Shown here in pieces: positions 1 to 64,000 of a stretch of DNA of 64,000 nucleotides; position 1 is the first letter of the stretch; each line of letters starts with the position of its first letter. The position numbers were made by a program, and so were the translations under genes. The notes below the pieces were generated by a model. That model did not search any database. It was not told the origin of the DNA and worked only from the letters and a program-made list of their open reading frames with translations. Where the stretch lies: contig OX597823.1 of NCBI GenBank assembly GCA_951406725.2, positions 76,632,001 through 76,696,000 on the forward strand, given 5' to 3'. The stretch is from Octopus vulgaris. Its lineage: Eukaryota.

Positions 1-170
1 GGTGTGTTTATGTTCCCGTAACTTAGCAGTTCGGCAAAAGAGACAGATAGAAATAAGTGCTAAGCTTACAAAGCATAAGTCCTGGAGTCGATATTCTCAA
101 CTAAAAGGCGGTGCTTCAGCATGGCCACAGTCAAATGACTGAAACAAGTAAAAGAGTTAAAGAGTAAAAG
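1..170 (+). mobile_element. SINE family A, 3' half (cut by window start)
   Basis: Matches the 3' half of the copy at 1063-1470 (ggtgtgtttatgt..cccgtaacttagc..ttcggcaaaagagac..aaatgactgaaacaagtaaaagag). Confidence 0.7.
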
Positions 171-1062
171 TGTATTGGGGTCGATTCATTTGACTATAAT
201 TCTTGAAGGTGGTGCTGCCACGTGGCCACAGTTTAACGACGCCCTGAAACAAATGTAAGGTAAAAGATATATCCGACGGCAAAAGGAAGAACTAAACAGC
301 TTTCAATCATAACTTTACTCGACCAGGGAGTTGACCCGTGGTTAAACAACAACAAGTGAGTGAGTGAACTGCGACAATGTTGAATGATGTGTCCTACTCT
401 GCACCATCACAAAGCATCTGTGATAGATTGCAAATCGCTGACTTCATTAAGAGATAGTCTGCTTGTGACCAAAATTCTTTGTTTTTACTTGCGACATCAC
501 ATTTTATTTCAACAGTTTTGCAAGCCTTGAGGTTTCACAAATATTTGATAATCCACCTTTTTGTACTTTTTCATTGAAACTGATTTCATCTGATTGATTC
601 TTTGATTCATTGATTCGCTGATTTGGTCATTGATTCATTGATCAAAGCTCTTGATCTCTGTTTAGTTCTTTGTTCTCTTCTTATTGATATTTTCGCCTCC
701 CTTCTTTATCCTTTTTCCTTTACGCCATCTCTCCCACCAATTGCATTACTACCACCATCACCACCATCACCACCACCGCCATCATTAACACCACCACCAC
801 CATTAACACCACTAACACTAACACCACAATTGTCAATAACTATAATGACCAGCTAATGAAGCCGTCTTTATGTGGTAGATCAACCAGCTAGAAATAGCAG
901 CCAAACCGGTTTTGCTTAACAATTTAGCGATTAAACCAGTCATATCTGGCCTAAATGTTCTACTTGTTTTATATTCGAACCGACCAGATCTGGCCTCTCA
1001 TACTTATCCAACAATGTTGCTCTAAAAATATACCAATATAGTTTTCCATTCCCATTTCCCAT

Positions 1063-1470
1063 AGGCACAGGAGTCACAGTATTGTAAGTAGCTTGCTTAC
1101 CAACCACATGGTTCTGGGTTCAGTCCCACTGTGTGGCCCCTTGGGCAAGTGTCTTCTACTATAGCCTCGGGCCAACCAAAGCCTTGTGAGTGAATTTGGT
1201 AGACTGAAACTGAAAGAAGCCCATCATATATATGTATATATGTATATATATGTGTGTGTGTGTGTTTGTCCCCCCTCCCAACATTACTTGACAACTGATG
1301 CTGTTGTGTTTACATCCCCATAACTTAGTGGTTCGGCAAAAGAGACCGATAGAATAAGTACTCGGCTTACAGAGAATCAGTCCTGGGATCGATTTGCTCG
1401 ACTAAAGGCAGTGCTCCAGCATGGCCGCAGTCAAATGACTGAAACAAGTAAAGGAGCAAAGGAGTAAAGA
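1063..1470 (+). mobile_element. tRNA-derived SINE family A, full length
   Basis: tRNA-like head (ggttctgggttcagtcccact), CORE-like ccttgggcaagtg, internal (TA/TG)n tract and a conserved tail; recurs several times in the window. Confidence 0.75.
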
Positions 1471-1504
1471 GTATATCACTGAAGACCCAAAATTATGAAA
1501 TATC

Positions 1505-1928
1505 TTTTATTTCAGTCATTAGACTGTGGCCATGCTGGTGCACCGTCTTGCAGAATTTTTAGTCAAATGTATTTACTTACTTTTTTTTTATGACTCTGGT
1601 ATTTTTCTATCAGTCTCTTTTGCCGAACTGCTAAATTACCAGAATGTAAACACACTTGCACCAGTTGTCAAGTGATGGTGGTGGTGGTGGAGGGACAAAC
1701 ACAGACACAAAAGCGCGCGCACACACACACACACATATGCACACACACACGTACATATATGTACATTTATACATATATACAATAGGCTTCTTTCAGTTTC
1801 TGTCTACCAAATCCACTCACAAGGCTTTGGTTGGCCCGAAGCTATTGTAGAAGGTGCTTCACAGTAGGACTGAACCTGGAACCATGTGGCTGGTAAGCAA
1901 GCTTCTTACAGCATAGCCATGCCTGCCC
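1505..1928 (-). mobile_element. SINE family A
   Basis: Reverse complement of the 1063-1470 sequence, including the internal (CA)n tract. Confidence 0.7.
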
Positions 1929-2221
1929 CTATGATAATGCACAGTTAATTCAAAACAATATGTCTTGCAAACAACTTGCACATGCAAGTGCTACCAGTTA
2001 AGAATTCCGCCTTTAGTCAAACAAATTGGCCCCAGGACTTATTCTTTGTAAGCCGAGTACTTATTCTATCAGCCTCTTTTGCTGAACCACTAAGTTATGG
2101 GAACGTAAACACAACAGCATCAGAAGTCAGCAAGTGTATGGGGTTATCAGGAGAGAATGCGTGCCATTTTGGGGCCTACCACTCAGCAATACTATGTAGA
2201 AATGAGCATTACACTTCACAG

Positions 2222-2436
2222 AAGGCAGTGAGCTGGCAGAAGCATAAGCATTTGAGGTGAAATGCTTAGCGGTAGTACGCCTGTCTTTACGTTCTGAGTT
2301 CAAATTCCACTGAGTTCGATTTTACCTTTCATCCTTTCAGGGTCAATAAATTAAGTATCAGTTGCATACTGGGGTTGATCTAATCAACTGGCCCCCTCCC
2401 CAAAAATTTTGTGCCTTGTGCCTAGAGTAGAAAAGA
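2222..2436 (+). mobile_element. tRNA-derived SINE family B
   Basis: gagctggcagaa..gaaatgcttagc..gttctgagttcaaattcc (B-box-like) followed by ctttcatcctttc.gggtc.ataaa; homologues at 5750-6880 and 49600-50000. Confidence 0.7.
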
Positions 2437-2595
2437 TTACATTTCACAGAGTAATCTGAATGTTAAAGGGTTAATAATTTCTTTGAAGAATTAAATCAGT
2501 GGTACTCAACCATTATTTTACCTACGGATCCCTTTCATTCTTATTTCGCTTGGGGGTGGGGGGGAGCCCATGTAAGGTTTTATCATTAAAATTCA

Positions 2596-3008
2596 TAGTA
2601 AAGATTGTTTGCCAACATAATATGGCATTCTTGGTTTAGGACTATTGTTGCTGCAATTTAGCCCCAGGAGACATCGTCTCCAGCTGGCTATATGACACAA
2701 TCTGTGCTCTTATATTTTCGAACAAGGGAATCTAGCACCTCCACTCAGCTCAAAACAATATCTGTGTATTGTGATTTCTGGGTTATTTCTCTTCATCAGC
2801 ACAGAAATAACCCAGAAATAGCCCAGAAATCGTGATACACGGATATTGTTTTGAGCTGAGTGGAGGTGCTAGATTCCCTTGTTCAAAAATATAAGGGCAC
2901 AGATTGTGTTGTATAGCCAGCTGGAGATGATGTCTCCTGGGGCTAAATTACAGCAACATTAATTCTAAACCAGGACTGCCATGTTATATTGGCAAACAAT
3001 TTTTACTA
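2596..3008. repeat. Long inverted repeat (arms about 195 bp), probably inverted Penelope-like pLTR pair
   Basis: 2596-2790 is a near-perfect reverse complement of about 2814-3008; the centre contains a hammerhead-like CTGATGA...GAAA motif on the minus strand. Confidence 0.85.
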
Positions 3009-3094
3009 CAAAGTACTGTTGCTGAATATCTCACATTGTGAGATTTAAAAATAGTAATTTTCTAATTAAAATTCATGTGCAATAAATTGGTTAT

Positions 3095-3270
3095 CATCAT
3101 CATTATCATTGTCATTTACTGTCCATTTTCAATGCTGGTATAGGTTGGATGGTTTGACAGGAGATGGCAAGTAAGAAGACTGAGCCAGACTCCAGTCCTC
3201 TCTTTTAGCATGGTTTCTATAGCTGGATGTCCTTCTTAATGCCAACCACTCTACAGAGTGTACTTGGTGT
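3095..3270 (-). mobile_element. Retroposon family C fragment ending in a (GAT)n tail (RTE-type 3' end or derived SINE)
   Basis: Homologous to 5961-6230 and 63395-63730 (catcatcat..gggttgga..tttctacagctggatgccctt..aacgccaaccact). Confidence 0.5.
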
Positions 3271-4929
3271 TTTTGTTTTGTTTTTTTTTGTAATGGGGTG
3301 TATGTAGTTATACTTCTATAATGCACAAAATATCTTAACAATTTTTTTCATACAATTCCTAATAATATTTTACTAGCAGGACCCATGAATATTTCACAGA
3401 ATTAATAGTAAACCTATTGGGTTATGTCTGAAAACTTTATCCATAAACAACCCGAAAGTGCAGCCTATGTTATGTCTGTATGGAAAAGAAATCACTCATC
3501 TGCTATTCATCAAAAAGTGGAAGAAATTGGAATACGATGATTATTTAATGCACTTTATATATACAATTTATATACTTTATGCACAGTTTTATAGACTTAA
3601 TACACTGCACTGGTATAATAAATATTCACCCTTATTTTACCATTTTTCCTCGTAAATAAAAAAAAAAATCACATATATAGGATACGACCTTTAGTTAAAC
3701 TGCATATATCTACCACATAAATAAGCATGAATATTTCATGGAATTGCACTTATGTGCATGCATTAAGTGATAGGTGATATAAAAAAAAAACTTAGTTCGA
3801 TTTAAAAAGCAAAATACACTTTACACTGTCCACATACAACCATCACCTCCATCTCCCCAACCACCATCATCATCATCATTTCTCTCCTGCTCTTCGCCTT
3901 ATCCTCTTTTTCTCTCTCCTTTTTCTTTCTCCTTTTTTCCTTTCAACTAATCATGTGAAAGTGTGTTACAATTACATCTCCTCTACCTCACGTCATGGCT
4001 GCTTCTCTCTCCTTCTTTTTCTCTCTCCCTCACTCATTTTCTCCCTCCCTCATTTTCTCTTTCCCTCACTCATTTTCTCCCTCCCTCATTTTTTTCTCTC
4101 CCTCTCTCTCTCTCTCACTCTTTTTGTCTCTCCCTCTTTTCCTCTAATCACGTGAAAGCGTTACTGAAGGGCTAAGTAATGCAATGACAGACAGAATTAT
4201 TGAGATTATAAAAATATAAGGGGATTTTTTAATAAAGTGAATGGCTATAAGGGTCCACCTGAATAAAATAGGAACCAAAGGGGTCCATAGAAGAAAAAAA
4301 AGGGATTGAGAAACACTGTCTGACATGGCAATTTAAACTACTAGAAATAACAGCCAAATCTCTCTGAAATCATTGTTACTGTCTTCAGAAAGGAGGGACA
4401 ATCCCTCAGATGATGTAGTTCTAGATATGCTGTAATGTCTATGAATAAAAAAACCGAACTCATTAGGGAACTTGAGAATCGAAAATAATCATAAGGCTGA
4501 CCTGGGGCTAAAGAGCAGCAACTATTTTAATTGTCTATCATTGTGTTAAAGGTCATGCTTGAGTTCATTGACCAAGGCTATTGAAATACAACAACAACAA
4601 CAACAACAGCAAGAACAAGTAAAAAAAAAGCCATATTTAAATATCAACAAACCAACAGAAAATTAAATTACAATACATAACACTTCTCCCCCCCCCACCA
4701 CCACCACCACCACTACCCACCTCCACACTCCCCTATCCCACCTTAGCAAAGCAATGAAACTGTAGAAAAATAAAAAAAAATAAAAAAAAAAAATAATGAA
4801 GAAAAAAGAAAGAAAGAAAGAAAAAGAAAACTAATTAAGAAAATCAAATCAAATGAAGAATAGTAATTTTGCATGGCTAATATTCAAATTAGTATGATTG
4901 GAATAACACATCCTTATCGATAATACTAT

Positions 4930-5720
4930 CATGATCAGCATGATCAACATTGCCATCATCATCATCACCATCATCATCATCAGCAGCAGCAGCACCCTTC
5001 TCACCACCCCCACCACGACCATCATCATCATCATCATCATACCATTATTGTTTATATTATTGCTGTTCTTCTTCTTCTTCTTATTATTATTATTATTATT
5101 GTTGCTGTTATTATTATTATTATTATTATTATCATTATTATTATTATCATTATCAATACAGCTGTCATTCTATTATCGTCATCATCCTCATCCTCATCAT
5201 CATCGTTTTCATCCTCACCACGAACACCGCTGCCACTGCTGCCACCAGTACCACCATCATCATCATCACAACCATCGCCATCATCACCATCTCCATCCAT
5301 CCTTCTCCTCATCCTCCATCATCATCATCATCATGGTAAACAAGGGGAGAATGACAATAATGATTTATCATAGCTGTAATGATTAATGGCTGCGATGAGG
5401 CTGAGATGAGGATGGTGCTGGTGGCGAAATTAGTTACATTTACAGAGATGGCTGAGGAGTGTGAGGTGGATGGTAGTGGTTGTAACAGTAGCAGCAGTAA
5501 TAGTGGTAGTAGTGGCAGTGGTGGAAGTGGGGTGCTTTTGGTTGTGGTGGTGGTTTTGGTTCTGGTTTTGGTGGTGGTGGAGGACAGTGGTATCAACAAT
5601 TGTGGTAATGATAGTGGTGGATAGTGACAATGGTGCTGGTATTGGTGGTGCTGCTACTGGTAGCAGTGGTTCAGGTGATAGTAGAGCTGCTGCTGCTGCT
5701 GCTGGTGTTGATATGACGCT
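4930..5720. repeat. Compound trinucleotide microsatellites (CAT/TAT/GGT/GCT)
   Basis: Directly visible; explains the low-complexity ORFs here. Confidence 0.9.
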
Positions 5721-5749
5721 GGTGTTAACAATAGTTATATCTACCATAA

Positions 5750-6880
5750 GATGACAAGATGGCAGCATCATTAGCCCGCCAAGCAAAATGCTTAGCAGCT
5801 GGTCATCCATCTTTATGTTTCAAGTTCAAATTCCATCAAGGTCAAAATTGCTTTTCATCTTTTTGAGATCAATAAAATAAGTACCATTTGATTATTGGGG
5901 TCGGCATCATCGATTTATTTCCTCAATGAAAATTACAGACCTTGTGCTAAAATTTGAAACATCATCATCATCGTTTAACGAAGCTAGCATGGGTTGGACG
6001 ATTTGACTAAGGACTGGCAAACCAGATGGCTGCACCAGGCTCCAATCTTCATCTGGCAGAATTTCTACAGCTGGATGCCCTTTAACGCCAACCACTCTGA
6101 GAGTGTAGTGGGTGCTTTTAAGTGCCACTGGCTTGAGGGCCAGTCAGGCAGTACTGATAATGGCCATGCTCAAATCGTGTGTTTTTACATGCCACCTGCA
6201 CAGGAGCCAATCCAGCAGCACTGGCAGCCAATATTCATATCTATTGTAAGATGGCGAGCAGGCAAAATCGTTTGCCCGCCAGGTAAAATACCTGACAGCA
6301 TTTCATCTGTGTTATGTTCTTAGTTCAAATTCCACCAAGGTTGAATTTGCTGTTCATCCTTTTGGGGTTGATTTAAATAAGAACCAGTTTGAACAGTCGG
6401 GTCAACGTAATCAACTTACCCCTTTCTCAGAAGTATTTATGGTCATGAAAGGCAATGAGCTGGCAGAATTGTTAGCATACTGGACAAAAGCTTAGTGGCA
6501 TTTCATCCAAATTTCACCAAGGTAGACTTTGCCATTTCATCTTTTCACAGTCAGACCAATAAGTACCAGTTTGAACAGTAGGATCAATGTAATTGACTTA
6601 CTTCTCCCTCGAAATTGCTGGCCTTGTGTCAAAAATATGAAACCAATTTTACAATATGGCCCAAGGTGGCAAGCTAGCAGAATCATTAGCATACCAGACA
6701 GAATACTTTGTGACATTTCATCTTTGGTTACATTCCACCTAGTTCAAATGCCACCTAGGTCAACTTTGACTTTCATCCTTTCAGGGACAATAAAGTAAGT
6801 ACCAGTTGATAACTGGGGTTGATATAATTGATTTATCTCCTGCCACGAAATTGCTGGCCTTGTGCCAAAGTTTGAAGCTG
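5750..6880 (+). mobile_element. Cluster of four decayed SINE B copies, with a family C fragment at 5961-6230
   Basis: Repeated agttcaaattcc..aggtc..tttgc.tttcatc.ttt..aagtaccagtt blocks near 5820, 6320, 6520 and 6740. Confidence 0.6.
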
Positions 6881-7094
6881 ATATTTATATTTATTGTTGG
6901 TAGTAACAGTTGTAAGTGTTGTGATGATGATGGCTGTGTTGTCACAAAGGTGGTGAAGGTTGTATTATTTGCGATCGCCATACCATCATAAACCATGGCT
7001 GCACAGGGGGCTATTGCCTAAAGCAGGGGTTCCCAGACATTTTAGAACATCGATCTCCTTTCATGGGCTCTTTGACCCTTCCTAACCCAGGCAT

Positions 7095-7480
7095 ACTCTT
7101 TTACTTGTTTCAGTCATTTGACTGCAGCCATGCTGGAGCACTGCCATTTAGTCAAGCAAATCGACCCCAGGACTTATTTTTTGTACTTATTCTCTCGGTC
7201 TCTTATGCTGAACTGCTAAGTTACGAGGACATAAACACACCAAAATCGGTTGTCAAGTGATGTTGGGGGGGACAAACACAGACACACAAACATACATATC
7301 TATATATATACATATATATATACGATGGGCTTCTTTCAGTTTCCATCTATCAAATCCACTCACAAGGCTTTGGTTAGCCCGAGGCTATAGTAGAAGACAC
7401 TTGCCCAGGGTGCCACGCAGTGGGACTGAACCCGGAACCATGTGGCTGGTAAGCAAGCTACTTACTACATGGCCACTCCT
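7095..7480 (-). mobile_element. SINE family A
   Basis: Reverse-complement match to 1063-1470. Confidence 0.75.
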
Positions 7481-7699
7481 GTACCTATGTACAAGAAAAT
7501 AAAAGATAATAATAAATAATAATAATTAAGTAAATGTGCATTTACCCACTTATTGAATAGTTCCATTGACCCTCCACTCACCCACCAGTGGTCGATGTCG
7601 ACCACTTTGGAGACCCCTAGCCTAAAGGTTTCTCCCTCCCCCAATGAGATAGCATCCCAATGGTAATTTATGTGTGCCATAGTTTGCAATCAATTAATA

Positions 7700-8085
7700 G
7701 GTGCAGGCGTGGCTGTGTGGTAAGTAGCTTGATTACTAACCACATTGTTCTAGGTTCAGTCCCACTTCTCCTACAACCTCAAGCTGACCAAGGACTTGTG
7801 AGTGGATTTGAAAGACGGAAACTGAAAGAAGCCCATCACATACATATGTGTGTGTGTGTGTGTGTGTGAGTGAGTGTGTGTGTTTGTGTGTCTGTATTCC
7901 CCCCACCCCCACAATCACTTGACAACCGATGTTAGTGTGTTCATGTCCCCATAACTTTGCGGTTCAGCAAAAGTGACTGACTGATTAAGTACTAGGCTTA
8001 CAAAGAATAAGTCCTGGGGTCGATTTGTTCCAGTAAAGGCAGTGCTCCAGCATGGCCTGCTCTCAAACGACTGAAACAAATAAAT
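7700..8085 (+). mobile_element. SINE family A
   Basis: Direct match to 1063-1470. Confidence 0.75.
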
Positions 8086-8199
8086 AGAGGTGAAGTACCA
8101 TACATTGATTTACTTAGAAAATCATTTATGTTGTTAAGATGACTCTCAGTGGTAGCAGCTATTGAGATACTGATGGTTGTGATGTCATCAGTGATAGTG

Positions 8200-9240
8200 A
8201 GCAAGGGTTTCTGATGGTTGTTGTTGTTGTTATTTAAACCCCAGGCCTTCACTGATCAAAAAGATGTTGTTTCTCATTAAAATAGCAGAGTTTGATAGAA
8301 AAGTATTTGGTTACTGTTTCTAGCTTATCAAGCAACTGTGTTGTTGTTGTTGTTGCCCTATTGATTTATGTAATGTTTGTGTTGGCATCGTTGGTGGTAG
8401 TGGGGGCAATGGTGACAGAGATAATGATGATTGTAGGGGATCTGCTGCTGCTGCTGATGATGATGATAATTAGACTGGTTATGATTAGGATGGCAACAGT
8501 TTTAATGCTGATGATTTGGTGGTGATGGTGGTGGTGAAAGTGGTGGTGAAGGTAGTGGAGATGGTGGTGGTGAACAAAGACAACGATGATGGTGGTGGTG
8601 GTGGTCTTGATGGTGGTGATGATGATGATGATGAAGATAGTGGTGGTGGTGGTGATGGAGATAATTATGATGATGAGGAGGAGAAGGAGGAAGAGGGGAG
8701 AAGGAGGAGAGGAGGAGGAGATTGATAGTAATAAACGTGATGCAGATGTTGCTGCTTCTGTTGGTGCCATTGCTGTTGTTGCTGCTGACGATGATGATGT
8801 TGATGATGATGATGACGATGATGATTACAAGAATCTAATAAATTCATTAATCATCAAACGAGCAATAAATGAACAAAGCAAATAAAAGCGAATTAAACAA
8901 CTTTCAATAATTAACAAACCTAAATTCAGAAATGCTTTTCAAATTATTTTTCCAGAAGCAACATCATCATCACCATCATCATCCTCATCATCATCATCAT
9001 TGACATCATCGTTCTTCTCATTCTCTTCCTCCTCTTCCATATCATCATTATTGTCATCATCATCATCAACGTTCTTATTATCCTTAGCATCCTTACCACC
9101 ATAATCCTTATCAGCAGCAGCATCACCACCATCCATCATTGTCTCCACCGTCACCACAACCACCATCATTATAATCGTTACAGTACATCATCATCACCAT
9201 CATCATCAGTATTAATCTCATTATCAACAACAACAAAGAC
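8200..9240. repeat. Compound (GAT/GGT/CAT)n microsatellites
   Basis: Directly visible. Confidence 0.85.
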
Positions 9241-9680
9241 AAATATCAAATGGTCAAATATTTTCTCTTAATGGTTTTCATCTTTTCTAATTACACATAT
9301 GGTTGTTTGTCTGTGTTTTTAAAATGTTATATTTATTGTCCTTGTTGCTGTTTTGTAGCTCCAAGGTTAGCTCTGATCAAACAGAGTTAAAACCAAATGC
9401 ATTCCAACCATGACCACCCCTGTTTTTCTCATACGCAGTGTAATTCTGCAAAAAAAACATTGTCCATATTTTTATCTGTTACCATGAACTTGTGTGTATG
9501 TGTGCGTATTTACCTTATCTGTGTGTGTCCGTGTGCATTTCTATCTATGTTTGTATTTGCGTGTACATTTGTCTCTGTATGTGTGTGCGTGTGCATGCTA
9601 AAAGGAGAATGTCTTGCCATAAAACCAGTTCAAGATGAAACAAAAAATATGATTGTGATTTTCTCTGCTTCAGTGTATGC

Positions 9681-9856
9681 TAGTGCTACTCAAAGCGGTC
9701 CACAGACCAGTGCTGATCCATGAGCCATCAGCTGCCAGCACACAGTAAGTTTCCAGAAAAGAAACATTATAAAATGCTTATATAATATTATATTATTTGT
9801 TTACAAAATAAATATAAGATAAAAAAAACTTGACAACTTTAATTATATTCATTATA

Positions 9857-9891
<35 letters not shown>

Positions 9892-9991
9892 TATTTCTGG
9901 TATAAATTAATATTACTAAGAATATTACAGTTCCTTGGCACACTGGAAAAAAACTGCTGGTATGCCACATCAGATAGTTTGAGAAACACTG
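9681..9991. mobile_element. Non-autonomous hAT/Charlie-like MITE
   Basis: Imperfect 14-bp TIRs (tagtgctactcaaa / tttgagaaacactg) and a decayed 8-bp TSD candidate (gtgtatgc / gtgtacca). Confidence 0.5.
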
Positions 9992-10104
9992 GTGTACCAT
10001 ACAGCAGTAGGCTACAAGTGGTGAGGCACATTGAGACCCATAAGAAGTCTTGACAATAGGTGAATGCTACGTGATACATTGCTATCCAAACATATATGGA
10101 AAAA

Positions 10105-10480
10105 GGCATGGCTGTGTGGTAAGCTTGCATCCCAACCACATTGTTCTGGGTTCAGTCCCACTGCATAACATCTTGGGCAAGTGTCTTCAACTATAACCTT
10201 AGGCTGACCAAAGCCTTGTGAGTGGATTTGGTAGACGGAAACTGAATGGAGCCCGTCGCATATGTATGTGTATTTGTGTCTGCGTTTGTCCTCCCCACCA
10301 TTGTCTGACAACCGATTTTGGTGTGTTTATGTCCTTATAAGTTAGCAGTTCGGCAAAGAAACCCGATAAAATAAGTATTAGGCCTACAAGGAATATATCC
10401 TAAGTTTGATTTGTTCCACTAAAGAAGGTGCTCCAGCATTGCAACGGCCAAATGACTAAAACAAGTAAAAGAAAAAAGAA
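10105..10480 (+). mobile_element. SINE family A
   Basis: Direct match to 1063-1470. Confidence 0.75.
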
Positions 10481-10502
10481 TAAAAATGCTGATGCTGCAA
10501 AC

Positions 10503-13012
10503 TGTTGTGACGAGAGTCATTGACACCCCTAGGGAATTGGATGAATGGACAAGCCGAACACTTATAAAGAGTGGCGTATTGCTTGAGACAAGAGGTTTGG
10601 TAGGAGTCGTTGAGAGAGCATTTTGGAGTCTCACAAAGTACGTCATGTGAACACATTGATTTTACATTCGCTCTGTTAGATTATATATCCAACGTCTGTC
10701 TAGCATATAAAAGTGGCAACGAAATATTCGAAGCTTGCGTCGGACGTAAAAATTGGGTTTTCGTACGAAATCGAAGAAAAAAAATCATTAACATGGAAGA
10801 CTTATTGGCTTGCATGATGTACTTACAACAACTACAAGTTACTGGAAGTAATGTTGAAGAAATCTGAAAATACTTTAGGTTCTCGTCAGACGGCGTAGCA
10901 AACCCAACTGGAGAATTTATTTATAATCCAGAAACTACTGTTTTTTGAGCATATTTTAGAAGATGCGAAGAAATCTTCAAAGAAGAATATGAAAATTGGA
11001 ATGACGAGAAGGTGCGACTACTTTTAAAAAAGTTATAACCTGCCGAACACGAAAAATACTGTAATTATATTCTGCCGAAGAAAAAGAGTTTAAAAAATTT
11101 CTCCTGAAGTTTTTTTTTTTTTCTGGTGAATTAGGTCTTTGCACCAAAGCAGGCGAAATTTCAACCGAAAGAAAACGCTATACCGGTATTTAAACCAAAA
11201 CGAAGGGTATCTTTTGCAGTGTTGAAACAAGTCAACGAAGAATTGGATAGACTTGAAATTTGATTACACAAAATAGATATCCACAACAGTTTATGCCAAG
11301 AAAAAAAAAAAGTAAAATCCGAGTATGCGCTGATTTTTCAACAAGATTAAAAGAATGTTTGATACCGTGTAATTTTCTGTTACCAAGTCCGGAGGAAATT
11401 TTCGCAAAGTTGAATGGAGGAAAATTTTTTCAAAATCTTATCTGAAGCATATTTGCTGGTGAAAGTCGATGAGGAGTGTTCAAAATTATTGACTATAAAT
11501 ACCCATAAAGGGCTGCATAAATTTAAACGCCTCCCCTTTGGTATAAAGGTAGCGTCTGGCATTTTCCAACAAATTATGGACATTATGCTCGCAGGTTCGG
11601 ATTTCTCTGTAGCTTACATTGACGAGATACTCATAAAAAGTGAATCTCGGGGTCAGCATGCTGAGCATGTTAAAAAGGTCTTCGAAATAAAAGATTATGG
11701 GTTCAAGCTCAGCGAGGAAAAGTTTGAATTTTTTATGCCAAGAATAAAATATCTAGGGCAGAATGTTGATGAAAATGGACGCAAACCAGACCCATCTAGG
11801 GCGTATGCAATAAAAAAAATATGCCTCTCCTGACAAACATTACAGCGTTACAAGCATTTTTGAGGCTGGCAAATTACTACAAGGTATACATGCCGAATAT
11901 GCACGATTTAAGAACACTCCTGAATAACTTGCTAAAAAAGCACGTTAACTGGAACTGGTAGGACAAATGCCAAACAGCTTTTGAAGAAATTAAAACGTCT
12001 TAACATCGGAATTGTTGCTATTCCGTTTTGACCACAATTTAGAAATAGTAGTGGCAGCAGATGCTAGTGAAATTTACACAAATATGAAGATGGTAGCCTG
12101 AAAGCAGTAGCTCATGCTTCGCATTAATTATTGTTGGCTGAGAAAAGTTAGTCAAATAGAAAAAGAGGCATTAGCCATCATATCTGCGGTAAAAAAAATT
12201 CTATAAATTTATACATAGAAGAAGTATCCATTTGCAGACAGACCACCCATTATTGTCGATCTATGGATCAAAAACCGAGTATCCTTACACATACAGCCAA
12301 CAGATTGCAGAGCCGGGGAACGACCTTACTGGATTACGACTCCAAAAGAGAATATTTGCCATCGAAAAAATTGGGACATGCAGATGTTTTGTCAAGGTTA
12401 ATACCAAAATGCAGTGAACCACTAGAAAATAGTGATAAAGGCGTTAAAACCGAAAATGAAATAAAAAATATATTGTGCAATGTTGTGCGTAAATTGCCTG
12501 TGACATTCGAGGAAATAAAAATTAATGCAGAGGCGGACGAGTTTACCGTAAAAATGAAAAGAAAATAGTGAGATCAGAAGAAACATAAAAAATACGTGTG
12601 GCTGGTAACATACTTTCGAATTTGTATTCGATATGTGATAATGTGCTTATGTATGCAGAGAGGGTAGTAATGCCCACATTACTACAAGGTCGAATGTTAA
12701 AGGAATTCAATACCGGACATCCAGAAATTTCTAGAATGAAGTCGCTTGTGAGGAGTTATGTTTACTGGCCAAAAATGGATACAGATATTGAGAGGTTAGT
12801 AAAATCCTGCAGAGGTTGTGCTCTTGCAGCGAAATCACCAACTATAAAATTTCAGCCTTGACCCAAGACCGATACTCCAAGGTCCAGGCTACACATATAC
12901 TTTGCAGGACCGTTAAACCGATCTTATTATCTGATAGTGGTAGATAGCTTTACAAAATATCCAGAAATATGTAAATGTGGAAAACTGACAACCACGGTAA
13001 CAGCGGAATTTC
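10503..13012 (+). mobile_element. Decayed Ty3/Gypsy LTR retrotransposon (copy A): 5' LTR, partial gag, RT, RNase H, integrase N-terminus
   Basis: Putative LTR starting TGT at about 10503 and PBS-like TGGCAACGA at about 10714; RT motifs IRVCADF, RLPFG, YIDE; RNase H-linked HADVLSR; integrase zinc finger GHP..YWP..CRGC; many frameshifts. Confidence 0.85.
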
Positions 13013-13149
13013 TGTGTCCACTTCAACAACTTTCTCATCCATCTTTTTCCTTTCTTTTATTACTTTCTCTGTAAAAACACTTGGCTTGGTGGTTTGGGTA
13101 TTCAGTTCACAATCGTAAGGTCATGAGTTCGATATTTGCAAAGTATCGT

Positions 13150-13315
13150 ATTACTCTTGAATACTGTCTTGATGTCATATGGGCTGCATATCTTTTGTAT
13201 CTTTTCGGAGAGGCATTTCACATAGGGTAGACAGACTGGACAGTTGTCTATTTAATAGAAATATCTAAATCCACTTTTAGTCACATGGGGATGTTTGGAA
13301 TCCTTCCACACCATC
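13150..13315 (-). pseudogene. Penelope-like RT C-terminal remnant
   Basis: Minus strand reads DSKHPHVTK..NRQLSSLS, like SCHPP..RISSLSS in the element at 54309-54782; homologous to 47935-48060. Confidence 0.4.
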
Positions 13316-13329
13316 TTTTTTGTATCATT

Positions 13330-16300
13330 TTAAATTTTAATTTTATGTCTTTTTAAAGTAATTGGCAGTTCATGTACGACATCACTCAAAACATTTTAAA
13401 TATCATTTTACATTTACAGTATGTTCAAATGGTTCTGCATTTTTTGAAATCAGTCTTGATAAACTATCCACATGACCTAATTTCTTCGTTGGTATAGACT
13501 CCATCTTGAAATCATAGTTTAATAATATCGTAGCTAAACGTTGTGACATTCTAGTAGTATAGGGTTGAAGTCCTTTTTTCGACCAAAATATTGATAATAA
13601 TGGACGATGATCAGTCTACAGACGAAAACTTCTACCATGTAAAAATCTGTCAAATCTTTCATGACAAAAATAATCGCTAATTCCTCTTTTTCGATTAGAC
13701 TATAATTTTTCTCTGCTGAGATCAGAGAATGTGAGGCATGAACCATCACCTCCATAGTCATCTTTATATTTATGCAACATCACTGCTCTTACACTGCACT
13801 CGGAAGCATCTGAAGCTACAATAATCTTTGCTGCAGGATCGAAGTATGTTAACGATAAATCAGATGTTAGTATTTTTTTAATAGTTTGTAAAACGCCTTT
13901 TGACAATTTCCCGACCAATTCCATTTCATATCTTTTTTGGTATATTATTCAGTACAACCTTCATCTTGTGCTTATTTGGAATATAATTTTGGTAATACTT
14001 TGCCACTCCTAAAAATGGTTGTCGAAAGGGGCATATTTCTAATTGGGTTTGGTCGACATCCATTTCTGTCAGCGATTTGCCCTAAATATCTTGTTTTCGG
14101 TTAGAAAAATCCATACTTTTCTTCGCTCAAGGTAAAGACGTAATCCCTAATTTTTCAAACACATATTTTACATGCTCTGCGTGTTGATCCCTGGATTCGC
14201 TTTTAATGAGTAGTTCATCCAGATATGGAATTACGAATTCACTGTCTGCTAACATTGCATCTATAATCTGTTGAAAAATCACTGGTCCGACTTTTAAGCC
14301 AAATGGTAACCTGTTGCATTTATACAGTCCTTTATGTGAGTTGATTGTTTGGTAATTATAGCATTCATCACCTGCTTTAATTTGTAGGTACGCGTCAGAC
14401 AGATCCAATTTAGAAAATATCTTGTCACCGTTTAATTTCGCAAACATATCCTCCGGAGTAGGGAGCAGATAGTGGCACATTTTAAGACATTCGTTTAAAC
14501 CCTTGGAAAAAATCAGCACACACTCTGATTTTATTATTCTTTTTCTTAGTGTACACGGTTGGTGATACCCATTGACTATATTCCACTTTTTCTAGTTTCT
14601 CTAATTTTAAGTTCACCTGTTTTAATGCTGCGAACGATACAGTTTGTTTTTGTTTAGATACTGTTATGGTATTTTCTTTTATTTGAAAGTGCGCCTTCGT
14701 TTTGGTACACAGACCTAATTTATCAGACATATTTAGGTAAAATATTTAAAATTGTTTTTTTTTTTTTTTTCAATTCGTAAGATGACTTATTTGTAGTGGA
14801 AGGAAAACTATTCACATTCCTACAGAAAAGATTTATGAGGTCCCATAAGTTAAATAATTCCATCCAGTCAGTTCCAAATAAATTTGTAATATTGTTGAAC
14901 ACAACAACTTTGATATTCTAGATTTTTCCACGAAATGTAACATCACTTATTTTTCACGAAATGTATTGTTACTTATCAATTCGCCCTTAAAATATAATTC
15001 TTTTCCTGAAACACCATGAGCAATTTTCGAAGTTTCCTTTTTTCCATGTATCTGTATTAATTATTGAGTTGTCGCTGCCTGTATCCAATGGTAACTTTGC
15101 ATTTGTGTTATTAATTTTTACATGCACAAATTTTCTTTAGGGCTCGTTTGTATTTTTTGTCACCAATAATCCGTTTACATGACTTTTTTTTCTGTTAAAC
15201 CATCTTTTAGGTTTTGTCCTACAGTACGACTTTTTATGGCCCATTTCACTACACATGAAATATTTTATATTTTTAAGCGGACAGTGACTTTCAAAATGTA
15301 GACCACCGCACTCATAACATGGATTCGGTCTTGACGTCTTTTTCTCTTTTGTCTTATTCGATATTGGTTGACAAACTTCAACATGAAAGCAATACTTTTC
15401 TTCAGTTTCTTTTGCATCTTGTCTTAGATTAATAATCCTCTGACATTCTTCTGCTACTGTTTGCAGAGATAAATTTTGATCCTGTTCTAATTCTGTTAAT
15501 ATCAAGGAAATTATGACTGCATCTTTCCCGTAAGACCTTGAACAAAAATTAAATACTTGAACATGTCCGGGGTCAGCTCATTCAATTTGAATTTCTCACA
15601 CTCTTTGTTAACCACTCCAGTATAGATGACGAAATCTTCATTATGTTTTTGACCAAATTCAAACATTGCCAACGAGTATTGAACAGGGAACTTTTCACTG
15701 AAAATTTTCTATGACATATTGTTTCATCGAAACAAATCTCTCCTGGCTTCTTCGGTAGAATATAGTTACTATATTTTTTTTGTTCGGCAGGAGATTACTT
15801 TCTTAAAAGTAGTCGTACTTTTTCTCGTAGCACCAACTTTTACTCTCTCGTTTGAAGATTTTTCGTATCTACAAAAATAGGCAACGAAGGTAATCCCTTC
15901 TGGATTATAACTGATTCATTTCTTCTGGATTATAGCTGAATTCTTCAACTGAGTTTGCTATGCTGTCTGGTGAGTACAAACCTCATTAATACAAGCAACA
16001 GCTGGTTTTGTTGTTGTTGCTGTTGTAGTTGCTACTGTAACTGCTGTTGTTATTTTTAAGCAACAAGACGGGTAAGGGTGATTAGGTGATGGTCTAGGGC
16101 TTAGGGGCGGGAGGCCCCAGACCTTGGGGGGAAAAAAACTTTGGTCGTTTTGTTGTAGTCGAGGACTCTTCGTTGACACCCGACACCACTGTGAGGTGGC
16201 CTTCGAAGTCACTGGAAATGGAGATCTCCAGGTCCAAATTCTTGAACGGCTGCTGTTGCAACAGCACCACGGAGACCAAAAGTCACCATGCTAAATGAGT

Positions 16301-16490
16301 TTTTCTTTGGTCTCGTTCCAAAAAGAAAAATTATACGTCCAACACAAGCTTCGAACAACTCACCACCACTTTCATATCCTTGCATGTTGGATGTATAATA
16401 TAGTGAAGGTGGGGGGAAAGAAAGTATTTACACGACGCACTACTATTAATATTACACAAAACTCAATGCTCTGACACGGCTCACAGTGAA
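13330..16490 (-). mobile_element. Decayed Ty3/Gypsy LTR retrotransposon (copy B): LTR end, gag with zinc knuckles, protease, RT, RNase H
   Basis: CYECGGLHFESHC knuckle; DTGSD protease motif near 15075-15090; RT SKLDLSDAYLQ, RLPFG, YLDE; RNase H ASDAS, YSLIEKE; 16290-16490 is homologous to the LTR/PBS region of copy A. Confidence 0.85.
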
Positions 16491-16708
16491 TTAATTTCTT
16501 TATTACCCACTAGGGGCGACACAGTAAACATACAATCACGAATGATGAAACAATTATGAACTTTTGGGGCCAGTTAAAAATCGGAATAAACAATAAAAAT
16601 CGAATGATTACACAAAGACAAATTTACAAAATTACAAAATGCAGTGGGGCGGGTCCGCGACCCCATGCTCCCCGCCACGACACTTAGCCTTGTGATTTCT
16701 TTTGCGTC

Positions 16709-19700
16709 CTATCTCGCATTTGTGAGGGACCTTTTACTCGCCACATTTTTCCATCTTTCATCAAACACTTTCTTACTCGGGCTCCTTCTCTCCAGTTCTA
16801 TATGTCTTTTCAGGTGAAATTTAAAATATTCCACCAGACCTGAACCAGAGATGAAGTCGCCTGTTATTATCCCTTTCATCTTTGTCTTCCATACTGCCTG
16901 TTTCGCAGTTGAAACCACAGAGAGAAAACAGTTCTTACCTTCTTTCGTTAAGAAATCAGGTGGGCTGATTTTTACAATGGATTCGGCTGATAGCTGTACT
17001 CTTCCTCCACTTGACATCAGTTGTTCGGCAAAAACCCACATGTCTGCCAACCCCGGGCACTGTACGATCGCGTGCGAGACGGTTTCCCTATCTCGCACAG
17101 GTCGGGCTGACTGAGGCTCCTTCCCTTGCAAGTTTGTCTCGAACAGGTAAGGCTCCTCGGTAACACTGCCAAGCCAAAGACTTCTGGAAATTATCCAGTG
17201 CCTTCGGCCCGAATGTACGTCGGAACAGACTGGCCAGCTGATTATCGTCGAAACCTAGGGTTTCCCCTAGCGTAACATCGTTGCCGGACTCTACCAACCC
17301 TGTATAAAACACAGCGGTAGAACCACTGCCGCAGGCATTGCCCGAGCGACGGAATAGTCGGAGTGCCTTACGACACTCCGTGTACTATGTACACAACTTC
17401 GATCTACGATTGTACCAGTCTTCCCGTCCACCGAAACTGGTGAACCTGGGAAACATCTGCTTCGCCAGCGGAGACCACACCTGTTCACTACCCAGATGGA
17501 GCCACAGGTGCCTTAGCCTCAGCGCATCTCTGCGCTTCATTAGCCACGGCATCCCTAGTCCACCCTTTAACGGTTTTTGACTACAAACAGAGCGTCTCAC
17601 AAGTGGTTTCGAGCCCTTCCACAAGAAGCGAAAGAGCTGTCTTTCCAACCTGGTCAACCACGAATCCGGGCAAGGCAAGACGGTAAGTGATCACCGATGC
17701 GATAAACACATTGGCTACCTCCGCCCTACCTTTCAGGGATAGCCACCGCCAGGACCAGGTCCTGACTTCTGCGGCCACCCTGCTCGATACCTCGCTCCAG
17801 TTCTTCTCTATTTGGAGGTCTGGCCCAAACCAGACCCCGAGCAACTTAATCGGGCCCTCCGTCCAACGTCCCACGACGCTGTCTGGAGGCATCGACTTGC
17901 CTCTCCAGGTGTCGAGTTGCAAGCCGACTGACTTTTCGCGATTAACTTTTGCTCCTGTCACCGTCTCGTACACCTCTATGGCCTTGCCTACTTTACGTAG
18001 GAGATCCATTTCGGTCACGATGATAGTGATGTCATCTGCGTACGCCGAAACCGACATTCCACGACCTGGCTGCCTCGGGATGCCACTCAGTTTTCGCAGC
18101 AGCGGCTCAAGAGCCACTACATACAAAAGCGGGGAGAGCGGACATCCCTGACGGACCAAGCGTTTGACCTTGAACGGCTTAGAAAGAAAGCCGTTCACCC
18201 GAACTACCGAGTCGACGTTGTCGTACATTTCTATGATCCACCTGAGGAAGCCAAGACCCAGGCCGAGCTGCGCCAGAACGGACACCAGGTAATGATGGTC
18301 GACCCTATCGAAGGCTTTTGACTGGTCTAAATGGACCACTGCCCCTCCCTTGCCGGGATCTTTATCCATTCCCTCTATTGTGTATCTGATCAGATGGAGA
18401 TTATACTGAATGGTTCTGCCCGGTACGGCGCACGTCTGCGCTTTCCCGATCAGTCCATTCGCGACACGCGCCAATCTGTTCGGTAACACTTTGGCCAGAA
18501 TCTTCAACTCTGCGTTATGCAGAGTTATGGGCCTAAAATTATCAATGACGTCCCCCTTGCTCTAGTCCTTCCTGATTAGTGTCACAACTCCCCGGCGCAC
18601 AGATTTGGGTATAAACCCATTCTGCTGCCAGTTTGCGTAGGCGTTCGTCAGTAAGTCCCCGAACAAGTCCGGCATACTTTTATAAAGCTCGTAGGGCTGA
18701 CCATCCAGTCCCGGTGCCTTACCGCACCGCAGTCTGCCATGGCCTCTATTACCTCCTCAGGCGTGATCGGCTTCTCACTACACTCCGCGTCCCGCCCCGA
18801 GAGACGCGGCAGACCGTCGAGGAGGTCCGTGAGGTCCCTCCTACTATCCCCCCCTCCTCAAAGAGCTGGGCGAAGTGGTCCTGAAAAGCTTGACACATCT
18901 CCTCGGGCTCGTCTGTCAACTTACCCTGTTGGTTCGTCAGAGATCGAATTGTGGCATTGTTGCCACGTTGGGTTTCCACCACTCAGGCCCATCTCGCGGC
19001 ATTAATTCCTTCGCTCCCCGTTGTACGTTGTCTAGCCCTGACAATGCAACCCATGTGTTTGGCTTCGAGGTGCTGGTTTAAAACCAGTCTCTTGGCCTTC
19101 ACCTGAGCCGCGTTGCCAGTTCGCATTGCTTCCTCTAAGTCCTTAATTAAAGTAGTTTCTTTTCTAGCCTCTCTAGCTACAAGATCTGTACTATACCAAA
19201 TGGACTCATATTTTATGGCTCGCTTGAGGTCATACCACCACTTGTTTATAATGGAGCCGGTCATGGCCCTCTGAATCATTAACCTAATCCTTTCACTGTA
19301 CTCCTTAATCGCCAAAAGGGACGTATTAAGTTTCCAGTAACCAGGACCTCTATCTTATCTACGTCTAGCTTACAGGTGACCATCTTGTGGTCACTGTAGT
19401 TGACGATGTGGAGCTGTGGACTCTTAACTAGGTTTCTATCTACCTTCCTAATTAAAATCCTATCTATATATGACCTTGACGATCCGTCGCTGTTTGACCA
19501 TGTCCACGATGGAGCGTCCGGATGTTCCAGTCTATATGGATCTACCAGCTCAAAACGTCTTAGTAGATCCAGGAAACCAGCGTTTCCTTTCCTATTCGTT
19601 TGCGAGCCTTCACAGTCTACCCGCACATCGCAGATTGTGTTGAAGTCCCCTAACATTACTAAAGGGCACGATGTACGCAGGAACCTCTCCAGATTCCGAA

Positions 19701-20067
19701 AATAATCACTTGTCCCCTTCTTGCTGGGTGCGTAAACCGCAACCAGTCTGATTGTCTTACAACTACTGAACGTCAAATCGACGACGACCAGCCTACCTTC
19801 TGGATCTGCAAAAATCAACTTTTTCCCAGAAACCCGGTTCTTTTTAACCAGGACCAACACCCCGCTTCCGCCTCCCGCCGGGTTCGGAGAGATAATTCCC
19901 TCGTAGCCGTCGAACAACGGGAGCAGATCTCTTGGCCCCTTTAACCGGGTTTCTGTGGCAACAACAACATCTAAATCCCGTGACCTGATGTCATTTAGGA
20001 GGCGCCCTTGCTTCCAGCTCGTCATCAGGCCACGCACATTTAAACACCCGACACAAATGTGAGACAT
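16709..20067 (-). pseudogene. E1 ORF2 (APE endonuclease/RT), multiple frameshifts and stops
   Basis: At least seven fragments carrying LNVRGL, ATET, GDFN, SDH, LDQSKAFDRV, QGCPLSP, YADD. Confidence 0.9.
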
Positions 20068-20078
20068 TACTTACCTTA

Positions 20079-21653
20079 TCAGTTTTTTCCTGCTCTGGTG
20101 GTCGTGAGGGGGAAGTCCGCTTTAAATAAGGACTGGTGTAAGTCGAGTCGCGGACCCTTAATGTCCCCCGGGTACTCCTCTCTTATTATATTATAGTTCA
20201 TTCTGTCAATCTTGAAAACCTCGACATTCTTGGGCAGTACCCTATGTGTGTTGATCTTGTGTGCCATTGGGACATTGTCCAGATATTTAGTGAGTCTGTC
20301 GTTTGCATTGTTTATAGAAATGTATACTGTCTCGAACTCTATTATTTTTTCCCCTTTTTGGGGGCTTTGTGGTGGTGATGGGGAGGAGATTGAGGAGTTT
20401 GGGAGGGAGGGAGTTTCTCGGGACTGGGGAGTGGGTTGGGCTGGGGGGTCTTCTCTTTTTTCTCTTTTTGTGGGGGTGGGGTAGATTCCCCCCTGTATGT
20501 TTGATTTCTTTTTGTGTGTGTCTGGGTTGGGTGGGTTAGTATCAATGTTTTTCCTCTTTGGGTTTTTCTTTGGCCTCACCGTTGTGTAGGCATTTTCGTC
20601 CTCCTTTGGCTTTTCTTCCTCCATCTTCTCCTCTTCTTCTGTCGTTTTTTCTTCTTCCACTTTTTTCCGGGTAGGGCATTCCATACGAATGTGTCCCTTT
20701 TCGCCACATTCGTAGCATCGAGGCTTTCGCCCTTCCACTACCACCCGCAAGTTGATTTCCTCGTCGAATTGGATGTTTTCTGGGACTTCTTCCATCGTTT
20801 CTGGGGTTGCCTGTATTATTACATGCAGAGTCTGGCCTCTCCAATTTTCTCTTTTTATCTTCGTGATATTAACCACTCTTATCTTCTCCAGCCCCATTAT
20901 TAATGCTGGGAGCAACCACTTCACCTCAATTTCTGGTGGTATGTCCTCGACCCTTATTTTGGCTGTTCTCCTCCCCAAATAAGAGGGTAGTAGAATTACC
21001 TCGCTTGTTTTGATTGGGGTCAAGGAATGTTTCTTTGCCATTTCCTCGTCTCTAAAGTACACCTCGATAGTGGCGTACTTTTTCCCCCAAGTTACATAAT
21101 CTACGTCGTTCCATACCGACTGCAGACACTTCTCTGCTTGGTCCTTTGATATTTTCTCGATTTTTTTCTCTTTTGTTAAGTAAGACTTGTAAATTACGAC
21201 TCTTTTTAGCGTTTCTTCTCTTATTATTTGTGGGAGGGTTGCTTTCACATTGTTCCCCTCCTTTGTGAACATTTTCTTACAGTTCTCATAATCTACTTCC
21301 TCCATCTTGATCTCTTCCATTTTCCTTCCTGCAGCAGCTGCGAAATTGTATGTCTTCTCTTTTCCTTTGGAAGACGAACCTTCAATTCCTTTGGTTGCTC
21401 CATCAGAAGGTGAACTTTCAGCAACTTTACCTGTTTTTATACTTTTTTCCGCTTCAGCAACATTAGCTGTTTTTCCAGCAGGCGAACATTCGTCAGCTTC
21501 AGCTTTTCCCGCAGGCAAAACTTCGGCATCTTTAGTTTTTTCATCAGGCGAGCCTTCGACAATTTTCAATTTGGTAGACGAATCTACTACATTTTCTTTT
21601 GAGGGTAAACCTCCGTTGGACATTTTTTCAGCTGAAAAAATGTTTTTGTTCAT
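20079..21653 (-). CDS. E1 ORF1 nucleic-acid-binding protein with CCHC knuckle
   Basis: Open 524 aa frame; CYECGEKGHIRMEC; homologous to the ORF1s of E2-E6. Confidence 0.85.
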   Translation of the reverse strand: MNKNIFSAEKMSNGGLPSKENVVDSSTKLKIVEGSPDEKTKDAEVLPAGKAEADECSPAGKTANVAEAEKSIKTGKVAESSPSDGATKGIEGSSSKGKEKTYNFAAAAGRKMEEIKMEEVDYENCKKMFTKEGNNVKATLPQIIREETLKRVVIYKSYLTKEKKIEKISKDQAEKCLQSVWNDVDYVTWGKKYATIEVYFRDEEMAKKHSLTPIKTSEVILLPSYLGRRTAKIRVEDIPPEIEVKWLLPALIMGLEKIRVVNITKIKRENWRGQTLHVIIQATPETMEEVPENIQFDEEINLRVVVEGRKPRCYECGEKGHIRMECPTRKKVEEEKTTEEEEKMEEEKPKEDENAYTTVRPKKNPKRKNIDTNPPNPDTHKKKSNIQGGIYPTPTKREKREDPPAQPTPQSRETPSLPNSSISSPSPPQSPQKGEKIIEFETVYISINNANDRLTKYLDNVPMAHKINTHRVLPKNVEVFKIDRMNYNIIREEYPGDIKGPRLDLHQSLFKADFPLTTTRAGKN

Positions 21654-22166
21654 TTTCCAGAATTGTGTTTTTTTTGTTTTTTTTTAATTGTGTTACAACA
21701 CGCAGTATTTCCCCTCCTTATTGGAGGGGAATAACAAAATTTTCTGGTTCAAAACTAATTAGAGTTCAGTATATCGACAAACAATTCTTAAACAAAACGA
21801 TATTAACAAAATTTGAAACAGTACCTTGACTCACGTACCATACAAAAGTACAAAGAACGTAAACAAGCGGCGGTTCACAAAAAAAACATGATGTATCCAG
21901 GTTTTATTTCTTTATTACCCACAAGGAGCTAACGAAGGCGGGGACAACACATCATGATTTGGGGTCATGATACACGGATGAAATTTACATATAAATGATC
22001 TTTAAAAATATTACATGAAATCGAAGACAAAATCGAGGAAATTCGAATGATACACAAATTTTTACAGCACAACATAAAAACGACACATGAAGTGGGAACA
22101 AGAGAATTGCCGACCCCACGAGCCTTGTTTTTCCCACCGAAACTCGGCAGCCAACTTACAGCGTGT

Positions 22167-25100
22167 TCATGTGGCCCCTTTCACTCGCAGCAATCGTGCC
22201 ACATGTTTCCATCTTTTATCGAACTCACACGCAGACAGACACCTTTTCTCTATCTCCACCTTTCTTTTTAGGTGGAACCTGAAAAAGGTCACCAAGGCGG
22301 AGCCAGAGATCATGGTGCCTGTCTTTACCGCTTTCATTCTGGTCTTCCATATACACTCTTTCGCTACTGCTACTGTACTGAGAAAGCAATGCTTACCTTC
22401 ACTTGTCAAAAAGCTAGGCGAGTCAATTTTTATAATTGTCTCAGCCGATAGCTGTACTCTTCTTCCGTCTGACAACAGGTGTTCCGCATATACCCACACG
22501 TCCGAAACTTCCGGACACTGAACAATAGCGTGCGAGACTGTTTCCAGATCCCGCTCGCATCTTGGACAGTTCGATGATCCACTCCAACCATGCCTTGTGA
22601 GTTTATCCCGAACGGGTAAAGCTCCTCTGAAACATTGCCAGGTCAAAGACTTCTGGAAGTTATCCAATGTCTTCGGCCCGAACGTCCTTCGGAACAGGCT
22701 GTCTAACTGATTTCGATCGAGGCCCAAGGTCCTTCCTAAGGCATCGTCATTTCCGGCCTCTACCAACCTGCTATAGAAAGCTGCGGTGGTACCAAAGCCG
22801 CCGGCATTGCCCGACTTGCGGAAGTGGCAGAGTGCCTTATGGCACTCCGAATACCACATGCTCGATCTAAGTCTACGACGATACCAGGTTTCTCTGCCAC
22901 CGAAACTGACAAAGCTGGGGAACATCTGCCTCGCAAGCGGGGACCACACCCGTTCACCATCCAGGTAGAGCCAAAGATGCCTTAACCTCAGCGCATGTCT
23001 GCGCATCAACAGCCAAGGCATCCCCAAGCCACCCTTTAACGGTTTCTGACAGCAAATAGAAGTCTTACAAGAGAAGTGGTTCCCTTCCACAAAAAGTGGA
23101 AGATCTGCCTCTCCAACTTGCTCAACCACGAATCCGGACAAGGGACGACGGTCAGGCAGTAGGTGATGACCGATGCTAAAACACATTGGCCATCTCCGCC
23201 CTCCCTTTCAAGGATAGCCACCGTCCGGATCAAGTCCCGACCGCGTGAGCCACCTTGCTCGTCACCTCAGACCAGTTCTTTTCTATCTGGAGGTCTGGAC
23301 CAAACCAGATCCCTAGCAGCTTAACCGGGCCCTCCGTCCAGCATCCCACGATGCTATTCGAAGGCATCGACTTGCCCCTCCAGGTGCCGAGTTGCAAGCC
23401 GACCGATTTTTCCCGGTTAATCTTTGCTCCTGTCGCCGTCTCGTAAGCCTTGATGGCATCTCCCACATTACGTAGGAGTTCCACCTCGGTCACGATGATG
23501 ATGTCGTCCGCATACGATGTTACAGATCCTCCACCTCCTGGATTCATCGGGATGGCGCTCAGCTTTCGCAGCAATGGCTCGAGAGCCATCACATACAAAA
23601 TCGGGGAGAGCGGACACTCTTGACGAACAGACCGTCTGATGCGGAACGGCTTCGAAAAGAAGCCATTCACCCGAACGATCGAGTCGATGTTATTGTACAA
23701 TTGTATAATCCACATGAGGAAGCCAACACCCAGACAGAACTGCGCCAGCACGGACACCAGGTACCGATGGTTCACCCTATCAAACGCTTTACTCTGGTCT
23801 AAATGGACCAATGCCCCACCTTTGACAGTCATTCCCAAACCACTCTATCGTGTAGCGTACTAGGTGAAGATTGTCCTGGATTGTTCTTCCGGGGACCGTA
23901 CAAGTTTGTGCCTCCCCGATCAGACCACCCGCGACACGCGTCAACCTTTTCGCTAGCACCTTGGCCAAAATCTTCACCTCTGTGTTTAGCAGTGTGATGG
24001 GCCGAAAGTTGTCTATGCTGTCCCCCTTGCTCGGGTCCTTTCTGATCAGCGTCACCACTCCCCGACGTACAGATCTGGGAATGAACCCATTCTGCCGCCA
24101 GTTCGCGAAAACGCCGGCCAGCACGTTCCCGAACAAGTCTGGCATTCTTTTATATAGCTCGTAAGGTAAGCCATCAATTCCCGGCGCCTTACCTTCACCG
24201 CAGTCGACCAAGGCCTCAGCTAACTCTTCAGGCGAGATCGACGCTTCACAGCTCTCCGCGTCCTGCCCCGAGAGGCGCGGCAACCCGGCGAGGATGTCCG
24301 TAAGGTCCACCTTCTCCTCCGACCCGCCGTCGCCCCCGAAAAGCCGAGCGAAGTGCTCCTGAAACGTCCGACACATCTCCTCTGGTTCGGTAATCACATC
24401 GCCTTGCCCGTTCGTCACAGACTTAATTGTGGAATCGTTTCCACGTCGAGCCTCCACAACTCGTGCCCATCCGGCAGCCCTAATACCCTCGCACCCCATT
24501 GCGCGAATTCTAGCTCTGACGATACAACCCATATGTTGGGCTTCGAGGTGCTGGTTCAACTCCAGTCTCTTCAGCCTAACCTGGGCCCCATCGCCAGCTC
24601 TCATGGCTTCCTCTAAGGCCTTAACTAGCCCCATCTCTTTCTTACGCCCGCTAGTTGCTAGACCTATGCTGTATCTAACGGACTCGTATTTTATGGCTCT
24701 TTTGAGGGCGTACCACCATTTGTTGTTAATAATGGAACCGGTTAACGCCCTCTGCACTAATAACTCGATCCGCTTTCTGTACTCCTCAATAGCCAGGAGG
24801 GACTTATTGAGTTTCCAATAGCCGAATCCCTTACTACATAACTTATCTAGGTTCAGTTCGCCAGTGACCATCTTGTGGTCGCTGTAACTGACCAGGTGAA
24901 ACTGTGGACACTTAACTAGTCCTTTATCTATTTTTCTAATAAAAATTCTGTCTATGTAGGACCTGACAGACCCGTCGCTATTTAACCACGTCCACTGTGG
25001 AGCGTTCGGGACTTCAAGTCTGTAGGGATCTACCAGCTGAAAGCGACTCAGTAGATCCCGGAAGCCAGGGTTTGGTTTTCTATCTTTTGAGACAACGCCA

Positions 25101-25548
25101 TCGACGCGCGCATCGACTATGGCGTTAAAGTCCCCTAGCATGACTATGGATTTTGACGTGCCAAGAAACTTCTCCAGGTCTCGATAAAAATCAGTCTGAC
25201 TCGAATTAGGTGCGTATACTGCTACCAGCCTGATTTCTTTACCACAACTGAACGTCAGATCTAAGACGACCAGCCTACCTTCTGAATCAGAAAAAAATCA
25301 ACTTTTTCTCTGAGACTATCTTTTTTAAGCAGGACCAACACCCCACTCCCACCCCCACCCCGCCGGCCAGGAGAAATAAATTTCTCGTAGCCATCCAGGA
25401 GCGGGAGTAGATATCTTGGCCCTTCGATTCGTGTCTCAGTAGCTACAATTACATCTAAACACTGCGACCTGACATCATTTAGTAAACGGCCTTGTTTCCA
25501 GTTCGATGTCAGGCCGCGCACATTTATGCAGCCAACGTGAACAGCCAT
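22167..25548 (-). pseudogene. E2 ORF2, frameshifted
   Basis: Fragments 23789-25141, 23230-23838 and 22167-23186 align to E5 ORF2. Confidence 0.9.
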
Positions 25549-25555
25549 AGTTCGC

Positions 25556-26790
25556 TTACCTTGTTTCGTCTGGGTCCGGCAGACGGGGGGAACCCGTCTC
25601 TTCTGCCTCTTGGGTCCGTGAAATCGGCGTGCTGATGCTCCTCCTTTCCACATCTTTCAGGGCATCTTCTTTGCTCATTCTGGATGGGCACACATCTTTT
25701 CGGAAGTCGTTCACCAGCGTGTTGAACACTCTCTGTCCCATCACGTAGCACTTTCATTCTCTTTATCGGGTTTCTTGGCTTTTTTCACCTCCCTTTTCTC
25801 TCTACTTTTGTTTTTCTCCGGGGAGGGGTTGTTATGTTTACGTTTTGTAGCTGCAACTTGTGACAACCCCTCCCCTTCTTCTGGTGCAGGTGTTGTCTCC
25901 GTTACTGCTACTTGAGAGCTTGGTTTTATGGGCTCATCTTTTTTCTCCTTCTCTGCCGGCCTACAGTCTTTTTTGATGTGTTCTTTTTTGCCACAGGTTA
26001 AACACCTGGGCTTCCGGCCCTCCACCATTACGGCCATCCGGCTGTCTCCAATTTCAATTATTTCACCTATTTCTTCTAAGACGTCCGGCTCAGCTTGTAT
26101 TGTTATCCTCACCTTCTGCCCCTGCCACTTTTTGGCATCTTCGACAGTGACGTCTCGTATTTCCAATTTCTCCTCTAGTCCTGCGGTGACTCATGCCACT
26201 ATTTGCTCGGGTTCGACTTCTGGCGGAATGTTTGTTATCGTTATTCTGGAGACGCGTCTCCCTCTATAGATAGGGAGAAGGGTTATCGCCTCTGTTCTTA
26301 GGGGAATCAAAAACTGCTCCCTTGCCTCCTCCTCTGTTCCAAATCTGGTTCCTACAGTTCCATATCTTTTTCCCTTGGTTATGAATTTAATCTTTTCCCA
26401 GATGGGTTTCATACACAGCTCTACTTCCTTTTCCGAAGAAAAGTCTATCTTTCTCTCTTTGTTTCGGTACGTTTTGTAAACGATAGACCTTCTTTCTATC
26501 TCTTCACGAGATTCTTGTGTCTGGTGTATTTTTATTTCGTACCCGCTTCTAGATACGGTTTTCTTAACCTCTTCCAGTTTGGACAAATCTATCTTCCTTC
26601 CTTTGGGACTTGCCGCTTCGGCGAAGTTCAACATCTTCTTTGCCAAGCTTGGCACGTCTATATTCCTGCGTACTTTTAATGCTTTTTTGGTTCCCCTACT
26701 TTCTTCTTTGTCGGTATCCGAGGAAAAAAGGGTATACCCACTTTTTCGGGGCTAGACATCCTGCTAACTGGTATTCCTTCTGGGCTGGAC
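25556..26790 (-). pseudogene. E2 ORF1, interrupted
   Basis: Fragments 26191-26655 and 25741-26166 (CLTCGKKEHIKKDC); stop at 26191 and an internal deletion relative to E5. Confidence 0.8.
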
Positions 26791-27227
26791 ATCTCGTCAG
26801 CTGGACTCTTGTTCAGGACCTGGGTTCGGTCCTCAGTACAAATATACTTCGACTAACAATTTGAAAAAAAACTTACTTTTTCTTTTTTTTCCTTTTCAAC
26901 AACCAACAGCTGGTAACAAAACACACCGACAAAAATATTTTCGATCAATAAGTAAACGGCACTACATGGATTCAGTTGGTGAAAGATTTTATTACTACCC
27001 ACAAGGGGCGAACATAGAGGGGACAATACAATCTAATGTGGGGTCACACACGAATGGGTTTTTACAATAAAGCGAATTTAAAAATTAACATGAAATTACA
27101 AAATAGACACAAAATCGAATGATGTAACAGACCGGAAGACATTACAGGTGGAGTGGGTGCGGGTTTAGCTCGGACCCCACGGGCCCCGCCTCCCCACTGA
27201 TACTTTTGGTTGCGCTTGGTATTACAT

Positions 27228-30200
27228 TTATGTTGTATCTTTCACTCGCAACTTTCGTGCTACATCTTTCCATCGTTCTTCATACACTCTCCTAGTCAGG
27301 CATATTCTCTCCAGCCCTATCTTCCTTTTCAGGTGAAAGATGAAATAATTCATCAAACCAGGGCCGGAGATGAACTTGCCTGACTGTAAACCTTTCATTC
27401 TCGTCTTCCATATCACCTCTTTCGCAATTGCTACTACAACGAGAAAACGAAACTTACCTTCATTCACGAGGAAATCCGGTGGGTCAATTTTTGTAATCGA
27501 CTCAGTCGACAGCTGTACTCTTCGTGTACCTGACAACAGCTGTTCGGCATAAACCCACACCTCAGACACGTCCGGACAATGAACAATAGCGTGCGGGACG
27601 GTTTCCCTATCCCGCCCGCATCTTGGACATATCGGACTGTCTTGGCCACCGTGCCTTGCGAGTTTATCCCGAACAGGTAGAGCTCCTCTGTAGCATTGCC
27701 ATGCCAGAGACTTCTGGAAGTTGTCCAGTGTCCTCGGCTTGAACGTACGTCGGAACAGACTGGCCAGCTGATTATCGTCGAGACCCAGGGTTTCCCCCAA
27801 GGTATCTTCACATTCCGCCTCTACCAACCCTCTATAGAAGAATGTGGTGGAACCCCCACCGCAGGCGTTGCCCGAGCGACGGAATAGCAGGAGAGCTTTG
27901 CGACACTCCGTGTACCAAGTACCAAGTTTCGATCTACGATTCAGCCAGGTTTCCCATCCACCGAAACTAGTGAACTTGGGAAACATCAGTTTTGCTAACG
28001 AAGACCACACCCGTTCACCATCCAGGTAGAGCCACAGATGTCTTAACCTCAGCGCATGTCTGCGCATCATCAGCCAAGGCATCCCTAGCCCACCCTTTAA
28101 CGGTTGTTGACAGCAAGTAGAGCGTTTCACAAGTGGTTTCCCGCCCATCCACAAGAAGTAGAAGAGCTGTCTTTCCAACTTGATCAACCACGAATCGGGG
28201 CAAGGAACGACGGAAAGGCGGTAGGTGATAACCGATGCGATAAACACATTGGCTACCTCCGCCCTCCCTTTCAGGGATAGCCACCGCCAAGACCAGGTCT
28301 TGGCTACTGCAGCCACCTTGCTCGTTACCTCGCCCCAATTCTTCTCTATTTGGAGGTCTGGACCGAACCAGACCCCTAGCAGTTTAATCGGACCCTCCGT
28401 CCAACGTCCCACGACGCTGTCAGGAGGCATCGACTTGCCTCTCCAGGTGCCGAGTTGCAAGCCGACTGACTTTTCGCGATTAACTTTTGCTCCTGTCACC
28501 GTCTCGTAAGCCTCTATGGCCTTGCCTACTTTACATAGGTGGTCCATTTCGGTTACGATGATGGTGATGTCATCCGCGAACGCTGACACTGATTTTCCAT
28601 TACCTGGCTGTCTCGGGATGCCGCTCAGTTTTCGCAGTAATGGCTCAAGAGCCATCACGTACAAAAGCGGGGAGAGCGGACACCCTTGACGAACCGAGCG
28701 TTTGATTTTGAACGGCTTCGACAAGAAGCCGTTCACCCGAACTACCGAGTCGATGTTATCATAAATTTGGATAATCCACCTGAGGAAGCCAAGGCTCAGC
28801 CCGAACTGTGCCAGGGCAGATACCAGGTAACGATGGTCGACCCTATCAAAAGCTTTAGATTGGTCTAAATGGACCAGTGCCCCACCCTTGCCAGAATCAC
28901 TATTAAACCCCTCTATAGTGTACCGCATTAGATGGAGATTATCCTGAATGGATCTGCCCGGAACGGCACATGTCTGTGCCTCTCCGATCAGACCATCCGC
29001 GACACGCGCCAATCTTTTCGATAACACTTTGGCCAAAATCTTCAACTCTGTGTTTAGCAGAGTGATGGGCCTGAAATTATCAATACACTACCCCTTGCTC
29101 GGGTCCTTTCTGACGAGAGTCACCACTCCCCGGCGCACAGATCTGAGTACAAGCCCGTTCTGCTGCCAGTTCGCATAGACCTCCGCCAGTAGGTGCCCGA
29201 ACAAGTCTGGCATACTCTTATATAACTCATAGGGTAGACCATCCAAACCCGGCGCCTTGCCCGCGCCGCAGTCTGCCATTGCCTCAACAACCTCCTCAGG
29301 CGTGATTGGCCCTTCACAGCCCTCCGCATCTCGCCCCGATAAGCGCGGCAGCCCGTCGAGTAGGTCCGTAAAGGCCCTCCTCCTATCCAGTCCGCCGCAC
29401 TCACCGAAAAGCTGAGCGAAGTGCTCCTGAAAGGCCTCACACATCTCCTCGGGTTCGTTTATCAACTCACCTTGTTGGTTCTTCAAAGATCGAATCGTGG
29501 CGTCGTTGCCATTCCGGGCTTCCACCACTCGGGCCCATCTCACGGCGTTGATTCCTTCACATCCCATATGACGGATTCTAGCCCTGACAATGCAGCCCAT
29601 GTGTTTGGCCTCGAGGTGCTGGTTTAACACCAGTCTCTTGGACGCCACCTGAGCCGCAGAGCCAGTTTTCATGGCTTCCTCTAATTCCTTAACTAGAGTA
29701 TTATCCTCTCTAGCCACTACTCCTATGCTATATCTAATAGACTCAAACTTGATGGCTCGTTTGAGGGCGTACCACCATTTGTTATTAATGATGGTACCGG
29801 ATAGTGCCCTCTGAATTATGTTCCTAATCCGGTCTTTGTACTCCTTAATCGCCAAAAGGGACGTATTAAGTTTCCAGTAACCGGATCCTCTATTTCTAAC
29901 CTTATCTATGTCAAGCTTACAAGTGACCATTTTATGATCACTGTAGCTGATCGGGTAAAACTGTGGACACTTAGCTATTTTACTGTCTACTTTTCTAATT
30001 AGAATTCTATCTATATATGACCTGGAAGATCCGTCGCTGTTTGACCATGTCCACAATGGAGCGTTCGGAAATTCCAGCCTATACGGATCTGCTAGCTCAA
30101 AGCGGCTTAGCAGTTCCATGAAGCCACTGTTACCTCTCCTATCTGGACACGAGCCAACACAATCTACATCCGCTTTGCAAATTGTGTTAAAGTCTCCTAG

Positions 30201-30617
30201 CACCACTAATGAATGCGAAGTACCAAGAAATATTTCTAGATCACGAAAATAATCACTTTGCCCTTTTTTACTGTTGGGTGCGTAAATTGCAACCAGTCTG
30301 ATAACTTTACCGTTACTGAACGTCAAATCCATGACGACCAGCCTACCTTCTGGGTCTGAAAAAATTAACTTTTTCTCAAAAACCCGGTTTCTTTTTAATA
30401 GGACCAACACCCCACCCCCGCCTGTAGGACTGGCCGGAGAGAAAAAACTCTCGTAGCCGTCAAACAGCGGGAGTAGACCTCTTGGCCCCTCCAACCGGGT
30501 TTCTGTAGCAACAATAACATCCAAATTGCGCGACCTGATATCATTAAGGAAGCGACCTTGCTTCCCGCTTGATCCCAGGCCGCGCACATTTAAACAACCA
30601 ACATAAATGTAGTCCAT
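27228..30617 (-). pseudogene. E3 ORF2 with a single in-frame TAG at 29088-29090
   Basis: 509 aa and 605 aa pieces in the same frame; GAG in E4/E6 is TAG here. Confidence 0.9.
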
Positions 30618-30625
30618 AACTTACC

Positions 30626-31978
30626 TTATATCAGTGGTTCGACTTGTTCGACTGGTTTGCCTTGTTTTTCGTCGTCTTCTTCGTTTTTATTTTTTTCCTT
30701 GGCTCGTGGGGGAGTCCGACGCAGGCCCTCGTATAGATATGGAGACATGTCCAGTCTCAGAGGGCCCACGTCGTGGAAGAATTCGGATTTTATCCGCCTG
30801 TAGTCCTTCCGGCCTATTTTGTACACAATACAGTCTTTCGTTTTCCTTACTCTCTCCACTTTGGCCATGGCTGCCAACACATTGACTAGTCTATTGTTGG
30901 TAGCCTTAATGGCCATAAATGAATTGGTTACTTCTTTTCTCTTCTTCTGGTTTTCTTCTTCTTGAGGGGTGGTTTCTGTTTTCCGGGTTTTTTTTTTGGT
31001 AACTTTTGACCACCCCTCCTCTTTTTCTTTTTCTGCACCACTCGATGATTTTTCTACCTCTTTGGTTTCCTCTGTTTTCTTTTCTGTTTCAGTTTCTTCC
31101 TTTTCCGACGGTGCTTCTACCTGCGGTTTAGGATGACACTCTGCTCTTACGTGTCCCTTTTTTCCGCAGCCGAAGCACCTCGGCTTTCTTCCTTCTACGA
31201 AAACCAACACTCTCTCCTCCTCATCGAGCCTCAGCACCTCTGGTATTTCCTCCAGTGTCTGGACCTCCGCTTGGATTGCCATTGTGATGCTCTGGCCCTG
31301 CCAAAACCCCTCCTCCTCCACTGTAGCTTGGAGGATATTGATTTTGTCCTTCAGGCCTAGCATCACTGCCGCCACCAGGCATGTGGCGTCCGCCTCTGGG
31401 GGAATATTCCTCATAACTATTTTTGAGGTCCTTCTGCCTCTGTACAAGGGTAGAAGGACTATGTTCCCTGCTTTTTGTGGTTCGGTAGATAGCCTCTTTG
31501 CTATTTCCTCGGTCCTAAACCTCACCTCTACCGTTCCGAACCTTCTTCCTCTGTTTATATAAGTTACGTCCTTTCTAATTGCCTTCAGACACTCCTCTAT
31601 TTTATTTTCTTCCACTTTTTGGATACTTTTTGTTGTCGTACTGTATGTTTTATAAATTATCCTTTTCTTTTCTATCTCTTCTTTTTTTCCAATATCTGCT
31701 TTTACTGCTATCTCATTTCCTTCTTTTTTCAGAAGGACTTCGTATTTTTCCAGATTATCTGTATTTATACTTTTTTGTTTACGCCCTGCAACTTCCGCGA
31801 ACTTCTTCGCTGGGGCCTTTTTTTCTGGCGTTACCGCCGGTTCTTTTTCCGGCGTCACCGCCGGTGGGCTTTCTTCACCTGAGGCTTGTGAGCTTCCATC
31901 ACCTGAGATTGGTGAATAAGAGATGGGGAATTCCATTTCGAGCTTTTTCAGTTGGCATTCACCGCCTTCCGAAGACAT
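30626..31978 (-). CDS. E3 ORF1
   Basis: 450 aa; CFGCGKKGHVRAEC knuckle. Confidence 0.88.
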   Translation of the reverse strand: MSSEGGECQLKKLEMEFPISYSPISGDGSSQASGEESPPAVTPEKEPAVTPEKKAPAKKFAEVAGRKQKSINTDNLEKYEVLLKKEGNEIAVKADIGKKEEIEKKRIIYKTYSTTTKSIQKVEENKIEECLKAIRKDVTYINRGRRFGTVEVRFRTEEIAKRLSTEPQKAGNIVLLPLYRGRRTSKIVMRNIPPEADATCLVAAVMLGLKDKINILQATVEEEGFWQGQSITMAIQAEVQTLEEIPEVLRLDEEERVLVFVEGRKPRCFGCGKKGHVRAECHPKPQVEAPSEKEETETEKKTEETKEVEKSSSGAEKEKEEGWSKVTKKKTRKTETTPQEEENQKKRKEVTNSFMAIKATNNRLVNVLAAMAKVERVRKTKDCIVYKIGRKDYRRIKSEFFHDVGPLRLDMSPYLYEGLRRTPPRAKEKNKNEEDDEKQGKPVEQVEPLI

Positions 31979-32451
31979 TTTGGCTTTGCAAGCCGTTTGT
32001 AGAAAATTTTTTTTTTAAATTGTTCCACACACAATAATTCCCCCGCGAGGGGGGAACTAAGTACGCAGCCTTCGCACGAAGGCCACTAACAGTCTTATAG
32101 AAAAGACACCAAAACAACAGTGATTAAGTTAACAAAGTAGCAGTAATTTACTAACCAAGCAGGCACTCGTATTCAGTCGGTCAAAGTTCAGCCTTTGAGT
32201 ATCTGTTTTATTATTACCCACAAGGGGCCAACAAAGAGGGGACAATACAACCTGATGTGGGGTCAGATTCTCGGATGGGGTTACAAAAAGGATGAGATTA
32301 AAAATTCCAAAAATTCACAAAAATGCAAAAATTATAAAATCGAATGAAAAAACAGACCGGAAGACATTACAGGTGGAGTGGGGCGGGTTCAGCTCGGACC
32401 CCACGAGCCCCGCCTCACCACTGATACTTTTGGTTTCGTTCTGATTTACAT

Positions 32452-35400
32452 TTATGTGGTGTCATCCATTCTCAACTTCCGTGCTACATCCTTCCATCGT
32501 TCTTCATACACTCTTTTAGTCAGGCATTTTCTCTCCAGCCCTATCTTCCTTTTCAGGTGGTAGATGAAGTAATTCATCAACCCAGGGCCGGATATGAACT
32601 TGCCTGACCGTGTACCTTTCATTCTCGTCTTCCATATCACCTCTTTCGCAATTGCTACCACAACGAGAAAACAATTCTTACCTTCTTTCGCGAGGAAATC
32701 TGGTGGGTCAATTTTTTTAATACACTCAGTCGACAGCTGTACTCTTCGTGTGCTTGACAACAGCTGTTCGGCATAAACCCACACCTCAGACACGACCGAA
32801 CAATGAACAATAGCGTGCGGGACGGTTTCCCTATCCCGCCCGCATCTTGGACACATCGGACTGTCCCGGCCACCGTGCCTTGCGAGTTTATCCCGAACAG
32901 GTAGAGCTCCTCTGTAGCATTGCCATGCCAGAGACTTCTGGAAGTTGTCCAGTGTCTTCGGCTCGAACGTACGTCGGAACAGACTGGCCAGCTGATTATC
33001 GTCGAGACCCAGGGTTTCCCCCAAGGTGTCTTCACATTTCGCCTCTACCAACCCTCTATAGAAGAATGTGGTGGAACCCCCACCGCAGGCGTTGCCCGAG
33101 CGACGGAATAGCAGGAGAGCCTTGCGACACTCCGTATGCCATGTACCGGGATTCGATCTACGATTCGGCCAGGTTTTCCGTCCACCGAAACTAGTGAACT
33201 TGGGAAACATCAGTTTTGCTAACGGAGACCACACCCGTTCACCATCCAGGTAGAGCCACAGATGTCTTAACCTCAGCGCATGTCTGCGCATCATCAGCCA
33301 AGGCATCCCTAGCCCACCCTTTAACGGTTGTTGACAGCAAGTAGAGCGTTTCACAAGTGGTTTCCCGCCCTTCCACAGGAAGTAGAAGAGCTGTCTTTCC
33401 AACTTGGTCAACCACGAATCGGGGCATGGAACGACGGAAAGGCGGTAGGTGATAACCGATGCGATAAACACATTGGCCACCTCCGCCCTCCCTTTCAAGG
33501 ATAGCCACCGCCAATACCAGGTCTTGGCTACTGCAACCACCTTGCTCGTTACCTCGCCCCAATTCTTCTCTATTTGGAGGTCTGGACCGAACCAGACCCC
33601 TAGCAGTTTAATCGGACCCTCCGTCCAACGTCCCACGACGCTGTCAGGAGGCATCGACTTGCCTCTCCAGGTGCCGAGTTGCAAGCCGACTGACTTTTCG
33701 CGATTAACTTTTGCTCCTGTCACCGTCTCGTAATCCTCTATGGCCTTGCCTACTTTACATAGGTGGTCCATTTCGGTCACGATGATGGTGATGTCGTCCG
33801 CGTACGCTGACACTGATTTTCCATTACCTGGCTGTCTCGGGATGCCGCTCAGTTTTCGCAGTAATGGCTCAAGAGCCATCACGTACAAAAGCGGGGAGAG
33901 CGGACACCCTTGACGAACCGAGCGTTTGATTTTGAACGGCTTCGACAAGAAGCCGTTCACCCGAACTACCGAGTCGATGTTGTCGTAAATTTGGATAATC
34001 CACCTGAGGAAGCCAAGGCTCAGCCCGAACTGTGCCAGGGCAGACACCAGGTAACGATGGTCGACCCTATCAAAAGCTTTAGGATTGGTCTAAATGGACC
34101 AGTGCCCCACCCTTGCCAGAATCACTATTAAACCCCTCTATAGTGTACCGCATTAGATGGAGATTATCCTGAATGGTTCTGCCCGGAACGGCACATGTCT
34201 GTGCCTCCCCGATCAGACCATCCGCGACACGCGCCAATCTTTTCGATAACACTTTGGCCAAAATCTTCAACTCTGTGTTTAGCAGAGTGATGGGCCTGAA
34301 ATTATCAATGCACTCCCCCTTGCTCGGGTCCTTTCTGACGAGAGTTACCACTCCCCGGCGCACAGATCTGGGTATAAGCCCGTTCTGCTGCCAGTTCGCA
34401 TAGACCTCCGCCAGTAGGTGCCCGAACAAGTCTGGCATACTCTTATATAACTCGTAGGGTAGACCATCCAAACCCGGCGCCTTGCCCGCGCCGCAGTCCG
34501 CCATTGCCTCCACTACCTCCTCAGGCGTGATTGGCCCTTCACAGCCCTCCGCATCTCGCCCCGATAAGCGCGGCAGCCCGTCGAGTAGGTCCGTAAAGGC
34601 CCTCCTCCTATCCAGCCCGCCGCACTCACCGAAAAGCTGAGCGAAGTGCTCCTGAAAGGCCTCACACATCTCCTCGGGTTCGTTTATCAACTCACCTTGT
34701 TGGTTCTTCAAAGATCGAATCGTGGCGTCGTTGCCATTCCGGGCTTCCACCACTCGGGCCCATCTCACGGCGTTGATTCCTTCACATCCCATATGACGGA
34801 TTCTAGCCCTGACAATGCAGCCCATGTGTTTGGCCTCGAGGTGCTGGTTTAACACCAGTCTCTTGGCCGCCACCTGAGCCGCAGAGCCAGTTTTCATGGC
34901 TTCCTCTAATTCCTTAACTAGAGTAGTTTCCCTTCTAGCCTCTCTAGACACTACTCCTATGCTATATCTAATAGACTCAAACTTGATGGCTCGTTTGAGG
35001 GCGTACCACCATTTGTTATTAATGATGGCACCAGACAGTGCCCTCTGAATTATGGTCCTAATCCGGTCTCTGTACTCCTTAATCGCCAAAAGGGACGTAT
35101 TAAGTTTCCAGTAACCGGATCCTCTATTTCTAACCTTATCTATGTCAAGCTTACAAGTGACCATTTTATGATCACTGTAGCTTATCGGGTGAAACTGTGG
35201 ACACTTAGCTATTTTACTGTCTACCTTTCTAATTAGAATTCTATCTATGTATGACCTGGAAGATCCGTCGCTGTTTGACCATGTCCACAATGGAGCGTTC
35301 GGAAATTCCAACCTATAAGGATCTGCTAGCTCAAAGCGGCTTAGCAGTTCCAGGAAGCCTGAGTTACCTTTTCTATCTGCATTCGAGCCAACACAATCTA

Positions 35401-35854
35401 CATCCGCTTTGCAAATTGTGTTAAAGTCTCCTAGCACAACTAATGAATGCGAAGTACCGAGAAAGTTTTCTAGATCACGAAAATAATCACTTTGCCCTTT
35501 TTTACTGTTGGGTGCGTAAATTGCAACCAGTCTGATAACTTTACCGTTACTGAACGTCAAATCCATGACGACCAGCCTACCTTCTGGGTCTGAAAAAATT
35601 AACTTTTTCTCAAAAACCCGGTTTCTTTTTAGTAGGACCAACACCCCACCCCCGCCTGTAGGACTGGCCGGAGAGACAAAACTCTCGTAGCCGTCAAACA
35701 GTGGGAGTAGACCTCTTGGCCCCTTTAACCGGGTTTCTGTAGCAACAATAACATCCAAATTGCGCGACCTGATATCATTAAGGAAGCGACCTTGCTTCCC
35801 GCTTGATCCCAGGCCGCGCACATTTAAACAACCAACATAAATGTAGTCCATCAC
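32452..35854 (-). pseudogene. E4 ORF2 with a 1-bp insertion near 34082
   Basis: 591 aa and 531 aa pieces; extra g in aaagctttaggattgg versus aaagctttagattgg in E3/E6. Confidence 0.9.
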
Positions 35855-35864
35855 TTACCTTATA

Positions 35865-37207
35865 TCAGTAGTTTGGCTTGTTCGACAGGTTCGCCTTGTT
35901 CTTCTTCGCTTTTATTTTTTTCCTTGGCTCGTGGGGAGTCCGACGCAGGCCCTCGTATAGATATGGAGACATGTCCAGTCTCAGAGGGCCCACGTCGTGG
36001 AAGAATTCGGATTTTATCCTCCTGTAGTCCTTCCGGCCTATTTTGTACACGATAAAGTCTTTCATTTTTCTTATTCGTTCCACCTTGGCCATGGCTGCCA
36101 ACACATTGACTAGTCTGTTGTTGGTAGCCTTAATGGCCATAAATGAAGAAGTAACATCTTTTCTTTTCTTCAGGTTTTCTTCTTCTTGAGGGGTGGTTTC
36201 CGTTTTCCGTTTTTTTTTGGTAACTTTAGACCACCCCTCCTCTTTTTCGTTTTCTTTTTCCTTTTCTGCACCACTTGCTGTTTTTTCCACCTCTTTGGTT
36301 TCCTCTGTTTTCTTTTTCTTCTCCGCTTCTTCTTTTTCCGACGGTGCTTCTACCTGCGGTTTAGGTTGACACTCCGCTCTTACGTGTCCCTTTTTTCCGC
36401 AGCCTCGGTTTTCTTTCCTTCTACAAATACCAATACTCTCTCCTCCTCATCGAGCCTCAGCACCTCTGGTATTTCCTCCAGTGTCTGGGCCTCCGCTTGT
36501 ATTGCCATTGTGATAATCTGGCCCTGCCAAAATCCCTCCTCCTCCACTGTAGCTTGGAGGATATTGATTTTTTCCTTCAGGCCCAGCATCACTGCCGCCA
36601 CCAGGCATGAGGCGTCCGCCTCTGGGGGAATATTCCTCATCACTATTTTTGAGGTCCTTCTTCCTCTGTACAAGGGTAGAAGGACTATGTTTCCTGCTTT
36701 TTGAGGTTCTGTAGATAGCCTCTTTGCTATTTCTTCGGTCCTGAACCTCACTTCTACCGTTCCGAACCGTCTTCCTCTGTTTATATATGTGATGTCCTTT
36801 CTAATTGCCTTCAGGCACTCCTCTATTTTACACTCTTCCACTTTTTGTATACTTTTCGTTGTCATGCTGTATGTCTTGTAAATTATTCTTTTCTTTTCAA
36901 TCTCTTCCTTTTTTTCCACAACTTTTTTAACTGCTATTTCATTTCCTTCTTTTTTTAGAAGGGCTTCATATTTATCCAGGTTATCTATATTTATGTTTTT
37001 CTGTTTGCGCCCTACAACTTCCGCGAACTTCTTTGCTGGGGCCTTTTTTCCTGGCGTTACCGCCGATTCTTTTTCCGGTGTCACCGCCGGCGAGCTTCCC
37101 TCACCCGAGGCTTGAGAGCCTTCATCACCTGAGATAGGTGAATAGGAAATGGGGAATTCCATTTCGAGTTTTTCTTCCAGTTGGCATTCACTGCCTTCCA
37201 AAGACAT
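35865..37207 (-). pseudogene. E4 ORF1 with a frameshifting deletion in the zinc knuckle near 36405
   Basis: Aligns to E3 ORF1 on both sides of a small deletion. Confidence 0.85.
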
Positions 37208-37812
37208 TCTGGCTTTGCAGCCGTTTGTAGAAAAATATTTTTTTTTTGTTTTTGGATGTGTTTCACACACGATGACACACAATAATTCCCCCGCGGGGGG
37301 GGGGGGGAACTAAGTACACAACCTTCGCACGAAGGCCACTAACCGTCTTATTGAAAAGACACCAAAACAACAGTGTTTTAAATTAACACAGCAACAGTAA
37401 TCTACTAACTTTCAAATTCAACAACAATATTTCACTGACAAAATAAAACTCACGTCTCAGTTTTTGAGTATCGATGAAAAAGTAACATCTAACAAACACT
37501 ACATGACGAGTATTCAGTTGGTGAAAGTTCAGTTTTTCAGTGTCTATGATTTCTTTATTACCCACAAGGGGCCAACGAAGAATGGGACAATACATCATGA
37601 TTTGGGGTCATGAGACACAGATGGTATTTACAGAAAAAATGAACTTTTTTTTTTTTTTTTATAAAAAAAATTACAAAAAATCGGATAAATCGAATGATAT
37701 ACAACAACAACAACACAACATAAAGGTAACACATGAAGCGGGAACACCAGGATTGCCGACCCCACGAGCCCTGCTATTCCCACCGAAACTCGGCAGCCAA
37801 CCAACAGCATGT

Positions 37813-40800
37813 TTACGTGGCTCCTCTCACTCGCAGCAACCGTGCCACACGCTTCCATATTTTATCGAACTCACACGCAGACAGACACCTCTTCTCCAAC
37901 TCCACCTTTCTTTTTAGGTGGAACCTGAAATAGGTCACCAAGGCGGAGCCAGAGATCACGGTGCCTGTCGTTACCGCTTTCATTCTGGTCTTCCATATAC
38001 ACTCTTTCGCTACTGCTACTGTACTGAGAAAGCAATGCTTACCTTCACTTGTCAAAAAGCTAGGCGAGTCAATTTTTATAATTGTCTCAGCCGATAGCTG
38101 TACTCTTCTTCCGTCCGACAACAGGTGTTCGGCATATACCCACACGTCCGAGATTTTCGGACACTGAACAATAGCGTGCGAGACTGTTTCCAGATCCCGC
38201 TCGCATCTTGGGCAGTTCGATGGTCCACTCCAACCATGCCTTGTGAGTTTATCCCGAACGGGTAAAGCTCCTCTGAAACATTGCCAGGTCAAAGACTTCT
38301 GGAAGTTATCCAATGTCTTCGGCCCGAACGTCCTTCGGAACAGGCTGTCCAACTGATTTCTATCGAGGCCCAAGGTCCTTCCTAAGGCATCGTCATTTCC
38401 GGCCTCTACCAACCTGCTATAAAAAGCTGCGGTGGTACCAAAGCCGCCGGCATTGCCCGACTTGCGGAAGTGGCAGAGTGCCTTATGGCACTCCGAATAC
38501 CACATGCTCGATCTAAGTCTGCGACGAAACCAGGTTTCTCTGCCACCGAAACTGACAAAGCTGGGGAACATCTGCTTCGCAAGCGGGGACCACACCCGTT
38601 CACCATCCAGGTAGAGCCAAAGGTGCCTTAACCTCAGCGCATCTCTGCGCATCATCAGCCAAGGCATCCCCAAGCCACCCTTTAACGGTTTCTGACAGCA
38701 GATAGAACGTCTTACAAGAGGAGCACTTCCCTTCCACAAAAAGTGGAAGATCTGTCTCTCCAACTTGCTCAACCACGAATCCGGACAAGGGACGACGGTC
38801 AGGCGGTAGGTGATGACCGATGCTAAAAACACATTGGCCACCTCCGCCCTCCCTTTCAAGGACAGCCACCGTCCGGACCAAGTCCCGACCGCGTGAGCCA
38901 CCTTGCCCGACACCTCAGACCAGTTCTTTTCTATCTGGAGACCTGGACCAAACCAGATCCCTAGCAGCTTAACCGGGCCCTCCGTCCAGCATCCCACGAT
39001 GCTATTCGAAGGCATCGACTTGCCCCTCCAGGTGCCGAGTTGCAAGCCGACCGATTTTTCCCGGTTAATCTTTGCTCCTGTCACCGTCTCGTAAGCCTTG
39101 ATGGCATCTCCCACATTACGTAGGAGTTCCACCTCGGTCACGATGATGGTGATGTCGTCCGCATACGATGTCACAGATCCTCCACCTCCTGGATTCATCG
39201 GGATGGCGCTCAGCTTTCGCAGCAATGGCTCAAGAGCCATCACATACAAAATCGGGGAGAGCGGACACCCTTGACGAACAGACTGTTTGATGCGGAACGG
39301 CCTCGAGAGGAAGCCATTCACCCGAACGATCGAGTCGATGTTATCGTACAATTGTATGATCCACCTGAGGAAGCCAATGCCCAGACCGAACTGCGCCAGC
39401 ACGGACACCAGGTACCGATGGTTCACCCTATCAAACGCTTTACTCTGGTCTAAATGGACCAATGCCCCACCCTTGCCAGAGTCATTCCCAAACCTCTCTA
39501 TTGTGTAGCGTACTAGGTGAAGATTGTCCTGGATGGTTCTTCCTGGGACCGCACAAGTTTGTGCCTTCCTGATCAGACCACCCGCGACACGCGTCAACCT
39601 TTTCGCTAACACCTTGGCCAAAATCTTCACCTCTGTGTTTAGCAGTGTGATGGGCCGAAAATTGTCTATGTTATCCCCCTTGCTCGGGTCCTTTCTGATC
39701 AGCGTCACCACTCCCCGACGTACAGATCTGGGAATGAACCCATTCTGCCGCCAGTTCGTGAAAACGCCGGCCAGCACGTTCCCGAACAAGTCTGGCATTC
39801 TTTTATATATTTCGTAAGGTAAACCATCGATCCCCGGCGCCTTGCCTTCACCGCAGTCGGCCAGGACCTCAGCTATCTCCTCAGGCGAGATCGACGCTTC
39901 ACAGCTCTCCGCATCCTGCCCCGAGAGGCGCGGCAGCCCGGCGAGGATGTCCGTTAGGTCCACCCTCTCCTCCGGTCCGCCGTCGCCCCCAAAGAGCCGA
40001 GCGAAGTGCTCCTGAAACGTCCGACACATCTCCTCTGGTTCGGTGATCACATCACCTCGCCCATTCGTCACAGACTTAATTGTGGAATCGTTTCCACGTT
40101 GAGCCTCCACAACTCGTGCCCATCCGGCAGCCTTGATACCCACGCACCCCATTGCGCGAATTCTAGCTCTGACGATACAACCCATATGTTGGGCTTCGAG
40201 GTGCTGGTTCAACTCCAGTCTCTTCAGCCTAACCTGGGCCCCATCGCCAGCTCTCATGGCTTCCTCTAAGGCCTTAACTAGCCCCATCTCTTTCTTACGC
40301 CCGCTAGTTGCTAGACCTATGCTGTATCTAACGGACTCGTATTTTATGGCTCTTTTGAGGGCGTACCACCATTTGTTGTTAATAATGGAACCGGTTAACG
40401 CCCTCTTCACTACTAACTCGATCCGCTTTCTGTACTCCTCAATAGCCAGGAGGGACTTATTGAGTTTCCAGTAGCCGGATCCCCTACTACCTAACTTATC
40501 TAGGTTCAGTTCGCCAGTGACCATCCTGTGATCGCTGTAACTGACCGTGTGAAACTGTGGACACTTAACTAATCCTTTATCTATTTTTCTAATAAAAATT
40601 CTGTCTATGTAAGACCCGATAGACCCGTCGCCACTTAACCACGTCCACTGTGGAGCGTTCGGGAATTCAAGTCTGTAGGGATCTACCAGCTGAAAGTGAC
40701 TCAGTAGATCCCGGAAGCCAGCGTTTGGTTTCCTATCTTTCGAGCCAATGCCATCGACGCGCGCGTCGACTATGGCATTAAAGTCCCCTAACATGACTAT

Positions 40801-41199
40801 GGATTTTGACGTGCCAAGAAACTTCTCCAAGCCTCGATAAAAATCAGTCTGACCCGTATTAGGTGCATACACCGCCACCAGCCTGATTTCTTTACCACAA
40901 CTGAACGTCAGATCTAAGACGACCAGCCTACCTTCTGAATCAGAAAAAATCAACTTTTTCTCTGCGACACTATCTTTTTTAAGCAGAACCAACACCCCAC
41001 TCCCGCCCACATGCCGTCCAGGAGAAATAAATTTCTCGTAGCCTTCCTTGAGCGGGAGTAGATCTCTTGGCCCTTCGATTCGTGTCTCAGTAGCGACAAT
41101 TACATTTAAGTTCCGCGCCCTGATATCGTTTAGAAAACGACCTTGTTTCCAGTTCGCTACCAGGACGCGCACATTTATGCAACCAACGTAAACAGCCAT
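37813..41199 (-). CDS. E5 ORF2: APE endonuclease, reverse transcriptase and C-terminal zinc finger (1128 aa)
   Basis: APE motifs INVR, ATET, VYAP, GDFN, YIDR, SDH; RT motifs KAPGIDG, FRPITLLN, LDQSKAFDRV, QGCPLSP, YADD; CPRC..H..C. Confidence 0.95.
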   Translation of the reverse strand: MAVYVGCINVRVLVANWKQGRFLNDIRARNLNVIVATETRIEGPRDLLPLKEGYEKFISPGRHVGGSGVLVLLKKDSVAEKKLIFSDSEGRLVVLDLTFSCGKEIRLVAVYAPNTGQTDFYRGLEKFLGTSKSIVMLGDFNAIVDARVDGIGSKDRKPNAGFRDLLSHFQLVDPYRLEFPNAPQWTWLSGDGSIGSYIDRIFIRKIDKGLVKCPQFHTVSYSDHRMVTGELNLDKLGSRGSGYWKLNKSLLAIEEYRKRIELVVKRALTGSIINNKWWYALKRAIKYESVRYSIGLATSGRKKEMGLVKALEEAMRAGDGAQVRLKRLELNQHLEAQHMGCIVRARIRAMGCVGIKAAGWARVVEAQRGNDSTIKSVTNGRGDVITEPEEMCRTFQEHFARLFGGDGGPEERVDLTDILAGLPRLSGQDAESCEASISPEEIAEVLADCGEGKAPGIDGLPYEIYKRMPDLFGNVLAGVFTNWRQNGFIPRSVRRGVVTLIRKDPSKGDNIDNFRPITLLNTEVKILAKVLAKRLTRVAGGLIRKAQTCAVPGRTIQDNLHLVRYTIERFGNDSGKGGALVHLDQSKAFDRVNHRYLVSVLAQFGLGIGFLRWIIQLYDNIDSIVRVNGFLSRPFRIKQSVRQGCPLSPILYVMALEPLLRKLSAIPMNPGGGGSVTSYADDITIIVTEVELLRNVGDAIKAYETVTGAKINREKSVGLQLGTWRGKSMPSNSIVGCWTEGPVKLLGIWFGPGLQIEKNWSEVSGKVAHAVGTWSGRWLSLKGRAEVANVFLASVITYRLTVVPCPDSWLSKLERQIFHFLWKGSAPLVRRSICCQKPLKGGLGMPWLMMRRDALRLRHLWLYLDGERVWSPLAKQMFPSFVSFGGRETWFRRRLRSSMWYSECHKALCHFRKSGNAGGFGTTAAFYSRLVEAGNDDALGRTLGLDRNQLDSLFRRTFGPKTLDNFQKSLTWQCFRGALPVRDKLTRHGWSGPSNCPRCERDLETVSHAIVQCPKISDVWVYAEHLLSDGRRVQLSAETIIKIDSPSFLTSEGKHCFLSTVAVAKECIWKTRMKAVTTGTVISGSALVTYFRFHLKRKVELEKRCLSACEFDKIWKRVARLLRVRGAT

Positions 41200-41211
41200 A
41201 GTTTGCCTACC

Positions 41212-42543
41212 TTATTTCCTCTGGGTCCGGCCGGCGGGGGGACCCGTCTCTTCTGCCTCAGATGAACGTGGACTCGGCGCGTTGTTGTTCTTTCTTTCTG
41301 CATCCTTCAGGGCATCCTCCTTGCTCATTCTGGGTGTGCCTACGTCTTTTCTAAAGTCGTTTGCATACGTGTTGAACCCTTTCAGTCCCATCACGTAGCA
41401 TCTCCAGCCTCCACCTTTCGCTTCCATCTCCACCTCCTCGACGTGTTGAGTCTCCACTCTGCGTACCACTTCTCTGTTTGCGGTATTCATCGCCACATAC
41501 ACCCTGTTCTCCCTCTCCGGCTTCTTCGCCTTCTTTACTTCTCTCTTCTCTTTGCTTATAATTTTCTCCGGGGAGGGGTTGTTGTGCTTTCGTTTTGTCG
41601 CAGCAACCTGTGACCACCCCTCCCCTACTTCTGTTGCGGCTGTCGTTTCTGTAGCCGCCACTTGAGCACTTGGTTTTGTGGGTACGCTCTTTTCCTTCTC
41701 CGCCGGCTTACAGTCCTTTTTGATGTGGCCCTTCTTGCCACAGGTGAAACACCTGGGCTTCCGGCCCTCCACCATTACTGCCATCCGGCTCTCTCCTATT
41801 TCGATGACCTCGCCTATCTCATCCAAGGCGACCTGCTCTGCCTGTACAATAATTTGTACTTTCTGTCCATGCCACTTTTTGGCTTCTACCACCGTGGCAT
41901 CACGCACTTCCATTTGGTCTTCCAGTCCTGCAGTGACCCCAGCCACTATCAGTTCGGGCTCGATCTCCGGCGGTATGTTGGCAACCGTAATTTTTGAAAT
42001 ACGCCTTCCTCTATAGATAGGTAGAAGGGTTATTGTGCCTGTTTTTAGGGGCTTCATTGAATGTTCCCTAGCTTCTTCTTCTGTCTTGAACCTAGTTTCC
42101 ACAGTTCCGTACCTCTTACCCCTGGTTAAAAATGTGATTTTATCCCAGATGGGTAGTAGGCACGCCTCCACTTCCTTTTCCGACGAAAAGTCTATTTTCC
42201 TTTCTATGTTACGGTATGTTTTGAATATTACCGTTCTCTTCTCTATCTCTTCGAGAGATTCTTTCATCTGGTTTAGTTTAATCTTGTACCCGTCTCGAGA
42301 CACTATCTTCTTCGCTTCTTCCACCCTGGTTAGGTTAATCCTTCTTTCCTTCGGACTAGCTGCCTCGGCGAAGTTTAGCACCTTCCTTGCCATGCTTGGC
42401 ACATCTATACTCTTTCTGACTCTCCCACTTTCCTCCTCGTCCGAGAAAATGTCGGGTATAGCCATTATTCCTTCCAGGTTGGACATCTCTGGACTAAGGA
42501 CCTGGGTTTGGACTTCCGCTCTGTCCGCCTTCGGGCTGGCCAT
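41212..42543 (-). CDS. E5 ORF1
   Basis: Open frame from the ATG at 42543 (the ORF track starts at GTG 42573); CFTCGKKGHIKKDC knuckle. Confidence 0.88.
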   Translation of the reverse strand: MASPKADRAEVQTQVLSPEMSNLEGIMAIPDIFSDEEESGRVRKSIDVPSMARKVLNFAEAASPKERRINLTRVEEAKKIVSRDGYKIKLNQMKESLEEIEKRTVIFKTYRNIERKIDFSSEKEVEACLLPIWDKITFLTRGKRYGTVETRFKTEEEAREHSMKPLKTGTITLLPIYRGRRISKITVANIPPEIEPELIVAGVTAGLEDQMEVRDATVVEAKKWHGQKVQIIVQAEQVALDEIGEVIEIGESRMAVMVEGRKPRCFTCGKKGHIKKDCKPAEKEKSVPTKPSAQVAATETTAATEVGEGWSQVAATKRKHNNPSPEKIISKEKREVKKAKKPERENRVYVAMNTANREVVRRVETQHVEEVEMEAKGGGWRCYVMGLKGFNTYANDFRKDVGTPRMSKEDALKDAERKNNNAPSPRSSEAEETGPPAGRTQRK

Positions 42544-42962
42544 TATTGGCCTACCCCTCCTCAGCGTCTTCACTGAAATTGGTCAAATAAATTTGACTAA
42601 CGAAAAAAACCAACTTACTTTCTTTTTTTTCTTTTTGTTTTTGTTTTTAGTAGCAACAGTGACTTTATATAGGTGCCGACCAGGCGGGACAAAACATTCG
42701 CGTCAAAAATGAATAAGTGATTTTATTATTACCCACAAGGGGCGAACATAGAGGGGACAAAACAATCTGATTTGGGGTCAGACATACGAATGGTTTTTAC
42801 ACAAAAACGGTTTTAAAAATATCATGAAATTACAAAAATACACACAAAATCGGATGATGGAATAGACCGGAAGACATTACAGATGGAGTGGGTGCGGGTT
42901 CAGCTCGGACCCCACGAGCCCCGCCTCCCCACCGACACCCTTGGTTGCACTTGGCATTACAT

Positions 42963-45900
42963 CTACGTTGTGACTCTCACTCGCAACCATCGTGCCACAT
43001 CCCTCCATCGCTCCTCATACACTCTCCTAGTCAGGCGTATTCTCTCCAGCCCTATCTTCCTTTTCAGGTGAAAGATGAGGTAATTCATCAAACCAGGGCC
43101 GGAGATGAACTTGCCTGACTGTAAACCCCTCATTCCCGTCCTCCACATCACCTCCCTCGCAATTGCCACCACAACGAGAAAACGAAACCTACCCTCATTC
43201 ACGAGGAAATCCGGTGGGTCAACCCTTGCAATCGACTCAGTCGACAGCTGCACTCCTCGTGTACCCGACAACAGCTGTTCGGCATAAACCCACACCTCAG
43301 ACACGTCCGGACAATGAACAATAGCGTGCGGGACGGTTTCCCTATCCCGCCCGCATCTTGGACATATCGGACTGTCTTGGCCACCGTGCCTTGCGAGTTT
43401 ATCCCGAACAGGTAGAGCTCCTCTGTAGCACTGCCATGCCAAAGACTTCCGGAAGCTGTCCAGCGTCCTCGGCTCGAACGCACGTCGGAACAGACTGGCC
43501 AGCTGATTGTCGTCGAGACCTAGGGTTTCCCCCAAGGTATCTTCACATTCCGCCTCTACCAACCCTCTATAGAAGAGTGTGGTGGAACCCCCACCGCAGG
43601 CGTTGCCCGAGCGACGGAATAGCAGGAGAGCCTTGCGACACTCCGTGTACCAAGTACCAAGTTTCGATCTACGATTCAGCCAGGTTTCCCATCCACCGAA
43701 ACTAGTGAACTTGGGAAACATCAGTTTTGCTAGCGAAGACCACACCCGTTCACCATCCAGGTAGAGCCACAGATGTCTTAACCTCAGCGCATGTCTGCGC
43801 ATCATCAGCCAAGGCATCCTTAGCCCACCCTTTAACGGTTGTTGACAGCAAGTAGAGCGTTTCACAAGTGGTTTCCCGCCCTTCCACAAGAAGTAGAAGA
43901 GCTGTCTTTCCAACTTGATCAACCACGAATCAGGGCAAGGAACGACGGAAAGGCGGTAGGTGATAACCGATGCGATGAACACATTGGCCACCTCCGCCCT
44001 CCCTTTCAGGGATAGCCACCGCCAAGACCAGGTCTTGGCTACTGCAGCCACCTTGCTCGTTACCTCGCCCCAATTCTTCTCTATTTGGAGGTCTGGACCG
44101 AACCAGACCCCTAGCAGTTTAATCGGACCCTCCGTCCAACGTCCCACGACGCTGTCAGGAGGCATCGACTTGCCTCTCCAGGTGCCGAGTTGCAAGCCGA
44201 CTGACTTTTCGCGATTAACTTTTGCTCCTGTCACCGTCTCGTAAACCTCTATGGCCTTGCCTACTTTACATAGGTGGTCCATTTCGGTTACGATGATGGT
44301 GATGTCATCCGCGTACGCTGACACTGATTTTCCGTTACCTGGCTGTCTCGGGATGCCGCTCAGTTTTCGCAGTAATGGCTCAAGAGCCATCACGTACAAA
44401 AGCGGGGAGAGCGGACACCCTTGACGAACCGAGCGTTTGATTTTGAACGGCTTCGACAAGAAGCCGTTCACCCGAACTACCGAGTCGATGTTATCGTAAA
44501 TTTGGATAATCCACCTGAGGAAGCCAAGGCTCAGCCCGAACTGTGCCAGGGCAGATACCAGGTAACGATGGTCGACCCTATCAAAAGCTTTAGATTGGTC
44601 TAAATGGACCAGAGCCCCACCCTTGCCAGAATCACTATTAAACCCCTCTATAGTGTACCGCATTAGATGGAGATTATTCTGAATGGATCTGCCCGGAACG
44701 GCACATGTCTGTGCCTCTCCGATCAGACCATCCGCGACACGCGCCAATCTTTTCGATAACACTTTGGCCAAAATCTTCAACTCTGTGTTTAGCAGAGTGA
44801 TGGGCCTGAAATTATCAATGCACTCCCCCTTGCTCGGGTCCTTTCTGACGAGAGTCACTACTCCCCGGCGCACAGATCTGGGTATAAGCCCGTTCTGCTG
44901 CCAGTTCGCGTAGACCTCCGCCAGTAGGTGCCCGAACAAGTCTGGCATACTCTTATATAACTCATAGGGTAGACCATCCAAACCCGGCGCCTTGCCCGCA
45001 CCGCAGTCCGCCATTGCCTCAACCACCTCCCCAGGCGTGATTGGCCCTTCACAGCCCTCCGCATCTCGCCCCGATAAGCGCGGCAGACCGTCGAGTAGGT
45101 CCGTAAAGGCCCTCCTCCTATCCAGCCCGCCGCACTCACCGAAAAGCTGAGCGAAGTGCTCCTGAAAGGCCTCACACATCTCCTCGGGTTCGTTTATCAA
45201 CTCACCTTGTTGGTTCGTCAAAGATCGAATCGTGGCATCGTTACCATGCTGAGCTTCCACCACTCGGGCCCATCTCACGGCGTTGATTCCTTCACATCCC
45301 ATATGACGGATTCTAGCCCTGACAATGCAGCCCATGTGTTTGGCCTCGAGGTGCTGGTTTAACACCAGTCTCTTGGCCGCCACCTGAGCCGCAGAGCCAG
45401 TTTTCATGGCTTCCTCTAATTCCTTAACTAGAGTAGTTTCCCTTCTAGCCTCTCTAGCCACTACTCCTATGCTATATCTAATAGACTCAAACTTGATGGC
45501 TCGTTTGAGGGCGTACCACCATTTGTTATTAATGATGGTACCGGATAGTGCCCTCTGAATTATGTTCCTAATCCGGTCTTTGTACTCCTTAATCGCCAAA
45601 ATGGACGTATTAAGTTTCCAGTAACCGGATCCTCTATTTTTAACCTTATCTATGTCAAGCTTACAAGTGACCATTTTATGATCACTGTAGCTGATCGGGT
45701 AAAACTGTGGACACTTAGCTATTTTACTGTCTACTTTTCTAATTAGTATTCTATCTAAATATGACCTGGAAGATCCGTCGCTGTTTGACCATGTCCACAA
45801 TGGAGCGTTCGGAAATTCCAGCCTGTAAGGATCTGCTAGCTCAAAGCGGCTTAGCAGTTCCATGAAGCCACTGTTACCTTTCCTATCTGGACGCGAGCCA

Positions 45901-46358
45901 ACACAATCTACATCCGCTTTGCAAATTGTGTTAAAGTCTCATAGCACCACTAATGAATGCGAAGTACCAAGAAAGTTTTCTAGTTCACGAAAATAATCAC
46001 TTTGCCCTGTACTGTTGGGTGCGTAAATTGCAACCAGTCTGATAACTTTACCGTTACTGAACGTCAAATCCATGACGACCAGCCTACCTTCTGGATCTGC
46101 AAAAATTAACTTTTTCCCAGAAACCCGGTTTCTTTTTAATAGGACCAACACCCCACTCCCGCCTGTAGGACTGCCAGGAGAGAAAAAACTCTCGTAGCCG
46201 TCAAACAGCGGGAGTAGACCTCTTGGCCCCTCTAACCGGGTTTCTGTAGCAACAATGACATCTAAACTACGCGACCTGATATCATGCAGGAAGCGACCTT
46301 GCTTCCAGCCTGCTCCCAGGCCGCGCACATTTAAACAACCAACATAAATGTAATCCAT
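42963..46358 (-). pseudogene. E6 ORF2 with TGA at 45939-45941 (GGA of GDFN) and an A-to-G cluster at the 3' end
   Basis: 139 aa and 966 aa pieces in the same frame. Confidence 0.9.
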
Positions 46359-46372
46359 TACTTACCTTTATA

Positions 46373-47675
46373 TCAGTGGTTCGGTTTTTTCCTCTTCTTC
46401 CTTCTCTTTTTCTGGGCCTCGTGGGGAGTCTGACGCAGGCCCTCGAATATATATGGAGATGTTATATCCATTCTGAGAGGGCCTACGTCATGGAAAAATT
46501 CGGACTTTATCCGTCCGTAATCCTTCCGGCCTATTCTGTACAAAACATAATCGTTTTTCTTCCCTATTTTTTCTACTTTGGCCATCGCTGCCAACACATT
46601 TCCAAGTCTATTGTTCGTGGCCTTAACGGCCATAAATGAGTTCAATGACTCCCTTTTTTTTTTTTTGGTTTACTTTGGGAGGGGTGGTTTCAGTTTTTCT
46701 TTTTTTCCTGGTGATTTTTGACCACCCCTCCTCCTTTTTCGTTTCCTCGCTCTTTTTTTCTTCCTCCGTTGGTTCCGCTGCCTTTGTCACCTCCACACCT
46801 TCAGTCGTCCCTCCTGGGCCGACCAGCGCTGTTTCTGACGACACGGCTTCTTCTTTTCCACTTGGCTGAGCTGCTTCCTGCGGTTTGGGTTGGGGCTGGC
46901 ATTCTGCCCTTACATGCCCTTTCTTACCGCAGCCGAAGCACCTCGGCTTTCTGCCTTCTACGAAGACTGTGACTCTTTCATCTTCGCTTATCTTTAGAGT
47001 CTCTGGGATCTCTTCCAGGGTTTGTACTTCTGCTTGTATGGCTATTATTATTTTTTGCCCTTTCCAGAATTCTTCTTCTTCTACGGTGGCCTGGAGGATG
47101 TTTATTTTTTCCTCCAGGCCTACCATAACTGCTGCCACCAGGACTTCGGCATCCGCTTCTGGCGGAATGTTATTCATTGTGATCTTGGAAGTTCTCTTGC
47201 CTTTATACAGGGGTAGGAGAACAATATCCTCTGCTTTTATGGGTTCCATTGATAGCTTCTTTGCTACTTCCTCTGACGTGAATCTCACCTCCACTGTGCC
47301 GAATTTCTTCCCTCGATTGATATATGTTATTTTATCCATAATCGGCTTTAAGCAGTTTTCGATCTTTTTCTCCTCTATTTTTTGTATTGCTCTGCTTGTT
47401 ATACTGAATGTCTTATAGATTATTCTCCTATTCGAAATTTCCTCCTGTATTTGGGCGTTTGAAGCTACGGTTACTTCCGTGCCTTCTTTCGACACACAGT
47501 CCGCATGTTTTCCCAGGTTGTCCACGTTGATTTTTTTAATTTTCTTCCCAGCTACTTCAGAAAATTTTCTCGCTGGTACTGGAATGTCTTTTTCCTTTGG
47601 CGACCCCGCCCCTTTTTTCTTTGGCGACACCGCCGGTGATCCTGCATCACTTGAATTCGAGATAGGGGATTCCAT
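46373..47675 (-). pseudogene. E6 ORF1 with a frameshift in a homopolymer near 46660 (possibly a sequencing error)
   Basis: 350 aa and 90 aa pieces; CFGCGKKGHVRAEC. Confidence 0.8.
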
Positions 47676-47934
47676 CTCTGATAACTGGCTTTAACAAGCC
47701 CTTGGCACACCCAAGATAATGATAGTTCTTTCCCCCACGGAGGGGGGAAACACCAACACGAAGCCCTCGCACGAAGGCCGACTTCAACAGTTTTACAACA
47801 ACACAGACACAGCTAGACAACAGTAGATCACAATGGAGAAAATATACACAATATAATAACTTACTATACACGCAAAAAATTGATTTCAGACCGGTGTTCA
47901 ATATGAATAAGTGTCATTATATCACATCCATATA

Positions 47935-48060
47935 TCGCAGTTGTCTATTCAATACAAATGTCTCAGTCCATTTTAGTCACATGGGGGTGGTTGGAATCTA
48001 TACATTTTTTCACTATTTATGCTATTTTATCATCAGTGTTTTTTCTTAAATGCTACATTT
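47935..48060 (-). pseudogene. Penelope-like RT C-terminal remnant
   Basis: RKNTDD..DSNHPHVTK on the minus strand; homologous to 13240-13310. Confidence 0.4.
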
Positions 48061-48599
48061 CTCTTATCTTTCCTCTCAGTTCAAACTCATTCCTGCTTCA
48101 TCCTCCTCCTCTCCATGGTTCCTTTCACAATGAAATTACACCAGCACACCAACCTCCTTCACTATCTCACACTACTACACGACCATACTTGCGCACCTAA
48201 ACATACACAAAAATCAACACACATACACACACCTCCAGCTTTTCTCGTCTCAAAGCGTTAATACCATCCTATACCTGCACCACTCTGCCTTCTTTTTCAT
48301 TCCTAACGGTCCCACCCTATAGAACCACATATCTAACTGGTCCCTGATGGGTTTTTTTTATTTTTGTCACCATCTTTTGCTATTCTTTTATTTCTTCTGA
48401 TGAAGGACTAACATCTCAAACGTCAGGTCACTTTTCTTTCTTTTTAAGCACTAAACTAATACATTTGTTAAAACTTATCCCGCCACTGTTGTCTTCTTTT
48501 TGTGTTCATTGCCTAATATGCTCCCTACACACACACGTACATACATATACACACTTATGGATATTTACATATATGTTCATTCTACTATTCATTTCAGTA

Positions 48600-48920
48600 A
48601 AGGCTCAGTGGTTAGTGTCGAGCTTATGATTGCGAGGTTGTGAGTTCGAATCCCGGACCGGGCTGCGTGTTGTGTTCTTGAGCAAGACACTTTATTTCAC
48701 GTTGCTCCAGTTCACTCAGCTGTAGAAATAAGTTGCAACGTCACAAGTACCAAGCTGTATCGGCCTTTCCCTTATACAACACTGATGACGTGGAGAGGGG
48801 AGGCCGGTATGCACGGGCGACAGCTGGTCTTCCATAAACAACCTTGCCCAGACTTGTGCCTGGGAGGGTTATTTCCTAGGTGCAATCCCATGGCCAGTCA
48901 TGGCCGAAGGGGGTTTCAAT
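48600..48920 (+). mobile_element. tRNA-derived SINE family D
   Basis: A/B-box-like head (cagtggttag..gagttcgaatccc) plus ttgagcaagacactttatttcacgttgctccagt, shared with 58121 and 61473. Confidence 0.65.
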
Positions 48921-49289
48921 CAACTATTCATTTCACAATGTCTTTTTTTTATTAGTGTCAGAAAAGATATCTTGGAGCATCGTTGCAGTTCTTTATTTTT
49001 GGCTTTGCATTTCATCATTGCAGGATTTAATAAAATAAATTTCCAACTGAATATTAGGGAGTGATTGTATTGCTATATGAAATCTTAGATATAAATAGAA
49101 TTATATAAGAATTTTAGCAGTTGTCCTATGAAGTTGTGGAATTCAGTATTTTATTTGGAAGCATGTACTGGCATCAGGGATTGATTGCAGCTGCAGAATA
49201 ATGCCTGAAGAAGTGTTGGCCAATCCTTGCCAGAGTAGAAAAAGGAAAAATAAAACCAAAATAAAAATTCTAATTTACATAGAGATACA

Positions 49290-49560
49290 GATGCCTTGTA
49301 AGTAAATTTGGTAAATGGAAACTGTGTGGAAATTTGTCCTATATTTGTGTGTATGTTTCTTTGTGTTTGTCTCTCACTACCACTTGTCTGGTATTGGTTT
49401 GTTTATGTCTTCATAACTTAGAGGCTCAGCTAAAGAGGATACTGGGATAAGGATAAAATTTTTAAAAACGGAGTACTAGAGTAGCTCAGTCTGACTAAAA
49501 CCCTTCAAGGCAGTGCTCTATTATGGCCACTTTCCAAACACTGAAACAATCAATGATTTA
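49290..49560 (+). mobile_element. Highly decayed SINE A
   Basis: Diverged match to the SINE A body and tail. Confidence 0.45.
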
Positions 49561-49599
49561 TAATATAAAAGACAAACTCTTTTCATTTACATTCTTATA

Positions 49600-49997
49600 T
49601 TCTTTTCTACTCTCGGCACAAGGTACGAAATTTTGGGTGAAGGGGCCAGTCGATTAGATTGACTCCAGTATGCAACTGGTACTTGATTTATCGGCCCTGA
49701 AAGGATAAAAGGCGAAGTCGACCTTGGCAGAATTTGAACTCAGAATGCAAAGACAGATGAAATACCTATTTCTTTACTAACCACAAGGGGCTAAACACAG
49801 AGAGGATAAACAAGGACAGACTAATGGATTAAATCAATTATATCGACCCCAGTGCATAACTGGTACTTATTTAATTGACCTCAAAAGGATGAAAGGCAAA
49901 GTCGACCTCGGAGGAATTTGAACTGAGAACGTAGCGGCAGATGAAAAACTGCTAAGCATTTCGCCTGGCATGCTAACATTTCCGCCAGCTCACCACC
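49600..49997 (-). mobile_element. Dimeric SINE B; the monomer at 49768-49997 ends in the Tx1-like 3' tail
   Basis: Two SINE B bodies in tandem; 49768-49815 matches the 3' termini of E1-E6. Confidence 0.75.
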
Positions 49998-51364
49998 TTT
50001 TTTTACGTTCTTATATTAAATTAAAAGTTTTGATTAAATTAATAAAAATAAAATTCATTGTTTGAATTTCACCCATTTTCTTCAGAGTATTCAACCTGTT
50101 TCTCCATTATCCTTTTTTAAGGTGATGTTTTCAATGTTTTCTTATTAATCTTGTAAAAAGAGAGAAAAGGTAGAATTTCTAACATGACAGCAGATAAACA
50201 CGAAACGTACGGCTAAAGAAAACTTGATGGAATGATACCTTACAATGAAGAAAGCTGAATATACCAGTTTGCTAGTCATTCATCTTCAGATGCAGACAAT
50301 ACTAATATAGGTACACTATATGTTAGAAATAGCACAGGAAAAGGAAAATAGATGGTGATATTGTTGAAGTGGTGAATTATAAAAATGCTATATCTCCATA
50401 TATGTCAAGAATATAAGCAAGTAATTTCAGACAGCTTTGAACATTGTTCAATTGCAATACTGTGTTGTTATTGAAGAAGTGATGGCGAATGAGATGAGAA
50501 CTAATGAAAAGAAATGATAAAAATTGAGTATATGTCTGAGATGAACTTGTTTCTTGAAAACCATTCAAACCCATATCAATACAAATTGATATTTAAGGAA
50601 GAAATGAATGATGTTGTAGACATAGAATAGGAAATAAATCATTATCAGAATGGTAACCGTGGTGATGATAGAATTTCTGTTGTTAGTAGTGTTATTGATT
50701 TTGATGTTGTTATTGTTGTTGTTGATAATGATGTTGTGGAAGGGGGAAATGATAATGATGATGTTGATAATAATAATAATAATAATAATAATTGTGATGA
50801 TGACAATCATTGCGATGATCTAATTTCGCTTTCTCTGCCAAAATCATATATAAATCTTGTTAGCAATATCTAAAATGATAAAATTTATTGACAATATGTT
50901 GAGCAAATATTTACTTGATGTTGGCCACTGTCTGATGTCAAGTGAAAACAACAAGTACATTGGAAGCAGCTGCCAAAAACTGTTGACTCCACAAACACAA
51001 GTTGTGTAAAATAGCTACAAGCTAGAAAAATACATTTTTCTAATTGCTATCTAATAACAAAATTATAATCTGCACCACCGGTATTAAGAAATAAGAATTG
51101 CAGAAAGGATGGGAAAGAATCCAGTGTTAGTTATTGCTCAATAGCTGTACAAAAGTGGCAGTGAAGGAGCAAAATACACTGTTAGCAAATGATACTTATC
51201 TAGTATTGCTTCAAGAAATAACTAGGATATTAGAATGGTTGGAAAAACATGGGAAATATATTACACATATGTCTGAAAAATTCCTGTCTATGTAGAATGG
51301 TGAAGATAAAGTAGAAATTCAGTATATGTGTATATATAAAGATCTTATCCTTATTTATATAAAT

Positions 51365-51372
51365 TCATATAT

Positions 51373-51412
<40 letters not shown>

Positions 51413-52102
51413 ATATATATGTGTATATATATATATATGTGTATATGTATATATATATGTATATATATATATGTGTGTATATATATATGTATATATATAT
51501 GTATATATATATATGTATATATATGTATATATATATATGTTATATATATATATATATATATATGTGTATATATATATGTATATATATATATGTGTATATA
51601 TATGTGTATATATATATGTGTATATATATGTGTATATATATGTGTATATATATGTATATGTATGTATATATATATGTATATATATATATATATGTATATA
51701 TATATGTATGTGTATATATATATGTATATATATATGTATGTGTATATATATATGTATATATATGTGTATATATATGTATATATATGTGTATATATATATG
51801 TATATATATGTGTATATATATATGTATATATATATGTGTATATATATGTATATATATATGTGTATATATATGTATATATATATGTGTGTATATATATGTA
51901 TATATATGTGTGTATATATATGTATATATATATGTGTATATATATGTGTATATATATATGTGTATATATATATGTGTATATATATGTATATATATATATG
52001 TGTATATATATGTATATATATATATGTATATATATATGTGTATATATATATGTGTATATATATATGTATATATATGTATATGTGTATATGTGTATATATA
52101 TA

Positions 52103-52133
<31 letters not shown>

Positions 52134-52262
52134 GTATATATATATGTGTATATATATATGTATATATATGTATATGTGTATATGTGTATATATATATGTA
52201 TATATATATGTGTATATATATATGTATATATATATATGTGTATATATATATGTATATATATA

Positions 52263-52301
<39 letters not shown>

Positions 52302-52638
52302 ATATATATATGTATATATATATATGTGTGTATATATATGTATATATATATATGTGTATATATATATGTATATATATATATGTGTATATATATATGTATA
52401 TATATATATATGTGTATATATATATGTATATATATATATATGTGTATATATATATGTATATATATATATGTGTATATATATATGTATATATATATATGTG
52501 TATATATATATGTATATATATATATATGTGTATATATATGTGTATATATATATATATGTGTATATATATGTGTGTATATATATGTATATATATATATATG
52601 TGTGTACATATGTATATGTGTATATATATATATATTTT

Positions 52639-52682
<44 letters not shown>

Positions 52683-52896
52683 TGTTTTTTTGTTTTTTTT
52701 TTTGTTTTTTTGTGTGTTTTTGTGTTTATTTATATATTTTTATATATATGTGTATATATGTATACACTATATATATATATATATATATATACACTATATA
52801 TATATATGTGTATGTATATTATATGTGTATATATATGTATATGTGTATATGTATGTATATTATATGTGTATATATATGTATATGTGTATATGTATG

Positions 52897-52924
<28 letters not shown>
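51365..52924. repeat. About 1.56-kb (TA)n/(TATG)n microsatellite
   Basis: Directly visible. Confidence 0.97.
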
Positions 52925-52927
<3 letters not shown>

Positions 52928-53772
52928 TGGTAAAAACGGTAAGATAACAAAAGAAAGAAAGAGACCTCAATATTATGTAAATAGAGGAAATTTATCTATA
53001 AAATAATATGTTACATTTACTCAATAGTCAAGATAAAACTCTGAGTTTCAGATGCCGAAGTGGAAATCCACAACACCATCTCTTCGGTTATCTGGCCATC
53101 TGAAAAACGCTATGAAAAAATACCGTTATATAACGTGAAATTACTGTGTTATAATTCTGCTTGCGAACCCACATGAGTACTTATACATCACTATGAAAAC
53201 GTACACGTCTTCACTCGCATTTTTCGTCAACTATATATGCATATATATACAAACTCATACACACACACATGCGTACCGTAAAAGTTCATACATACGTCTA
53301 TATACGCACAAGCACAAGAAAAACCATTGTTAAAGGTTACAGAAAAAAACATAAGGAAGTATACAAAGCATAAAAACCACATTCATATACGGACATGCCC
53401 CTATGCACTCATACACACACACGCCTATATATGTACATATCCGCACATATTTATATACACATACACACACACGCATATACAAAAAATGAATATACATATG
53501 TCCCCCACCCACAAAAAAAATGGAAAAATACTAAGTAAAAACGTCTATATATATGTGCATTCTTATGCCCGCACACACGCACACATCTAAAACTGCCGAC
53601 TCATACATATTCACACACGTGTACAAATGAATCTATATACACGTCTATATAGGCACAGGAAAAAATGCAGGATAGAAAAGTACAGAAAAAATTATTATGT
53701 GTGAAAATATAAAAATATATGAAATAATGAGATAAAAAAAAACTTTTCGGGACATAATATAGAAAGCAAGTT

Positions 53773-55763
53773 CTATCTGTTTTCTTTAGGGGACCAAAAA
53801 CGTAACAAAAATTTAGTCACATATGGGCATGATCCGAAAAGTTCTGTCCTTGAGTTTAGACATGTAGTAGGGTCTAAGCTGCTTTTCCAGATAAGCCATC
53901 TCTCCATGTCGCATAGACCGCACCTTCCACTGCCGTTGGTGTAGGGCTTACATTTGGCCAAAATCTTCCAATTGATGTTATAATCGACACCTTTATCTTT
54001 TAAAGACCAAATATGATTAGATAATTTTGTCGCTTTTCTTTTGTTCCAGTGCCTAAAACTCAAGGTGTAGTTATTGAACCTGGCCTTGAAATTGCCCTCT
54101 GTAAGGTCCACGTATTTCTTCGTCGAAACGGTGTCTTTAGTGGTTATAGAGTCCACGGTAGCTTCATAGATGATGGTCTCGGACATGCAAGCTCCATTTA
54201 GCGGGCACAATTTTTTATTCCTGCATGAACAGCTGTTTTTTTGTTGTGGTTTTTGTGTGTTATGTGTGATTATATTTTTAAAATTGGTAGTAGAACTAAA
54301 ACTAATTTTTAAATTGTGTTTATTGAAGAGTTTCCTATAAGTATGGTTAACTGGAAAATTCTATCTATCAGTGTTAAGAAATATTTACCTATATTGAAGG
54401 TCACCTCGGGTGAGTAAGGGGGTGTAAACCAGATGATCTTCCTATTTCTATTTTTCCTTTTCTTTACTGTTGGGCTAGTAACAGGTGTATATTTTATTTT
54501 TTCGCTAAAACCACTATCTTTGAAAGCCTTATTATAAATTGGGGCAACGCTATTAAAAATGTCCTTATCGGAGGAGAGGCTAGAAATTCTCTTACTAATA
54601 TTTTTAACTAAATTTTTGAATACTATAGGGGGATGGCATGAACCTACATTAATATAACTAAGTCTATCATTGGGCTTCCTATAAGGCTTATAAATATTCT
54701 TATTTAGATCTAAGGAAACGTCTAGGAAATTGACAACCATCAGGTTAGTATCTACAGTTATACTAAGTCTGAAGTATTTCATTAATTGGATAATACCCTT
54801 CCTAAAACGATCCTGTGCTGGTCCATTTGTATTAGCGGTTAAAGCGAAGGCATCATCTTTGTAGATGGCGAAATATACATCAGGAAATGTCTTACCTAAA
54901 GTATCTAGGAAACAAAATCCAATAAGATCGCAAATGCCTGCTCCATCATATGACCCATGCTCACATCGAAAGGGCTTTATCTAGCAGTTCTTTAAAGATA
55001 GAGGCATAAAAATCAACAATACCGAATTGTGTAAACCTCGCTTTTTTCTTATTCTTAATGGCTTTAAACCAGTCAACGACTTCTATACTATTGGACCATT
55101 GTACTAGCCTAGTAGCGGTCTTAATTTTCGCATTTATTTTATCTAAAATTTCTTTACTAACAATCCCAAGTTCTGACTTAGCTGGGTTGATAAGCCTACA
55201 TTTAGGGTTGGAAAGGAAGTTCTCTTTGTGGTCTTTAATTGTAATAAAGGCCTCTTTTTGGGGAAGGACATCTATTTTTTTTATCTAATTTAAGTTTAGC
55301 GGCGATAACGCTAGCTTCTTTATTAATTTCATTATATGTCTGTGGCCTAGCCTTAGTGTAATTATTAATGATGCTGTTGTGTATATATGCTGTTATCTAT
55401 CAGATATAAGTTCTTGGTTTTATCCGAAAAAAGTGCTTTTTTCTTGGAGCTTTTTATATGTTTTACATCTTTTTTCAATTTATGTTGGAAATTGTTAAAA
55501 GACTTACAAAATTTTATTTTATTCATAATTTTCAGTAGGTCCACTTCGAAATCTTCCAAGCCTTTAATCTTGGGAGGGAATGTTTTAGATTTAATATGAT
55601 AGAAAGTATTTTCCATGGTGTCCACTTCTGTATTAAAAAAGAAAGCTTTCCATCTCATGCGCTTAATTAGATCAGTAATTTTCTCTAAAAGTTTCTTTGA
55701 ATAAAGTTCCCTTGATGGGATTGGTATATTTTTCATAGAATAATCTATGTAATATGCGTCCAT
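53773..55763 (-). pseudogene. Penelope-like RT plus GIY-YIG endonuclease, frameshifted, with an internal RT deletion near 54970
   Basis: ORF pieces 55365-55763, 54309-54782 and 53773-54210. Confidence 0.8.
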
Positions 55764-56108
55764 ATTAAATTCTTCTGTCTGTAAGAGTCCTCAACCGATG
55801 TTAGGTGATAATCCAAAAAAGCCGTATTAGCTCTTAGTGAAGAATAGCGTCGTCCGGGAGGTAATTTATTGGTAAAAACGGTAAGATAACAAAAGAAAGA
55901 AAGAGACCTCAATATTATGTAAATAGAGGAAATTTATCTATAAAATAATATGTTACATTTACTCAATAGTCAAGATAAAACTCTGAGTTTCAGATGCCGA
56001 AGTGGAAATCCACAACACCATCTCTTCGGTTATCTGGCCATCTGAAAAACGCTATGAAAAAATACCGTTATATAAAGGGAAATTACTGTATTATAATTTC
56101 AGATGGCC

Positions 56109-56171
56109 AGATAACCGAAGAGATGGTGTTGTGGATTTCCACTTCGGCATCTGAAACTCAGAGTTTTATCT
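56109..56171 (+). ncRNA. Type I hammerhead-like ribozyme motif in the pLTR (also on the minus strand of both direct pLTRs)
   Basis: Stem I AGATAA/TTATCT, core CCGAAGA, stem II GATG/CATC, GAAA, palindromic stem III CTCAGAG, GTT triplet. Confidence 0.5.
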
Positions 56172-56260
56172 TGACTATTGAGTAAATGTAGCATATTATT
56201 TTATAGATATATATATAGATATAGATATATATGTATATATACATATATATCTATATATAT

Positions 56261-56308
<48 letters not shown>

Positions 56309-56309
56309 A

Positions 56310-57540
56310 TGAGGGTGTGCTGAAAAGTTCATAGCGTGACTATGAAGGACTGATACTAGAGATATGGAAACATGCATACATTAATTTCAACTCTTCTGAT
56401 TAACGACTTCATTGTTTCTTTCCAAGTTAGCTCACATCTGACTTTTCAAAAAGAAAAGAATACTTCAAAAGTAACTGTAGCAACTTCTTGTGAAAATGGA
56501 CAAAATTTCGGCATGGTGGTGTTATCAATCACCTGCAGAAGTACATTCAGAGGACAGTTAGGCTGATATGCTTGCAACATGAGGGAAAGACACATTAGCT
56601 TTATCAACAGAGCAAAAGTAGGTAGCTATATTTAGGAGGAGAAGGGAGAGTCTTGAAGAAAACCAATGTTCTGGGCCCTCTGCAACAAGTACCACTGAGG
56701 AAAACATTGATCAAGTTCAACACATGATGACAGACAATTGTTTATAAATCTTACAGGATATTCTGGTAGTCGATGCTATTAGCATATCGGGAAAGAGAGT
56801 TGGGAATATTCTGTACAATGAAGTTGATATAACAAAGGATTTTTTTCAGCGGGTGCAACATCTGACATTTTATCAAAGACACATCAAGCTAATTAGACAT
56901 TGTTTGAGGCAGATCCAGCTGGTTTCTTTGAACATTTCCTAAGCCAAGAGATGTGTTGGCTTCATATATTTGAGTCAAAGACAAAGAGGCAACCCATGCA
57001 GTAGAAACACACCCACTTAACCTGTTCCAAAGAAGGTCAAAGTCGTTTCACCTCCGGGGAATATGATGGCCTCAGTTTTCTGGGATGTAAAAGGCATTTT
57101 GTTTATTGACTATCTTTTAAGGGACCATACCATCAATGTAGAACACTATGCCAGCTTGCTGAGTCAGTTATGAAGGGTTATCAAGAGCAAAGGCCCAGGA
57201 AAATTGACAAAAGATGTCTTGTTTCCAGCACACAAATCCTTGGTTCCAATGGCTTCTGTGCAGGACTGTGGCTTTGGTCTTGTTCACCTGACACTCCAGT
57301 CTGATTCAGCTGCATCTGTCAATCATCTGTTCCACAACGTAAAAAACACTTGATTGAGAACCAGTATCACAGAGATGAACAACAGGCTGAAAGCTTCTTC
57401 ACCAATAAGACCCAAGCACTACAACACCAGTGAAAGAAGTGTGTGGATTCTAAGGAGAACTATATTGAAAAATAAACCTCATTTAATTACATTCCATCAG
57501 AGTATCTTGGTCAGCCTATGAACTTTTCAGCTGACCTTCA
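56310..57540 (+). mobile_element. Decayed mariner (Tc1/mariner) DNA transposon
   Basis: TIRs tgagggtgtgctgaaaagttcatag / ctatgaacttttcagctgaccttca; about 1.23 kb; transposase remnant MMASVFWDVKGILFIDYL near 57063-57115. Confidence 0.85.
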
Positions 57541-57609
57541 TGTATATGTGGTTGTGTGTATATATATTATGCTCTATAATACTGTTTCCATTTCCACCTT
57601 GCTATATGG

Positions 57610-58050
57610 TTGCAAAACCTGAACTCTATACCATTGCAACATCCAAAAATTAGAAAGCTTTCACCTGCAAAAACTTCTTTCGGTCTTGAATGGGAACACT
57701 ATGTGACCAAAAACAAAGTCCTGGAAAGAGCCAACAGTCAAAACACTGAATTACTGAGCATGAAACAGCCACTTCGATGGTCAGTACATGTACCAAAAAT
57801 GGAAGCATCAAGGTTTCCATGTCAGGTCTTATTAAACAAGCTTACATCAAGGAAAAGATGTGGGGTTGCCCTTTTCAAGCATACAAGAACCAACACTTTG
57901 AAATCCACAGGACTTGAGTCTAGATTGTTTGAAACACAAGCCTGAGACTTTATGGGTTGGTGGTCTTCCATCACCTTCGAAACCAAAAATTTTGATGTCA
58001 ACTGAAGAAAAAAGGATGTCAAACAACAAGAGAGAAAGCCATGACAAAAT
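57610..58050 (+). mobile_element. RTE-clade LINE 3' fragment
   Basis: LRWSVHVPKMEASRFPCQVL resembles the RTE C-terminal LRWxGHVxRM motif. Confidence 0.55.
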
Positions 58051-58120
58051 CAACATCTGAAAAGACAAACACTAGATAACATTGAGAAGTATATTAATTT
58101 GATTTAACATCCATATTTAT

Positions 58121-58670
58121 GTGGAGGCACGTGGCTTAGTGGTTAGGGTGTCACCACCATGATCGTAAGATTGTGGTTTTGATTCCTGGACCGGGCGACA
58201 CGTGTTCTTGAGCAAAACATTTCATTTCACGTTGCTCCAGTCCACTCAGCTAGCAAAAGTGAGAAACGCTGTGATGGACTGGCGTCCTGTCCAACTAGGG
58301 AGCACATACACCATAGAAACCAGGAAAGCAGGACCATGAGCCCAGCTGGTGCATTTATTTTAGTGGAGGCGCAATGGCCCAGTGGTTAGGGCTGCGGACT
58401 CTGGGACGGAGGATCGGGGTTTTGATTCCCAGACTGGGCATTGTGAGTGTTTATTGAGCAAAAACACCCAAAGCTCCATGAGGCTCTGGCAGGGGTTGGT
58501 GGTGACCCCTGTTGTACTCTTTCGCCCCTACTTTCTCTCACTCTTTCTTCCTGTTTCTTGAGTAATGCTGCGATGGACTGGCGTCCCGTCCAGCTGGGGG
58601 GAACACATATGCCATAGAAACCAGGAAACCTGACCCATGAGCCTGGCTAGGTTTGAAAAGGGTGCATAAA
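58121..58670 (+). mobile_element. Two adjacent tRNA-derived SINEs (family D 58121-58355, family E 58362-58670)
   Basis: tRNA-like heads; homologues at 61473 (+) and 62030-62360 (-); shared tail gatggactggcgtcc..catagaaacc. Confidence 0.65.
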
Positions 58671-59988
58671 TTTAAAAAATCCATATTTATATATAAAATA
58701 CTACAATTAGTCATCATTTTTGACAGCACGGGGCCAGCTAGTTTTGAAATAGTTTAAGAAACAAAAAGAATTTAATTGATTTTATTTAGCTTTAATCTTG
58801 TAAATTTCACGGCTCGGCATTAAAATCTATGCTGCGTTTTGCTACAGTAGAACAAAAGCTTGAAAACTCAGGTGTTCAAATATCTAATACTATTAATGTC
58901 TTAGACATTCAATACGTCACACAATATTTCAATATTTAATGGCAGAATCTAGTTCAGTCGTCTAATGATACAAACAGAATTGCTTAATAGAGCCAACAGA
59001 AGCCAATAATTGCACAAAATATAGACTGTTCCTGATGCATACTTGTAGAAATTTTAAGAGCTTTTATCTCCAAATTTGACCATGAAGACGATAATAATAG
59101 CAAACATAAGAATGAAAGATTATCTGCTAAGCAGACAACATAATTGTTATGAGATACTACTTTTTTCACCACCCAATAATTCTAAATTCACATCAAAAAG
59201 CAAAATTTAACAGATTTACATTTTCCTTATTTTTTTCTTTCAATTCCTATTTAAATTTCATTCTGTTTCCTTTTTATATTTTCTTTATTATTTATTTATT
59301 GTTTTTCTTTATCTCTACATTCTTTTATATTTTGTGTCTTTTTTGAACATTATTTACTCTCTAAATTTAAAATTTGTTTTTATGTATTTATTTATATATT
59401 TCTGTTTCCCACTTTATTTTTATTATTATTATTTTATTATTATTATTTTTTTTTTTCATTTCATACACTGTAGTTCCTGTTTATTTCCAACAATAGAAAG
59501 CCGGAATAGAAACTGTTATATCAGAAATGATCCGAAAATAATACAAATGGTAGAATAGGAAAAAAAAAAGAAAGCAAGAAAGAAAGAATGAAAGACAAAA
59601 AGAAAGAAAGAAAGAAAGAGAAATAACAACAAAAATAAAAAGGGAAAGAGAAAGTAATTTTGGTAAAGATTTTGGAGTCAGACAATTACTTAGCTAATTG
59701 GTTGTATTATTGCAGAACAGTAATTATACCAAAATGGTACTTTTTAACAGACATTTGTCTCTTATAGACCGAAAGTCATTTATTCTGACATGGAGAGAAA
59801 TATATATTTTTCCATATGCATGAAGATGAAGACATTTGGGTTTTTTTCTCCCTTTGATTCTATCATTGTCTCACTTCTAGATTAATATACATGTGTGAGA
59901 GAGAGACAAAAATTTTGTTTGCATCTTTGGCATATATCATCATCATCACTATCACCATCACAAATCATCGTCAACATCATCACCATCA

Positions 59989-60019
<31 letters not shown>

Positions 60020-60559
60020 CTTCGTCGTCGTCATCACCACCATTACCATCGTCATCATCGTCATTTTTTTAATATCCACTTTCCAAGCTAACACGGGTCA
60101 GATGGAATTTGTTGCAGCAGACTTTTCTATAGTCGGATACGTTTTCTGTCACCTGGTTCTGAGCGAGATAGTATTTGCCCATGTGTCCCCATGTTGGACA
60201 TGTTTTCATGGAAGATTGGAAATATATAACCCTGCTTATGTGATGATGGTGACACTTATTTGCTACTATTGTATGATGTAGGACAATGAAACACAAACAC
60301 ATTCACACACACACACACACACACAAATTACTTAATATCTTTCAATATACATACAGGTATATATGCTTATATATCCATCATCGTCATCATAATCATCATC
60401 ATCATTTAATCTCTGTTGTCTATGTATATACATACATTCACATATATATATAATATATATATGAATTTTTATATTTGGTCTCAGGTTTCTTAATGTGGAT
60501 TCGTGGTTTGAAAGAAATATTGTTGTGTCCTGGAATGGTGTATTGACCCTCCCAAATTT

Positions 60560-60626
60560 CAACTACACACACACACACATACACACACACACGCACACAG
60601 CACACACACAGCACACACACACGCAC

Positions 60627-60664
<38 letters not shown>

Positions 60665-60880
60665 CACACAGACACATAGACAAACACACACAGCACACAC
60701 TCACAGCACATACACACACACATGCACACACACAAACAGCACTCACATACACACAGTACACAGACACACATGCATACACAGACACAAAGACACACAGACA
60801 CACACACACAGACACACGCACACAGACACACGCACACAGACACACACACTCACACACTACCACACACACACAACACAAAA
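60560..60880. repeat. (CA)n-rich microsatellite
   Basis: Directly visible. Confidence 0.9.
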
Positions 60881-61437
60881 TACTATAAATTATATCAATA
60901 AGACATATGAAAGTTAATTTCACATTATTGGTTGCTTTTCTGAGAAAGCTTTAATTAAAATTTGTGTACCGATATATATCTAAATACACCAGAAACAACA
61001 AAACTATATGTACATTCATGTATCAAAAAAAAAAAAAAGGCATAACATTTAATATATAACAATCTTTAATTAAATATTTAGTTCCTGTGCTGTGAAGTAC
61101 TTCATTTACATACATTAACTGAAAAATATGTGTATGCATATATTACACACATTTTTATTTGTTCTGCTTGCTCTGCTATATTTTATTTCTTTCATAAACG
61201 AATATATAGCATCATGTTGTCACAAATTACTATAAATTACAAATGATGTAAGAGCTTTCCTCCTTCACTGATGATAGTACATACAGCATATGAAACTGAG
61301 ATTGCAATAAATGGACAGATATTTAAAAGCTATTTATATATAGGTTATATTTAGATGCTTAACTGTATGCACATATTATTTTGCTCTAGCACAACATATC
61401 AAACACTATCATAATATTAGCATTCATATAAATATAA

Positions 61438-61472
<35 letters not shown>

Positions 61473-61476
<4 letters not shown>

Positions 61477-61725
61477 GAGGTGTGTGGCTTAGTGGTTAGT
61501 GTGTCAGCATCATGATCGTAAGATTGTGGTTTTGATTCCTGGACCGGGCGATGCGTTTTGTTCTTGAGCAAAACACTTTATTTCACGTTGCTCCAGTCCA
61601 CTCAGTTAGCAAAAATGAGTAATGCTGCGATGGACTGGTGTCCCATCCAGCTGGGGAACACATATGCCATAGAAACCGGGAAACCAGGCCCATGAGCCTG
61701 GCTAGGCTTTAAAAGGGTGCATTTA
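61473..61725 (+). mobile_element. SINE family D
   Basis: Matches 58121-58355. Confidence 0.7.
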
Positions 61726-62029
61726 TTATTTATATATGTATATATAGATCAAAAGGATCAAAGGTACTGTCTGTACCACAGAGCTTTTAAAACCAGTTTC
61801 CCAGATTCTGTAGAGTATATATTCACTTGTAGATAGAACGCTGGTCCATTGCAGGAATATTCCTTTTCACCAGCAGATTGACCTGGAGATGTACTACGGT
61901 GTCAACTGTTCACTACCAGTGAACTAACACAACACATCTTATTTTTTTGAGCACCTTCCGGAGTATTCGAGCAGTTCCAAACAGTTCTGCTTCTGTTGTT
62001 GTTTTTGTTGTTGTTGTTGCTGCTGCTGT

Positions 62030-62360
62030 TGCTGTTCAGCAAAAATGGTCTTCGTCCCAGAGTGGGAGAAGTCCGAAACGTGGTCCTCTGCTATTCGTAA
62101 AACTTGCAGAAGAGAAAGCAGGTCAACCCCTGACACCGAGAGCATCGGCTCAGCGGTTGCATAAGAAGTCGGGGATAAGAAACAGGAAGAAAGAGTGGGA
62201 GAAAGTTAGGGCGAAAGAGTACAACAGGGGTCGTCACCACCCCCTGCTGGAGCCTCGTGGAGCTTTAGGTGTTTTTGCTCAATAAAAACACACAACGCCC
62301 AGTCTGGGAATTGAAACCGCGAGTCTGCTTCCCTAACCACTGGGCCATTGCGCATCCACT
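62030..62360 (-). mobile_element. SINE family E
   Basis: Head and body are the reverse complement of 58362-58560; different tail ending at a (CAA)n tract. Confidence 0.6.
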
Positions 62361-62479
62361 GTTGCTGCTGCTGATGTCCTCCTCCTCCTTCTCCTACTAC
62401 TACTACTACTATTACTACTACTACTACTTTAATTGCTCGCTGGTCACCAAAAGCAGAGGCTGTCTTCTCAACCAAACTA

Positions 62480-62790
62480 CTGCTGTAGGTGCTGTTGGAT
62501 GATGGGCTCTGGTGATGATGTTATTCCACAGTTTCTGTCTCCATAGTACTAACCATAGCATGCTCAAGGTCAAAACACTGCTACTTCAGGTCTTCCTCAA
62601 TATGTTTTGCTCATGTCTTCTTATGGACAGTGGACTGGATTCACCAGTTTGTGGGATGCTGCCACCACAGAAGTTGGTGTGGTAGACTTCCAGTGCTCAT
62701 TCTTCAGACATGGCCATATCACTGTTGTCTGTGCTGCCAGACTTGGTCTTCAATGGTTAGCCTCTCTGTTAAGTTTATATAATCATAATA
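62480..62790 (-). mobile_element. RTE-like LINE C-terminal remnant
   Basis: Minus strand reads Q*YGHV*RMSTGSLPHQLLW. Confidence 0.45.
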
Positions 62791-62848
62791 TATAAAACCA
62801 GTCTTCTCCCTTTTTGACTTAGGAACTTTACCCATCTGCATACACACA

Positions 62849-62886
<38 letters not shown>

Positions 62887-63392
62887 CACACACACAGGGC
62901 AGAAATAAAGGATATTGAAGAGTGTCTTAAGATGTATGGTAATTTACCCCAACATCACACATCATCAGAGAGAGAGAGACGAACAAGATACACAGGGCAC
63001 TTTGGAGAGCAAAGGATCAGATCATCAGCAATGTTCTTTGGTAACTGAAGCATGGGTGCACAAATGTTGGTCGACCACATTGGACCTACATACAACGACT
63101 GTGCAAGGACTCTATGTGCACCTGAGAAGACCTGCCATGTGCAATGGAAGACAGTACAAAGTGAAGGGATCGAGTCATAGCAATCCATGCCAAAAAAGCA
63201 TGACTGGATGATGATGGTGATGATGATGATGATGTCTTAAGATCCTGCAGGAGAGAGACATGTATTAATGGCATATAGGAAAAAGAGGTTGTACCACATT
63301 AGAATCAAGGCATTGGAAAGCATCACAGACAGAATTGTCAGTAGAAGGTCTAAGCAAACATGACTATCAATGTGTTTGAGGTTTCTTTGAAT

Positions 63393-63394
<2 letters not shown>

Positions 63395-63424
<30 letters not shown>

Positions 63425-63730
63425 TATCGTTTAACGTCCGCTTTCCATGCAGGCATGGGTTGGACCATTTGACTGAGGACTGGCGAACCAGATGGCTGCA
63501 CCAGGCTCCAGTCTCGATCTGGCAGAGTTTCTACAGTTGGATGCCCTTCCCAACGCCAACCACTCCAAGAGCGTAGTGGGTGCTTTTACATGCCACCAGC
63601 ACAAGGGCCAGTCAGGTGGTACTGGCAATGCCACGATCAAATGGTGTTTTTTACATGTCACTTGCACAGGAGCCAGTCCAGCGGCACTGGCAACGACCTT
63701 GCTCGAATGTCTTTTCACTTGCCACTGCTG
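63395..63730 (-). mobile_element. Retroposon family C
   Basis: Homologous to 5961-6230; ends in (GAT)n in element orientation. Confidence 0.55.
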
Positions 63731-64000
63731 TTAATTTCCAGGAAATGCTCATGGAACACATTTCCCAAATGATAGCCAGTATTGCTCAAGTATATACATA
63801 TATATCAATGCAGAGCTTTCATGTTATACTGTATATTAGATTATAGGAGACATAGTCAAAGTAGCAGAACATATCAACAGAAATCTCAGATCCAAGAGGA
63901 GTAATTGTTTAGCAGATGAAAGAAAATATAAAACAATGAAGTTCAGAATACAAAGACATAACAGAAGTGATGTGTATAGGGAGTGAGGTAACTACTGACT

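Follow-up and report, generated by a model that had tools for sequence, protein, structure and literature searches.

A strand-specific A-to-G cluster in one genomic copy of an L1-clade retrotransposon, probably derived from ADAR-edited RNA

The window, i.e. the whole stretch of 64,000 nucleotides analysed here, is located on a 118-Mb contig of a 2.8-Gb assembly. Self-BLAST revealed six minus-strand elements of approximately 5.2 kb each, arranged head-to-tail over ~16.5–47.9 kb of the window (see Table 1 for coordinates). Based on ORF2 identity, they fall into three groups, comprising E3, E4 and E6 (95–97%), E2 and E5 (95%), and E1, which is 75–82% identical to the others. Pfam searches with the intact ORFs of E5 and with ORF2 of E6 identified APE, RT and zf-RVT domains in ORF2, and a CCHC knuckle in ORF1. 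Among solved structures, human L1 ORF2p is the best match of the element ORF2 (E 6e-67). The ORF1 knuckle and the APE-RT-zf organization of an ORF2 nearest to L1 ORF2p mark the E6 family, on sequence grounds, as an L1-clade LINE. We take it to be probably of the Tx1 group (Tx1-type). As in other L1-clade elements, the ORF1 knuckle and the three ORF2 domains are accompanied by a target-site duplication (TSD); the formation of head-to-tail arrays by apparently landing at the 5' ends of relatives distinguishes the family from them. The 11-bp TSD around the RT-encoding E6 indicates insertion via an RNA intermediate, by target priming, and its position places the insertion point directly in front of E5. 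A second copy of the 5' flank of E6 was not found in the assembly. E6 is inferred to be the newest unit of the array, given where it lies and how close it is to L031, a copy outside the window.

Table 1. Coordinates of the array, of E6 and of the edited and unedited segments at its 3' end
Feature	Position in window	Strand	Remarks
E1–E5	16495..42708	-	Five further head-to-tail units of three subfamilies; sisters E3, E4; outgroups E1, E2, E5
TSD, 3' copy (11 bp)	42709..42719	-	11-mer present twice in window, once per end of E6
E6	42720..47902	-	Full-length L1-clade non-LTR retrotransposon, 5'-most array unit (self-BLAST, Pfam RVT_1 + zf-RVT, junctions)
Unedited distal 3' UTR	42720..42932	-	0/44 A vs L031, ~21 expected; last ~210 nt
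A>G hypermutated tract	42933..43481	-	ORF2 end, stop codon and first 30 nt of 3' UTR; 38/163 A changed vs L031
Edited patch 3	42933..43014	-	13/37 A, including stop TAA>TAG
E6 ORF2	42963..46364	-	APE, RT, zf-RVT; private in-frame stop 45941-45943, not A>G
Unedited gap 2	43015..43127	-	0/31 A, 10.6 expected from context; predicted hairpin 43029-43120
Edited patch 2	43128..43266	-	18/45 A; no unusual local structure (z -0.1)
Unedited gap 1	43267..43430	-	0/35 A (context predicts 12.7); hairpin domain predicted at 43275-43411; codes for zf-RVT knuckle
Edited patch 1	43431..43481	-	6/15 A vs majority, one being a shared polymorphism
E6 ORF1 region	46365..47693	-	Open frame 47693-46625, then shifted near homopolymer runs
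TSD, 5' copy (11 bp)	47903..47913	-	11-mer present twice in window, once per end of E6

Several observations bear on the recent history of the family. E5 (window 37813–42582) has an open ORF2 frame of 1132 aa and an open ORF1 frame of 456 aa; since, moreover, a 501-bp test stretch of E5 is matched at 100% by other loci, its subfamily must be very young. In two pairs of copies located on different contigs, L093/L067 and L127/L088, the members are identical across 3.6 kb, which suggests that the E3/E6 subfamily was active until very recently. E3, E4 and E6 are mosaic, with near-identical ORF2 (42963–46364) and with ORF1 and UTRs (46365–47900) that differ by 15–30%, implying that ORF1/5' parts have been swapped. 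Mixed-subfamily head-to-tail arrays are found in the window (16495–47902) and at the loci L002–L190, one flank being seen 31 times, and the 3' ends of most copies adjoin apparent 5' ends of related elements, which suggests self-targeted insertion of the family. No RNA gene that could serve as target site was detected, as Rfam gave no match in 14000–50000 of the window. A degenerate (TA)n array of 1.6 kb occupies window positions 51352–52927.

An earlier note on this DNA had described 18 differences between 43096–43275 (E6) and 27361–27540 (E3), all of them A>G in the sense of the element; a recount gave exactly the same figures. The nearest relative of E6 is L031, with a divergence of 0.6% outside the tract. 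Within 42933–43481 (549 nt), E6 differs from L031 by 38 A>G, one T>C and one A>T, so that 38 of 40 differences are of one type, whereas none of the 620 A in the remaining 2527 aligned nt was changed (Fisher p=3e-28). The change is strand-specific, since the 38 A>G (163 A) are matched by no T>C cluster (1 of 127 T). When the majority of 31 other copies is taken as reference over 42900–43490 (591 nt), E6 shows 38 A>G and no G>A. The same comparison yields 0–3 A>G in 30 of these 31 copies, and ten in E4, where they occur amid 35 changes of other types. The rest of E6, compared with three full-length sisters at 4509 positions, contains an even mix of 11 A>G, 15 G>A, 12 T>C and 6 C>T. A sense-strand G>A cluster of the APOBEC type is not present, as the tract lacks G>A and the polarity excludes G>A in the sisters.

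At most of the changed sites, A is found in E3 and E4 as well as in the distant E1, E2 and E5 (75–81% identical). The changes are thus derived in E6, as had been claimed, and G is not the ancestral state of the outgroup copies. Among the 38 sites called against the majority, the G occurs in none of the 31 copies at 33 sites and in one copy each at three; the other two (43475, 42901) are shared polymorphisms. Two additional sites, 43152 and 42980, are visible only in comparison with the sister lineage. CpG decay in the sisters was rejected as a cause, because only 5 of 36 sites follow a C.

The neighbours counted previously for the 18 sites (5' A 11, U 5, C 1, G 1; 3' G in ten) were reproduced. 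Over the tract, compared with L031, only one of 53 A with a 5' G was changed, as opposed to 37 of 110 with other 5' neighbours (p=9e-7). Changed A are preceded by A (23), U (9), C (5) or G (1), and unchanged A by G (52), C (29), A (27) or U (17); in runs of A the first one is never the changed one, and the 5-mers around the edited sites are diverse. This avoidance of 5' G, combined with a preference for A and U, is, as read from the sequence, the signature of ADAR. Upstream depletion of G at hyper-edited sites is described for all Metazoa species studied in Porath 2017 (PMC5625713). As for the 3' neighbour, 18 of 47 A followed by G were changed, compared with 20 of 116 others (p=0.007). The resulting 3'-G share of 47% (18/38) is enriched, as for G-preferring ADARs, yet exceeds the 20–25% G downstream given for octopus hyper-editing in the same article (PMC5625713). 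Genes for proteins with an adenosine-deaminase domain (A_deamin, PF02137), of the ADAR, ADAT1 or ADAD type, scored over the cut-off at four loci (C1, C5, C6, C30).

The A>G clustering proposed in the earlier note stands, but the tract (42933–43481) is not continuous; it consists of three patches split by two gaps, with 23% of A edited across the tract and 35–40% within the patches. Folding of the unedited sister predicts closed stem-loop domains at 43411–43275 and 43120–43029. With the bounds of the gaps set by the edits alone, folding z-scores were -4.6 (sense) and -4.5 (antisense) for gap 1, and -5.0 (sense) and -6.8 (antisense) for gap 2; they were near 0 for patches 2 and 3, and patch 1 itself is partly structured (z -3.8). 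Strong hairpins are common in the element, the z level of the two gaps being reached by 27 of 126 and 12 of 127 windows, and the match of both gaps to hairpins, with a joint chance probability of only about p=0.02, was noticed post hoc. About a dozen strong predicted hairpins (z ~-4.5 or lower) are distributed along the element RNA, including the coding sequence (L038:3896–9075). By eye, the hairpins of both gaps show no apparent conservation in E1, E2 and E5.

Since 15 of the 31 coding edits are synonymous, selection on the protein cannot explain the empty gaps. They may correspond to hairpins that were kept folded or covered while their flanks paired with complementary RNA. Equilibrium co-folding with antisense E1, E4 or E5 melted the hairpins into duplex in five of six cases, the exception being gap 2 with antisense E5, which stays folded; sparing would thus need kinetic trapping or a protein cover.

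A partner RNA covering 42933–43481 was detected neither in the element itself nor elsewhere in the window or at the loci fetched, and an inverted fragment with ends near 42933 and 43481 was not found either. An intramolecular long duplex was rejected as the ADAR substrate, because no inverted match exceeds 15 nt and the edited A lie in the less-paired sequence, and an antisense partner from a diverged subfamily was discarded because co-folding did not reproduce the patches. Fold-back templates can nevertheless arise in the family, as 5' inverted duplicates exist in two of 121 loci (L031 and L091). L031, which is truncated at its 5' end, contains an inverted duplicate of 1.34 kb (L031:7443–8784) of the E6-equivalent region 43491–44834; the end of this duplicate is 10 nt from the 5' edge of the edited tract of E6, which may be due to chance. 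At the 5' end of the other locus (L091:145–276), the final 132 nt of the element are duplicated in inverted orientation.

With respect to the encoded protein, 18 of the 176 C-terminal codons differ between E6 and L031, if the stop position is counted as a codon. The differences are due to A>G alone in 16 codons, to A>G together with A>T in one, and to T>C in one. The 17 residues changed by A>G show mostly K>R, T>A, I>V and R>G replacements, and no stop was made. The ORF breaks of E6, i.e. the in-frame stop in ORF2 and the frameshift of ORF1 (Table 1), are unrelated to A>G. As E6 integrated at full length despite heavy editing, a restriction of the element by editing is not apparent.

The abundance of such copies was assessed with a 35-base pattern in which A or G was allowed at each A, which matched 196 places in the assembly. 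Patterns with two of the G of E6, or with the G set and up to three mismatches, matched only E6, indicating that there is neither a daughter nor a similarly edited copy in that segment. Of the first 100 places listed, 79 were fetched, in addition to those that were already among the copies compared or lay within the window, and the 96 further places were covered by the patterns alone. Across 125 aligned rows, of which 110 were left once identical ones had been collapsed, the highest A>G count per 300 nt was 24, in E6, with at most 3 in any other copy. Among 186 of 188 segments of the three subfamilies, some of which overlap, the next best count after E6 was four A>G in 200 nt, and none of E1–E5 contains an A>G cluster. 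Within the subfamily of E6, the scan for strand-specific A>G clusters suggested in the earlier note, which extended to ~110 distinct copies or segments, thus returned E6 only. A mild A>G excess in L031 (4 in 200 nt) was not accepted as a sign of editing, the sites being mostly shared polymorphisms with a 5' G.

Singleton A>G in the other copies amount to 7.1 per 10,000 A, as compared to 8.7 T>C per 10,000 T, and they show no depletion of 5' G. In view of this lack of both an A>G excess and a 5'-G depletion, ADAR is not a detectable mutator of the family. The proposed role of ADAR as a heritable mutator or as a restriction factor finds no support, as only one copy in ~110 is edited, this copy has no daughters, and no stop was made. 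Judged by the copies compared, E6 is a rare single event, a leak of RNA editing into DNA and not a family-wide mutational force.

The core of the earlier reading, namely hyper-editing followed by retrotransposition, agrees with a derived, sense-only A>G cluster in ADAR context, the TSD and the presence of PF02137 genes; the mutator or restriction role attached to it is not supported. We consider it likely, with good confidence, that a double-stranded stretch of the element RNA was hyper-edited by ADAR and then retrotransposed. A source copy close to L031 would have been transcribed, and its RNA corresponding to 42933–43481 would have paired with complementary RNA, supplied by an inverted neighbouring fragment or an antisense transcript. 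Two stable hairpins, folded or covered by protein, as well as the distal 3' UTR would have escaped editing. Reverse transcriptase would then have copied the inosines as G at the target site before E5, and the G state would have become fixed in the assembled DNA.

Among the alternatives, an assembly artefact, by which edited RNA reads or a systematic base-calling error entered the consensus at E6, retains the most weight, albeit as an unlikely explanation. The G state is seen only in the assembly, and bases originating from RNA would show the ADAR context as well. In four public DNA runs, available as contigs only and compared at 90% likeness, the pieces listed carry the unedited base at six edit sites (43189–43229) in all four; no RNA run was among the matches listed, the best share of words being 0.40. 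The contigs of the same four DNA runs, however, also lack the private non-edit marker of E6 at 43079, and the E5/E6 junction is not spanned by any of the pieces listed. The individuals may therefore lack E6, or the contigs may have dropped it. Furthermore, unedited reads from ~200 near-identical copies (196 pattern matches) would be expected to dominate an RNA pile-up, and a majority vote over RNA molecules edited at different sites would presumably not fix 38 changes in one copy. A motif-driven error of the caller would recur in the same contexts in other copies, which it does not, and the edited 5-mers are diverse.

Somewhat less likely still is deamination of the sense DNA by ADAR or another adenosine deaminase in an RNA:DNA hybrid, such as an antisense R-loop or an insertion intermediate, although the same strand and a similar context would be expected. 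Had the cDNA strand been edited, the changes would be T>C, for which there is no cluster, and 38 deoxyinosines would have to escape repair jointly. ADARs do edit DNA in hybrids, in model substrates, but according to a review (PMC12925331) this activity is limited to dA-C mismatches or mutant enzymes.

A burst of reverse-transcriptase errors, caused by skewed dNTP pools or by adenine-directed mutagenic copying as in DGRs, would likewise be strand-specific, one-off and linked to retrotransposition, and polymerase behaviour may change at hairpins. We regard it as very improbable nonetheless, because 38 of 39 changed A became G rather than any base, the near-total block by a 5' G is an ADAR rule, and other copies made by the same RT lack an A>G bias. 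Gene conversion or template switching from a diverged, G-rich subfamily might be invoked in view of the mosaic structure of the family, but is the least credible alternative and already largely refuted, since the 549 nt contain only two non-A>G differences, lineage markers within the tract are common to E6 and L031 (43442, 43037), the G haplotype has no match at any other locus when up to three mismatches are allowed, and the distant subfamilies mostly have A.

Retrotransposition of an ADAR-edited RNA, the preferred reading, has its closest counterparts in avian retroviruses. As cited in two reviews (PMC8586724, PMC12925331), A-to-G hyperediting was recorded in RAV-1 U3 (Felder 1994) and in ALV (Hajjar and Linial 1995). 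As in E6, clustered A>G changes, affecting a large share of the A in a bounded region, passed from edited RNA through reverse transcription. Those viruses, however, are exogenous, and an inverted repeat is known in one case, whereas E6 belongs to the endogenous non-LTR elements of an assembled animal genome, and no partner turned up in E6, in the window or at the loci fetched.

APOBEC footprints (Knisbacher and Levanon, PMC4866542; Zaranek et al., PMC2873906) resemble the cluster of E6 in being strand- and context-biased clusters of one substitution in a single copy, recognized by comparison of copies. They differ in that they consist of G>A from cDNA deamination, were screened in LTR elements and damage ORFs, whereas E6 is a LINE with A>G and no stop made. 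Such DNA-editing footprints are reported to be absent from 19 invertebrate genomes (PMC4866542, PMC2873906). ADAR hyper-edited repeat RNA (Porath 2017, PMC5625713) shares with E6 the dense A>G clusters and the depletion of 5' G in repeat-derived dsRNA, but is normally seen in RNA only, while the E6 cluster is in genome sequence. For human L1 RNA, PMC5224506 reports that it is unedited by ADAR1 in cells and that the restriction of LINE-1 by ADAR1 is independent of editing. In both systems ADAR meets LINE RNA; E6 was heavily edited, with integration apparently unblocked. The literature covered, which excludes most subscription journals, yielded no description of an ADAR-type A>G cluster that became fixed in a germline genomic non-LTR copy.

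If confirmed in reads, the E6 cluster would mean that hyper-edited LINE RNA can survive, be reverse-transcribed at full length (5.2 kb) and become DNA, and that this occurs in an element class where editing was reported absent, in an apparently invertebrate lineage. It also sets an initial limit to how often this happens, about one young copy of the family in 100, which argues against a major mutator role. The sharp boundaries between edited and unedited sequence lead to testable predictions on RNA structure and protein binding at the 3' end of the LINE. More speculatively, and in our view rather doubtfully, the edit map of E6 might be an in vivo structure footprint of the retrotransposing RNA, a 550-nt duplex that was edited everywhere but at two folded hairpins and in the 3' UTR, which proteins of the element itself would have held; genomic LINE copies could then be fossils of single germline RNAs edited by ADAR. 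If so, screening genomes for copies of this kind would document germline editing and the architecture of LINE RNPs from DNA alone, and would allow measurement of how often RNA editing is made heritable.
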